Below, in pieces: positions 1 to 64,000 of a DNA stretch of 64,000 nucleotides. The notes under the pieces were generated by a model. That model did no database searches and was not told the origin of the DNA. It saw only the letters and a program-made list of their open reading frames with translations. The stretch is from Amoebophrya sp. A120 (Eukaryota; Protista; Dinoflagellata), in contig CAJINV010000004.1 of NCBI GenBank assembly GCA_905178155.1, positions 5,868,828-5,932,827 on the forward strand, read 5' to 3'. Position 1 is the stretch's first letter. Each line of letters opens with the position of its first letter. The translations under genes were made by a program, and so were the position numbers.

Positions 1-2766
1 GTGGTGGGGCGCCGTGCTTACACCTTTTCTCCTCTTACTGCTCTTCGACTTCCGCCGACCGGTGTGGTTTCTCCTGCACTTCTGTTTTCAAAAAAAAAGT
101 TCCAGCGACGCTCCGAGCTCCGAGTTCGGTCCGTAGCTCGTCCTCGTGTTATACGTGTAATCGACAGGACCTCCAGCTCTTCGAAGAAAAAGAAATTCAC
201 ACTGTAGTTGAAAAAAAAACTGAAAAAACGTCCACGACCATGTGGTCCTTCGATCTGCTCAACATCCTCTTGTTAACGATGTCGCCTCTGGGTCTTCTCA
301 CAACCCTTTGTCGTTGAAAAAAAAAACCGCGCTTCGAGGTTGAAGAACCGTGTCGTCGTGGTGGCGTAATCATGTGCCGCTGCAGTGCCGGGGACGATGT
401 ACTGGTAGTGAAAATTTTTACTCGTTCCGCTGAAACCCAAACCGTATCCGTGCACCAGGTGCAGCAGAAAAAAAACTCGTTCACAACATGACTCACGATG
501 TAATTTTGTGTGCCACCACAACAAACTTGAAGGCAACCACCAGCTTCTGATATTTTCTTGAACAAGAAATAGAAAGATAAATAGGAGGAATAGCTGCACG
601 GAATAGCTCCACTCAATGTTAATCTCAATTTATTCTCTCGAAAAGTTGTCGCGCTGAATTTTTACCACAGAATTCATTTCAATGCGGCATCCGCTAGCAC
701 TCTGGCTCTCTCTTGTTGAAAACAACACGACAGAAAAAGACCTTCCATGGAAGGAACGCGCAGCTACTTCTTACGAAGTAGCAAACGAAGGAAAAGGAAC
801 GCGAACAGCCTTTGGCTGCGCCAGCATTTGGCAGCTGCATGCAGCTTGCTGCGTGCTCGTTGGCCCGGGCGGACACCAAGAAGAGAAACCTTTTGATTTT
901 TGTTTTTGCCCTACAGAACGACCTGCTTTACTTTGATAATTTGTTTAGTTGAAATGGACTGTTGATGTTCTGACTTTCGCGGAGGACTGGAACCATAGCT
1001 CGTGCGACGGCTCGTGTAGTATTAGGTTTAGAGAGGTTTATCGTCGGTGAAGAAGATCTCCAGGAACTTCTTCTACTTGTCTTCGGGAACGGAATGATAG
1101 CAGGGTGAAATCAATCTCCCCAAAACCAGACCGCGTCCTCCTGAAAATTCTATCAATACAGCAAAACAGGCACTGCCTGGAGGCATTTCATATTCTCTCA
1201 TGTAGTGCTGACAATGTGGCATATATTGCTGCTGGCGTAAACGGCAGGCGAAAAATTTAAAGGAAGTTCTAATTTTGTAGGTAATTATCTTGAACTAGAC
1301 AACAACTCTAAAGACAGTTACAATAGCGCGTGGCCGTAAGAACTATTACATCAATAGGTTTAGTTGTTTTGTGCCCGAAAATTTCATAACTGTCTAGAGT
1401 TCGCTTGTGATACTGTAAAGCTCTGGAATTTATATTTGGTTGTATTCATTTGAAACTAGTACTGGTTGTAGTTCTGATGTTTTGGACTACTCAACTTCTG
1501 TCCATATCCCAAATAAGTTCGTCGCTAGATTCAGTTCGTGAAAATAGTATAGAGTGTCATATTTTTCGTTGCAAAGAACTGGAAGACTAAAGCTGATAGA
1601 ATCGTGCAAGCAGCTCATATTAGGAGGCTCTTCGCGTTTTTAACCTCGTATTTCTCCAACACGACAAAGACTCCACTCAGGTCCTTTTTCAAGGAACCAA
1701 AGCGAGGTCCACTATCGTGTTGACGCTCCTTTTCTTTTCACCTGCTTCTGTGGGCATCGCAATAGCGAGCCAGCAAGAAACGCCTTGGAGGTCTCGATAA
1801 TTTGATGAATACGCTCTAGCTACACACGACCTATATGCGATGGAAAATTATTGTTCGAGAGAAAATTTAATAGTAGTTGCGGTTGACCTGATGTAAACGT
1901 TACCTTCGTCTTTTGTTACACTGGTTTTCTGTTGATGTTGTGTGCCGGTAAAAAGTTTTTCAGAGGTCAGCTTCCTCCTCATGATCCGCATAGATGATTT
2001 GTTTTCGTCTTATTTTTATTTCTGCTTCAAGATATCTGAGTAGTTCGTTAGTTTTCTCAAAAGTCCAAAAATTGTAGTACTCAAGATTTTTCAAAGAGAT
2101 GCCGTAGTACCTGAATTCTCAAATTAGTACCTATTTTTTACTCCTGGTGCTGCACAACTTTTTACAGTTTCATTTTTTCATCAATTTAGAAACGGTAAAT
2201 AATACACGACTTGTTCCCGGTACTAGTTTTGATATGGAGTTTGGTCACGGTTCATTTTTTTGTGTCGAGAAACACATAATAATTTTACAGAGGTACATTT
2301 TTTCAGGGAAGAACGATGAATAGATTGACAGGATTCCTGTCGCGCGGGTTCATTTGAAGAATTTTAAAGAACAAGAGTTAGGGTACAACCCTACCAGTAA
2401 ATCAGGTGTGAATAAAATTGTAATTGTTGTAAAATAGTCGAAACGAGATGGTAGAGCGAAACAGTTGTTACAATAAAAGAGGGTTTGTTAGATTGTTAAC
2501 AAGACAAAATTGTATAACACTAGAGATAATTACATTTGTAATAGAGATAGACTGAGACTTTAAGTCACCTACTGATTTAAGTGCCGGTTATTTGAGAACA
2601 TCAAGGTTATCTGGCTGCATCTCTCATCTCCACCAACCTTTTCGCCAGATCTCTTTGCGTCTCTATTTCTTCAGTTCCTGTTTGTGTTTCGTATTCTTTT
2701 TCCTGCTCCTCGTCTTTCTTAGATCATGCTCCTTCTTGATGCCTTGCTTCGCGATGTATTTTCGCT

Positions 2767-5700
2767 TTATGCGCAGCAGGACACCCCGATGACCTTCATG
2801 TAGGCTTCCCGGGCCGCGGTGATGTTGCGCACCGGGACGTTTTATGGATTGCAAAAATGTCTGCGCTGGAAACTTGTAATGCTGCGTTGGGAAGAATGAA
2901 AATGAATGCTCTGTACTAATGCACAGCCAAGCATGAGAAATATCTTGTTGCGTTTTTCGCATGACAAACTGCGTTTTTGCATGACAGGCAAAAGGGTCTC
3001 TTCTTGGACACGCATCACAAACTCTTTGGTCATGCGAGACAAGCATGACAAATCTCGCAATCTTCCAGACCCAGACATTTTTGCACTCGATACGTTTTCC
3101 GTGGGCATCTGCGCGTCGATGTACAGCGGCCCCTCGTAGTTCTTGCACTCCTGCTCGTTTTCGCCGCCCATCATGTATCCTGTGCAAAAGTATCGCACTC
3201 GTATTCATTGCAGTCATGCATTACAAATCTTTCTTTTAAGTTAAATCCGCATTACAAATTCTATTTCTCACGCTGAGGAAATTTGTAAATGCACTTATAC
3301 GAGTACGATACTTTTGCATTGCATATCATGTCCGCGCCGGAATGATGATCGCGGGGCGAGGACATTCCGTAGGGGTTGCTGGTACCCAGGCCGCTCATGT
3401 GGTAGGAGCTGGAGAAGATAAAACGCCGGTAGTTGTGCTGCGCCTTATGAGAGTGCACAACTCCCCCTCCCTCTCGTTTGTCATGCAAAACCGCAAACCC
3501 AAGTGCTTCCCTGTGGCACTGTTTGCATGACAGATTCCGGAAGCCCAAACAGTACTGCACTAGGCGCATGAATTTGTCATGCACAGGCTTCACGTGTGCT
3601 AATGTTTGTATTGCTGTGTGTTCATGCTATACAAATGAGGGGGGAGGAGGAGTTGTGCACTCCCATACGCCTGCGCGATCTTGTAAAAGTGCGGCGGACC
3701 ACCTGCCGCCTTGGCGGCCTTGGGGGTCGTGCTAGCAGTCGAAGTCGCGGTAGAAGTAGAGGTGTTACCAACTGCCTCGCTGGTGGAATTGTTTTTGTTC
3801 GTGTGCTATCAACTGCAAAACTGTCTGCGTCTGGAAGATTGCCAGGTTTGTCATGCATATTTTGAATGACCCATGATATCTGTGACGCATGCCCTAGCAT
3901 CACAGATCTTTAGAGGACTTTGCGATGCCTCTACCGCATGGGAAATGCCCTCTCCGCGTAGCACAAACTGGAGTCCTCGTGCTGGTCATGCAATACAAAT
4001 TTTTTTAGAATCCAGAGACAGCATCACAAGTTAGTTTAGAATCTTCCAGACCCAGACATATTTGCAATGCATATGTGCAGCAGGCTACTGGCCGGGTAGA
4101 TCCGCTTCTTGTTCTCCGGCAGGAGCATCAGTTTCTTCTGCTCGAGCTTCGGAAACAGCGGGCCGGTGGTGCTCGTGGTCACCACAGTCGTATGCATTGC
4201 AAAAGTATCGCACTCGTATAAATGCAATACAAATTTCCTCAGCATGAGAAATAAAATTTGTATTGCGGATTTACCTTAAGAAAAAGATTTGTAATGCATG
4301 ACTGCAATACGAGTACGATACTTTTGCAGTTCATAAGTCGTCCGCGGCGTCAACGTCGCGGTGGTACTGGAGGTATCCAGTGCAAAAGTATCGCGCTCGG
4401 ACTAATTGCAAATATGCATGACAAATCTTCCTCCTAGGGTAAAACAGCATTACAAATTGCGTTCTTCATGCTGAGCAAATTTGTAATGCAATTTGTACTA
4501 GTACGATGCTTTTGCATTGCATAGGAGGTCGGCTTGCTCGGGCGAGCGGCGGTCGACGCGGGAGGGGCGAACGAGTCCTCGTCGGCAAGGAACGAGGTGC
4601 GAGGAGCGAGAAAATACTTCTCCTCCTGGGCGGCCTGAGGTTGATTAAGTGGGGGAGAAGAAGTTAATGGATTTATTCATCTTGGATCGACGTTCTGTGG
4701 AGTTCGAGGAAAAGTTATACCGATTGAGAATTATACTTGTCAAGATTAAAGCACTTTTTTGATAAAAGTACCTTCTTCTTCCGCTCCATCAACTGCCATT
4801 TGCACTTGATGTCGTCTTCCTGTACCCGAGCCTTGTCCTTGTACACCACCACTTGGTGGCTGTTGTTCTTGCTCGTGGCCACGTAGACCGGCATCGTCGG
4901 GCGGAATTGCGGCAAAGGCAGCGCCGGGTAGTAGATCGCATGACTGCTCGCCGTCTGGTTCTTCCGCACACCATTCTGCTTGTTTCCACCACCCCGCGTG
5001 TTTGTCGCGCGACGGCGCTGGCGCAGCGTGCGGCGCACCTCGAGGGCCCTCTATGCATTGCAAATATGTCTGGGTCTAGAAGGTTGGAACTTGTAATGCT
5101 AGCTTTCCGTAGTTAGGAAATCTGTATTGCATAAACAACAAAAGTCGCGGCCTCTTTTTTTATACGCAAAAACGCAGCTTCTCATGCGGATTGCCTATGA
5201 GAAAGCGTTCTGGAAAGTTGTCATGCTAGGTTGCGCTCGACACTGTTTCTATCATCCACATTTTAGCATCACACGTTTCCAGACCCAGACATTTTTGCAT
5301 TTGATACCTTCATCGCTTTCACCATCTGTTTGTCCAAAGGCGGGTCCGCAACGGGTGCTCGGGGGACCACGACTCTGGAACTGGTACGACCACTGCCTCG
5401 TCCCGGCTTGCTCATAGCCATGCTCTGGAAGACGTGCATCAGAGCAGCGTCGTCCTTGTTGTAGTTTTTCTGCATGGCGGTGCAGGTCTGTTCCGGAAAG
5501 TCGCGCAAGTCGTCCACCGTTGGCGGCAGCGGGCTGCGGCGGCTCACGGGGTGATACACCGGCACGATCACCGAGGATTTCTGTCCCGCGGTCCGCTGGG
5601 CGGTCCTCGCGCGGCGCTGGGCGCGACGCACGCTGGCCCGGCGCGCGTTCATCGAGAAAGATGCTGAGCCGCCGATGGAGCGGACGTGGCGATTGTTAGT

Positions 5701-8700
5701 ACTACGGGAGTTCAGAATCCGGTTGGTCTCGCGGCGCTTCAGCATCTTGAAAATGAACTCCTGCTTGGTCTCGATCGAGCCGGTAGTTCCCTGGGTGGGA
5801 GTACTAGTGTTCGTGAAAGAACCTCCCACGCGCGTGAAGTTCTGCTGGGCGTTGCGGCGGCCCGCCCGGCGAGAGCTGGAGGCTGCGTACAAAGAGCCGA
5901 AATTCGTTTTGCTCGTCTTGTTCTCACCTTCAGCCATCATGTGCGGCAAAACCACACAGTGATTAGAGCGGGCCTGCGCCTCGTTCTGAAAAGCGACGAC
6001 CGCAGAGGACGACGTCTGATGCAGCTCCGTCGAGCTGGTGTTCAGCATCCGGGCGCCCTGCTTCCACAACATCATCTGGGAATGCAGGTACTCGCGAACC
6101 AGACCGATCGCCGACTTCTGCAGAAACTTACCCACCGGGAAAATGGCCGCTTTGGAGTGGTTCGTCGTGGTGCTCGTGGTCCAGGCGCCCTTCAGGGTCC
6201 AGTTCTGCGGGCAGGATTCCAAGTTCTGCGCACCCACCTGAGCTTCAACCTGCTTCCGCGCGTCCAAAACGCCACGGCGGCACTTCTTGTCTTCACCAAA
6301 CAAGGCGGCGCGGAACGCGGAAAGATCTGGTTGTATTATTAATTTGGTGTTCTTGTATACGGATTTTCATTTTCGATTTCCATTCCGTTCGCTGCACTGC
6401 AATTTCAAATAATCAGGTTCTGTACCAAAAGTGGAAATAAGCGCGTGGAGGTCACGGTGCGAGCCTAGGCGTTACAGATCATCAATCAAGATGTCGCCCC
6501 GGATCCGATTCGGAACTTACAACAGCGAATGAAAAAAACTAAGTAAATACCGATGTCATCCTGGCCGGTGCTGCCCGTCGGCGCGGCGAGCTCTTCCATC
6601 GGGTTGCCCCAGGACGAGGTCGTGGCGTAAAACAGGCTGGTTCCCGACCGCCGGAGCGGGCAGACATCGGTCATCTCGGAGGGCGCGTCGGCCACGATGG
6701 ACAGCATCAGCAGACGCGACTGTACGGCGAACACCACAACCAACAACGCCATCATGTGCATGCGGTTTGCGTTTTTCACGGACTTGGTGCAGGAAGAGCC
6801 CTTGCAAGAACCCGACGAAGAAGCAGACATAGAAGTACAGGCAACCGCGCCGCTCTTTTCCGCGGCGGAAGGTCCGGCTAAAAAGTTGTTCATGTTATCG
6901 AACTGCGGGTTCTCCAGGTGCTGTTTGATGGTGTCCCGCAGCGCGCGCAGATTCTCGCTGCGAGAGGCCGTCTCGTAGTTGCCGAAGATTTCGGCCGACT
7001 TGGCGGAAAATTTGCAAACCTGCTGCATCACCGCGCGGAACACGCAGCACTGCATCCGCTTGAGCATCCCGAACGCCTTGTGGACGGAGCGGAGCAGGCT
7101 GCGGCGCGGGCCGCGGACGCATTTTTTCGCCAGACGCACACGGTGCGCGCAAAACTGCCCGCACTTCTTGTACGCTTTACGGATCTTCTTGGCCGCCAGG
7201 GTCTTGGCGGTGGAAACGACCTGGAGTTCAGTAAAGAGGATTGGCGGAGAGAGTGAAGATAATGGCTGCATTTTCAAATTCCAAGCATGTTGTTCAGACT
7301 GAGAGCATAACTTCTACGTTAACGTTCGACATCAAAAGTGCGAAAACCACAAAAATTGTATAACTGTAGTACCCCAGTGCTGGCCGGAGCAGCAACCTGC
7401 AGCTCCTCAGAAGTGGTCGTTGTGCTAGTCGGGGAAGAAGAATTCTGCTCGACCTTGACGTAGCCTTCTTCTACGACCTCATCTCCCGCAACGGCCGCTG
7501 CCTCCGCTTCCAATTGCAGTTTCCTGGCGGCGCGCTTGGAGGCCAACTTTTTCGTGGACAGGGCGATGTAGCAGAGGCACTTGTAGCCCTTCCCGGCCAC
7601 GCGGTCCATGAAGGCGCAGTAGGTCTGGCAGCCGGCGATGATCCGGGACCGCACTGGGACCACGTACCGACAGGTCAACCGCTTGATCCAGGCGATCAGC
7701 TTCTCCGAGGAAGCCTTGAGCGTGACGCAGATCTGCGAAACCGCCATGCGGGTCTTCTCGTCCGCGTTGATGGTGGCGGCTTTTAATTTCATGATCAACA
7801 GTATGGAAGCGTCAGGTTTGAAATCGTCAAAGTTGAAATAATTTGTAATGCATAAAATGCATGACCCGAGATGCGTGCGTTGCAGAGCAGGCAAGTGAGG
7901 CCGATTGTAAGCCTGTTTGGGGCTACAGCTCGAGCTGCTAAAGTAGCATGAAAAAATCACTCTTCTTTGCCTAAACAGCATGACAGTTTGGATTTAGGGA
8001 CCACCGAAATTTGTCATGCGCCACTTACAAACTGGCTTCCAACTGGCATCCATTTTATGCATGACAAACTATTTCAACTTTGACGATTTCAAACCTGACG
8101 CTTCCATAAACAGGTCGGTCTGCTGCCGGATGAAGGCGATCAGCATGTCCTTGGCGCTGTGAGGGTTTTTTGATATTTCATTTACAACATTTTCAGCATT
8201 TAATACGAAGGCCTCGGTGGTGGACCACAAACGAGTTCGCTGCTTTGCAGGACCTCATCACCACTTGCATTTCTTTGCATACGAAAAACAAAAATGAAAA
8301 ATCATCTTCAAATTTTTATACTCGCCCGCCTTCTGCTTGGCCAGACAGCATTTTCCCTTCGTGGCACAGAACACGGTAACAAAGAACGCCAGGAACTTCG
8401 CAAACTGCTTCCGGACCGAGCTGTCTCCAACTTGCTGCTCTCCTGCAGTCGCCTTGATGTCTTTCTGCACGATAGCGGAAAAAGCGGGCGTCATATCAGG
8501 GTAGTCCTTCTGCGGGGCCGGCGGGTTCACCTTGTTCCCGCCCTCATTCGTGAACGGCATCCAGGAGAACCAGGATTTATTTTTCGCTTGCTGCTCTTTC
8601 AGCAACTTCTCCTTCTCCACCACCAACTCCTTTTTCAGCTTCTCTTCCACGAGCTCGAGAAAGTCCTGGACGCTTTCCGGACTGCAGGTCTTCTTCTTAT

Positions 8701-9061
8701 TCACGTGGAACAGATCCTTGGCCGTCTTCTGGTACAAGTTTTTGGTCTTGCTGGCAAACTCTTGGACCACCGTCTTCGTGTTGCGCACCAGCGAGGAGGC
8801 CTTGTTAGTGGTAGCTTGTTGTTCATCTCCACCAGCGCCTTGTGAAGAAGTCGTGGAAGAAGCCGAACTGCTCTGCTGGTCATGGTCCACATGATCGGCG
8901 AGTAGCGTCTCGTAGTCGCCCTGCAAATCGATGAGCGAAACGTCGCTCTCCTCGTCAGAAGACCCCTTCTCCGACTGCTTTGTGGGCGAATTCTCAATTG
9001 AGGACACTTCCCCGTTGCCGCGCATCAGCGACCAACCGCTCCTATTGCGTCGGCTGCTCAT
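2767..9061 (-). CDS. Large hypothetical multi-exon protein (gene 1)
   Basis: ORFs 8258-9172, 7319-7981, 6486-7277, 5269-6303, 4715-5038 and smaller fragments join in one frame after removing 8 TIR/TSD inserts and about 4 GT-AG introns (e.g. 4635-4771, 6327-6550). Ends ...MKVIGVSCCA*. The 5' joins are less certain. Confidence 0.6.
2843..3092. mobile_element. Introner family B (TIR TATNNNNTGCAAAAATGTCTGGGTCTGGAA), 250 bp
   Basis: TSD cgttt/cgttt; frame restored (TENV|PVRN). Confidence 0.9.
3176..3325. mobile_element. Introner family A (TIR TATNNNNTGCAAAAGTATCG), 150 bp
   Basis: TSD tcatg/tcatg; frame restored. Confidence 0.9.
3446..3667. mobile_element. Introner family C (TIR TATGAGAGTGCACAACTCCCC), 222 bp
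   Basis: TSD cgcct/cgcct. Confidence 0.9.
3807..4073. mobile_element. Introner family B, 267 bp
   Basis: TSD tgtgc/tgtgc. Confidence 0.9.
4191..4335. mobile_element. Introner family A, 145 bp
   Basis: TSD agtcg/agtcg. Confidence 0.9.
4374..4523. mobile_element. Introner family A, 150 bp
   Basis: TSD ggagg/ggagg. Confidence 0.9.
5052..5306. mobile_element. Introner family B, 255 bp
   Basis: Imperfect TSD ccctc/ccttc. Confidence 0.85.
7802..8108. mobile_element. Introner family D (TIR TATGGAAGCGTCAGGTTTGAAATCGTCAAAG), 307 bp
   Basis: TSD aacag/aacag; near-perfect TIR of about 58 bp. Confidence 0.92.
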
Positions 9062-10278
9062 CTTCGATTTATTTTCGACACCTTTATCGTTTTCTGAAAA
9101 AGGACTCGATGTTTCTGTACAGACAAGGAGTTGTCCGATTCTTACTCTCGACCTCTCGGTAAGAACCAACAAGAAGTGCTGACGCGTGCAACTTCTTCTC
9201 GTCCGCTGTGACTTTACTTTTTGCAGGATAACTTCTGCTTTCAGAATCGACTCACCCTAGAATTGGTCACGATTTTTTTTCCAAAAATGGTAAATCAATG
9301 TGCAATAAAGGCGTGTTCTGAATCTGAGGCAGACACGGCACGCAAAATAAAAGTTTCGGATGGAGAAGGAGTAAGTTCGTATCACAGCGGCCTACGAACG
9401 AAAATTGTGTATAAGTTGTGGGAAAAACGTCAAAACTTGGTTGTAGTGCTATTGCTCAATGCAAGTAGACTATGTTTAGAAAAGCAAGTGGAGCTCTACC
9501 AAGCAAAAAGATCCCGTGATGTGTCGATACACAGACTAATGCATCTCTACAAAGCGGGGACCATAGATTCCTAGGGGAAATCCATGCTGTCGAGAGCCTG
9601 TATATAATGTGAAGTTTCGGAGTTGTGTAATTTCGACGCTCTAGTTTCCAGCTCCTGGGTGCGCTCCAAAATGAAAAGAAAATCGACCGATACACGAACA
9701 ATTTTCCCTCCCACTGCACTCGTCGACGGAACTCCGGCTCATATCCTCTCTCCTGCCTGTTCTAACTGCTCAAAGAAGACATCATCAGAGCACCGAATCC
9801 CGAGGCATTGCACTCTTTGGGCCCTCTCTCTCTCCGAACCGAATTAGACCGAGTTTTACATGTTCAAGCTCATCTCCTGAAAGAAGTGACCGAGAGATCA
9901 CAACACAACGGATCTCGAACAATTCATTCCAGCAACAGACTTCGTTATAGACCCAGACTCACACAGATGACCTCAGAAATGTATATCAGTATGCTACTTG
10001 TTTGTCTTCAGTGAATTCGTGGTCTCCGGTTGAAGGGCTTGCCTTCTTTTTACGATTCTACGGGATACGTTTCAGATTCAGATGGATACGCGGACTCCGG
10101 GTGAAGATCGTGTCTTCTTCTTCTTGCGTGTTTCTACTTTCTAGTGCTACTTTAAGAAAAAAACAGTTTGACGGGGCCACTTTGAGCCTGCTTGTGAATC
10201 ACATGTGGTTAGCGCTTCTTTATAGAAAAAAACTTTTTTTTTTCAACGAAATTGATCATCTCTGTACAAAGTCATCGA

Positions 10279-10435
10279 GGGTTTGGGTTGCATTTGCTGA
10301 TTACATATTGATTATCGTTTTCGATTATGATTTCGCTATCGGCTTCACCATTCCGCGGGGTTTGGGTTGCATTTTCTGATTACATGTTGATTTCGTTGTC
10401 GATTATGATTTCGCTATCGGCTTCACCATTCCGCG
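10279..10435. repeat. Two-copy tandem duplication, ~79-bp unit
   Basis: gggtttgggttgcatt...ggcttcaccattccgcg occurs twice, downstream of gene 2. Confidence 0.85.
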
Positions 10436-10582
10436 AAGTAGGGTGTGCTTGTGCTTCTTTGTCGTTCTTCGTAGCATCTTCTTCTGCGATGCGGGTGTAT
10501 CAGGACCTGTTGGCAAACGTAAAATCTGTGCCGCGCTGAAGCTGATAGATCATCGTCAACGTCATCCATGAATGTATACTAC

Positions 10583-13500
10583 TTACACTCCTTTACTTTT
10601 GTCCTCGGCGCCATCACTCTCGTCAGAGTCGCCATCCAGGATCCCAACTTCTTGCAGCGCGGCGGACCGCACCCAATGTTGGAGGAAAAAACAACCTCGG
10701 TTCCAGTAGGAATCCGTGAATGGCGAGGGCGGGCGCTGTTGAGTATGATGATGGGAACAAGTTAATCCTTTAATGTTAATTCGCAGTTTTTATATGGACA
10801 TGTTGTGTTGTACTTGTAGGAGGCATGTAGTTGAGTCGACGTCATCGACGTCATGCATGATGAGAGATTTAATTCTAGTTCTAGATTTTCTACCACTACT
10901 AGAAAGAGCGAGCTAGTACTGCGGCAGAGTAGTATGATTCTGATTGTCCATGGAAAAATGAAAATCTCCTGTACCCATATTTCCGGGTTGATGAGCCGAC
11001 TGGCGGGATCGTGAGTGAAAAACACCTGGTGGCGAGAAGAAGTACTACAACTGTCGGCATTTTTTTCTGCACTCCATTCCCCCGCCGCCGCCCCCACTGC
11101 GTCAGAGAAATCATAACAACCAACAGCTCTTGACACGGTCATTCGCAAGCGCATATCTCCCTGTAGCTCCTCTTGGTTTCTTTCGTGGTCTACAACAAAC
11201 GACCCGGTTTTATTATTTCGTTCTCCTGCAGCTTCAGCTTCTGCATTTCCATTTCCATTTGAACTACTGCTGCATTTCCATTTGTCCAGAATTTTCGCGA
11301 CCACCACCGCTTTCTCACTCTCCTCGACGAGGAAAATCTGAACACCAACCGCGTCGTTCTATGAGGGTGCACAACTCCCCCGCCCCCTCGTTTGTATAGC
11401 ATGAACGGCAATACAAGCATCAGCAATCTTGCCGGTTTTGCATGACAAATTTGCACTGGAGTGTAGCGCTATTTGGAATACCAAAACTTGTCATGCAATC
11501 AGTGCCACGAGGCAAAGGGTGGATTTGGTAGTTTGCATGACAAATGAGGGGGAGGGGGAGTTGTGCACTCTCATACGTTCATCTTGGAAAACAGATGCAA
11601 CAGCTTGTGCCGCTGCGCGGCGTCCCGCTTCGCCTGTGCAGACGGCCACCCGGAGGCCACCGGGGGCGAGGCGGCCACGGCAAGGACCTGATCCGCGGTC
11701 AGAAAAAAACACTTCTTCTGGTGAGGATGTTGGCTGGCCGGTGTGGCTCCGGAACCTTGTTCTGGTGAGGGACCACAAGGAGATGCTTTATTTGCCAAAC
11801 CGTTGTTCCTAGTGCTAGAACCATGATATGCCTCGGATTCGATGCACACCAGAATTTCCTTCCTGCTGCTGCTGGTTCTCGTGTCGATCCGACCAGCCGA
11901 ATTACACAAAGACGCTGCTCGCAGTAATTCTGCAAGGGCCGCAACCACTTCCGTCGTGAGCAATCGGGCGGGAGTCAAGAGTTGCCGAGCTACCTTGGTT
12001 CGCTCCAAATCGTAGGCAACCCTGGAGATGTGAATTTGCCGCTCGGGTGGTTGGATAATCGCACTACTGCCTCCCTGCTCGTGTGCATTTTTCACGACCG
12101 TCGAAGTTGCAGTTTCGTCTTGGTGTTGTCTACTTTTCTGAAATAAACTTATTTTCGTCTTTCCTCCGCCGGCCCCCGCACCAGTCGTTTGATGTGCCGT
12201 ACTGGCACTGCGTCTGCCAGCTCTACTGGCGCCCAGTCTACTCAACCCGTCTTGGCTCACGAAAAAATGCTGCACCTTGTTCAGACCAGAAGTAGAACCT
12301 CCTCCTGCGCCAGGTCCTTCACGCGAAGCCGTGTTCTTGCTACCAAAGAACGACACGAAAAAGTTCGATAAAAGTTTCCCAAGCGTGCAATCGACACTCG
12401 TATCCGCGGCGTCCAAAAAGCCCGGGGTGCCGGAGGGATTCGCCACAAATCGGAGTTCTTGTGGGAGGAGGAGCGGCGGTCGTGTCGGGTTGCGATCTTG
12501 ATGGTCTTCTTCACAAGGTAGCTGCACTGGAATATTGATTTTGTTCTCCAGCTCGTCGCCATCACGCAGACCAGAAAGAACAGGTGGCGGATGGTCATGG
12601 CCCTGGCGGCGACCGTTGTTACTTTCGTGGTCCTCCTGTGCGGCCTCAACGCCGCGAGCTGGTGCCCCAGCACTGTTCTGGACACCCTTTATTTTCGAAA
12701 TGCTTGCTCCTGCTTCCGTGGTAGTGCTGTTTTCTTCCATAGTTGCGCCGAAATCTGGAACTCCACCTTCGCGGGAAGGATCTCCTTGCGAGGATGCTGG
12801 CAGCGAGGAACGACCTTCGTCTTGAAGATCTCGCGCTCGTGATGACGGAACAATGTCAACTTCCAGAAACAGTGAAGAAGTGCAATTCTCGTGTAGAAGA
12901 CTTCTGTAGAAGTACTGGTCCTCGTGATCCTGGACGTCACCAAGGCTCATTTCCTGTATCCCTGTTCCTTCTCCCTCCACCTGGGGAGATGACCCGATAT
13001 TACGCGAGCAGCTCCCGGGCGTTGTACTTGTTCCTGGGGTTGAGGAGCTCCTAGAAGATGAAATTGCGGCAGTACGACTTCTTTTGGGACTGGTACACTC
13101 TTTTCTTTCTTCGCTTGACTGCTCATTTTTACCGTGGGCTTGATGTTCTTCATATTGCGCGCCGTGATGTTGCCTACTGCGCTTTTTCCTCGGGGGCAGT
13201 TGAGTTGTTCTTCTTGGAAAATATCCAGCCTTACAATCTAGTTCATCTTTTATTACGCGCTCGAACTTTAAGAACTGCAAGCTTTGGTCGACAAGTTTCC
13301 TCGCGAGGCTTGTTTCGTCGATGCGAAAACCGCCGCTGCCTTTTGGATCGGAGGAGATCAGGGGCGACGCCGTGCTGCCAACGGGAGTTCCAGCAGAAAA
13401 GAAAGATTTATCCTGGTTATCTACCAAGGAGCCCATGATATTACTAGCACCACAGCGTCCATTTGTACTTGACGTTGCAGAACTCGTCGTCCCCGAAGCA

Positions 13501-16500
13501 GTAGAGTTCTGGCTTTGCCTATTGTTTTTGCTGTCCGCTTTGTTATTCTTGTTCTTCTTTTTTTGTTTGCTATTAGATGTTGTAGCTGTAGTTGTCGCTG
13601 CGCCGCCCTTGTTGCCGGAGCCTGCGTTGTGTCCTCCCCCCTGGAGGCCGCCCCCCCCTGGAGGTTGTGACTCCTCAGGTGCTGCGCATCGAGTGCTATT
13701 ATTTTCAGAGCGGTTGTTCGGGTCGTCTTTAACATGGCAAGGACCGACAGGATTCGCGCTGCAGTTACTTATCCCACTGTTTGCCTCATTGCGTAAAAAC
13801 GGCGCCACCTTTTCCAAGTATCGCTTCTTCTTGTGGTAGTAAATTTGCTTTCCGACAAGAGTGTCGAAGAGTTTACTGTTGTCGACCAATTGTGATTGAG
13901 GTGGTTCATCTTTCGACGCAGCAGATGTCCTTGTTGGCAAACCAGTACTAGTACTAGAAGAAGAACCACCGTGCTGGAGTTGATCTTGACCGTGATGGAA
14001 ATAAACCTTCTCCTCGCCAAACGTTTCCGCCGTCATGGGTGCTTGTTCCAGAAATTTGCACTCCGCTTCCAGTTATGCATTGAAAAAGTAAAAGTATCGT
14101 ACTCGTATAAATGCATTACAAATTTACCCAGCGTGAGAAATAGAATTTGTAATGCAGATTTGCCTTGGAAACAAGATTTGTAATGCAAGACTTGCATTTG
14201 TACGAGTACGATACTTTTGGTTTTGCAGTTGATACCAGTCGGCGGTTGTAGTGCAACAGCTCTTTCAACGAGGGGGCGACCGGCTGCCAGGCTTCGTAGT
14301 AGCATTCTACTGACTATGACAGTGCACAACTCCCCCTCCCCCTCATTTGTATAGCATGAACGGCAATACAAGCACCAGCAAGAGTGCCGGTTTTGCATGA
14401 CAAATTTGCACTGGAGTGTAGTGCTATTTGGGCTACCAGAACTTGTCATGCAAACAATGCCAACAGGCAAACGCAAAGGGTGGACTAGGTATTTTGCATG
14501 ACAAATGAGGGGGAGGGGGAGTTGTGCACCGTCATACTGACTCTACTTCAGACGAACTGGCTTGTTCCTCGCCCTGGCTTCTATTGCTGTTGCAGGTCGT
14601 GCTATCGGCGCAGTTTTTGCTCTTCTTTTTCCGACGTTTGTTCATGTTCCCCAGAAAAGATTTACTTGCTCCTGCTTGGCCTGGTTCTCTACCTGTGGTC
14701 CCGTTTCTGGCTGTCGCGCTTGTTTTTTCATTCACCGTGTCAACAGTCGCGTCTTCTCCTGGCGGTGTCGAGGTCGACTTCACGCTAGTGCTGCTCGAAG
14801 TAGCAGCCGAGTCTTTGCCTCGTGCTCGTCCTGATGTTAAGCCGCTACTTCTACAAGCGGCATCATTTCGTCCCTGTAGTAAATCCTTATCGCCGTTTTG
14901 CTTTTGGTGACCACCATGATCACCGCTGCTCCTATTCTGAGAATTCTTTCTTACATCGTCATCCACCACCAGTCCCGACGCGCTGGTGGTGCCAACCGAT
15001 GCAGCATAGCAGTTGTTGTTATTTCTGTCAACAGTTTCCTTCTTCGTCGCCTTCCGTTTCCTTTCTCGCTCGGCCAGGTCGTTCATTTTGTGGAGAAATT
15101 TGGACCCTTGTATTTCCGGCGAAAACCAGTTTCTACTTGATGTTTCCGCCTTTTGTTCTTCGCCGGCTGGTAGGTTCTTTTTCCGGTCTTTGATGGTACT
15201 GGACCGGTAGTTCACGGTCTGCTCCAACAGCCGGCGTCCCCACCATCCCTTGGCCAGGAAATGCAGAACATCCGCGACGTCGTCTCGGTTGTATTGCGGC
15301 GGCGGGTTTATTTGGGCGGCAGTCGATGAAACATCTGCGGTTTCTGCGGAAGTGGTCACGGAGTTTGTATTGCCGCTTGCCGAAGAACCTGTTGAGCCAG
15401 AAGATGAACCATTGCTCGCCGCTCCTCCTCCTGCGTTGTTCCTTTTATTTTTGGAATTGTTCCGAGAAGTCGTGACAACCGAGTTCTTCGCTCCACTTGT
15501 TACTACACCACCTCCCGTAGAAGTTCCAGGGCCAGCCGTAGTGGCGCCGGCGCCCGGAGGGGTAGACATAGAAGAGGTAGACGCCGCGCCAGTACTTCTA
15601 GAGCTTGCCTTGGATGTCTTTCCCGGAGGACCTCCGCCGGTGGACACATTAGAAGCCGTCGTGTTGTTTTGCATGGGCGTGCCACAAGACGAGGATGTGG
15701 AGCCCGGACTAGAACTAGTTGCGTTGTGGTTTTGCGCATCGTGGTGTCCATGCGTGGTACAAGTAGTACCTGCCCCCTCGGTCGATTTTGCATTAGAACT
15801 ACTAGTACCACCACCACCTACGTCCCGCTGCTGGTCTTCCGAAATGCGCTGCTTTTTTTTGTCGCCCGCCCGTTGCTTCAGGTAGTTGCTGAGCCACCAG
15901 TCCGGCGAAGAGTTGTCCAGCATCCTGTGAAAATCGTAGCCCGGGTGCTGTGGTGGAGATGCCTGCTGGTGGCCACGACTCTGAGTCCTGCAGGAGTTCT
16001 GTTGCTGCTTTATTTCTTCACTAGTAGATGTGGGCGTAAGTTCAGTATTTGGCTTCATCCCAGGTTGTTCAATATTCGACTTTGGTGCACGATGAAACAA
16101 GCTCCTTTCCTTGATGTCGCTGCCGTCGAGCATGACCATCTTGTGCACCAGCGGCGCGCGGCGGTGGCGGTTCCGGGCGTGTTTATTAACGTTTCCATTC
16201 TTTCCCCGACGTCCGACTTTGGGAAGCTGCACCACGTCATTACTAGCTTCACTGCTCGCGGACGAAAATGATGCTGTGCTCGTCTCGCTAGAGGACGAAA
16301 AGTCGTCCTGCTCGGAATGCGCCACAATTGAAGAAGGGGCTGTTGAGTCATCTTCTGAGTCGCTAATTTTACAAGAACTTCCTGTTCCTTCATCTTCGCC
16401 CGAGGACGAGCTCGTCATGCCGTCGACATCAGAAGAACTTGCTTCAGTGTCTGAGGAACGATTTGCGCTGCGGCTGTCGCTGCTTGCTGATGTGCAGCCT

Positions 16501-19500
16501 GCTTTCTCGTCGCTGCTGGAGCCTCCAAAGGCCCTCGAGCCAAGACGACCAACATTTATTTTACCACGATTGACCCTGTGCTTGTCTCCGGGTTCTTCAT
16601 CTCTGTCTGTCCTTGTGCTTCTATTCATAGCTCCACCATGGTCCTGTTTATTTTCATGATTCGTCATCTTTTGAGTACTGTTTTTGTTGCCTTGCTTTCC
16701 TGCTGCTGTCTTCCTTCTCCTCTCGCGAGCACGAAGACGCCGGTCGTTCTCGTAGTTTCTCTTGCTTTTTCTCTTCTTTACTCCTGCCCGACCCAAGACT
16801 TTGATCGTCACATCCTCGAACGTGTTTATGGTGCGGTAGAGTTTCCTCCGGCGGTCCAGGTCTAGCAAATGCACCAACAAGGCATCCAGCATGCGCATGA
16901 TTAGCAGGAAGATGGTTTCGATCAGTTCGCAGATGACGTCCAACAAATCGCTGCACAACAGCCACGACGTCCGGCTTTCCCCGGGTGCCGGCAGCGGGCT
17001 GCTTGACAGCCGGAAGAAGGTGGGCGGCTTGGGGTTGGGCAGCTGCCCGGGGCCCTGCGATTGGGCCAGAAAGGGCGCGCAGGCCCGGGTCACGGCATTC
17101 TCGATCGACCGCAGCTTTCGAGACCGCCAGGACTGCGAGATTTTTTTTCGAAGGAGCTCTGCTTCATGTTCCTCTTTTGTTTTAGCACTAGAACCACCTC
17201 CTCCACCAGGGAATACAGCTTGATGCCCAAAAAGGGTCGTTATTCTAGTGCCGCCAAGAATTGTTCCTTGTGCAGCACTTCCGGCGGTAGACGAAGAGCT
17301 AGACTGTTTTGGATTTCCTCCCGTAGTACCAAGAGCTGCCGTGTTGATCGCCTTTATTTTTCGGTTATTCCTGGCGGCCACGCCCGCGGAGCTCCGTCGG
17401 TTGTTGGAGGACCTAATCCCGCCGCTCGCCGCGCCACCGCCGCCCTTGCCTTCGCTCTGTGCCGCTTGCCCGGTCGCGCCAGCACAGGAGGTAGTACTCG
17501 TGCCTGGTTTCTTGCTGTCTGCAGCAGTGCCGCTCGTCGTTCCAAATGTTGTACTCGACACGACCCCTTCTTGCGCGACAATCTGCTGCTCTGCTTCACT
17601 CGTCCCTCCGAAAAGTTTTTTCCGCAGCATTTCTGAGTCCTGCGCCTCCTCGGCGTGCCGGCGTAGCGTGCTGGCGATGAAGTCGTGTGATGAAGTCTTC
17701 GAACAAGATTCGCTACTAGCAACGGCGTTTTTCGACGTCTTGTCGCATTCGTCTCTTCGATTCAGAACGGCCAGCAACGGAAAATCTTCGTTCCTACTGC
17801 AGGATGTTGTTGAATTTGCGTCGCTCTTGTCCTCCGCTCTGAGAACGTCGATTGCAGAAGGACCACTCGATGATCTGCAACTGATTTGTTCCAGCTCCAG
17901 TTTCGTCCGCTCTCGGTCCTTCTGCTTCTGCCGGGGGCTCCGCCCGCTGCCGAAGGGCGGTCGCTTGCGCTCTACCACCTTCTCTTCGCCGGGCCGCGTC
18001 GAGGTGGACCAGAGCACCTGCAGATCGCCCTCACCCTCGCCGGACACAATGGTCTCGAGGAAGTTCTGCGACTCGGGGCTCGAGGGGGCATACACTTGCC
18101 GCATGCGGGCGCGGATCGTGGCGCAAGTGTCCTTATGCATTGCAAATGTGTCTGGGTCTGCGTCTGGAAACTTGTGATGCTAAAATGTGGATGATGGAAA
18201 CATTTTGGAAAGCTAGCACAAGCAGCCTAGCATGACAACTTTCCAGAACGCTTTCTCATAGGTAGTCCGCATGAGAAACTGCGTTTTTGCATCACAAAAA
18301 TGGCTGCCACTTTTGTCGGTTATGCAATACAGATCTCCCACGAATGTGGAGCTAGCATGACAGATTCCAACTTTCCAGACCCAGACATATTTGCTTTTGA
18401 TAGTCCTGAAAAAACATCTCGTCATGCTCGTACAGCCATGCCTATCCACAGTGAACTTCCCGCACACGTACAAATGCGGTCTCTGCATGGCAAAACTTGG
18501 CTTCGATCCTAGTTTAGCATGACAAGTTTCACACTTGAAATTGGGGAAATTTGTGATGCACCTTGTACATGTACGGGAAATTTGTATTGCATAATGCCTC
18601 CTCCGAACCATCCGAGTACGAATGATCCTCGTCCTATACAGGAAAAATAAACACCCATCGCATCCTCATTGAATTTCTGCATGACAAACACAGTATTTTT
18701 TGCATGTTTTGCATGACAAATCATTGGATGGGGATGGGTGCTTTCTCGTGGATACGTCCGAGCTGTCGGTCGTTCTCTCTTCTGAAGAGCTGGAGGTGGA
18801 AACTGAAGCAGATCGGTTATGGGTGCCTTGTTTTCCTCCGCGGCTTTTGCTCTTGTTTCCGCTAGATAATGTTGAAGTAGTTGCTGTGCCACCTCCACCG
18901 TTCTTCCCCTTAGTACTCTTGTTTCGGAGATTGCTCTCTTTATTGTTCTTCCGCTCCGTCGCAGCTTTCTTGGCCGCTTTGCTCTTACGGCTGTTTTGCT
19001 TACTGCTGATGGCCTCGCGGATCTGCTGCTGCACGGTCTTCGTATTCTCGATCGGCAGGGGATTTTTAGCAGTAGAGGCGGGGTGCTTGTTGTTCGTACT
19101 ATTGCTGCTAGTACTCGAGGTTGAAGACCCTTTCGTTGAATTTGTGTTTGTTCCGTTGACTGTGCCTGCTTTGCTGTTCGCGTTCCCACTAGTAGTACCA
19201 CGACCAGGAGTGCCTTCTGTTGTGCCGGCTGCAATACTGTTACAACTACCTGACGAGCCAGAACACAAACTGTTGTTCTTCTTATTTCCACTAGACGAGC
19301 CAGCTGCAGCTCTCTTCCCTCGCGATCCGCCCGCGGCGCTGCAGCTGTCCAAGGCAGCAGCGGTGCCCGCCGTAAATAGCACGCGGGTGACGGTGATCGG
19401 GTCCCCTGTGCCGCGCATGGCGAAAACGCAATGCTGCCACACCTGCTCCAGCTGTCTGCTGATCGAACTGCACGCGTGTTCCAGCGCACACGCGTTTCCG

Positions 19501-22500
19501 CCGACGTACTTGACCAGAAACGCGGGCAGTAAATACGCGGCCAAATCGACGCAAAACCACCCGTACCGCAGGTTTTGAACGTCCTCGAAGGAAGCAGTGC
19601 TGGAAGAACTTGAATTGCTAGAACTACTAGCGCCGTCCTCCTGCGACTCATCATCCTGCCCGTCCTTCATCTTCGCGTCCTCCTCCTCCTCCTCCCCTGC
19701 CCCCGTCGCATCGGGCCAGGAAAACAGGCACCGCACGTTGTAGGTGGTGCCGCGGTTTAGAAACAAACTGTCATTGTGGTGGTAAAACATCTGGTGGCCC
19801 CCGCCAAAGGAGTTGTCGAAGCGGCCGCGCAGAAGGGTGTCGAGAAAGCTCGACTCGACCGACGTCGGAAGCTTTTGGCAGCTTGAGGATGTTTCAGATT
19901 TCGTATTTGATGTAGTAGTTCCTGAAGCTAGGCTGGCTAGTGAACTGTCCAAACTTCTTATTTCCTTGACATTTTTATCGCCGTCCTGACCTGAACCATG
20001 GTGATCCACAACAGCGGTTGACGGAACTGCCGCGCGTGTAGTCGCGGGGGCCGTTTTCGAGCTCGAGGACAGGGGATGAGCCAGGGGGTTTTTGTTTTTC
20101 AAAGTGGCAACACTTGTTGCACCTGCTTCGTCGTGGTAGTCCACCCCACGATTCGCACTCGAGGATCCTGCTGCTGTGGATGTGGTCGTAGAACTCGACG
20201 ACGCCGTTGAATTTTGAAGATTCACCGCGCAATTTTCTGTGCTAGGTACAAAACCACGTGGTCCTGGTCCCGCTGCAGCCGCATCATTCTTCATCCCTGT
20301 GGTCTCCGCAGAAGATGTAGCCGAAACGACGCTCCTCTTTTTCGCTGCGGCCTTGATGAGCGCATTTGCGAGAAGTGAATTTTTACCAACAACAGCAGCA
20401 GTTCCGGGCGCAGCTGCGCCGATGGCGGACGACCCCGAGGCTGTCGTTCTGGAATTATCTTCTGCACGATTAGAAGTAGGGCCAGCTGGTGTTGTAGAGA
20501 GCGCGGGTGGTCCTGGTCCACCGTCCGTGTTGCAGACAACACTAGGTGCTGATTTGTTCTTGTTGTTACACGACCCTAGTGGCTCCTTTTGTGGTGAAGA
20601 GGTAGAAGATCCTCCTCCTGTGGGGGCCCCACTGGTGCTTTTTAGCACATTTTTCGTGCTGCTGCTGGTGTTTTTCATTTCAGTCATTGGCTTACTGTTG
20701 CTTTCGTCCATGAGCTGCCGCATCCGTCGGATTTCCGCCGCTGACAGATTTGCGGATTCCGGATCGTGCGCGTCCCACTGCACAACTGTGCCGGTTACTC
20801 CCATAACGCACCCCCATGCTCACAAATGAAAAAACTCCGAAAGGATTCCGACGAGATTACGAAACTGTGAATGAAAATTGCTGCGGAGGGACTTGCCAAA
20901 AATGAGCCGAAGACCCTCCGCCCGCTCCTGATCGAACGGCCCGCCCCTGTGTCGTTTTGCGATCGCGTTGGCCTCTGCCGCCTTTGCCAAGCCATCGCGG
21001 TCGAGGAAAAAGTAGATCGCAGAGAGCAAGTCGCTGCCATGGTCGTAGACCATAACTTTAGCTGCAACAATCTATGCTCATAACTTTAGAAACAAAGGCG
21101 CTGGCCATAGGTTATAAAAAAGAGCAACCAGCACGACCGAGATAGAAACAGGAAGGGACTGGACGCAGATAGAAGACGAGAGCAGGCGGGCCGTTCCGGT
21201 TTTCCATCCCGCTTTCAGCGAGCGGCGGACATAGGTGGGGAAAAGGCGAGCCGTATGGACGTGGTGCTGGGCGTGCCTGCGCACACCACGACAAAAGGCG
21301 TGAAGGATCTAGTTTCGAAATGGAGAGGTTATTTTTTCAGACGCAAACACACCGAAGTCAAATTCGAACAACATCTAAAACTACTCCAAATTCCACAAAT
21401 ACGCATTACAGATTTAATATTCCAAGTCTAGTCTTTCCCAGTTTCTAATGCTATTTCGCGTCTTTTCATATTCCTAACCGTGTCCGTAGCCGTGGCTCAG
21501 CTCCTTGAAAGTAGTGAAAAGGCAGTTTGTAATGCGAATTCAGCGTAAATCAGACCTAATTTCTTTGCTTTCTTCTTCTCTTCTTTTCTCTTTCCTTTTC
21601 TTTTCAATCGCGGCAAGAATTTGCTTGCTTTTCCTTGGTTTTCGGTCTTTTCTCTTGCTCGATCGATTTCTTGGCTTTTCCTTATCATCCTCTTCATTTT
21701 CTGAGTTTTGATCTATGAGAAACAGCGTTCAAAACTAGTTTTCAATTACACAAACCGCCCCCAACGCTTTTTCTCATGATCAAAATCTAAAACCACAAAT
21801 CTTACAGAAGCTTGAAACAGAAACGGATGGTCTAAATCCTACATGAAATTCTAAATCGTAAATCCAAATCTGTATAGCATAAATCCATAAACAGCTTCCA
21901 TAAACTTCGTCTTCCAATCCTCATCACATCATCTACTTCCATCGCAGCATCGATTTCTTCTCATCGCAAATCCGAAACCAATACCGTAACGTCGTCAGCA
22001 AATCCGTATCATGCGCACAGCGAGCACCAATTGAAGGATCCCATGTCCAAATCCATCTTCGTCCTTCTTATCGCAAATTCTCCCGTCGTACTCCAAAGCC
22101 GGTCGTAGTTCAAATCCAGCAACACAAATTCGAATTGTCGTCGCACAAGATCAAGTTCGTCATCTCGTAGTCCAACCATTTATCGAAATCCAGCATGACA
22201 AAGTCGCATCCGCGTCGGCTCCTGTCCAAAACAAATTGTTCGCCGCATGTACTCCAGAAACAAATCTTCCTTCCACACCGTATCAGCACCGGGATCGCGT
22301 AAATCTGAAGTCGTCTCATTCTCGAGTCGCGATTGGTATCGGAAGGTCTGCATGCGATGGTCGGGAACAAATTCTTCTCCGGCCGAAAAGCGAAAACAAA
22401 TCTTCGTCGCCCCGAGCGTAAAACCGCATTACAAATTTCGCAATAGGAATCGAACTCGTGCTGCAATTTCCCCAAACGAACCCGAAGTCAGGCTCTTGTC

Positions 22501-25500
22501 GGTCGGAGTACAAAAAGTCGTCGAAAGATACAGGCGTAGTCCGTGGTCGTCGAGTAGTCTTAGAACCGAAATCGCACGGGGTCATCGACATCTGCATCGT
22601 CCTTACGTCAACGGGGAAAGAACGGCGGTCGTGGTGCAGAAGCAATTTTTCGTCGCAAGGGTGCCAAAGTCGTACAGAAATTCATCGGCCGGCTGTCGGT
22701 ACCATCGGCGCGTCACATCGAAAACGAAGATCGTGCTGCCGTCGGTCGAAAACAAATCTCTCCAGCATCGGCAGGTGGCACTGCCCCCTAACGCCATACG
22801 AAGCTCGCCGTCGTCCTCCATCCGAAAACTCCAATCTGTCATGCTGAACGGAAGCAGATTCAAACTCTGCCGCGTCGGTGTCTGCGAATCCTGAAAACCC
22901 TGCATCCGAAAAACTGCGCGTCTTGCCATCGTCACTGCTACTGCTGATCCTGCGTCTAAATTTCCGTGTCTCCTAGTCCCTGCATTTGAAAGTTGTAAAA
23001 GTTGAAGTCAAAGTCGCTCCGCGCCCCCATTGCTGTGTTCCAAAATCTTACATCCGAAAGACCGCAGCACTCGTTGTCACCACTGCTGCTGCTGTTCGCG
23101 CTACTATTACTGTATTCCGTTTTCCTTTTTCGTTCCTGCGTCTAAAAATCGGAGTCAGTGCTGCGTGCTGCTTGTTGTCGAAATCGAAATTGTTCTACGC
23201 CCCCATACTGCTCTACGTTCTTGCTTCGCGGTGTTTCGCGTTCGTATCGGCGACCTCTTCCTACTGTTCTCTGCTCTGCGTCCTGGTTTTTGCTTTTGCT
23301 TTTCTGTTGCTGCTTTGCTTTCATAGTCTATGCCCGTGTTTTAGTGTTGTCCCGAGTTTTCTTCTTGTTGTCCTGGTGCTTTCGCACCTCTGCCCGAGTG
23401 TACTCGTCAAGGTCTACTAGTGCCTAAAAGCCCGAAACCCGAAGTCAAATTATCATCGCCGTCATTCGTCATCTACTCTTCTTTCTTCATCCCGAACACA
23501 AGTGCAGATCTATCTTCAGCAGGTAGTCATCCCCGAAACCCGAGAGGACCAGAGGACCAAAATCCTAAAACTGCGAACACAAACCTCGAGCCCCGAAGCT
23601 AGAAATCTTGAATCCCGGTAGGTCAGCGTGTATCGGGAGCCTGAATCAGGACGGAACACCAAGCGAAGAAGTTGCAGTCACCGACAAAGTCGACCGCAGT
23701 ACGACTACACGCCCCCTGACTGGAACTTCTTCTTCATCTTCTTATCTTCATCACTGCGTCTTCGAAAAAGCAACAGCTTCTACCGGCGTTGCGAACACAA
23801 AGGGGGAAGGGGAAAAGTCGCAGTCTTGGGTTTCGCCCTGTACTACTGCTGTCGCCCCCGTTGCTACAAGTCGGGGTCGTAAGTAGTTACGCCTGCTACA
23901 ACCGCTTCATGTCGAATCTGGCCGCAGGCTCGAACTGCGAAAGCAAAGAAAATCTCTTTCATGCATCTAGGTATGTACTATATTGAGCTGTCTACATCTG
24001 TGCCGCTCTCCTTTCTTCGTCGGTACTGCTACTGCTGATCTACCTATCCAGCCCGCTCTTCGTCTAAAATCTTGAGCCGGGTTCTCTCGTGCGAGACTGG
24101 AATAGTACTCCATCTTCGTAACGCCGTGGTTGAAATTTGGAGGCGGAAATGCAATCCGAATTACTGCTGCGTCCGAAAGAAACTCTTACTCTTCATCTTC
24201 ACGCCAACGGTCTCTGCACGGAGTGCCGCTTTCTCCGTCTCCGCTGTTCAAAACAAATCCTGCATGTCTACTACTGTAAACGGCCGCTCCGCTCTGCACT
24301 GCTACTGTGAGGGAGGGAGGTCTTCTGCTCCTGCTGTGCTCGAAACAAATCTCGAAAAAGTAGTAGTACCCACAAGCCCTGGTCTCTACTTCTACTCCCA
24401 AATCAAAAACACCTGCACCATAGTCAAGCCCGCTTCTACCTGCTTCTGCAAAAAAAAACACATCGCCGCATCTTCATCCCCGTCTCTACGTAGTGAACTG
24501 GTGAACAGGCTACCGCCGTCTTGTCGAGCTACTCCCGTTTCGTTAGTGGGCAAAGCAAAGTAGCAAGCAACCACTCAAAGCCTTCTGTAGCTGTTCTCCG
24601 TCACTGTCGGTCTTGCTGGAATAGTCGCGCGCCTATAAATCTGCATCGGGTCCTGCTGCAATACATAAATCGAAAATCTTCGCTGCCATCGCTTAACCGT
24701 AACCGCAGAAAAACAACATCCGTATCCGTAAGTCGAAAAAATCCCATAAATCTTGGAACGTACCCCAGGCGCATCTGTAAACTGTTCTCCCGCGAACTTT
24801 GTGGCGACTGGGGTCTCGTTAAACAAATAAATCTATCCAGTGGCAGAAGAACTCCTTGTCCTTCTCCGTATAAAAAATCTTTTCCCGTGGTCTAAAAAAT
24901 GTAAGCGGCTTCCGGTTCTGGGACTGGTCTGGTTGATCTCCGTTCTATTCCTTTTCAGCATCGTCTAATCCAAATTCTTTGCGCGGTTCTGTTCCATTAA
25001 GAGCTCTAATCTCCATTGTTCTCGACTTCACCTGCGGGCCAGGTGTGTTTCCACCTCTTGCTGAAGCAAACTTTTCCCCCTTCATGTAATACTGTTCTTG
25101 CGGTTTCTTTGCGGCGTTCTTGTGGTGCTTCTTCTCCTTCTTTAGCGCCTTCTCTTTCTTCCTTCGGTTCTTCGAGGCCATTGTAGTGGGGAATCTAACT
25201 AAAACAGTAGAAAGCATCTTCGCAGCTGTGTCGAACTATGCCCAGGTTCTCCACCAATTGAAGGATCTAGTTTCGAAATGGAGAGGTTATTTTTTCAGAC
25301 GCAAACACACCGAAGTCAAATTCGAACAACATCTAAAACTACTCCAAATTCCACAAATACGCATTACAGATTTAATATTCCAAGTCTAGTCTTTCCCAGT
25401 TTCTAATGCTATTTCGCGTCTTTTCATATTCCTAACCGTGTCCGTAGCCGTGGCTCAGCTCCTTGAAAGTAGTGAAAAGGCAGTTTGTAATGCGAATTCA

Positions 25501-28500
25501 GCGTAAATCAGACCTAATTTCTTTGCTTTCTTCTTCTCTTCTTTTCTCTTTCCTTTTCTTTTCAATCGCGGCAAGAATTTGCTTGCTTTTCCTTGGTTTT
25601 CGGTCTTTTCTCTTGCTCGATCGATTTCTTGGCTTTTCCTTATCATCCTCTTCATTTTCTGAGTTTTGATCTATGAGAAACAGCGTTCAAAACTAGTTTT
25701 CAATTACACAGGCGCGCGCCCCACACCATCGGGGCTGCGTGCACACGCGCCAGCCCCGAGCTGTTTACGCAGGCACCCAACGCGCGAAAATGTGGGCCGC
25801 ATACCATCGGCGCTGTGTGTACACGCGCCAGCCCCGGGCGGATTACGTAGGCGCCCAACGCGCAAACGCGTGGGGCACCAACATGGCAACGAGGCCGCGG
25901 CGGCACGCCGATGGTTTTAGAGGGGGAAGAGGCGGGCCGGTTTGCTTTCTTTTTACTTTTCCCCAGCATATCAAGCAAGCCCCGTCCGGCCGTTTTCGCA
26001 ATGAGGCCGATGGGCTGAGATGCGAACCAGGCGAGCCGCTCTGGTTTTCTCGCTTTCCGCGAGCGGTGGACTTAGGTGGGGACAAGGCGAGCCGTATGGC
26101 TGTGATGCTGGACGTGCGCGCACCACCACAAAAGACGCGCGCCCCAAGCCATCGGGTCTGCGTGTACACGCGCCAGCCCCGGGCTGTTTACGCAGGCACC
26201 CAACGCGACAAAATGTGGGCCGCATACCATCGGCGCTGTGTGTACGCGCGCCAGTCCCAGGCGGATTACGTAGGCGCCCAACGCGCAAACGCGTGGGGCA
26301 GCAACATGGCAACGAGGCCGCGGCGGCACGCCGATGGTTTTAAAGGGGGAAGAGGCGGGCCGTTGGGTTTCTTTTTACTTTCCCCCAACATACCAAGCAG
26401 GCCCCGACCGTTTTCGCAATGAGGCTGATGGGCTGAGATGCGGGCCAGACGGGTCTAATTCTACAGCGCTCTAACATACAACAATAAATGGAAACACAAC
26501 GGACAGCCGGGCTGTGCTTTACAGATCGAGAGAGACTACCAACAAGATAGACAGCCGCGTCGTCGGGTTATGTAAGCGCTGCCAGACCGGGGAAAATTGG
26601 GCGCCCAGGAAACGGCACGAATACCATCGGGGGTAATGTTACCCACGACGGCACTGCGTCCGATGTTTTTTCTAGGCCTTCGCTGTTTTGGTCGGGTTTG
26701 CATGATGTGTGCCCTCGTTAATAGCTTTTTTTCAGCCTACCCAAAATCCCCACGAAACGCAACTTTTAAGAATCCGAAGAGACTCCGAAAAGACTCCGAA
26801 AAAGGCGTCGGGAAGATGCGAAAAAAAGCGACCGCCTTCATCATAGCAGGCGGCGAAATTTTCGGAGCGAAAAAATGGGAGGCAGTTTCGGATTCTTTGC
26901 GGAGTCGCGGATTTGCTGCACTCCGGAGACGCGGACGCGATACACTCCTTTGCGGAACATGAAATCGCCCGCGACTTCCAGAAAAGAAGAAAAGCCAAAC
27001 GGCTCGCCCTGTTCCCGCCTAAGCCCGTCGATCTTCTTGCGAAGGAGATCAGGGCTGGCCTGAGATGGTGGGCGGGAGAAAGAAAATGGCCAAACGGCGC
27101 GCCTTGTCCCCCTCTAAAACCATCGGCGGGCCGCCTTGATATGCTGCTCGCACTTTTGCGCGCCGGGGGGGGCGCCCCCATATCATAAACAGGCCGGGGG
27201 CGCGTGTACACGCCGCCCCGATGGTGTGGCGTCCGCGCCTTTTGTGGTAGTTGTTAGCGCACGCCCAGCATCACGGCCAAACGGCTCGCCTTGCCCCCCT
27301 CTAAAACTACCGGCGTGCCGCCGCGGCCTCGTTGCCATGCTGCTTGCCCACGAATTTGCGCGGCGGGCGCCTACGTAATCCGCCCGGGGCTGGCGCGTGG
27401 ACACACAGCGCCGATGGTATGCGGCCCAACCTTTTGCGCGGTGGGCGCCTGCGTAAACAGCTCGGGGCTGGCGCGTGGACACGCAGCCCCGATGGTGTGA
27501 GGGGCTGGCCTTTTGTGGTGGTGTGCGCACGCGCAAAAGCACAGCCATACGGCTCGCCTTGTCCCTACCTAATTCCACCGCTCGCCGAAAGCGAGAAAAC
27601 CAGAACGACGCGCCTGGTTCGCATCTCAGCCAATCGGACGGCCGCATTGCAACAAGGCAAAGGGCCCGCCTCTTGTTCCCTCTCTATCTAAAACCATCGG
27701 CGAGCCGCCGCGGCCCCGTTACCATGCTGCTGCCGCACGCGTTTGCGCGCTGGGCGCCTACGTAGTCCGCCCGGGGCTGGCGCGTGGACACACAGCGCCA
27801 ATGGTATGCGGCCGACGCTTTTGCGCGCTGGGTGCCTGCGTAAACAGCTCGGTGGGGCGCGTGTACACGCAGCCCCGATGGTGTGGGGTGCACGCCTTTT
27901 GTGGTGGTGCGCGCACGCCCAGCAGCACAGCCATACGGCGCGCCTTTTCCCCACCTAAGTCCGGCGCTCGCTGAAAGCGAGAAGCCCAGAACGATCCGCC
28001 TGGTTCGCATCTCAGCCAATCGGCCGCATTGCAAAAAGGCAAACGGCCCGCCTCTTCCCTCTCTAAAACCATCGGCGTGCCGCCGCGGCCTCGTTGCCAT
28101 GCTGCTGCCGCACGCGTTTGCGCGCTGGGCTCCTACGTAGTCCGCCCGGGGCTGGCGCGTGGACACACTGCGCCGATGGTATGCGGCCCACACTTTTGCG
28201 CGTTTTCGCTGCCATGTGGTCCAGACCTGCCGCGGGCCGCTTTTTGTGGACTGCGCAAAACGCCGGCAGTTCAAAGCTGCGAAGCGCTTTTTGTTAATGT
28301 TGCTGCGCCAACGAACCGAGTCGCGGCGGAGCGATTATCTTCTGAACTGCGAAGAAGCTTTCTCGAGTCGCTGCCCCGTTGTTTTTTGTCTCCACTTTCG
28401 GATTGTTGTCGTAATGTTTTCGGAGTTTTTCGGACGGCCTTGGAAGGGGGTGTGTTACGGGAGTAAGCCGGCGACTGTGGAGATCGTCGCGACTTCAATG

Positions 28501-29378
28501 GTATTCCCCGAGGAGGACGTGGACGTGGACGGCGACGGCCAGGAACCGATTCTGTGGTCGTTCGACTGTACGTCAGTTGATGGCGCTGCCGGTGCAACAG
28601 GATTTTTGAGACTGACACTCGAGGCGGAAGATGAATCAGGACTACCTCCCAATAAAGATGCCACTAAATTATTTTCAACACGACCTGCAGATCTAGTTGC
28701 TGCAGCACTCGCGGCGGCGGCCTGTTGTAGGATCCTGGACCTTGCCTCAGCGTACTCAGACACGACAGGCGGTGTCGTGGTGGCAATGGTTGTTGTGCTA
28801 GAAGTGGTCGCAGAATTCTTGGTAGTTGTGTAATTATTGGTACCACCTCCACTTGCAGCCGGTGGGACTTGTTGCTGTGCTTCATCTGCAGCAAGCGGTC
28901 GCGCATGACCACTATTGTGCTGCGGCCCTTTAGAATTCTTCCCCGGCGATGTTGTTGCCGATGCGAACGTCTTCTTGCCTCCCCCGCCGGCACCTCCAGA
29001 TGGAGCCCGAACAGGATCTAGTACTACCCCACCAGTCGCAGTTGCGCCGGTCGACGTCGTTGAACAAGACGACGTTGTTGTACTATTCGTCGTGGTCGTG
29101 CTAGAAGTTGTGGTTGTTGTTTCCACCAGCGGTCCGTTGCAACACGGACATTTATTCGACGGGTTTTTTTTCAACGTGGCGCTTTTATTCCCCCCGGCTC
29201 GCTTGGCGGCCTTCTGCAGGATGGCGGAAGCCAGCCGTTCCTTCGCGGAGAGCTGCTTCGGGGGGTGATGATTGTCTGGGTTATTGTTGTCCTTGTGATT
29301 CGAGCAACCGGGTGTGTTACAACCGGTACGCACGTTGCTTGAAGAGGTGGAGGAGGAGGTGGTGGCACTGCCGCTCAT
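10583..29378 (-). CDS. Very large (~3,000 aa) Ser/Thr/Gly-rich hypothetical protein (gene 2)
   Basis: ORFs 28455-29444, 18666-20804, 14532-18140, 11571-14036 and 10762-11307 join in frame across the 7.67-kb insert, four small introners and GT-AG introns (e.g. junctions TVAG|TVVQW and KMN|DAVGVQ). The last exon is inferred. Confidence 0.65.
11360..11575. mobile_element. Introner family C, 216 bp
   Basis: TSD cgttc/cgttc. Confidence 0.9.
14074..14234. mobile_element. Introner family A, 161 bp, with a 6-nt insertion in both TIRs
   Basis: TSD ccagt/ccagt. Confidence 0.9.
14315..14536. mobile_element. Introner family C, 222 bp
   Basis: TSD ctgac/ctgac. Confidence 0.9.
18134..18402. mobile_element. 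Introner family B, 269 bp, inserted at a splice acceptor
   Basis: TSD gtcct/gtcct (minus-strand AG|GAC). Confidence 0.88.
18406..18755 (-). other. GT-AG intron with degenerate introner-like interior
   Basis: GAC|GTATCC...TTTTTTCAG|GAC, phase 0; several gcatgacaaa/tttgtnatgc motifs inside. Confidence 0.6.
21301..25710 (-). mobile_element. Non-autonomous LTR retrotransposon (LARD-like), 4,410 bp
   Basis: 452-bp TG...CA LTRs at 21301-21752 and 25259-25710; 4-bp TSD ggcg; PBS at 25238-25256; G-rich PPT-like tract next to 21753; no intact gag/pol ORF. Confidence 0.88.
25711..26450 (+). repeat. GC/CpG-rich ~400-bp satellite, left arm (begins at ~21186-21300, before the LTR insertion)
   Basis: Recurring cacgcgccagccccg, gggccgcataccatcggcgctgtgtg and aggcgagccgtatggc units. 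Confidence 0.85.
26990..28205 (-). repeat. GC/CpG-rich ~380-bp satellite, inverted right arm (about 3 units)
   Basis: Reverse complements of the left-arm units (cggggctggcgcgtgg, ctctaaaaccatcggcg). Confidence 0.85.
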
Positions 29379-30286
29379 CTTGATCTTGTTGTGCCCTCGC
29401 AGGTAATAAACCACAACCTCAGGAACTTCGAACTTTGATATCAAACCATCTTATGTTTCACTTCACTCACTGTAGAAGTCTTCTACATGCTCTTAGGAGG
29501 AAAAAGGAAAGGCTTTAAGTACTTTATAAATTCAAATAATGAAATTCTATGTTATTTCGGGGCGATCGCAATCGGATTTGCTTCTGGCTTTTTTCTCCTT
29601 TGACAGCAACAAGCTGCTGCCTAGCCGCAGTCACGTGTTTTTCTAGATGCTACAAAGGGCCGCGCCGTACAAGAACGCATACAACTACGTGAACTCTTGC
29701 TCTTCAGAAACAGTTGTGTATTTGGCGGGGCGGCGACACAAGTGTAAGTGAGTCCCCCTGTTTGTTGCTGGTGATAAAGATAACTCGAGGCAACTACACG
29801 GACGTAGTTGACACATCTTTTTCTTGTTGCACAGGCCGGCCCCACGACGCTGCAAAAGGTGATCGGCTTGAAGTAGAAAAGCCAAAGCTACACGCGCAGC
29901 TGTTCCTTCATCAAGATCCAAGAACAAGCCGAGAAGGGAGCATCAAACAATGTCCCAGGGACAACAAAAATCCACCAAAGAAGATAATCTTCCGCTCATT
30001 GCGCATTTGGATTATATGAGCAGCTACTTCATCTTTGGATCTTCTTCATCTCCACGATCTGCACGAAGTTATGTGTGCAGCATATCATGCGGGTTCTCCA
30101 CTTTTCCTGCAATGTTCTTCTCGTGCTAGTTCATCAACACACTCTTGGCGTGTATATTTTTACTCACCACGACGACCTTTGAAGACCACGTTCGCAAAGC
30201 TGTGAAAAAAAAATGGTCCTTTTGCTCACCTCCGCCCAATTCAAACATAAACATTCATAACATCATCAAAACTACCCTCGTCCCTA

Positions 30287-33200
30287 CTACTTCCACACCC
30301 TTGCGAACGGCAGATACTGCTTCCCATCCGGGTCGGGAATGAGGCTGAAGATGTAGTTGTGGATTGAAAATATGTCTGGTATCCGGCTGAAAAAAACTAT
30401 CACTATCACAAAAAGCCACTTTTTGGCAAAAATTGATTTTTTTTTGATTTTTTTTGCGGCGCATTGGGGCTCGATCCTTGTGCCTGGTATATTGTTATTG
30501 TTGTTGCGATTAATGAGTGATATAGTTAGCTAGCTAGTGGTCGCTTGTGATGATTGTCATAGCTAACAGGAGAGCCGAAAGGAAGGCCGGGCCGGGCCCT
30601 CGCTCCGAAGGCGAGCTCCCGAACCCTTGGTGGTGCCCCGGCCTTGGCGGGTCGGTCCCTTCCGGCCCGGGGCGGGAGGCGGCCAAAAGGTGCGCGGCGA
30701 TCGCCACTCTCCCACCGTGTTTGAAAAAAACTATCACGCCACTTTCTGGACCTGATTCCCAGCTTTCAGACCTGGGCTGATTTGATGCTCCGGCGGTGGC
30801 GGGTGAGCTGCCTTCCGTTCCGAGGCTAGAGGCGGCCAAAAAGTGAGGCTCGATCGCCAGTCTCAGCTCGTGTTTGAAAAACACTATCACACCACTTTTT
30901 GGATCTGGCTGCCGACAGCCAGTCCTCCCCGGATTTTTTTGGTTTTCAACACTGCGCGCGCAAATTTTTTCAAGAAATTCAAAAACCCGGAAAATCGATC
31001 ATTTTGGCTGTGATAGTGTTTTTTCTGGCGGTGGTCCTATGTGGGCCGTACCGCCGTGTTTGAAAAACACTATCACACTTTTTTCCGGCACTCAAAAAAT
31101 ACCAACTTCACACCTTTTTACACTTTTTCTATAACAAATCGCTCAAAAGTGTAGTGTGGTAGTGTTTTTAAGCGCGAGCTAATGCTGCGAAAACACCGAA
31201 AATCAGCTCTTTTTAAAAATGCAAATCACGATGCTACGGCCCGGGTCAAAAAGGGACCCAAAATCGCCGTAGCGCCGTGGCTGAAAAACACTATCACACA
31301 CAAAAAAGCGCCATTTTTGACCTCCCCGGAGAAGAAAAATCAATGTGATTTCAAAGTGTGAGCACCAAAAAAATTAGTGCTTGCGCCATCACCAATTTCT
31401 GCCGGAGGTTGTGGCCTTTGGCCTAGCCCCCGGGGGCTCCGGATGTCAGACCTGGCCTTCGAGCCCCCAGATCCATCTGGGAGCAGGTCTGAGAAACGAG
31501 CCATAGAGAAGTCGCTCTTTATCCACCAAACCCACCAATTCCAGACTCGTCGTTAACGAGCATGGTGGAGACACGCTTCCGCGCCCTCATGGCGCTGGCT
31601 GACTGGGCCGCAACGAATGGGGAGGTAGCTCTCGCCGTCCTCAAAAATGTCCGGGATTGTGATGGTGGTGCTCGGTTGTCGGTGCTCACAACCTGCAAGC
31701 GTCTCAACCTGCAAGCGTCTTGCCAGATCTTTCCTGTTAGCTAGGTAAATCATCACAAGTGGCCACCAGTTACCTTCTGACATTCATCATTCCAAATCAA
31801 TCAAAACACTACTCAGGTCTTACCTTGCCGGCGAGAAAAAAAATGAAAAAATAATGCTGCTTCTTTGTAAAAAAAGTCGTATTTTTGGGTCGAAAAACGG
31901 CGCTTTTGTGATAGTGATAGTTTTTTTCAGCGCGATATCTGGGTCTGCGAGAATACAAACTTGTGATGCGCATTTCAGAACGTAGAAAAATATCTCATGC
32001 ATAGGTAGCAAAAGCTGCCCACTTTCTGTCACCAAAGTGGGGGGTTTGTCATGCGGATTCGGTATTGCGGAAGCTTCTCGAAAGCTGTGGCGCTAGAGCT
32101 TCCATGCCAGACCTTCTGTGTCATGCAAAAACAGCATGACTCTTCCAGACACAGACATATTTGCATTTGATAGTAGTAGGACAGCACGTTTCGACCCCCG
32201 GCGAAAGCCTGCGTCTGCGCGGCGGGGGGTAAGTTTCTCGGCGCCGCCTTCTGTTCGTCCAAGAACACCGAATCGGTTTGGAATAGCGCGTGAAACATGC
32301 TGCGGCGCAGGGTGTAGCCGCTATGCATAGCAAAAGTAGCCGTACTAGTAGGAATAGCATGACAAGTTTTTCCAAGAAGAAAAATAGAATTTGTAATGCT
32401 GATTCACCTAAGATGGAGGATTTGTCATGCATCACAGCAATTACCATGAGTGCGATACTTTTGCAATGCATAGCCGCGGAGGCGCAACCATTTGAGCAGA
32501 GCGGTCTCCTGCTTCTCGCTGTGGTCAAACAGAGTGCTGGTGAAAACCAGATAGTGGGGGAGGGACTTGTACGGGAAATTCTTAGGAGAGAAGTTTTTAC
32601 TGATGTGCGGAGACTTCTTTTGTGCTTCACCAGAAGAAGAGGATGTCATCGTCGTTCTCGCGGTACTAAAATAATGCGGCTGCCATTCGGAGTTCACGGT
32701 GATCAGAGTATTTTTCGCGGGATTTGCACTGCAGAAACTCCTCGCGGGCTGCCAGTCTGCATGCGACGTCGTCGTGCCACCCTCTATGGCGTTCTCAAGT
32801 GTTACATTCTCAACTGTTACATGTCAACTGTTACACAAAACCGCTATCACTTTTTACACAATCAAGCCTTTTTCGCATGACAACCTCTGTACGCGCTAAA
32901 TAGCACTGCAATCCGTCCCAAATCTGTCACGCAAAAGGCGCAACTTTCCCCCTTTCAGTTTTGCCATTCTTGCATCACAAATTCATGTAACAGTTGAGAA
33001 TGCAACAGTTGAGAACGCCATACCATCTGCTGTCGTCGTGTCTTCGGTCGGTTTCTCGAACAAAGTTTCCAGAACGGCAACCGGGTTGGCAACGAACCTA
33101 TCGCGCCAATTCTTGAACTGCTGGTCGCGCACACGACCGCCAACGCCTTTGCGAGCAGCAGAGCGACCGCCCGGCGAGGAGTTGATGTAAGCATTATCCG

Positions 33201-36200
33201 CTGGTGCTGGCGAGCAGTCCAGAAAAGCAAAGTTTGCCGCCGGGGTGGGAGGGAGGCTGTGCAAGTAGGAATAGAGCGGCATTTCGTGACAGTCGGTCGC
33301 GAAGAAGATGTTGACGGTTGAATTTTCGTTGTTCGCATTTGATGTTCTTGGTGCTGAAGCCGAACTCGTGCTCGATGCTGTTCTTTCCTTTACCATGTCA
33401 ACAAGATGCTCCCCGTCCTGCTGCCCCTTCGCCCTTATTTCCTTCAGAACCTGATCGGCACGACCCGACTCCGCTTCCACACACTTCACAATCTCGCCCT
33501 TTATCCGGTTTCGCGAACGCCCGACCTGGTCACACTCAGTGATGCGCTTTGCCGACAGCTTTGCCGCGTCCGCGTGCATGCGCCAGAGTTCGTCGCGGAA
33601 AAAGTGCAGCACCTTGTCCCCGCCGCGCTGGTGCAGAAAGCCGAAAAAGACAGCGCAGGCGATTTGGAAGAGGAACACGAAGAAGAAACCCGTGCGGCAC
33701 TGCCGCCCGCTGTTCCACATCCTGACGCCCGCCTCCGCGGCGAGGAGGTGGCAGACCCAGGTTACCGGCATGAGAAACCGGTGCTCCTTGTGACTCGCCA
33801 GGGAAAGCCCGAGTAGCGTAACGAAAAACGAGAACAGGACGGGGCGCAGGCGTTTCTTCGCGGTCGGGGTCGTGTGGCGCTGATGTTTGATGTTCCGCTC
33901 GTGGCTCGACTGGAAAAATTGGTTCTCGTTGTCCCGACTTAGGGTTTCATCGCCTTCTGCTTTGTCTTGCAGCTCTGTGGCAGAGGTAGTTGCGCCGGCG
34001 CTTTCTTCTGGAATAATTTCAATTTCACTAGTGCCTCCTCGTGCCGGAAAAATCTTGAAGAAACCGTACAGCGCCAGGGGCAGGTAAGTGGTCAAGCACC
34101 CACCGAGCCCGTCCAGAAAATACCAGTAGATATTGTGCGTGCCGTACGCTGCCCCTCCGTCCTTCAACAGGTTGAATACGAAGAAGTTGAGCAGGGTGTT
34201 TACGGGTTGGTGCTGCGAAGAGCCAGAAGTTTTATGATCGTGATCAAGATTATCCCCGTGTTCATGAAACAAGCGGTAGCACGCAGAGTCGAGGCACAGG
34301 CCGAACACCGAGTGGGTCATCGTGGTGATAATCGCGTACTTGGAAAATTTCAGGATGATGTTCGTTCCGCAGTCGGCCCGCTCGAGTTTCAAATCTTTAT
34401 CTACTTTCATCTGTTCCTTATCCTTGTCCTCAACCTCATTCATCACGAGCCCTTTCGAGGACGCATCGCTCCCCGTGGAACTAGTACCTACTTCGGGAGT
34501 TGTTGTGGTGTTGTTTTTCGTTTCATTCGCCAGCGCGACTTCCTTCGTACTTTTCGAGGGCGAAGCTTTACTATTTCTTTCGGCAACAGGACCAGAAGCC
34601 TCATCATCAGTTCTATCCTCCCCACACAGCGTTGCCACGACGAGATAGGTCCCCCAGAAGAGGTATCCTGTGCAAAAGTATCGCACTCGTATTGCAGTCA
34701 TGCATTACAAGTTTTCTTGTTAAGTCGAATCCGCATTATAGATTTTATTTCTCATGCTAAGGAAATTTGTAATGCATTTATACGAGTACGAAGATACGTT
34801 TGCAATGCATAAGAGGGCGGCCGTGGGGCGGACCACGCAGGCGAGAGCGCCGAGGAAAACGGCGAGCCCGACCTGTTTTTCGGTATGGGAGTGTCAGAAT
34901 TGAAATCGTCAAAGTTGAAATAGTTTGTGATGCATAAAATGGATGCCAGTTGGAACCCAGTTTCCAAGTGGCGCATGACAAATTTTGGTGATGCCTAAAT
35001 CCAGTTTGTCATGCTGTTTCGGCAAAGATGGCTGATTTTCTCATGCTACTTTAGCAGCTCGAGCCCTAACCCCAAACAGGCTTACAATCGGCCTCCCTTG
35101 CCTGCTCTGCAACACACGTATTTCGCTCTATGCATTTTATGCATCACAAATTATTTCAACTTTGGCGATCGCGATTTCAATCCTGACACTTCCATACTCG
35201 GCCTGAAAATGGTACACACCGGCGACCGTGAGGAAGAGCTCCAGGCAACTGCTGTAGGTCCTCGTGATCGCGAACCAGTTGAACCAGGAGAGCAGGGAGT
35301 ATCAAATGCGAATATGTCTGGGTCTGGAAACTTGTAATGCTGAGTTGTGATGAACAGTGTAGTCCCTGTAATGCAAAGCCAAGCATGAGATATATTTGCG
35401 CTGCTTACTGGTGCGCTTTCCGCATGACAAACAGCGTTTTGCATGCTAAGCCAAAGGGTCTCTTCTTGGACACGCATCACAAACTCTTTGGTCATGCCAT
35501 ACAAGCATGACAAAAATTGCATCCTTCCAGACCCAGACATATTTGCAATGCCTAGGGAGCACACCAAAACCATGTTGCACCGGAAGAGGTCTTTCTGGAA
35601 CACGTACTGGGCGAAGCGGTACAGGTAGTATTCCGTGAGCGCAGCAATCACCGCCTGCACCAAAACCCTTGGCCCGTAGGCGATCAGATAATTCTCCAGG
35701 TACGGAAGCCACGGCTGAGTTGTGGTCGCAGCTGCAACCCCGCCTGGTGCAGCTCCCGAAGATGATGACAAACTCGCCACCGCGCCGCCGAATAACATGT
35801 GGGTCCACCGTCGGGGTAGGAACATTCGCAGCTTGTATGACAGTGCACAGCCCCCCCCCCTACTTATTGCATGAACAGCGAGACAAACCACGCCAGCGAC
35901 CCTAAAGCCTGTGCATGACAAATTTATGTATCTATTGAGTAATAGCCGCGTTTGGGCTTTCGAAATGTGCCATGCATAATAGTGACGCAAGGGAGCAACT
36001 GGAATTGTGGATTTTGCATGAGAAATGAGAACGAGGGGGAGCTGTGCACCTGCACTCTCATAACGTGTCAGCTGGGAGCATGAAAAAGAAGTAGTACACG
36101 TTGGTCAGGAAGGACCACGGGGCTCGGAGGAACATCATGAGAACTCCTCCCGCTGAGTAGTTAGAATTGTTGCCACCTTCGACGTGGGAAGCAACGAAGT

Positions 36201-36721
36201 TGAAGATGTCCTCCACCTCGGCTGCGTAGGAGAGTACTCCGAAAACCAGGTGTACTGCCTTGTAATAGGCGACAAAAATCAGCGGGTGCACCCAATTCCG
36301 CAGCTGGTAGCAATTGTCCCATTCCCAGGTGTAGTGCCCGACGCCGAAGACCCACCGGTGCGCGATCTCCAGGCTTTGCCACTGCTCGTCTGGCGCAAAA
36401 CTCTATGGCGTTCTCAAATGTTACATTCTCAACCGTTACATTGATTTGTGATGCAAGAATGGGAAAAGTGAAAGCGGGGAGGTTGCACCTGTAGCACTGC
36501 AAATTCCGCACCGATTTAGGTGGTGTCTAGCCTTTCGCAAATTTGTCATGCGAAGCAGCTAGATCGTGTGGATGATGATAGTGCTTTTGCATGACAAATT
36601 CATGTAACTACGGTTGAGAACGTAACGTTGGGGAACCCCATAAACTCGTGGCAAGCAGTGCGCCATTCAGGCTACGCCACAGAAAAAGCAGGGAAAAAAG
36701 TTTCAGGCCGCTCATGGTCAT
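30287..36721 (-). CDS. PIGB: GPI mannosyltransferase 3 (PIG-B/Gpi10, GT22 family)
   Basis: After introner removal: FAPDEQWQSLEIAHRWVFGVGHYTWEW...LRNWVHPLIF, YGPRVLVQA, YGTHNIYWYF, SHKEHRFLMP, HQRG, CHEMPLYSYLH, FLDCSP. Ends LPFARVWK*. Confidence 0.9.
30358..32172. mobile_element. Introner family B (~252 bp) interrupted by a nested element
   Basis: TSD gtagt/gtagt; frame restored (VLSYY|IFSLIP). Confidence 0.85.
30380..31937. mobile_element. 1,558-bp non-autonomous TIR element with subterminal AAAACACTATCAC repeats
   Basis: TIR tatccggctgaaaaaaactatcactatcacaaaa / ttttgtgatagtgatagtttttttcagcgcgata; TSD tctgg/tctgg. Confidence 0.88.
32322..32472. mobile_element. Introner family A, 151 bp
   Basis: TSD gccgc/gccgc. 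Confidence 0.9.
32785..33022. mobile_element. Introner family E (TIR TATGGCGTTCTCAA...TTACATTCTCAAC), 238 bp
   Basis: Imperfect TSD ccctc/ccatc. Confidence 0.87.
34664..34811. mobile_element. Introner family A, 148 bp
   Basis: TSD agagg/agagg. Confidence 0.9.
34884..35196. mobile_element. Introner family D, 313 bp (opposite orientation to the 7802 copy)
   Basis: Imperfect TSD ttcgg/ctcgg. Confidence 0.88.
35300..35554. mobile_element. Introner family B, 255 bp
   Basis: TSD gggag/gggag. Confidence 0.9.
35836..36062. mobile_element. Introner family C, 227 bp, diverged
   Basis: Degenerate TSD gcttg/acgtg; frame restored (PADT|LRMF). Confidence 0.8.
36404..36642. mobile_element. Introner family E, 239 bp
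   Basis: TSD aactc/aactc; restores ATS|FAPDEQWQ. Confidence 0.92.
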
Positions 36722-39700
36722 GCTGATGTTGCTGCTGTTCTTTGGGATGATATTAGAGGTGAAGACAGTAGTGGTCGTGTGGTTTTTATTCACTACTTTG
36801 ACTTTCTAGTCCGGGATAAGCTTTAATATAAGTCTGAAAAGCGAACATCGAGGGGCACTTCAACGACTGTCAAAAAGCTGTTCAGTTTCTTATGTTTGGT
36901 CGTTGAGAAGAACGTCAACGTCTTCGAGACGTCGATAGCGGGCCGTGCCTAGACCACCAACTAAAAAGTGAACACTACTTGCGGAGAACGAGAAGGAGAG
37001 CTTCTGTTGTGCTGTAGGTGTAGCTGCCTATCAAGGGTTCTTTATCGAAGCTTCATCTTGAACCAGATTTATGTACAGGTTGTACTAGTTTTCCCCTGCA
37101 GCAAGCTATCTAAAGCGTGTTGGTGTTCTTCTTGACCACCGCAAGATAGAAATCCTGATCCTCCTGCGCCGCCCGTAGTTCGTCTTTCGATCGTTCCTTC
37201 TTGTCTATGAAAATGCACAAGAACTACACCCCTCTCTACAATTTCGTCGATCATGCAAAATGAAGTTTGATGTATTTGCTGCCTTATGTCGGCACTGTTA
37301 TTTCGATTTGTGTGTGAAATTCATCTGTGCAGCCGAGCCCAGACAGTATCTTCAGCACAATCGGTGCAGAAAGAACTTGTCATGCGCAGGCCGGCGCTTC
37401 ATGTCCTTCATGGCCAGTAGCGATTCAGTCTCATTGTATTGCTGTCCATGCCCTATGTGTACCTAATCAAACGGAAACGACGGGGAGCAGGAGAAGGTGG
37501 CGTGCGCTCGTTTCATACCATCCGCGAGAAATACAGCTGCGCCAGCGGGGGCTGCGGGGTTGATCATGTGGTCTCTTCTCGGTCTACTACTACTGCTAGC
37601 GTAGTTCTTCGCGGAGGTTGTTTTTTTCACGTCCACCAGGCGGGAAGATGAAAACGAGTTAGACTCCTGTTTCCGACTTCTGGGGCCTGTTTCTTGTATC
37701 TGTTTCTGTTCATCTTCTGAAGCAGGATTTCTTTGCACCTGCAACTGCTGGTAGTTTGGCTTGACCTCCTGTTGAACGTGAACGTCGTCATGGTCGACAC
37801 CGACAAGAAATGACCACGACACCGACACGACTGAGCATACGAGCGATAGGCATAGGCCCAGCTGTTCGTTGTCGTATTGGGGGCCACTGACTTCTATCTT
37901 GCCATAAACGAATCGAACAACCACAACTTTTCTTCGCTGCGAAGATGATTCAAGACAACGGCCAAAACGGCAGCTGCACATTGTATAAATAATTGCCTCA
38001 CCACCACAAACAAGTACACGTCCACCACCTCGTCGTGAAGGAGTTCCAGAAATACAAATACACCATTTCCTCAAGTTATCATCCAGACTTTTCAACTAGT
38101 ACATCTTGATCCAAATTTATCAACTCATCATACAGGTTGTACTAGTTTTCCCCTGCGACAACCGTGGCAATGTAACGCGAAGGCTGCAGCACACTCCCAT
38201 TTTCGGTGGTGATTCTGTACCTGTTCCTCCTAGTGGCCCACTGCCCCGCCCCTCACGCCTAAAATGCTAAGCCTAAAGGTCGGGAAATCTCAATTCACAC
38301 TTGTGAGTTTTGAAGAAGCAACCTTTGGGACGTCGAAGTGCCACGACGTGCATGGCTGGGCGCGGCGGAATGTTGGCTGTGCGTAGGCTCTTTTTGGAAG
38401 TATTGCTGCAGGAGGAAGGCAGAGAAGGGGGCAGTTGCCGACCAAATCGCGCCCTTGCTCTTCTACGTCTTTACTACGATATAAATACACAAGCGCGGCA
38501 TCTATGCAGAAACTACCCCCAGGCAAGCCCTCTGATATGCTTGGCCGCGCTTTTTGCGTAGCTGCAAGCCTTTTCCCTTCCCCCTGCAGCATGCTTCTTT
38601 GTGGCTTTTTCTTTCTATATCAAAAAGTCTTTTTGGTAGTGTCGGCGTGGGTTTGGAAACAGTGTGGCAGCGTGATTCCTGAGACCTTAGAGGGGTAAGG
38701 CAAAAACCCTCTTGCACAGTCGAGCATAGGCGTAAACTTCAACACCGCAGCAACTCAAGGAAGGGGACAGAAGCTGGGTGAAGAAATTCACACCCGAACC
38801 TTAGGTCTCCTATTTTGGGTCCATTTGTAAAGAAGTAACTAGCTACGTAAAGAGGCCTTCTTTAACGTTAGGAGTCACGCCCTAGCGACGTCATCATCTT
38901 TGCCCTTCTTTTTTTTTATATTTAATCCCGCCAAAAAAAGAACATGTGAGCTAGTAACAGATAGAGAACGTCGTTGAGTCTGTTGGGGCATCAGGCGTAG
39001 TGGACATCTAAGCTACCTACTCCACTACCCCATCCTTTGCCCCAACTGTGGAATCTGTTTGGTTTTGTGTGTTGCTTTAGCCAATCGAACAACGAGCGCT
39101 AACGCTGTAAAACCGCGATACGCAAACAGATACCGAAATCGAGACTCTCTATCCTGCTCAGCTAGCCCTCCCCATAAAATATCTAGAGCTGCTGGCTCAC
39201 GTACAACGATAGATCGTGTTTTAACAAAGGTGACATCTCGTCGACGTCGTCCACCATCTCCACCCAGAAAACCGAAAAATGCTGCGCCACTGCAGAAGGT
39301 GGAGGCACGATCATGGTTCAAAATCATTTTAAGTACTTCTCAAGTGCTGGCACCGTTTCAAAATCATTTTAAATTTATCAACTCATCATACAGGTTGTAC
39401 TAGTTTTCCCCTGCTGCAGCAAGCACGCAAGACTTTTTCATCAACCACGCGTAGCTGCCTACTCTCACAACAGAAAAACGAAACTGCGTGCGCTTATTTT
39501 CTGTTTTCTTCCGATGTTTGTTCATTGTAAGGACGGCGGTCATGATGAGTACCAAATCAATCCTTGCACCATAAACATAATATCGTCTATCACAAATATG
39601 TTCTACTTGTGCATGATAAGATGATAGAAGGGAACAATTTCACAGAGATCTTCCTCTATATCGTACATTCTGAATAATTTATAAACAACTCCTCCACGAC

Positions 39701-39892
39701 GACCACGACCTCCAACACCACGCCTGAGCGAGCAGGACGTGACGACCCCACCGATATTACCGAAGAAAATGAAGTGAAAAGAAAAACTAGATACTTGTAC
39801 ATTCGTTGTCGCTCTTGTACTAGTGCGTTTAGTTTTAGAATGGAATCACAATCATTCATTCTCGTCAAGATCAACTTGTATCAAATTTTTGT

Positions 39893-42800
39893 TCAATAAA
39901 ACGCCGAGGCAAGGTAGACCACAAAACCAAGCAACATCCCAATCGTCCAAGCATGAATCGATGGAGCACGACCACGCCCCGTCGCTGCCGAGGTTTCCGC
40001 CACTGCTTGACTGACGGCGGCGCCACCGGAACTGTCTACCTGCTGTCTGCACACTTGTTCCCGGAGCGACCAGCGGCAGAGCTCGAAAGCGTGGTATTGT
40101 GAGGAAAAATCCCCCCTCCCCATATTGCAAGCGCATCCGTCTGACAATTTGTGATGCAGATTTGTGGCCACAAATCCTGTCTGTGTTGCAAGAAGGCAAA
40201 GCCAGAGAGTCCGCCGCGCTATGCAGGCGGTTTGTGATGCTGTTGAGCTTACAGCATAGACGTTTGTCATGCTAGTCGCCTACGTCAAAACCTCTCGACT
40301 CAGGCTTAGCATATGTCTGCAGTCCTCTCCAGCAAGACAGACCTGGTTTGTGTACGCAAATCCAGCATTAGAAACTTCGTTTCGATATGGGGAGGGGGGA
40401 TTTTTCCCGTTGGTACGTGGCCCTGCAGGGTCACGTGGATGAAGGGGTTGAACGGCTTCAAAATCGCCAGAATGTGCTCGGTATGCATTGCAAAAGTATC
40501 GCACTAGTATAAATCGCATGACAAATTAGCTGAGCATGAGAAACGGAATTCGTCATGCTGATTTGCCTTGGGATGGCGATTTGTAATGCATGACTGCGAT
40601 TACTACAATTACGATACTTTTGCACTTGATACTCGGCGCGACTGCAAACGTAGGGCTTCAGCAGGTCCGTCAGCGAACTCGTCGAGCTCATGAACTGCCC
40701 GATGTAGTTGGTCATGCGCTTTTCGAACACGTCGTCATAGTCGCGGCAGGCCTCGCAAACCCTCCCCCCGTGGTCGTAGTGCACCCAAGTGTTCGCCGGG
40801 ATGACGGTCAACGGGCAGTGCGCGGGGCACAGGTGCTGCGATACCTCCGTTGCGTTTAAACCCGGGAGTTCGCTGTTCTGGATGCACTGGTTTCCCTGAT
40901 TATTCGGCGACACCGTGGACGCGAGAGTCGCCGTAGTGCCCGTGTCCGGTAGTGCGCTGCAGAGCATGCGATCCGCTCCTATCAAATGCAAAAATTTCTG
41001 GGTCTGGAAACTTGTGATGCTAAAAGTGAATGGTAGACGGACTGCAGTACGCAGCTATGCATGACAAATTTTTTTGCTCCCATGTCTTACGTATTCCGCA
41101 TGAGAAACTGCGTTTTTCCATGACAGTTAAGAGGGCCTTTTCGTGCCTATGCAAAACAGATTCTCAAGTCATGCGAGACAAGCATGACAAACTTGCATTC
41201 TTCCAGACCCAGACACTTTTACAATTGATAGCTCCCAGCTTCTGACAACTCGCGGAGTTCGGGTGCTCCAGGCAGGAGCAGTGGCTTGGGCACCCCGTTG
41301 CGGTCGTCACGGAGTCGATCCTTTTGCATATGCATCGCAAAACAAGTTGTACCACTCCCAGATGCTTACACTTACTCGTAGGGATAATGGCAGTCGTCCT
41401 CTTGCACGACGCGCATGACAAATGTGCTTTTCAATCTGAAGCTGAAGATTCTGCCTCCTTTGCATCACAAACTCCGTTCTGCACTCTGAAGACATGTTGT
41501 GCGAGGACGATGCAAACACCAGTTCTAGATGTTGTACGGTTACAACTTTTTTATCAGCATATTGCAGCAGTGGCTGCAGCTGCGGCAAAATCTTCGATTC
41601 TCGACTGTCGTCTGCCACACCATGTCCTTGCTGAACCACGTCGCTGTGTCCGCACAGTACTCGAAGGGGAGACAGTCGGCGTGACCGCTGCACTGGTTCT
41701 GCTTGTCGGGTAAGGCGGTTTTGTAGGTGCTGGGCGTCGCGGCGCACACCGCCGTGCTGGTTTCCTTGTCCGGCACGCGGACCGGAAAGTGTTCGTTTTT
41801 CGCGCCCGCGTACGTGTGCCGGCCGGACCGGAGGCAGCTCCACAGGGATTTTTGCTCCTTGCCGATGGCGCAGTAGTGGGAACAGAGTTTGGCTTCTTCT
41901 TCCTCGTAAAAAGCGGCCGCAAACGTATCGATCGCTGCGTTTCGAGTGGCCAGGTCGCTGAGATAGGAAGAATGGGACGGCAAAATGCTGTCGGGACACC
42001 AGCCCCGGTAGGCGAGCACGGAGCAGTCGTCCGTGATGTTCAACGAGGCACAGGTTTCGCAGGGCACGTACTGCTGCCACAGCCGCTCCGTGTGCGAGCA
42101 CTGCTTGCAGGCGCTTTGCATTTCGCTGACCAGCGTTTGCTTCGGGCGGATCTCCAGTCTCCCGCCGTAGGTGGAGAAATCCGTCGGACTGGCCGACTGA
42201 CCCGCGAACAAATCGCCGTCATTGGCCAGAGTCCAGGCCGGTTTCTTCACGTAGTACCCCTTCGTTTCCGGCACGGCTTTTTCGCAGAACTTCTCGCAAT
42301 ACTTATCCTGAGTAAAAACGTACCCACACCAGAGTCAGGATGAGGATTTTGCAACACAAGCCTAGGAATTTTGTGAGTCACGCATGACAAGTTGCACTAT
42401 GCAGTGTAGTGCAGGTTAGCAAGTGCAGCCGCGTCACAAATTCATCTGCTCATCCTGTTCACAGCATCACAAATTCCAAAACACGATTGGAAATGGCTCT
42501 CATGGGGATGCGCATTACAAGTCTTCCTGTCTTTGCAAATCTGCATTACAACTGTGGTGTGGGTACGTTTTTGCACAGGATAGTACTGCCGAGACTTTTC
42601 CCGGTACGCCGGCAGCCAGGTACGGTCGTCCAGCGAGAAGGCACAGGTTCCGTGCCCCAGGCTCGGCTGGCGCGGGTAGTACTGCCACAGCGCAAAGCAC
42701 ATTTCGTCGTTGGATCCGTCCCCGTACGACATGGTGTAGTGGCGCTTGGAAAAGTCCCACGTGCACCGTACGTAGGTACCGTGCTTGCCCCGCTCGATCT

Positions 42801-45323
42801 TCAGCTCCGACTCCACGAGTATGGGATTCTCAAACGTTACATTCTCAACTGTTGCATGAATTTGTCATGCAAAATGACCATGAGCCACCAGACGATCGAG
42901 CTGCTTCGCATGACAAGTTCTCGAATGGCGAAACAGCGTCTAAATCTGTACCAAATCTGTCATGCAAGACGCGCAAGCTCCCTCCTTTCGTTTTTGCCAT
43001 TCTTGCATGACAAATTCATGTAACGCTTGAGAATGTAACGTTTGAGAACGCCATAACGAGCTTTTGATGGTTGTAATCGTACAGGTACTGTGGCTATCCA
43101 ATGCAAATATGTCTGGGTCGTCTGGAGACTTGTGATGCAAGAAAGGGTATAATGAGCACACTGCAATGGTGGGCTGGCAAGCATGACAAGTTTTTCCGTG
43201 GTTCTGAGTTGCGTGCTCCGCATGAGAAACTGCGTTTTTGCATGACAGGCAAGAGGAGCGTTTCGCTGCCACGCAAATCGGAGTTTAGGGTCATGCCAGA
43301 CCAGCATGACAAATCTCGCAATCTTCCAGACCCAGACATATAATTTGCAATGCATAGGGGCCCCGGCTGCAGGGCCGCAGTGAAGGAGCTGTTCGTGCTG
43401 GAGGATACAACCTCCGAGAAAACCGAGCGCTCCAGCTGGATCAGTCCCGCTTCGGACCGTTGCGTATCGAAGTGACCGTGGTAGCCGAGCTGCAGCACGG
43501 TCAGCTCTTTCGCCTCCAGCATGTCTTCGATGCAGGTAGCCGGGCAATAGTGGGTGAAGTGGTAATTCGGATGGAGTTTGGAATTGCCCAAGCCCTGTGA
43601 TGTGCGAAAAATTTTTCGAAGTATGATATTGCTTCATAAAGAACATCTACATCTGTTGTGCAGCACTGCACACTGCAGATCAGGACTCGATGTATTTTCT
43701 ACGAAATTAATAGTGATCCACATCCAACAAGTTCATCTTGATCTTGTCCTCGGCAAACATTTTTACCTGGTAAAACAGGTCGCCGAAGAGCCAGATATCG
43801 GATTCGTACTTCGGCCTCAGTCCGCTGGCGAGTGTCAATGCGGTGAAGGTGAAGCCGGACGCGTCTTTCTGGTTCGGGACCAGATTTGGATTGTAGTAGT
43901 GCATGTTGAGGGCGATCACCTCCTCCCGCTCCCCCAATTTGAAGGCCACGTCGTTCGGAAAGGTGATCCCGTTTCCCCCCACCGCCCAGGCAAGAATCAA
44001 TCGGTCGCAGGTTTCCACCATGAGGACGTCGTACACCGTCGCGGGCAGGGTGTCGTGGGTCAAAGTCGGACACGAATAGAGCACGATATCAAATGTAAAA
44101 ATGTCTGGGCCTGGAAAAGTGCAAGATTTGTGATGCAGGTTTTCCATGACCCATGAGGTCTGGAATGCGAGACCCAGCATGACAGATTTTTTGAGGTCTC
44201 TAGCGTGCCTTTCCTGCATGAGAAACTCCCTCTCAACTTGGTCAAAAGCGGACAGCTTTTGGTACTCACGCAACACAGATTTTTGCATCGTTCAGATTTA
44301 GCATCACAAGTTCCAATCTTCCAGACTCAGACATTTTTACAATTGATACACGATGTGGTGAAGCAACGCCTGGTTGTCGATGAGCGGCTCGATCTTGGTG
44401 ATCCACCGAGGCGAGGGCTTGGGGCCCTCGGTCGCCGGGTTGTAGTCCGTGAAAATCTGCTTCGTGGACAGAAACGCCGTGACGTACTGGTTTTGCACCG
44501 ACACGGATTTTACCAAGTGCTCCGTTTTGATTTCCGCCTTTGCCGTGACGTCCACCCCGTGGTGCGCCCGCACTGGGTAGTCGATGGTATTGCTGTAAAC
44601 GGGCACGGCGGACCGAGTCCAAAAGTCGCACATGGTAGATCCGCGCTGGTTGGAGCTGTGCATGCTGTGTCGGGAGGAAGTAGTACTACTAGAAGAAGTT
44701 CCGGTCGTGCTATCTGTATCCGACGCCGTCCCGTAAGCCCATAGACAGAAGTTAGCCTCGTAGGGGTTTAATTTCATGTCGAAGAAGTCGCAGGTGTCTA
44801 ATCTTCGCTTCACCACGATCTCTAACTTGCTCGTGTCCTCCGTTTGCGAGACGATCACGTAGTCCTGCTGCTTGTCCTCGAAGGGCCGCCCGTAGTCGTC
44901 GCTGTACCGGTCCGAGGCCACCCAACTGGTTTGCCCACTCGGCTTTGTCAACATCAGAAAGTCCGCGCCCCGCATGCCGCCGGACAGCCCGATGCCCAAA
45001 CCCAGCCATTTGTTCACGAGCAGATTCGGCTTTTGCACCAACAACGTGAACTGGAACTCCGGTGGACTTGTGGGTGGCGAAGTGGGGTTCATTTTGTTGA
45101 ACAAAAGAAAATATTCCAGGTCCGCCGATAGCTGGACGCAGCCGGTTTTTCCGCGGGTGGTCTTCAAGTTGTCGCATGGGTCGGTGGTGGGGGGCACGAC
45201 GGCGAAAACAGAGGTTGATCCTGTTTGAAGTTCGGGGTTATAGAGGAACGCCAGAAGCAACGTCTTCAGGAGGCCGGAGCGAGGCAAATGGAGGAACGGG
45301 GGTAGAAGTTTCAGCCGCGTCAT
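39893..45323 (-). CDS. DOMON + copper type II ascorbate-dependent monooxygenase (DBH/MOXD1-like) with Cys-rich extension and C-terminal hydrophobic tail
   Basis: DOMON motifs WLGLG..GGMRGADF and RRLDTCD; catalytic motifs HHIV, AWAVGG, MHYYNP, HGH, YDYNHQ, DEMC. Contains 8 introners and a GT-AG intron at 43595-43766. Confidence 0.85.
40095..40415. mobile_element. Introner family H (TIR ...GGAAAAATCCCCCCTCCCCATAT), 321 bp
   Basis: TSD cgtgg/cgtgg. Confidence 0.87.
40482..40631. mobile_element. Introner family A, 150 bp
   Basis: TSD ctcgg/ctcgg. Confidence 0.9.
40980..41230. mobile_element. Introner family B, 251 bp
   Basis: TSD gctcc/gctcc. Confidence 0.9.
41329..41561. mobile_element. Introner family G (degenerate TIR TATGC...AAGTTGTA), 233 bp
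   Basis: TSD ttgca/ttgca; frame restored (HCC|KRID). Confidence 0.8.
42304..42582. mobile_element. Introner family F (TIR TATCCTGTGCAAAAACGTACCCACACCA), 279 bp
   Basis: Imperfect TSD atact/gtact. Confidence 0.85.
42820..43055. mobile_element. Introner family E, 236 bp
   Basis: TSD acgag/acgag. Confidence 0.9.
43095..43356. mobile_element. Introner family B, 262 bp
   Basis: Imperfect TSD gtggc/ggggc. Confidence 0.87.
44087..44348. mobile_element. Introner family B, 262 bp
   Basis: TSD cacga/cacga; restores HHIV|LYSC. Confidence 0.9.
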
Positions 45324-46585
45324 TTTTGTTTTTCACGGAGCGTTGGGGTCGGAACGAAGAGGACTTGGTTACGCTTTGCCCTTATATTTATTGAGTTGGT
45401 CAACGTCAATATGGTTAAGCTTATTTTTTTGACCAGTGGCAAGGATAAACAGTAACAAATTGAGCTTGTGTCATCCTAAAAAACCGTCACTTCTTTTTAC
45501 AGCATGGCAAAGAGAAAGACATTACTAGTACAGCTCGTATGTAGCAGTTCCAGGGCGTTCCTAGTACGGTACAAGCGGCTTACTTCGGAAAACTAAAGCG
45601 AAGTACAGACTATGCGTTTGCGTTCACCTTTTATTTCCTTATCCTTGACCTTGTCCTTTCTTCGTTTTGGTTTTCTAGATGACAGAGCGGGTACAGATAA
45701 CGGGCGAGTGGGTGGGGCACAACGAGTACTGCACTGTTCTCATCAGGGACCCATACTCATAAACTGCAACTGGGCGTTATTTGGCGTTTTTCTATCAGAG
45801 CGATACGACCTACCCGCGAGAGAAAGACCTGTTCGCTATGTAACGCCTCCTGAGAGAAATGTTGAGAAAAAAAGAACCGACCTTGACCGAAAGTTGACGA
45901 TCGGTGAGGCTGTCTCACGCGTCAATACAAGAAATCGCATTTCTTCTTGACCCCTGTGGCAGTTGTGTGGGTAATATGTAGATGGCGGTCTGGTGCTAAG
46001 ACTGCACGACAACACGGGCGAAAAAAACCACCGACATCGATATCGACTGTGCCCCGTCTTTGTGGACGACACTTCTGTAAATTCTGGTTTGCCGGCGAGC
46101 TAGTCCTGCTCCCCCCGAACACAGTTACTATACTTCGGCGCCACGTCTCGCTGAGCCGCGGACGACTTTGCTCCTTGGAGAGGTGCACCGCTTGAGATGA
46201 CTCGCGAAGCCAACATGAAAAATTTACGAGAGGCTGGAGTATTTTCTTCCACATGCAGCGTTCAATCCGTATGATCTAATCCAAATATGGTACAGTGTAA
46301 ATTGCGCAGAGGCATTTGTCAATTAGCCAGTCTTATGGTACAAGTTTTTAGTGTCAGACAGTTGGATAGAAGTTAGTAGTCAAGTAAAGTTGTTCAGTCG
46401 AAAAATTTGTAGCCTGAAATTGTATATCTGTTTCTGTTTGCGATTAAGTGGTAGTAAAAAAATAGGTCAACACGAATAAATTCAATCATTCCACCACGAC
46501 GCTTACTTAGTTAGTGGAACGAAAGTATTGGGATGAAAAGCATTTCGCACATTGAAAACGAAGGTAACCTGACCTTCCTCCCCTC

Positions 46586-47961
46586 TCACACCACCAAGCT
46601 CTCTTTCCCGTACTTCGAGTAGCCTTCGGCGGCGAGGTAGCGCCTGGGAAAACCGGTGTAGTCGCTTGGACAGTAGCGGAAGGGCACGTCGAGGGCGGCG
46701 CCGAGGTTTTTTCGCGTGTCGTACTTCATGGTGCGATACCGTGTCATAAACGCGCCCGCCTGGTTGTTTCCGTACATGGTGAAAGGCCCGCCATTTCTTT
46801 CCCCCGTGATCCGGGGATCCCAGTTCTCGATTAGTCGGCCTGTTGTAGTTCATTTTTTTGTTCATGCTGGTGTGTTAAGCTTAAGTACAGAATCATGTTC
46901 ATGCGCACCAACACCATCATGTCATGAGATCCACTAAAAACAAAGTTACAGAGGTATAGTCTAGGATTGAGGGCGTGTCGCGTAGTTGATCAACATGATC
47001 TACATCTTATTGATTTCCAGACTCTGTACCGAATTTCTCAAACGCGTTGAGCGGGACCGGCATGCCACTCGGTTGCCCCGCTGCTGTTATCGCAGGATTT
47101 TCTCTTCGCAGAAATTCCCTGTTGTTGGTCCACCCTTCTCCCCACGTCTGCGCGAAGCACTGCAGGTGCGGCTCTGACCTTGACTCGCGGATGAAGGGGC
47201 GCGATATGAAAGCCTCAGGTTGGAAATCCTCAAAGTGGAAATAATTTGTGATGCAAAAAAACGATTCCAGTTGAAGTGGCATTTGTAGTCGGCGCACGAC
47301 AAATTTCCCAGGCGCTTAAACCATGTCTGTTATGCAGGCTAAGGCAACCGGGTGCCCTTCTGTCGTGCTAAGCAGCACTCCAATTCTTCACCCCTAGCAG
47401 GACAATAGTCGGCCTCCATTAGTCGGCCTCCATTGCGTCCTCTGCAATACAGTCTTTTTTGTCTTTGTGTCGCACTTTATGCGTCGCAGATTATTTCCAC
47501 GTTGAGGATTTCCATTCTGATGCTTTCATACGCGAAGCGTTCGTTGGTAGCGTCCGGTCCCAGTAATCACGCATCGCCATCCTGTTCTCGAGCGGAACGT
47601 AGCTGCGCGTCACGTCGATTACCTGAGGGTGTAAAATTGTGCACCTCCACCACCTTTTGTTTCCATCGTTGTTCCGACGGCGTAGCCAGTACTGAGTGTG
47701 AGTACCTCCAGTAGCGAGCCGAGATACATATTCGCTGATTTGAGGCAGACATATAGTAAAAGCAAAGCTGTGTCTGAAGAAGTAGACTCGACCGCGATAT
47801 CGATCACGCCACACGCGTACAGAAAACGAAGACCACATCTCATCATTTTCCGCACAAAAAAATACAAATACTCGGGTTGTTCTCGGATGGTAAGGTGCCT
47901 CGGTCCCGTTGGCGCTTGTTGCGCCGTACCACTGCGACGTAAACTTGTCAATGCCCTTCAT
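46586..47961 (-). CDS. Hypothetical protein (gene 5), 5' end uncertain
   Basis: Frame restored across introner 47205-47530 (NASR|PFIRES) and GT-AG intron 46840-47029 (EKFG|RLIENWDP). Confidence 0.6.
47205..47530. mobile_element. Introner family D-like, 326 bp
   Basis: TSD cgcga/cgcga. Confidence 0.9.
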
Positions 47962-49866
47962 GTTTTGTTTTTTCTGAAGATACTACCTGCACTGTCTTGT
48001 GAGTCCTCCCCTGTATCAATACTTGTACTTCCTGTTCCCAAACAAAAACGGACTGTCTGTAGAAAGTTAGTACAGTGTGTACTAGTTCTAGGTCTTGATC
48101 AACAATGCGGTTGTTCGTCCAAAAGCCCGAGTCAGACGAGAGCACTGACTACGCTACGCAAAATGCGTCCGAACTTCTAGTTGCACAACTGTCGCAAGTA
48201 GAGGGGGAACTAACCACCTTACAAAACCAGAGGGCGTGGCGAATTCCGTATAGCGGTAGTTACTTACTCTTGGGGTCGTAAAACGATTCAACTTCGCGGG
48301 GGTACTACATTCTTCAAAAATGAAGTCGAATCACCTAGGCGTACCAATCACGATAAATCAGAGGGCGACCCTGAACCAAGCACGACGAGCGACAAATTTG
48401 CTACGGCGACCCCACGATAGGACATACCCCTGGGCTTTTTCCCCTTTTTTCCTTCACGAATATTCAAGTCGTCAACATCAAGATGTTTTCATTTTTCGGA
48501 CCGATAGCATATTTGACACGACGAGAAGGAATACCTCTTGGAGGTAGTGATAGTGTACAAGTCACATACAGATTGTGGTCGAACACTCTGAAGCTCCACT
48601 GCCACGATGCAGTGTTGTTTGTTCTGTCGAGTCAGTGACATCGCTTTTGTGAGTCGTAGATTTCGTTTCATCGTTTTTGTGAATAAAACGTAGAGCGAAA
48701 AAGGTTTTTAGCGGACAGTCGCTTGCAGTCTCTTGACGAATGCAACGAGTGAGATTTGGATTAGCAGAAGCGATAAAAAATATCACCACTATTAACCCAA
48801 AGATCAAATCGGTACATCGACAGATTAACAAAAGTCGTGTAATAGAAAAGTCGAAAACGTAGAAGTACAGAGGAAGAGACAGCGTCAGATGTGACCTGTT
48901 GATAACAAGGCAGCAGCGTCCTGGCAATACATGGCGAGAATTAAGCACCAGATTGTATTGGAGTTCAGCAACAAGAGACGAGGCTGTTAGAACTTCTTAC
49001 ATTCGCAGCGTGCAAAAGTGCGACTCCGGAACGGAAAACTTTTCATCCGCGACTGTGTTCGCTAAAACAGCTCGTTCCTGTCTAACAAAAAAGCAGTTAT
49101 AGCCTACATATAGCCGGAAGCATCTACTAACCCCGTATCAACAACAGCCCCTAGTAGATCAGCGTCTAGCGCTTCAATTCCCCTGTATTATGGCAGAGCG
49201 AAAATTGTCGATAGAGTCGTGTCAGGTGGTGAAAAGGACATCATAAAATGGAAAAGGTTTTCGTTTGGAATTATTTCTTCGAAAGAACCACACGACACGC
49301 GATGATCTTACGTGAAGATTATGCGCAGTGTCAAATAAGATAATATCGATTATACTCGGTAGTCGTAGTAGATCCTTATCCGGAAAACAAAATCGAAGCC
49401 GCTTGTGATGACATCTTCACATACTTTACTGTGCTGGGAGATAGTCGTGACAAAAGTTGTTTCATTGAAAAACAGTGTGAGATGAAAGGTGGAGCGTAAG
49501 TGTCGGAAAATTTTCGCACAGTCGACAGTCTCCCAGTGGTGCGAGCTTCCTGTGACATTTTCTTTCGTGAGTGTAGTCGATTTGACGTCGAAAAAATTTA
49601 CGTTTTTACAGAGATACAGGAACAATATTCCAAAAAAGTACATTGGTATTGCCGTGCTGGAGTTTATCTCGATATTGGGGTCTGACAATTTCATACAGAT
49701 GTAGTAGTCGAGTCACCGATTTTCACATACAGTGTACTTTTCCAACAACATCGTGAGGCGAGCTTTCTTCGCCAGTCACGGGCCGGCCAGCACAGGACGG
49801 CCCATGAGCAAGGAGATGAAAAACCCTAATTACTTGTGATCACATATAAGTAATACAACACATCGT

Positions 49867-52800
49867 TCACGCGCCGGCGACTTGCGGTTGCGGCTTGATG
49901 CCTTGCCCCATCATCTTGGACTTTCCATCCGTCGTCTGCTTGAACTCGAGCCACATGTTGTTGTCTGGGGGCAGCCCGACGCAGGCCTTGAAAATGTTCT
50001 CCAGCATGGCGCGCTGCTTCGCGAGGGCGTTGATGCACGGGTGGCCCTCCGGGACCAGCGGGGCCTTGGTCAGGTAGGACAACAGCACGTTCACGGGGTG
50101 GAAGTTCTTCGGGGTCAGCTCGTTGTTCTTGCGCATCTTGATGCGGTCCGTCATCTCGGCCAGCAAGACCAAATCCAGAATCAACGGGGCGGCGAGCAAC
50201 GAGTCCTCACCTGCGATAGGACAATTATGTATTTTGATTTTCTAAATCGCTGTAGTATTGCGACCTGCACTCATCCAGCATAGAGCTTTCGGTTCCTCCA
50301 GTTTCAACTTCATCGGGGTGTCGATAAGAAATGGGTACAAGTAGAGTAAACTGTACTAATGAAAACGAAGCAAAATCCTATCAGACCATTATCCACCTAG
50401 TATCAAATCAAGCAGTAGCAAGAGTATGGAAATAAACTATACAGGTGTTGTGCATGACGATCGTGTTGGTCCCTCCCAGGAAGATCTCGCTCGTGTACTC
50501 ATCCAGCGCGCGCTTGCTGTCGCCCACGTAGGGAATGTACTTGATCACCACGCAATGGTCCGGGCTCTCGCCCTTCTCGTACAGAATCTCGTTGGAGGCA
50601 ATCATGTCGTTCACGACGTCGGATTTGGAAATCTCCTTGGATTTGAAGCAGGCCGGGTTGGACAAGTTCTTCCCGTCGTTGTTGCCCAAATGGTTGTAGG
50701 AGACGATGGAGGTGGGCTTAATCCCCGCGGAAATCAGGAAGTCCGTGAGCATATGCAACGCAAAAGCATCGCGCTCGTAGTAATCGCAGCCATGCATTAC
50801 AAATCTCCCTCCTAACCTAAATCCGCATAACAAATTCCATTTTTCATACATGCTGAGGGAACTTGTCATGCGATTCATACTAGTACGATGCCTTTGCATT
50901 CCATAGAGCACGGACTTCATCTTGGTCTGCCCGGACTTGAAGTCGTCACCGCCGATCATCGAGTCTTTGGCCACGGCCAGGTCCACAACACCTGTGATAG
51001 GATTGTTACATAAATCCAGTGTTTGTAGTACTGCATCAAATTTGCATCAAGCGAGCTTGATCTGCTTCCCTGCGAGGAAAGTACTAGCAGTCCAAAAACG
51101 AAAAAGGTCTCGTGACGAGCATGATCTAGCATCAGGCATGCTCTCGACAACAACTACGCATCTATACTCGATATGCACAAAAACCACTATGACATCTACC
51201 TGGAACGAACGTGTTCTGGGGGCTTCCGTTGATGAATGGCACGCCCTCCTCGATGCAGGCGACCGCGTACAGAGTCGACGGCGAGACCTCTTTGTGGTCC
51301 GCAGCGATGGCCGCCAACAGCTTTTCCTTTGTCGAGTTGAAGTCCCCGGTTTCGCTGTACCTCTCGGTGTTGGCCGTCCACATGACCACCACCTTGTCCA
51401 GCCCGTTCTTGGCCTTGAAGTCCTTCAAATCCTTGCGGATCTGCTCCACCTGCTGCTGCTTCGAGCCCTTGATGGTGTTGTCGGCGCGGGCCTGCTGGTT
51501 CTCGGCCACGAAGGACGGGTCGAAGACGGCCGGGAGCGGCTTCATCTCCTTCATCAAGTCCTTCACGTTATTCTGCAGGTCATATGAAAGTGCACAACTC
51601 CCCCTGTATTGCATGAACAGCAATACAAGCGTCAGCAATAATACAGGTTTTGCATGACAAATTTGGACAGGAGTGTAGTCTTATTTGGGCTGCCAGAACT
51701 TGTCATGCAAACAGTGCCAAGAGGCGGAGGGTGAGTTTGGTATTTTGCATGACAAATGAGGGGGAGGGGGAGTTGTGCACTCTCATAGGTCAATGTCAAC
51801 CACGCCGGCACGCTCCATCGCCTTGTCCAGGGTGAGACTGTTGTATTATGCAATGCAAAAGCATCGCACTAGTAGAAAATGCATTACAAATTAGCTGAGC
51901 ATGAGAAATGAAATTTGTAATGCTGATTTGCCTTCTTGACAAAGAAATTTGTAATGCAAGACCTGCATTTATACGAGTACGATACTTTTGCACAGGATAT
52001 GTATTTTTACGTTGCAATGACTGTGATCACGCATTGCAAATAGATACAGGTCTATCTCTGACTTTGTAGAAGTGCACTTACGAGCGTGAGAAAACCCTCG
52101 TTTTCTTTTTGTGTTTCATTTCATGATTAATCCAGTATCAAAGTGTAATACGAGCTGATATCCCATCCGCCGAGCACGATGTCGTTGGGGTGGACCATGG
52201 GCAAAAGTTTGTTGAACGGCACAAAGCATTCCTCGCCCTCGAAGTTCCCCACACGAATCGTGGACCTGTAGTTTTGTCGTTTACGTTTTCCATTTTCTGC
52301 TCGTGCTCCATATACAACTCACGTGACACGAGACGGCTGAATGCATGCCTCACTGAACTCCAAAACAAAAATATTTTCGACGAACTCGGAGACTTTCTTG
52401 CCAGCACGACGAGGCCGCCAGATTCGTCTCCAAGCTGTCCAACGAGATTCGGTTCTTAGCCGTCACAGGCATGATCTTGATACTCATCGAAGAAAGGAAA
52501 CTACAAGCAAAAATACGCAGGAGCGAGTACTAAGGTCTTTCATCTGCGCAGGAGTTTAACGAAACAAATCCCTACGAATAATCTACCAATTCTTTCTCCT
52601 AGAAGGACCGAAACAACGAAGTAGAACAATACGCCTGCGTGAGCGACCCCCAGTAGTTTGGCTTCTGCAGGCCCTTCTTGGTTTTCCAGGTGATGTTGTG
52701 CTTGTTGGCCAGGATGCCCGCGGTTACGGTGGTCCCGTTGTTTCCACCCCACCCGACGAGCATGACACCCATCTTCGGCACGCGCTTGTCCGTGACATAT

Positions 52801-53404
52801 GAAAGCCTCAGGTTGGAAATCCTCAAAGTGAAAACAATTTGTAATGCAAAAAAACGACTCCAGTTGGAGCGCCATTTTTAGTCGGCGCATGACAAATTTC
52901 CCGGGCACTCAAAGCGTGTCTGTCATGCTAGTTAGGCAAAGGGGTGCGCTTCTGTCATGCTAATCAGCACTCCAATTCTTAACGACCCGCAGAAGGACGA
53001 TAGTCAGGCCCCAAGTTCTTGCGTCCTCTGCAATACAGTCTTTTTGGTGTCGCATTTCATGCGTCACAGATTATTTCCACTTTGAGGATTTCCATTCTGA
53101 GGTTGTCATATGACAAACTCATACGTCTCCTGTTTGGGCACCACCGTGAACTCCTTGCCGATCTTGATCACCTCGGTACTGTCGTACTGGTACCTGATAG
53201 AAAGGAAGTGGAATTTTGGATTTCATGATCGCAAGTATGCATTACAAATCTCCTCCTGGTGCCACCACCGGTAAATCAGCATGACAAATTCCGTTTGTCA
53301 GACATGGTAAAGCAGCAAAAAGAAACAAAGACAGGATACGTAGCGCGGATTTCGTCCTTGGTGACGGCGACATTTTCGCCAAACTTGATATTCTCGAGGA
53401 GCAT
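49867..53404 (-). CDS. INO1: Myo-inositol-1-phosphate synthase
   Basis: Motifs [77 protein letters not shown]. Starts [12 protein letters not shown]. Confidence 0.95.
50752..50905. mobile_element. Introner family A, 154 bp
   Basis: TSD gagca/gagca; restores KSVL|TDFL of INO1. Confidence 0.92.
51583..51787. mobile_element. Introner family C, 205 bp
   Basis: TSD ggtca/ggtca. Confidence 0.9.
51847..51999. mobile_element. Family A element inside a canonical INO1 intron, 153 bp
   Basis: TSD tgtat/tgtat. Confidence 0.88.
52798..53110. mobile_element. Introner family D-like, 313 bp
   Basis: TSD tgaca/tgaca; restores YEFV|TDKRVPK. Confidence 0.92.
53194..53339 (-). other. INO1 intron 1: GT-AG, 146 bp, apparently derived from a family A element
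   Basis: AC|GTATCCTGT...CTATCAG|G; gcattacaaat and gcatgacaaat motifs inside. Confidence 0.75.
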
Positions 53405-54792
53405 CTTGAAGGGTTAAGTACGGGCAACGTGGGAGTACTTCAAAGCTGCACAAATTGCAGTGAAATACTCACTTCAGATGTGATGTAGATTGATGAGTGT
53501 ATTGCTAGACTTTTTGCTTGGAAAAAAGATTCCAATTTTTATCTACTGTCTGAGTACTTTATAGAAGTACTGGAGTTGCTGTCCTTACAACTAATCAAGG
53601 TCTACTACTTTTTGCTGCTCTTTCGCGGAATAATTCGAAGTTTCAAGTCGGAGTGCCGGAGGCCGGAGGCCTGTTGCGGTCCTGGATAGCGCGAGGCTAC
53701 GCGGAAGTCTCTTTCACTGCGAGGTAGTTGGTGGGGTAAGAAATTCAGATCAAAGAAAAAAACGGAAAAGAACAAACGCATACGCACAGATGAAGGTGGA
53801 TCTCATATTGAAAATAAGTTCGATGTCACAGCAATAGATCACGATCGGTGGAAAGAACTACACAGTGGAATGTTGAAAAGACCTCACTCGAGGATTCGAC
53901 GGGAGGTATTTTTTTCCCTTCTGTTATTTGCTTTCGCGGGGATCTTCAAGCGTCCGATAAATGTGCCATACAGTGGATCGTTTGACTGTGGAAAAAATGG
54001 AAATGCAATTTGACTGAGACCGACGTGGCGCTAGAGACATCAAAACAGTCTCGACGCAGGTCTCGCAGAAGTTTGAACCGCTTTGTCGCGTATGATCGAC
54101 TTTAAGAGCACTGCACTGGAACAAAATTGACTGCAAGCTGCAATAGCGTTGGGCCATTGAGGTGCAGCAGCAGGAGGATCACTAGTACTGACAACACTTG
54201 CCGTGTACTTAATTCCCTCGGGTGGTCGTTATTTGCGTCAAAATACTGAATAGATACCTTTCTACGTAAAAGTCGACTTCATCTTCACTCTGCTATCTTT
54301 GAGCATGGTCCAAGAATAGCATTCGTTGCTGCGATCAAAATTCCATCACCGCACATGTCGATGTCCTTTTGCCTTTTTGAGGTAGCCCATGTAAAATGAT
54401 CCTCTGGCACCGACCACGGGAAGATTGTTCTCAAAGCTAAGTTGGAAGCTCACGCTCACGATCATTTGACTGTTGTAGGGAAGAACTATCGCTGTACTCA
54501 TTTCCGTGAATATTTCTGAAGAATCTGACTCTTTCTGGACCATTCATCGGTAAAATAGACTTGTGTTGCGATCAACTGATGCCTTTGATGCCTGGCGTCG
54601 ACTGGAAATCCACGAATCTGCTTCTTGTACGAAGCTAACAAAGAGGCAGTGCGAAACGTATTCCTCTGATGTGTTTTTTATCATCAAGATTGGTCACATC
54701 TGTTGTACTGAACCAGCATCGAGCACTACACTACCGCTGTTCGCATCGAGAGTCCCCGCAACTCTCGATGATCCCAGAACCTCCACTATGAT

Positions 54793-56160
54793 CTACAGGT
54801 GGTTCTCGATAGTGGTGCTCATGGGCTTTTTGTACCACTTCCAAATGCACTGCTCCCAGACCTCGTCGAGTTCCACTTTTTTTGACGGGTCCATGGCGGG
54901 CTGCTGCATATTCGTGGTTATGCATCACAAAAGTATCGTACTAGTATAAATTGCATTACAAATTTTTCCAGAAGGAAAAGCGGAATTTGTAATGCTGATT
55001 TTGCTAAGAAACAAGATTAGTCATGCATACTTGCGATTCGTACGAGTACGATACTTTTGCACAGGATACTGGTGAAAAGCTCCGTGTCCTGCAGCCGCTT
55101 CAGGCACTTGTCGAGCTGCATCTGCACGTTCAGCTTCGGATTCGTGTCTACGCCCTTCCGCATCTTGTAGTGATCGTCAATCTGCCCGGCCCAGTAGCGC
55201 GTACCTTGGAACAGGGATGAAAGGAGTTAAGTAAATAGTTTTTTCATGCGACATGAACAGGCTGAATACACCATTTTTTAGGCAAATTCATCCCTAGATG
55301 TTGCGCTGTGGTCGTGCCATTCAGAACCTGGAGTCGTCAACCAGCACAACTACAGCAACTCATCTTACTAAAAACAAGAGCAGCTTAAAAATACCTGGCG
55401 TCTTCCCCAGAATTCCCTGTTCCTTGCGTTCCTTAATCGTTTCCTCCGATGGCCCACCGTCGATCACCTCCTGCATGGCGCCGACCGAACCCGCACCGGC
55501 GGCTTGCAAGTGCTTCACCATGATATCGTGTTTTGCCAACGCACCGCCCGTGCATCGCGCCATCATGGTCCAGGCCGGTAACGCTTTGTGCTCCGCTGTA
55601 GTAAGGTGAAGGGATGGCGATATATCTCATTGATTCCTTACCCTTAGGTCCGTTTCCGTTCTTCATCTACTACTCTAATATTCAACAATTCAGGTTCGTT
55701 CTCGTTGTCTTTCTCTTTGTCACTGCAGCAAATAATTCATTGACGATCACGATCATTTTTATGCTTGGAAATATCGAGTAGAAAAATGGAACCATCGATC
55801 GAAAGTAAGACACTGACACGCCTGGATAGTACCTGTCGTATCCTCCAGCGCGGACAACTGCGCTCCCCTTGTGGCATTGCAATACGCCGATACCGCCCAG
55901 GAGCACTCGCTGCCCACGACGTCCTCGACGCTGCGGTAGATTTTCCGCGATTTCTGCCGGGACAGCGTGGCTTCCTTCTTGTGACTCACGGCACGCCGCG
56001 GCACGCACACGTGCGTATCCAGGGTGTGCGCGATCTTCTGAAAGTTCTGGCCGAACTGCACGCCGCCACCGCTGTCCTTCGAGGTACGGCCGAGCCAATC
56101 CGTGCCATCCTCCTCCGCCGCGGAGCCGACCGGCCCACCGGACGTGGAGTTGCTGGTCAT
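54793..56160 (-). CDS. Hypothetical protein (gene 7)
   Basis: Three GT-AG-separated exons plus introner 54919-55068 give one frame, MTSNSTSGG...WKWYKKPMSTTIENHL*. Confidence 0.6.
54919..55068. mobile_element. Introner family A, 150 bp
   Basis: Imperfect TSD gtggt/ctggt. Confidence 0.87.
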
Positions 56161-56167
56161 TGTGCAG

Positions 56168-56316
56168 TATCCTGTGCAAAAGTATCGTACTCGTACAAAT
56201 GCAAGTCTTGCATTACAAATCTCGTTGCCAAGGCAAATCTGCATTACAGATTTTCTTTCTCATACTGAGGAAATTTGTGATGCATTTATACGAGTACGAT
56301 ACTTTTGCAGTTCATA
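56168..56316. mobile_element. Family A element, 149 bp, probably in a 5' UTR
   Basis: TSD tgcag/tgcag. Confidence 0.88.
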
Positions 56317-57196
56317 TGCAGCTATCAGGGTTTGGTGCGAGTTTTTTTCAAGCCAGATCGTCAACGGCCGCCGCGGCGAGATTGCGCCTCGTAAACCAGG
56401 ACGAACACCCGGAAAGCTCTTCTCCGGTTGTTCTGGTGTCTTCACGCAGAGTCAGATAATACTGTTGCTGATGTTGAAAAAAAAAACAGATGACGATTCT
56501 TCTAGATAGATAAACCACGAGCCACACGTCCGGATCGCTACACGAACGATCCTACGGCGTGTGGTCGCAAACAACTATAGAGCCGGGGGTTCGAAATCGT
56601 AAAAATTGTGTTGGTGTGGTCGATAAATAATTACAATTAGGAGTAGCTTGAAAGATGACAATGCGTACTTTGCGCGATTGCGTCAATTTCTATAACATGC
56701 GTATCTAAGGCACAGCTTCTGGACTGACTCTGAGGTTTTTGTTGGGCGTCTCCTGCTCGTCGCAAAACCTGCGACGCATATTGTACAAAAGGGAGGAGCG
56801 ATAGACATTTTTCCCTCTGCTTCTGCTGTACATCTCTACTGCTGCTCATACCCCACTCGATGGACCGCTCAGGAAAAAAAATTCCTAGTACCGACGAGCA
56901 GTGCTGCCTCAACCGACAAAATCGCAGCAAGAAACCACAGATCGGGCTGCGTCTTACTGCGAGCAAATAAAGGACAAACGTCGTGCATCCTTGGGCTATA
57001 AGTGTTGTTTCCCATGCGCGATCCTAATCTTCGCGCATCAGAAGTACTTACAACTCCGGATTTTCTTTTCTTACGTAGTTTATGTTCTTTCTGGGACATG
57101 CTTTTTTTCGCAGGAGCGGATGCAGTGTGTTCAGTTCAAATCGAAGTAGAGGCGCGTGTTTCCTGGAATATGAAAACGAAGGGCGTACTACAACTA

Positions 57197-60100
57197 CTAC
57201 CGAAACGGGATGGTCCCACCCATCGCCTTTTTTCGCAGCAGATGCGTTGCGTCCGGACTCCGATTGCGGATTATGGAGCCGGCGGTCGGGCCGATAGTAC
57301 CTCCGCTCACGACCCGCTGCCCGTCTTGTTCCAATCCCCCACCGCCGCCCAAACTGCCCCTCCGACTCCCGTCCGGACTTCGGTTAGAAGTGCTTTGCAG
57401 TCGCGCCAGAAAGCCTGCGGGGTCTTTCGCTGCGGCGCGGGCCATTTGGGCGATTTCCTCAGACGAAAGATCGCTGGAAAACCTGCCCCCGTTGATCGGA
57501 CTGCGGGTGCGTTTCGCGGACCCGGAAGTAGATGTAGCTGCTCTCATCTTCGTGGTTGGTCCGTGAAGAACTGTCGTCATCGGGAGGGAGTTTATCGCGC
57601 GGACGTTTCTCGTGGGCAGGTGAGGAAAATTGTCCAACGAACTACGGCTCACGTTGACGAGGTGGTCCTGGTGTTCGGCTATCAGTTCAGGAGTAGGCTG
57701 AAGCTGCTGCTGCTGTCTACCTGCTCCCTGGGCGGCAGGAGCTACTGCTCCACCTACAACTCGCTGGTGGCTTTGAGGAAGCGAGTCCCTCCTGCTTGTA
57801 CTCGCGGTTGCACTTGTTGGCGTGCGCGGTTGATGTTTTATTTCGCCTGGAGGTTGTACTTGTAGTTTTGTGGCCGAGGCTGGCAGCGAGCTTGAGCTCG
57901 AAAGGCCAACTCCATTCGTGGTTGTCGTAACAACTACCGGCTCACCCGCGATGAAGGCAGCTGCACTCTTCGTAGTCCCTTTCCCCGATGGTGTACTGGA
58001 CGCTGCCGGTGCATTTTCCAGCGATACAGCTTCTAGATTCGGAGTCTTTTCTGCACTGGGTATCTGTCCTACAGGAACAACGCTAGGCGAAGAGGTGCTG
58101 GCTGTGGCCTGTGCTGGAGCGCTCTCGCAGTTGCTCTGCTGCTGGGCGGTTTCTGTGCCTCCCGCGCTATCATTTGCTGCAGATTCCTTCTCTAGTACAG
58201 CAGGTCGCACCAAAGGCACAGCACGTCGAGGCTGTTCTTGTGCAGTGGCAGGCACACCAGCATCGCTGACTGAAGATGTCAATCTGGTAGCAGTTGTTCC
58301 CGTTCCTCTAGCACCAGCTGTCGGGGGCACTCCAGCTCTTCTCCTCTCCGTGGTTCCACCCCCAACTGCTCCTCGACTTCGCGACCGCGGCTGCGCAGGC
58401 GGCCGTCGGTTATGCTGCGCGTAGGCGTTGGCAAAAATTCGGTTGAGGTCCATCGGCGCAGGACCTGCTCCGCTTGTTGACGTGGTCGACACCTGCGACG
58501 GTGCATCGGAATTGCCGGCTGGAGTGCTGCGCAGCGCTGGATTGAAGGACTTCGGGTCTACTTGATGTTCACCTCTCATCTCGTCCCCTGCTGCTGCGCC
58601 AGCACCTTTTGGCGTGGCCGTGAGTCCAAAAAAGCTGCTTCCGGCGCCGGACGACCGGCCTTCTGACAGAACGCTAGTCGATGGATTTTTGCTTGCTCCG
58701 GTTCCGAATGTTCCCCCAGAGCCAGACGTGGCGGTGATGTGCGAAGTAGGACCACCAGCACCACGGGGTTGTTTGTTATGGCCGTGGGCGTTTGACATGA
58801 AAGCGCCGGAGGAGCTTGACGTCGATCCCCCGCCAGTTGTATAATTGCTGTGCACTTGCATCCCTTTCTTCTTTAGCAACTGTGTGTACTTCTGACTCAG
58901 CAAATCGTAGCGCTGCTCCAGCTCCTGAAGGCGGATCTTGTCAATGTTGTCAGGAGCACGCGATGATGAAGATGAAGATGCGCTGGTGGTACCAGCATGA
59001 TCCACGACCCGGTCAACCATATTACCCGGCGCACCAGTACTAGCCGCGCTAACACCTGCTTGCTGAAGATTATACGCCGGTGGCGGAGGTTGTGGGGTCG
59101 TTGTATTTGAAGTTGTCCTGCTAGCTTGATTCCGCTCTCCGCGAAGCGCGCAGACGAGCTTGCGGATTCCCTCTTCGGGAGAAACGCTCGGGAGCCTGGT
59201 CGTCGTGTGGATAAGTAAGGATGTCACCACTACATGGCACGAGAATGATCATCAAATGATAATGATTCGCAATTGCATTTGGTAGGAAAACAAAATCAGG
59301 CAATCGCACGCTTGTGGTCGTGTAGTATTATACTCAGTCTGGTGGCATTCTGATTAGAAGCGGAACAAAGGTAGTATACGACAAAAAACCACACTTACGT
59401 CAACACGAAAATATATCGAAATTCTACTCGCCCACGAGATCGCGTCCTTCCCCGAGCGCGGCGGAGATTTTGGCGACCATGCTCTCCAGTTGGACGCGGT
59501 GCGTGACCGCCTCTGACGCGCGCTGCTCCGCGTCATTGGTGAGGTTTTTCTGCACCTCGACGGCCTCCGTGAGGTCTTCGACCACTTTGATGACCCGCAC
59601 CATGTGCTCCTCATCGCCGGTCTTCTCGTCTTCGCGACCTGCAGTTGCAATGTTGGATCTACGTTGTGCTTCCTCTTTAGATGAAATGATTGCACTCAAT
59701 ATATCGTTTGGGTGTGACTCGTCGTGGCCCTAAAAAATGCTGATCAATGTAAGTAGTCTGTTCGACGTCCTAAATGCAAAAAGTCCTGAGACGAAGACAA
59801 CAAGCCGCGAATTAAAGTAGAACGATTTTTACTCGCTTTGAGCTCCTCCTCTAAAGTCTCTTTCTTTGCCTCGAGACTTTTCACTTCCTGCTTCCACCGA
59901 ATCTGTTGCTGCGTGAGTGTCTGGATCATTTCGTGTAGATTCTCCGTGGCGCGAACCTTCTCCCGGAAAGACATTTTTTGCGGCCCCATGCTTGCCACGG
60001 TAGACAACTGGTTGGGGCGTTGTTGGAGGTGATGCGGCCCACCTGCTGATTGGATATTTGCAACTTGTTCAACAGCACCAGCCGCACCTGTCGAAGAGGA

Positions 60101-62707
60101 GGAGGTCGAGGAAGACGTCGTATCACCGGATCCACCAACCTGCGCGGAAGATGGTGCAGAGGCACTTACATCATCTCCAACTCGCTCCTTCCCGCCTGCT
60201 GCTTCGTGAAATTCGCAACCACGATTCGTCGCAGAAGATGAACTTGTTCCAGGATTTTCCATTTCCGGCGAACTCGTTGCTCCATTGAGCAGGGTCGACA
60301 TGATTTTCGAGCAGGCCCGGGCCGTCTCGGGATCTTCGCCTTCGTAGATTGTCGTCAGCGTGCCGTCAAACGACACGTAGTCGTCGTCGACAAGTCGTGT
60401 GCTCGTTCTGCCCTCCAAAGAGGAAGAATGGAGACTCAGTGCGTGGTTTTGAAACGTCTCCACCACGTGCATGGCTTTCAGCAGGCTGGTATCAAGTGCA
60501 AAAGTGTGTGGGTCTCCTGGAAAAGTTTTAGACTTGTCATGCAGATTTTCCATGACCCATGAGGTCTGGAATGCGGGACTTAGCATGACAGACTCTGCGA
60601 GGTGGTCTCTGCCATGCCTGTCCCGCATGAGAAACTCCCTTGTTAACTTGGTCAAAAGGGGACAGCTTTTCTTTGGCACTCATGCAACACAGATTTTTGC
60701 ATGCTTCAGATTTTCCATGACAAGTTGCAATCTACTTCCAGACCCAGACATTTTTGCAATCCATAGCTGGAATTCAGCATCACGGCGGTCAGGTACTGCG
60801 AGTCTGCGGTCAAGTCTGGCTGTGAAAGCCTCAGGTTGGAAATCCTCAACGTGAAAATAATTTGTAATGCAAAAAAACGACTCCTGTTGGAGCACCATTT
60901 GTAGTCGGCGCATGACAAATTTACCGGGCACTCAAAGCGTGTCTGTCATGCTAGTTAGGCAAAGGGGTGCCGTTCTCTCATGCTAATCAGCAGCCCAATT
61001 CTGAACCCGTAGAAGCACAACAGTCGGCCTCCATTGCGTTCTCTGCAGTACAGTCTTTTTCGTCTCGCATTTCATGCATCACAAATTATTTCCACTTTGA
61101 GGATTTCCATTCTGAGGGTGTCATACTGGCTGGTGGAGGTCTCGTCCTGACGGCCCCGCCCGCGGGGGAGTTGCTGTACTAGCCTCTGGCTCTGCGTTCT
61201 TCTGACCGTCTGGTTGTTGTTGTACATGATCTGAGTTTGATACTAGCGGCTGGTGCCCTGGCGTGGAGCTCGAAGAAAACGAGGTCGTGTTATTAGATGA
61301 GTCCTCAGACGGTGCCCCTCCAACCGCCCTTCGACCCCCCGAAGCTGTTCTTGAGACAACAAGCTGTCCTTCTTGGACCTCCTCCTGCTCCCCGCTGTGC
61401 AAGTCGATGGCGAGTAGCTGCTTCTGTTCTAGGTTGTGGTACAAGAGAGCTACGTACTTCAAACACATGTTTAAATGGTGCTGCATCGTTTGTGTTGCTA
61501 GAACTGCAGCGCGCGCCAGACTGGAAGTGGAACTACTGCAGCTCCCGGCGGTGGGGGTGGTTATTTGATGAGGTGCAGCAAGTTGTTGTATCGGGAACAA
61601 CGGAGTGGCTGTACTAGTGTTGCTTGTACTTGCATCAGCAGCAGCTTGATACTCAGACTGGCTATCATCTGCCGGCGGAGTAGTTCTTTCTCCACCATCT
61701 TCTTCCCCATGCCCTGGCTCGACGAAAATTTCCTCTCGATCATTAGTCGCCTGGCTCAACATATTTCCACCGGCATGATCACAAGCGGTCTCCTCGTCGT
61801 CTTCGCCACAGGAAGCATAGGGCGAAGGATCCATGTGCAGTTCCGCCTCCTGGGTTGTAGTTCTTATGTCTAACTGGTCCTGTCTCACGACATTCTTTTC
61901 ACGCAATGTCAACTGCTGCGTCGGTTCTTTCCCTCCCAGCTCGACAGGACGGAGCGCGGAGAGAAAATCTGAAGGCAGCAAATGTTTTTCAGCATGTATT
62001 TCATCGGCGTGTTTGTTTCCTCCAGGACCAGGTTGGCTTTGGTCGTATAATATTCTGCGGTTGTCTGTTCTTCCTTCTTCATTCGGCTCTCGGTAGTAGA
62101 GCTGTCCCCAGGTATTGGTCGGATGCTCCGTCTCCATTTTGAACAAATCGTAGTCGTTTTGGCTTCGATTTTTATTCATCACGACGTGCTGGGCCGTAGC
62201 TCTAGTTGTCCTATCGGAACTTTCGTCTTCGGCAGAGTCGCACTGCCTGAGTCTAACCGGACTGTCATCTGCTTGTTCATGTTGATCCAGCCTGTTGTTG
62301 ATTCCGTTTCCGACCAGGTCATGAGAAGTCATGAATAAACCAGCCTCGTGTTCGCGCTCCAGCAGGCTATCGAGAGCTACTAGGTCTTCCCGGGGCGGAG
62401 ACGGCGAGAACCGATGGTCTTGGTCGTCGGCGGGTCTCGTTGCAGCAATAGCGGTATGGGGATGTGCTTCTGGTTCTGCAGTTGCACTAAAAGAAGTCCC
62501 AGGAGGCGTGTCACTTGGTCCTCGGACTGTTGACGACGTGGTTTTCCCGCTCGCGTCGATAGGCGGCGTTTGCAGCAGGTCTGCGGCAGACACGAGGTAC
62601 TGTTGCGCGAAAGCACTGGAGGCAGAGGACATGAACTGCCTGGAGTCGTCGTTGCTTGAGGGCGCTGCTAATAACGACGACGAGGACGTTGTCGGGTTGT
62701 AGTTCAT
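57197..62707 (-). CDS. Large hypothetical low-complexity/coiled-coil protein (gene 8)
   Basis: ORFs 61121-62710 and 59744-60679 join in frame across two introners; 59424-59699 and 57197-59230 probably join through GT-AG introns (not resolved). Confidence 0.6.
60490..60765. mobile_element. Introner family B, 276 bp
   Basis: TSD gctgg/gctgg. Confidence 0.9.
60821..61125. mobile_element. Introner family D-like, 305 bp
   Basis: TSD ctggc/ctggc. Confidence 0.9.
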
Positions 62708-64000
62708 CACAGACGGCTGCTGGTGGTCGGCGCAAAACTCATTATTTTCGGGAGAGTCAAGGTACGCGGGGGCCTGTGATTGTGGAGTTCTTCTAGTTTT
62801 GTTTTTGGGTTATCTTCGATCAAAGGATCGATGCCGTGCAATACGCAACGGCAACATGAAACAGACAACACTTTGGTGTAGTAATAGCGTGTCTACTAAT
62901 TTCTTACCTGGAACGCGACTCCTGGAGAGCTTGTTGCGGATTCGTGGCGACTGCGACTGCCGTCCGTCGAAGCTGACATGTTGGCGTTAAGACCGGTTTT
63001 TTCCCTTGGCGTCGTGGTCTCTTCTTCCAGCGGCTACTGCAGTCGTGGTTGTCGCAAGAGGTAAAAGACGATAGATCAGAGAGCACCGCTGTTATTTTGT
63101 CATTTTTAGAACCTAACGAGCTTAGACTTACAACTACTTCCTCAGCTTCTACTCCTTACTGACATCATGATCATCTTAATCCTCTGCCCACCCTTTTCAC
63201 TGGACACCGGTTCCAACGCGTAGAGCCCATAACAACTCCGGCATGCCGCGTCATAATCATAAAACCATGTCGCCGCGGCCTGAGGAGGCGACAGGAAACG
63301 GCGTCCCTATTCTTCTCTCTCAACGAGCATCGGAATCTCTCACTACAGCAGGAGTGAATCGGTTGGAGAGCCGCCATGATAAGTTTAAGTACCTCCTCTT
63401 CTCTTCTTCCTGTGCATTTTCAAAACCAATACCAATGCCAATGGGAGGAACGCGAACGAAACATAAACATTGTGAAGACGACCACGACGCCGGCGGTAAG
63501 AGTAGTGCAGCGAAGTGAAAATGAGCTGCGACAGCCGCAAGGATAACTTCAAAATTAAGTAGTTTCTGTTTTTCCGAATCCGATCGTAACTCGACCTCAA
63601 GGACAATAATTTCGCAAATACGGTTACGGACGTCAACTCCTGAAGACCAAAAGATTGAAAAGCTTAAAGCTTGACTTCCACGTGCTCGCAAATTTTGCAG
63701 TAGTTTCAAGATAAGGTGGGAAGAAGACCACGCTATTAACTGTACCTATGCCTACACAATGACTACGAAACGGCTGGTGCTGTGTCTGTAGGAAAAGAAA
63801 CTGTACTAATTACATCCAAAATAGCTGCTCTGTGCAGGCAAAAGAAAATGCACAAAGGGTTTGGCTTTGTGGCTCCAAAATCAAAAATTGTCGAGGACAT
63901 AATTTCGGTAACGGTTTTATATCCCTTTGCAGTTCATCTTCATCCCAATTCGGGGACATGGTGACAAATAACGAAACGGTAAGTGATAGAGACAGTTTCC

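What the first reader, a model, noticed from the sequence alone, without database searches (positions are those of the whole stretch)
20790..28471. A 7.67-kb 'mega-introner': TIR + 5-bp TSD element whose removal fuses two ORFs in frame
Seen: imperfect ~50-bp TIRs (TTACTCCC...GGGAGTAA) flanked by gccgg on both sides. Removing the element and one TSD joins ORF 28455-29444 to ORF 18666-20804 as ...ATISTVAG|TVVQWDAHDP, with no GT-AG at the boundaries. Both flanking ORFs remain open. Even without the nested LTR element it is ~3.26 kb, about 10-20 times the size of the small introners here. Inference: non-canonical splicing may depend on the paired ends and tolerate kilobases of cargo, giving other elements a safe place to insert inside a coding gene. 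It may also be a deletion derivative of the autonomous transposon behind the introners. Caveat: any clean insertion restores the frame on paper, so splicing is unproven.
Basis: partly seen in the sequence, partly recalled or inferred. Interest (0 to 1): 0.9.

Follow-up and report, generated by a model that had tools for sequence, protein, structure and literature searches.

The report
Giant nested transposon, likely an intron
A 7.7-kb transposon, with a younger retrotransposon inside it, sits in the coding sequence of a long gene of a parasitic dinoflagellate and is likely cut out of the RNA in the same unusual way as the gene's six small transposon-derived introns, but its splice junction has not yet been seen.

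Summary
The element is real. It spans 20795-28466 (7,672 bp), with inverted ends (19/21, then 30/38) and a 5-bp duplication. It holds a 4,410-bp LTR element with identical LTRs; the remaining 3,258 bp are non-coding inverted arrays. A database protein from this gene is labelled Amoebophrya sp. A120. Removing the element and six small introners gives a predicted 3,256-codon frame. RNA-like contigs (one sample) match both flanks exactly. Their lengths show the six small introners removed as element plus one duplication, even where an in-frame GT-AG lies beside them. A 1.8-kb nested introner in the neighbouring gene is very likely spliced. The 7.7-kb junction was not observed; contigs were too fragmentary to test it. 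In-frame GC-AG/GT-AG alternatives exist. My odds: precise excision 0.5, nearby canonical sites 0.15, split gene 0.3. Descent from the small introners' transposon is not supported: termini differ and no transposase remnant was found. Introners of 1.2-1.6 kb are already catalogued in this strain. Verdict: a larger, nested variant of a known kind, and a good test of splicing guided by paired ends.

The parts
20795..28466 (.). Whole TIR element, 7,672 bp, with nested LTR element; predicted intron of the minus-strand host gene
20790..20794 (.). Left copy of the 5-bp target-site duplication GCCGG
28467..28471 (.). Right copy of the 5-bp target-site duplication
20795..20867 (+). Left TIR: 21-bp block 20795-20815 and 38-bp block 20830-20867
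   Evidence: 19/21 and 30/38 against the right end; a related copy with another flank in contig X6 record 11, 3 differences in 110
28393..28466 (-). Right TIR: blocks 28446-28466 and 28393-28430
21183..21295 (+). Start of the left subterminal array, cut off by the LTR insertion
   Evidence: (80% to the ~418-bp unit)
25715..26451 (+). Rest of the left array, about two ~420-bp units with 78-bp subrepeats
26988..28204 (-). Right array, about three units, inverted against the left array (72-88% identity to the unit)
   Evidence: predicted to pair with the left array
21301..25710 (-). Nested non-autonomous LTR element, 4,410 bp: identical 452-bp LTRs (21301-21752, 25259-25710) ending TG..CA; 4-bp duplication GGCG (21297-21300, 25711-25714); PBS-like tract 25240-25256 and purine tract 21753-21765, which put it on the host gene's strand (inferred)
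   Evidence: longest interior ORF 231 aa, no Pfam hit at cut-off
28472..29378 (-). Upstream coding exon of the host gene, first Met at 29378; low-complexity Ser/Thr/Gly-rich
   Evidence: ORF 28455-29450; 0 of 1000 Markov resamples as long; identical RNA-like contigs 28515-28688, 28787-29021, 29047-29263, 29259-29449
18755..20789 (-). Downstream coding exon of the host gene
   Evidence: identical RNA-like contigs 18755-19393, 19659-19915, 19890-20361, 20369-20783; P0001 residues 1-221
18134..18754 (-). Three small TAT..ATA introners of the host gene (18635-18754, 18443-18593, 18134-18402) around two micro-exons; internal control
   Evidence: X3 record 10 has 71 letters between its pieces, 71 predicted; P0001 agrees for each
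14074..14536 (-). Two small introners of the host gene (14315-14536, 14074-14234); internal control
   Evidence: X3 record 9 has 73 letters between its pieces, 73 predicted
11360..11575 (-). Small introner of the host gene; internal control
   Evidence: X4 record 15 joins 11576 to 11354 with no letters between; the GT-AG alternative would keep 3 more

Best explanation
A non-coding 3.3-kb DNA transposon with inverted ends and a 5-bp target duplication lies in a coding exon of a long gene and holds a 4.4-kb LTR element, and the whole 7.7 kb is likely removed from the pre-mRNA as one non-canonical intron, taking one copy of the duplication with it and restoring the original reading frame.

Shown: the anatomy; both flanks open and present in RNA-like contigs; precise removal of the gene's six small introners. 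Strongly indicated: removal of a 1.8-kb nested introner next door. Inferred: cut-and-paste insertion by a transposase encoded elsewhere, and later arrival of the LTR element. Predicted: the terminal repeats and about 0.7 kb of inverted subterminal arrays pair in the RNA, bring the exon ends together and loop out the LTR element. Untested: the junction itself, and which enzyme cuts (a modified spliceosome, said to lack U1 in this genus, or a ligase route like SOS splicing).
For: (1) Same-gene control. X4 record 15 joins 11576|11354 exactly; X3 records 9 and 10 carry 73 and 71 letters between their pieces, as predicted for element-plus-one-duplication removal. Three of the six sites offer an in-frame GT-AG that would keep 3 extra letters, and it is not used (P0001).
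(2) Cargo tolerance. The 1,815-bp composite 30358-32172 holds a 1,558-bp TIR element. X3 record 13 and X4 record 21 leave the window exactly at 30357. Removing all 8 TIR elements from that gene gives a 1,030-codon open frame of a Glyco_transf_22 gene. The 3,017 further letters of record 13 would reach 36800, 79 nt before the Met at 36721.
(3) Both flanks are open, alike in composition and found in identical RNA-like contigs; joined, the gene reads 3,256 codons.
(4) Terminal duplex -63.5 kcal/mol against -33.7 +/- 4.8 for shuffles, 0 of 200 as low; the six spliced small introners give -37 to -81. The energy minimum of the full 7,719-nt transcript pairs the TIRs and arms and loops out the LTR element at 21289|25710.
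Against: Splicing of this element is not directly shown (the lays were no test; see Tried and rejected). Any clean insertion restores the frame on paper. All RNA-like contigs come from one sample; their RNA nature is the tool's guess, though they skip introns that X1 keeps, and they give no strand. Contigs on both flanks do not show a single transcript. The ends are TTA..TAA, not the TAT..ATA of every element whose removal is supported here, so the control may not carry over. The 5' partner of the 1.8-kb junction lay outside the laid stretch and is inferred from length. In-frame GC-AG and GT-AG sites lie within 21 nt. The LTR element lies on the gene's strand and could end or start transcripts. 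The host protein is low in complexity and has no homologue found outside this strain, so neither selection nor need for the whole protein can be shown. Energy-minimum folds of several kilobases are unreliable and follow from the inverted repeats by construction.
Confidence: 0.5

Rival explanations
1. The insertion split the gene and is not spliced. The upstream piece is read into the TIR and stops three codons in. The large downstream part is transcribed separately, from the nested 3' LTR, from the element's end or by leader trans-splicing, and starts at an internal Met about 20 codons after the junction.
For: A stop follows three codons into the TIR. The LTR element lies on the gene's strand and has identical LTRs, so it is young. 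A related copy differs by about 2% (10 substitutions and 4 gaps in 715), so the insertion may be too recent for the flanks to have decayed. The lost N-terminal part is about 300 low-complexity residues.
Against: Both flanks are open and present as identical RNA-like contigs. This genome removes TIR/TSD insertions routinely, including very likely a 1.8-kb nested one. The single-copy X1 contigs run unbroken into the element at both ends, so it appears fixed in that sample.
Confidence: 0.3
2. The element is an intron, but the spliceosome removes it at nearby canonical sites made by the duplication and the TIR: GC at 28468 with AG at 20798 (adds two codons) or AG at 20786 (loses two), or GT 28475 with AG 20778.
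For: Four in-frame GC-AG or GT-AG pairs lie within 21 nt of the precise cut. Co-option of splice sites from the duplication is the usual introner mechanism (PMC9860276 passages). A long intron may need conventional signals.
Against: At 3 of 3 small introners of this gene with a +3-nt GT-AG alternative, contig lengths or P0001 show the precise cut instead.
Confidence: 0.15
3. The element is an internally deleted copy of the autonomous transposon that mobilises the small TAT..ATA introners (the first reader's second idea; it concerns origin and does not exclude splicing).
For: Same 5-bp duplication length and T-A outer letters as the small introners; related copies exist elsewhere in the genome.
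Against: The termini share 2-12 of 21 letters with 11 other elements. No part of the core matches the rest of the window. No transposase hit in the core or LTR ORFs scanned. The core is mostly repeat arrays.
Confidence: 0.1

Closest known systems
Introner elements of Amoebophrya A25/A120 (Farhat et al. 2021, PMC7789003)
   Same: Same organism by the source label of P0001; inverted repeats at the ends, 3-5-nt direct repeats at the borders, non-canonical boundaries, no transposase, predicted hairpin.
   Different: That analysis kept only introns of 40-1,000 bp, with mean non-canonical length 240 nt in A120. A120 motifs begin TAT; this one begins TTA (the start reported for A25). It has long inner inverted arrays and a nested LTR element; splicing is unconfirmed.
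Kilobase TIR introner families of A120 (Gozashti et al. 2025, PMC12130899, Dataset S2: fam103 and fam135 about 1.2 kb, fam86 1.6 kb; fam38 0.8 kb with 5-bp TSD and TA/TA termini)
   Same: TIR elements of 0.8-1.6 kb that form annotated introns, many with non-canonical sites, in the same strain. Some large families carry reverse-transcriptase or integrase hits in their copies, which suggests nested cargo (my inference).
   Different: None of the 58 A120 rows gives a TIR element length near 3.3 kb. Consensus sequences were not seen, so membership of a listed family is not excluded.
Nonconventional introns of euglenids (review PMC11282704)
   Same: TIRs bring the intron ends together, TSD-like repeats at the junctions, non-canonical ends, lengths up to several thousand nucleotides.
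   Different: Unrelated lineage; pyrimidine|purine junction consensus and circular excised RNA are described there and were not tested here.
SOS splicing of DNA transposons (Zhao et al. 2025, PMC12779559)
   Same: Pairing of inverted terminal repeats triggers removal of a DNA transposon from mRNA without GU-AG.
   Different: SOS splicing is imprecise and often out of frame, whereas the controls here are precise. [quoted passage not shown]
Foldback-type DNA elements (such as Drosophila FB; recalled, no call)
   Same: Short terminal repeats followed by long inverted arms made of tandem subrepeats, non-coding middle.
   Different: Recalled duplications of FB are longer (about 9-11 bp); no sequence likeness was tested; FB is not known to me as an intron.

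Membership tests
Amoebophrya introner element (Farhat 2021) | 8-20-nt inverted repeat joining the two ends | tested here: met
   8 exact terminal pairs, 19/21 overall
Amoebophrya introner element (Farhat 2021) | 3-5-nt direct repeat at the exon/intron borders | tested here: met
   GCCGG on both sides
Amoebophrya introner element (Farhat 2021) | Repeated in the genome | tested here: met
   Related left end with another flank (X6 record 11); related 715-bp inner piece with 10 substitutions and 4 gaps (X1 record 7). Full-length copies and copy number not shown.
Amoebophrya introner element (Farhat 2021) | Intron validated by RNA junction reads | tested here: inconclusive
   No listed contig crosses the junction, but contigs break every few hundred bases in these exons; raw-read run X10 laid 0 reads
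Amoebophrya introner element (Farhat 2021) | A120 family motif starting TAT | tested here: not met
   Starts TTA; a tendency of the described families, not part of the definition
Non-autonomous TIR DNA transposon | TIRs, target duplication, no transposase | tested here: met
   no Pfam hit at cut-off among the core and LTR ORFs scanned
Non-autonomous TIR DNA transposon | Cognate autonomous partner and superfamily | not testable with these tools
   No whole genome held; 0 matches to the TIR motif in metagenome contigs
Non-autonomous TIR DNA transposon | Empty site in a related strain | tested here: inconclusive
   No orthologue found; no metagenome match to the flank; X7 and X9 do not cover the site
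Derivative of the transposon behind the small TAT introners | Shared terminal sequence | tested here: not met
   2-12 of 21 letters shared with 11 elements
SOS splicing substrate | Dependence on end pairing and on AKAP17A/CAAP1/RTCB; imprecise cuts | not testable with these tools
   Needs experiments; the precise controls differ from the reported imprecision
Non-autonomous LTR retrotransposon (nested element) | TG..CA LTRs, duplication, PBS, PPT, no intact pol | tested here: met
   the primer tRNA was not identified

The most novel reading that the evidence does not exclude
Amoebophrya removes TIR transposons from mRNA by pairing of their ends, precisely and with little regard to length or terminal letters. 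A 7.7-kb, two-layer element with TTA ends would then be spliced as cleanly as a 150-bp TAT introner, with the foldback arms acting as a zipper that loops out foreign cargo. Introners would be safe landing sites for other transposons inside coding genes, and the published introner census (40-1,000 bp) would miss a class of giant nested introns.
Probability: 0.4. Interest if true: 0.7.

Novelty: new variant of a known kind. Interest (0 to 1): 0.45.

Why it matters
How Amoebophrya splices tens of thousands of introns without GT-AG, and apparently without U1, is an open question (PMC7789003). This locus separates the candidate rules. It has paired ends and a duplication but different terminal letters, is about 30 times the usual length, and offers competing GC-AG sites a few bases away. 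One junction read decides between precise end-guided excision, canonical splicing and a broken gene. The controls found here already show precise removal in preference to an adjacent in-frame GT-AG, unlike the imprecise SOS splicing of animals. If the junction is absent, this is an ordinary nested insertion.

Tried and rejected
Runs. The look-up of sequencing runs: no RNA holder listed on record; four runs were guessed RNA, all of one sample. Of the 12 runs listed, 7 were laid (X1, X3 twice, X4, X6, X7, X9, X10). X10 (raw RNA reads, same species label) laid 0 reads: no test.

Junction. No listed contig crosses it. In one search, 235 joints and 9,901 pieces were not shown; the joint table held one unrelated row and 25 pieces were not shown. 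X3 breaks at four or more other places in the same two exons, so this is no evidence either way. The nearest contigs stop at 20783 and 28515. The listed RNA-like pieces inside the element are short or diverged copies; lack of cover there is not used as evidence. X7 and X9 gave only short matches and one identical 268-nt piece (19507-19774); none reaches the site.

Proteins. Searches for a model spanning the junction: downstream exon, lengths 1,188-3,390: none; lengths 372-1,187: only P0001, a partial model starting at 19418; upstream ORF, lengths 182-580: none; all representatives: one hit at E 7e-4, 23% identity over about 80 residues, a protein of repeated units that I rejected as chance. 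Models under 372 aa of the downstream exon were searched only through the representatives.

DNA. No whole genome. Metagenome scans with the TIR motif and with the left flank: 0 and 0. Four terminal motifs in the supplements of PMC12130899: 0 in 12 of 14 files.

Pfam. 11 and 18 ORFs: only Glyco_transf_22 in the neighbouring gene passes its cut-off; four weak hits (DUF702, Cas6_N, DUF7735, DAAF9) were rejected.

Rejected readings. A 4-bp CCGG duplication with uneven ends gives the same product and fits the window's 5-bp pattern less well. Length divisible by three is irrelevant, since any clean removal restores the frame. An assembly artefact is rejected.

Literature. 'introner + foldback + intron + terminal inverted repeat': 0 papers; 'Amoebophrya + SOS splicing': 0; 'Amoebophrya + introner' since 2023: 9 papers, 8 listed. 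Roy et al. 2023 (Curr Biol) was not read.
Full report
Observation. The element runs from 20795 to 28466 (7,672 bp) between two copies of GCCGG. Its ends match 19 of 21, and after a spacer a second block matches 30 of 38. The TIR motif occurs twice in the window against 0.01 expected. In a scan for TIR plus 5-bp duplication pairs it scores 17, while 0 of 20 block shuffles reached 15. None of the six equivalent registers is canonical, but four in-frame GC-AG or GT-AG pairs lie within 21 nt. Short-read contigs of DNA-like run X1 cross both junctions without differences, so the insertion is real; X1 may be the assembly's own source.

Anatomy. A 4,410-bp LTR element lies at 21301-25710, with identical 452-bp TG..CA LTRs, a 4-bp duplication, and PBS-like and purine tracts that put it on the minus strand, the host gene's strand. 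Its longest ORF is 231 aa and none scanned hits Pfam at cut-off. Without it the core is 3,258 bp. Most of the core is ~420-bp units with 78-bp subrepeats, about two and a fraction on the left and about three inverted on the right, 72-91% alike: a foldback layout. The LTR element interrupts the first left unit. Related copies exist: a left end with another flank (3 differences in 110; X6 record 11) and an inner piece with 10 substitutions and 4 gaps in 715 (X1 record 7). Three stretches of the LTR interior lie on X1 contigs as deep as the unique flanks (43-46 against 42-45), which suggests that the composite is peculiar to this locus; depth is a weak guide.

Organism and host gene. The only protein found for the downstream exon is P0001, labelled Amoebophrya sp. 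A120, a partial model identical over 221 residues. The window holds 27 small TAT..ATA elements of 145-326 bp with 5-bp duplications among the 111 rows, the pattern described for A120 (PMC7789003 section 11). It has no Pfam hit at cut-off, and no homologue outside the strain was found.

RNA evidence. Runs X3, X4 and X6 are one sample, kept as contigs and only guessed to be RNA; they skip introns that X1 keeps. X4 record 15 joins 11576 to 11354 with nothing between. X3 record 9 has 73 letters between its pieces and record 10 has 71. These equal the predictions for removal of element plus one duplication at all six introners (one singly, two and three as sums), and P0001 resolves the three singly. 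At three of the six an in-frame GT-AG would keep 3 more letters and is not used. Identical contigs lie on both sides of the large element: up to 20783 on one side, and from 28515 to 29449 in four pieces on the other. They give no strand and do not show one transcript. The junction itself was not tested by these fragmentary contigs.

Cargo control. In the neighbouring Glyco_transf_22 gene a TAT-type introner at 30358-32172 carries a 1,558-bp TIR element in its end repeat. Two RNA-like contigs leave the window exactly at 30357. Removing all 8 TIR elements of that gene, three of them with imperfect duplications and located by eye, gives a 1,030-codon frame. The 3,017 remaining letters of the 3,383-nt contig would then reach 36800, 79 nt before the Met at 36721. 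A 1.8-kb nested introner is therefore very likely spliced, although its 5' partner lay outside the laid stretch.

Mechanism. The two ends with their exon edges form a duplex of -63.5 kcal/mol against -33.7 +/- 4.8 for shuffles (0 of 200 as low), within the range of the six spliced small introners. In the energy minimum of the core, 813 of 1,251 pairs span more than 500 nt. In that of the full 7,719 nt the TIRs still pair, the arms zip over about 730 pairs, and the LTR element is looped out at 21289|25710. These are predictions that follow from the inverted repeats. I commit to: insertion by a transposase encoded elsewhere (inferred); later LTR insertion (inferred from identical LTRs and the split unit); removal from the pre-mRNA with one duplication, guided by end pairing (inferred from the controls; 0.5). 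Rivals: a split gene with separate transcription of the downstream part (0.3), and splicing at nearby canonical sites (0.15). Descent from the small introners' transposon is unlikely (0.1): the ends share 2-12 of 21 letters with 11 other elements, the core matches nothing else in the window, and no transposase trace was found.

Comparison with what is known. Farhat et al. (PMC7789003; seen: abstract, passages, sections 11 and 12, supplementary figure legends) define these introners but analysed only introns of 40-1,000 bp; the length-distribution figure could not be seen. Gozashti et al. (PMC12130899; seen: passages, first half of Methods, all 58 A120 rows of Dataset S2, first part of Dataset S10) list families of about 1.2 kb (fam103, 27 copies; fam135) and 1.6 kb (fam86), and LTR-derived introners in plants of about 6.7 kb. 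No A120 row gives a TIR length near 3.3 kb; consensus sequences were not in the 12 of 14 files searched, so an unseen match is possible. Euglenid nonconventional introns with TIRs reach several thousand nucleotides (PMC11282704, passages). SOS splicing removes transposons by end pairing but imprecisely (PMC12779559; abstract, passages, Discussion). PMC9860276 (passages) gives median introner lengths of 30-654 nt; PMC10666404 (passages) reports long introns with introner-like ends in Prorocentrum. Searches that found no paper are named in Tried and rejected. An unchecked note of this scan on a 17.7-kb odd-ended intron in another dinoflagellate (e1-7627401) points the same way but is not evidence.

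Verdict. It works, most likely, like an Amoebophrya introner and meets its structural definition; the defining RNA junction is untested, so it is filed as a candidate. Long introners and long paired-end introns are known, so the novelty lies in degree and layout: 7.7 kb, TTA ends, foldback arms and a nested LTR element, beside controls that show precise non-canonical removal. New variant of a known kind; interest 0.45.

Noticed in passing
30358-32172: Nested composite introner (1,815 bp) in a Glyco_transf_22 mannosyltransferase gene: a small TAT-type introner whose end repeat holds a 1,558-bp TIR element (30380-31937, duplication TCTGG). RNA-like contigs and frame fit its removal. An RNA-like contig (X3 record 14, 4,426 nt) carries a near-identical copy of the inner element's end at another locus.
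   Followed up: partly
11360-18754: Six small introners of the host gene are removed as element plus one duplication; at three of them an adjacent in-frame GT-AG is passed over. Two micro-exons of 36 and 35 nt lie between three of them.
   Followed up: yes
21301-25710: Young non-autonomous LTR element with a 96-codon lysine-rich ORF at its 5' end (24945-25235, minus). RNA-like contigs of diverged relatives (10-15% different) were laid on its interior.
   Followed up: partly
32785-33022, 34884-35196, 35836-36062: Introners whose two duplication copies differ by 1, 1 and 3 letters; the frame stays open when they are removed by the same rule, so a perfect duplication may not be needed.
   Followed up: partly
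20783-20794 and 28467-28480: The target site is partly palindromic (GCCGGC at its centre), so exon letters extend the predicted terminal stem by 3-9 pairs.
   Followed up: no
10400-29378: Predicted 3,256-residue low-complexity orphan protein; the one database model found covers only 461 residues of it, so such long genes may be under-annotated in this genome. The 3' end was not checked for further introns.
   Followed up: partly
29745-29833: Canonical-looking donor and acceptor on the plus strand between the two minus-strand genes; possibly a small antisense gene or chance.
   Followed up: no
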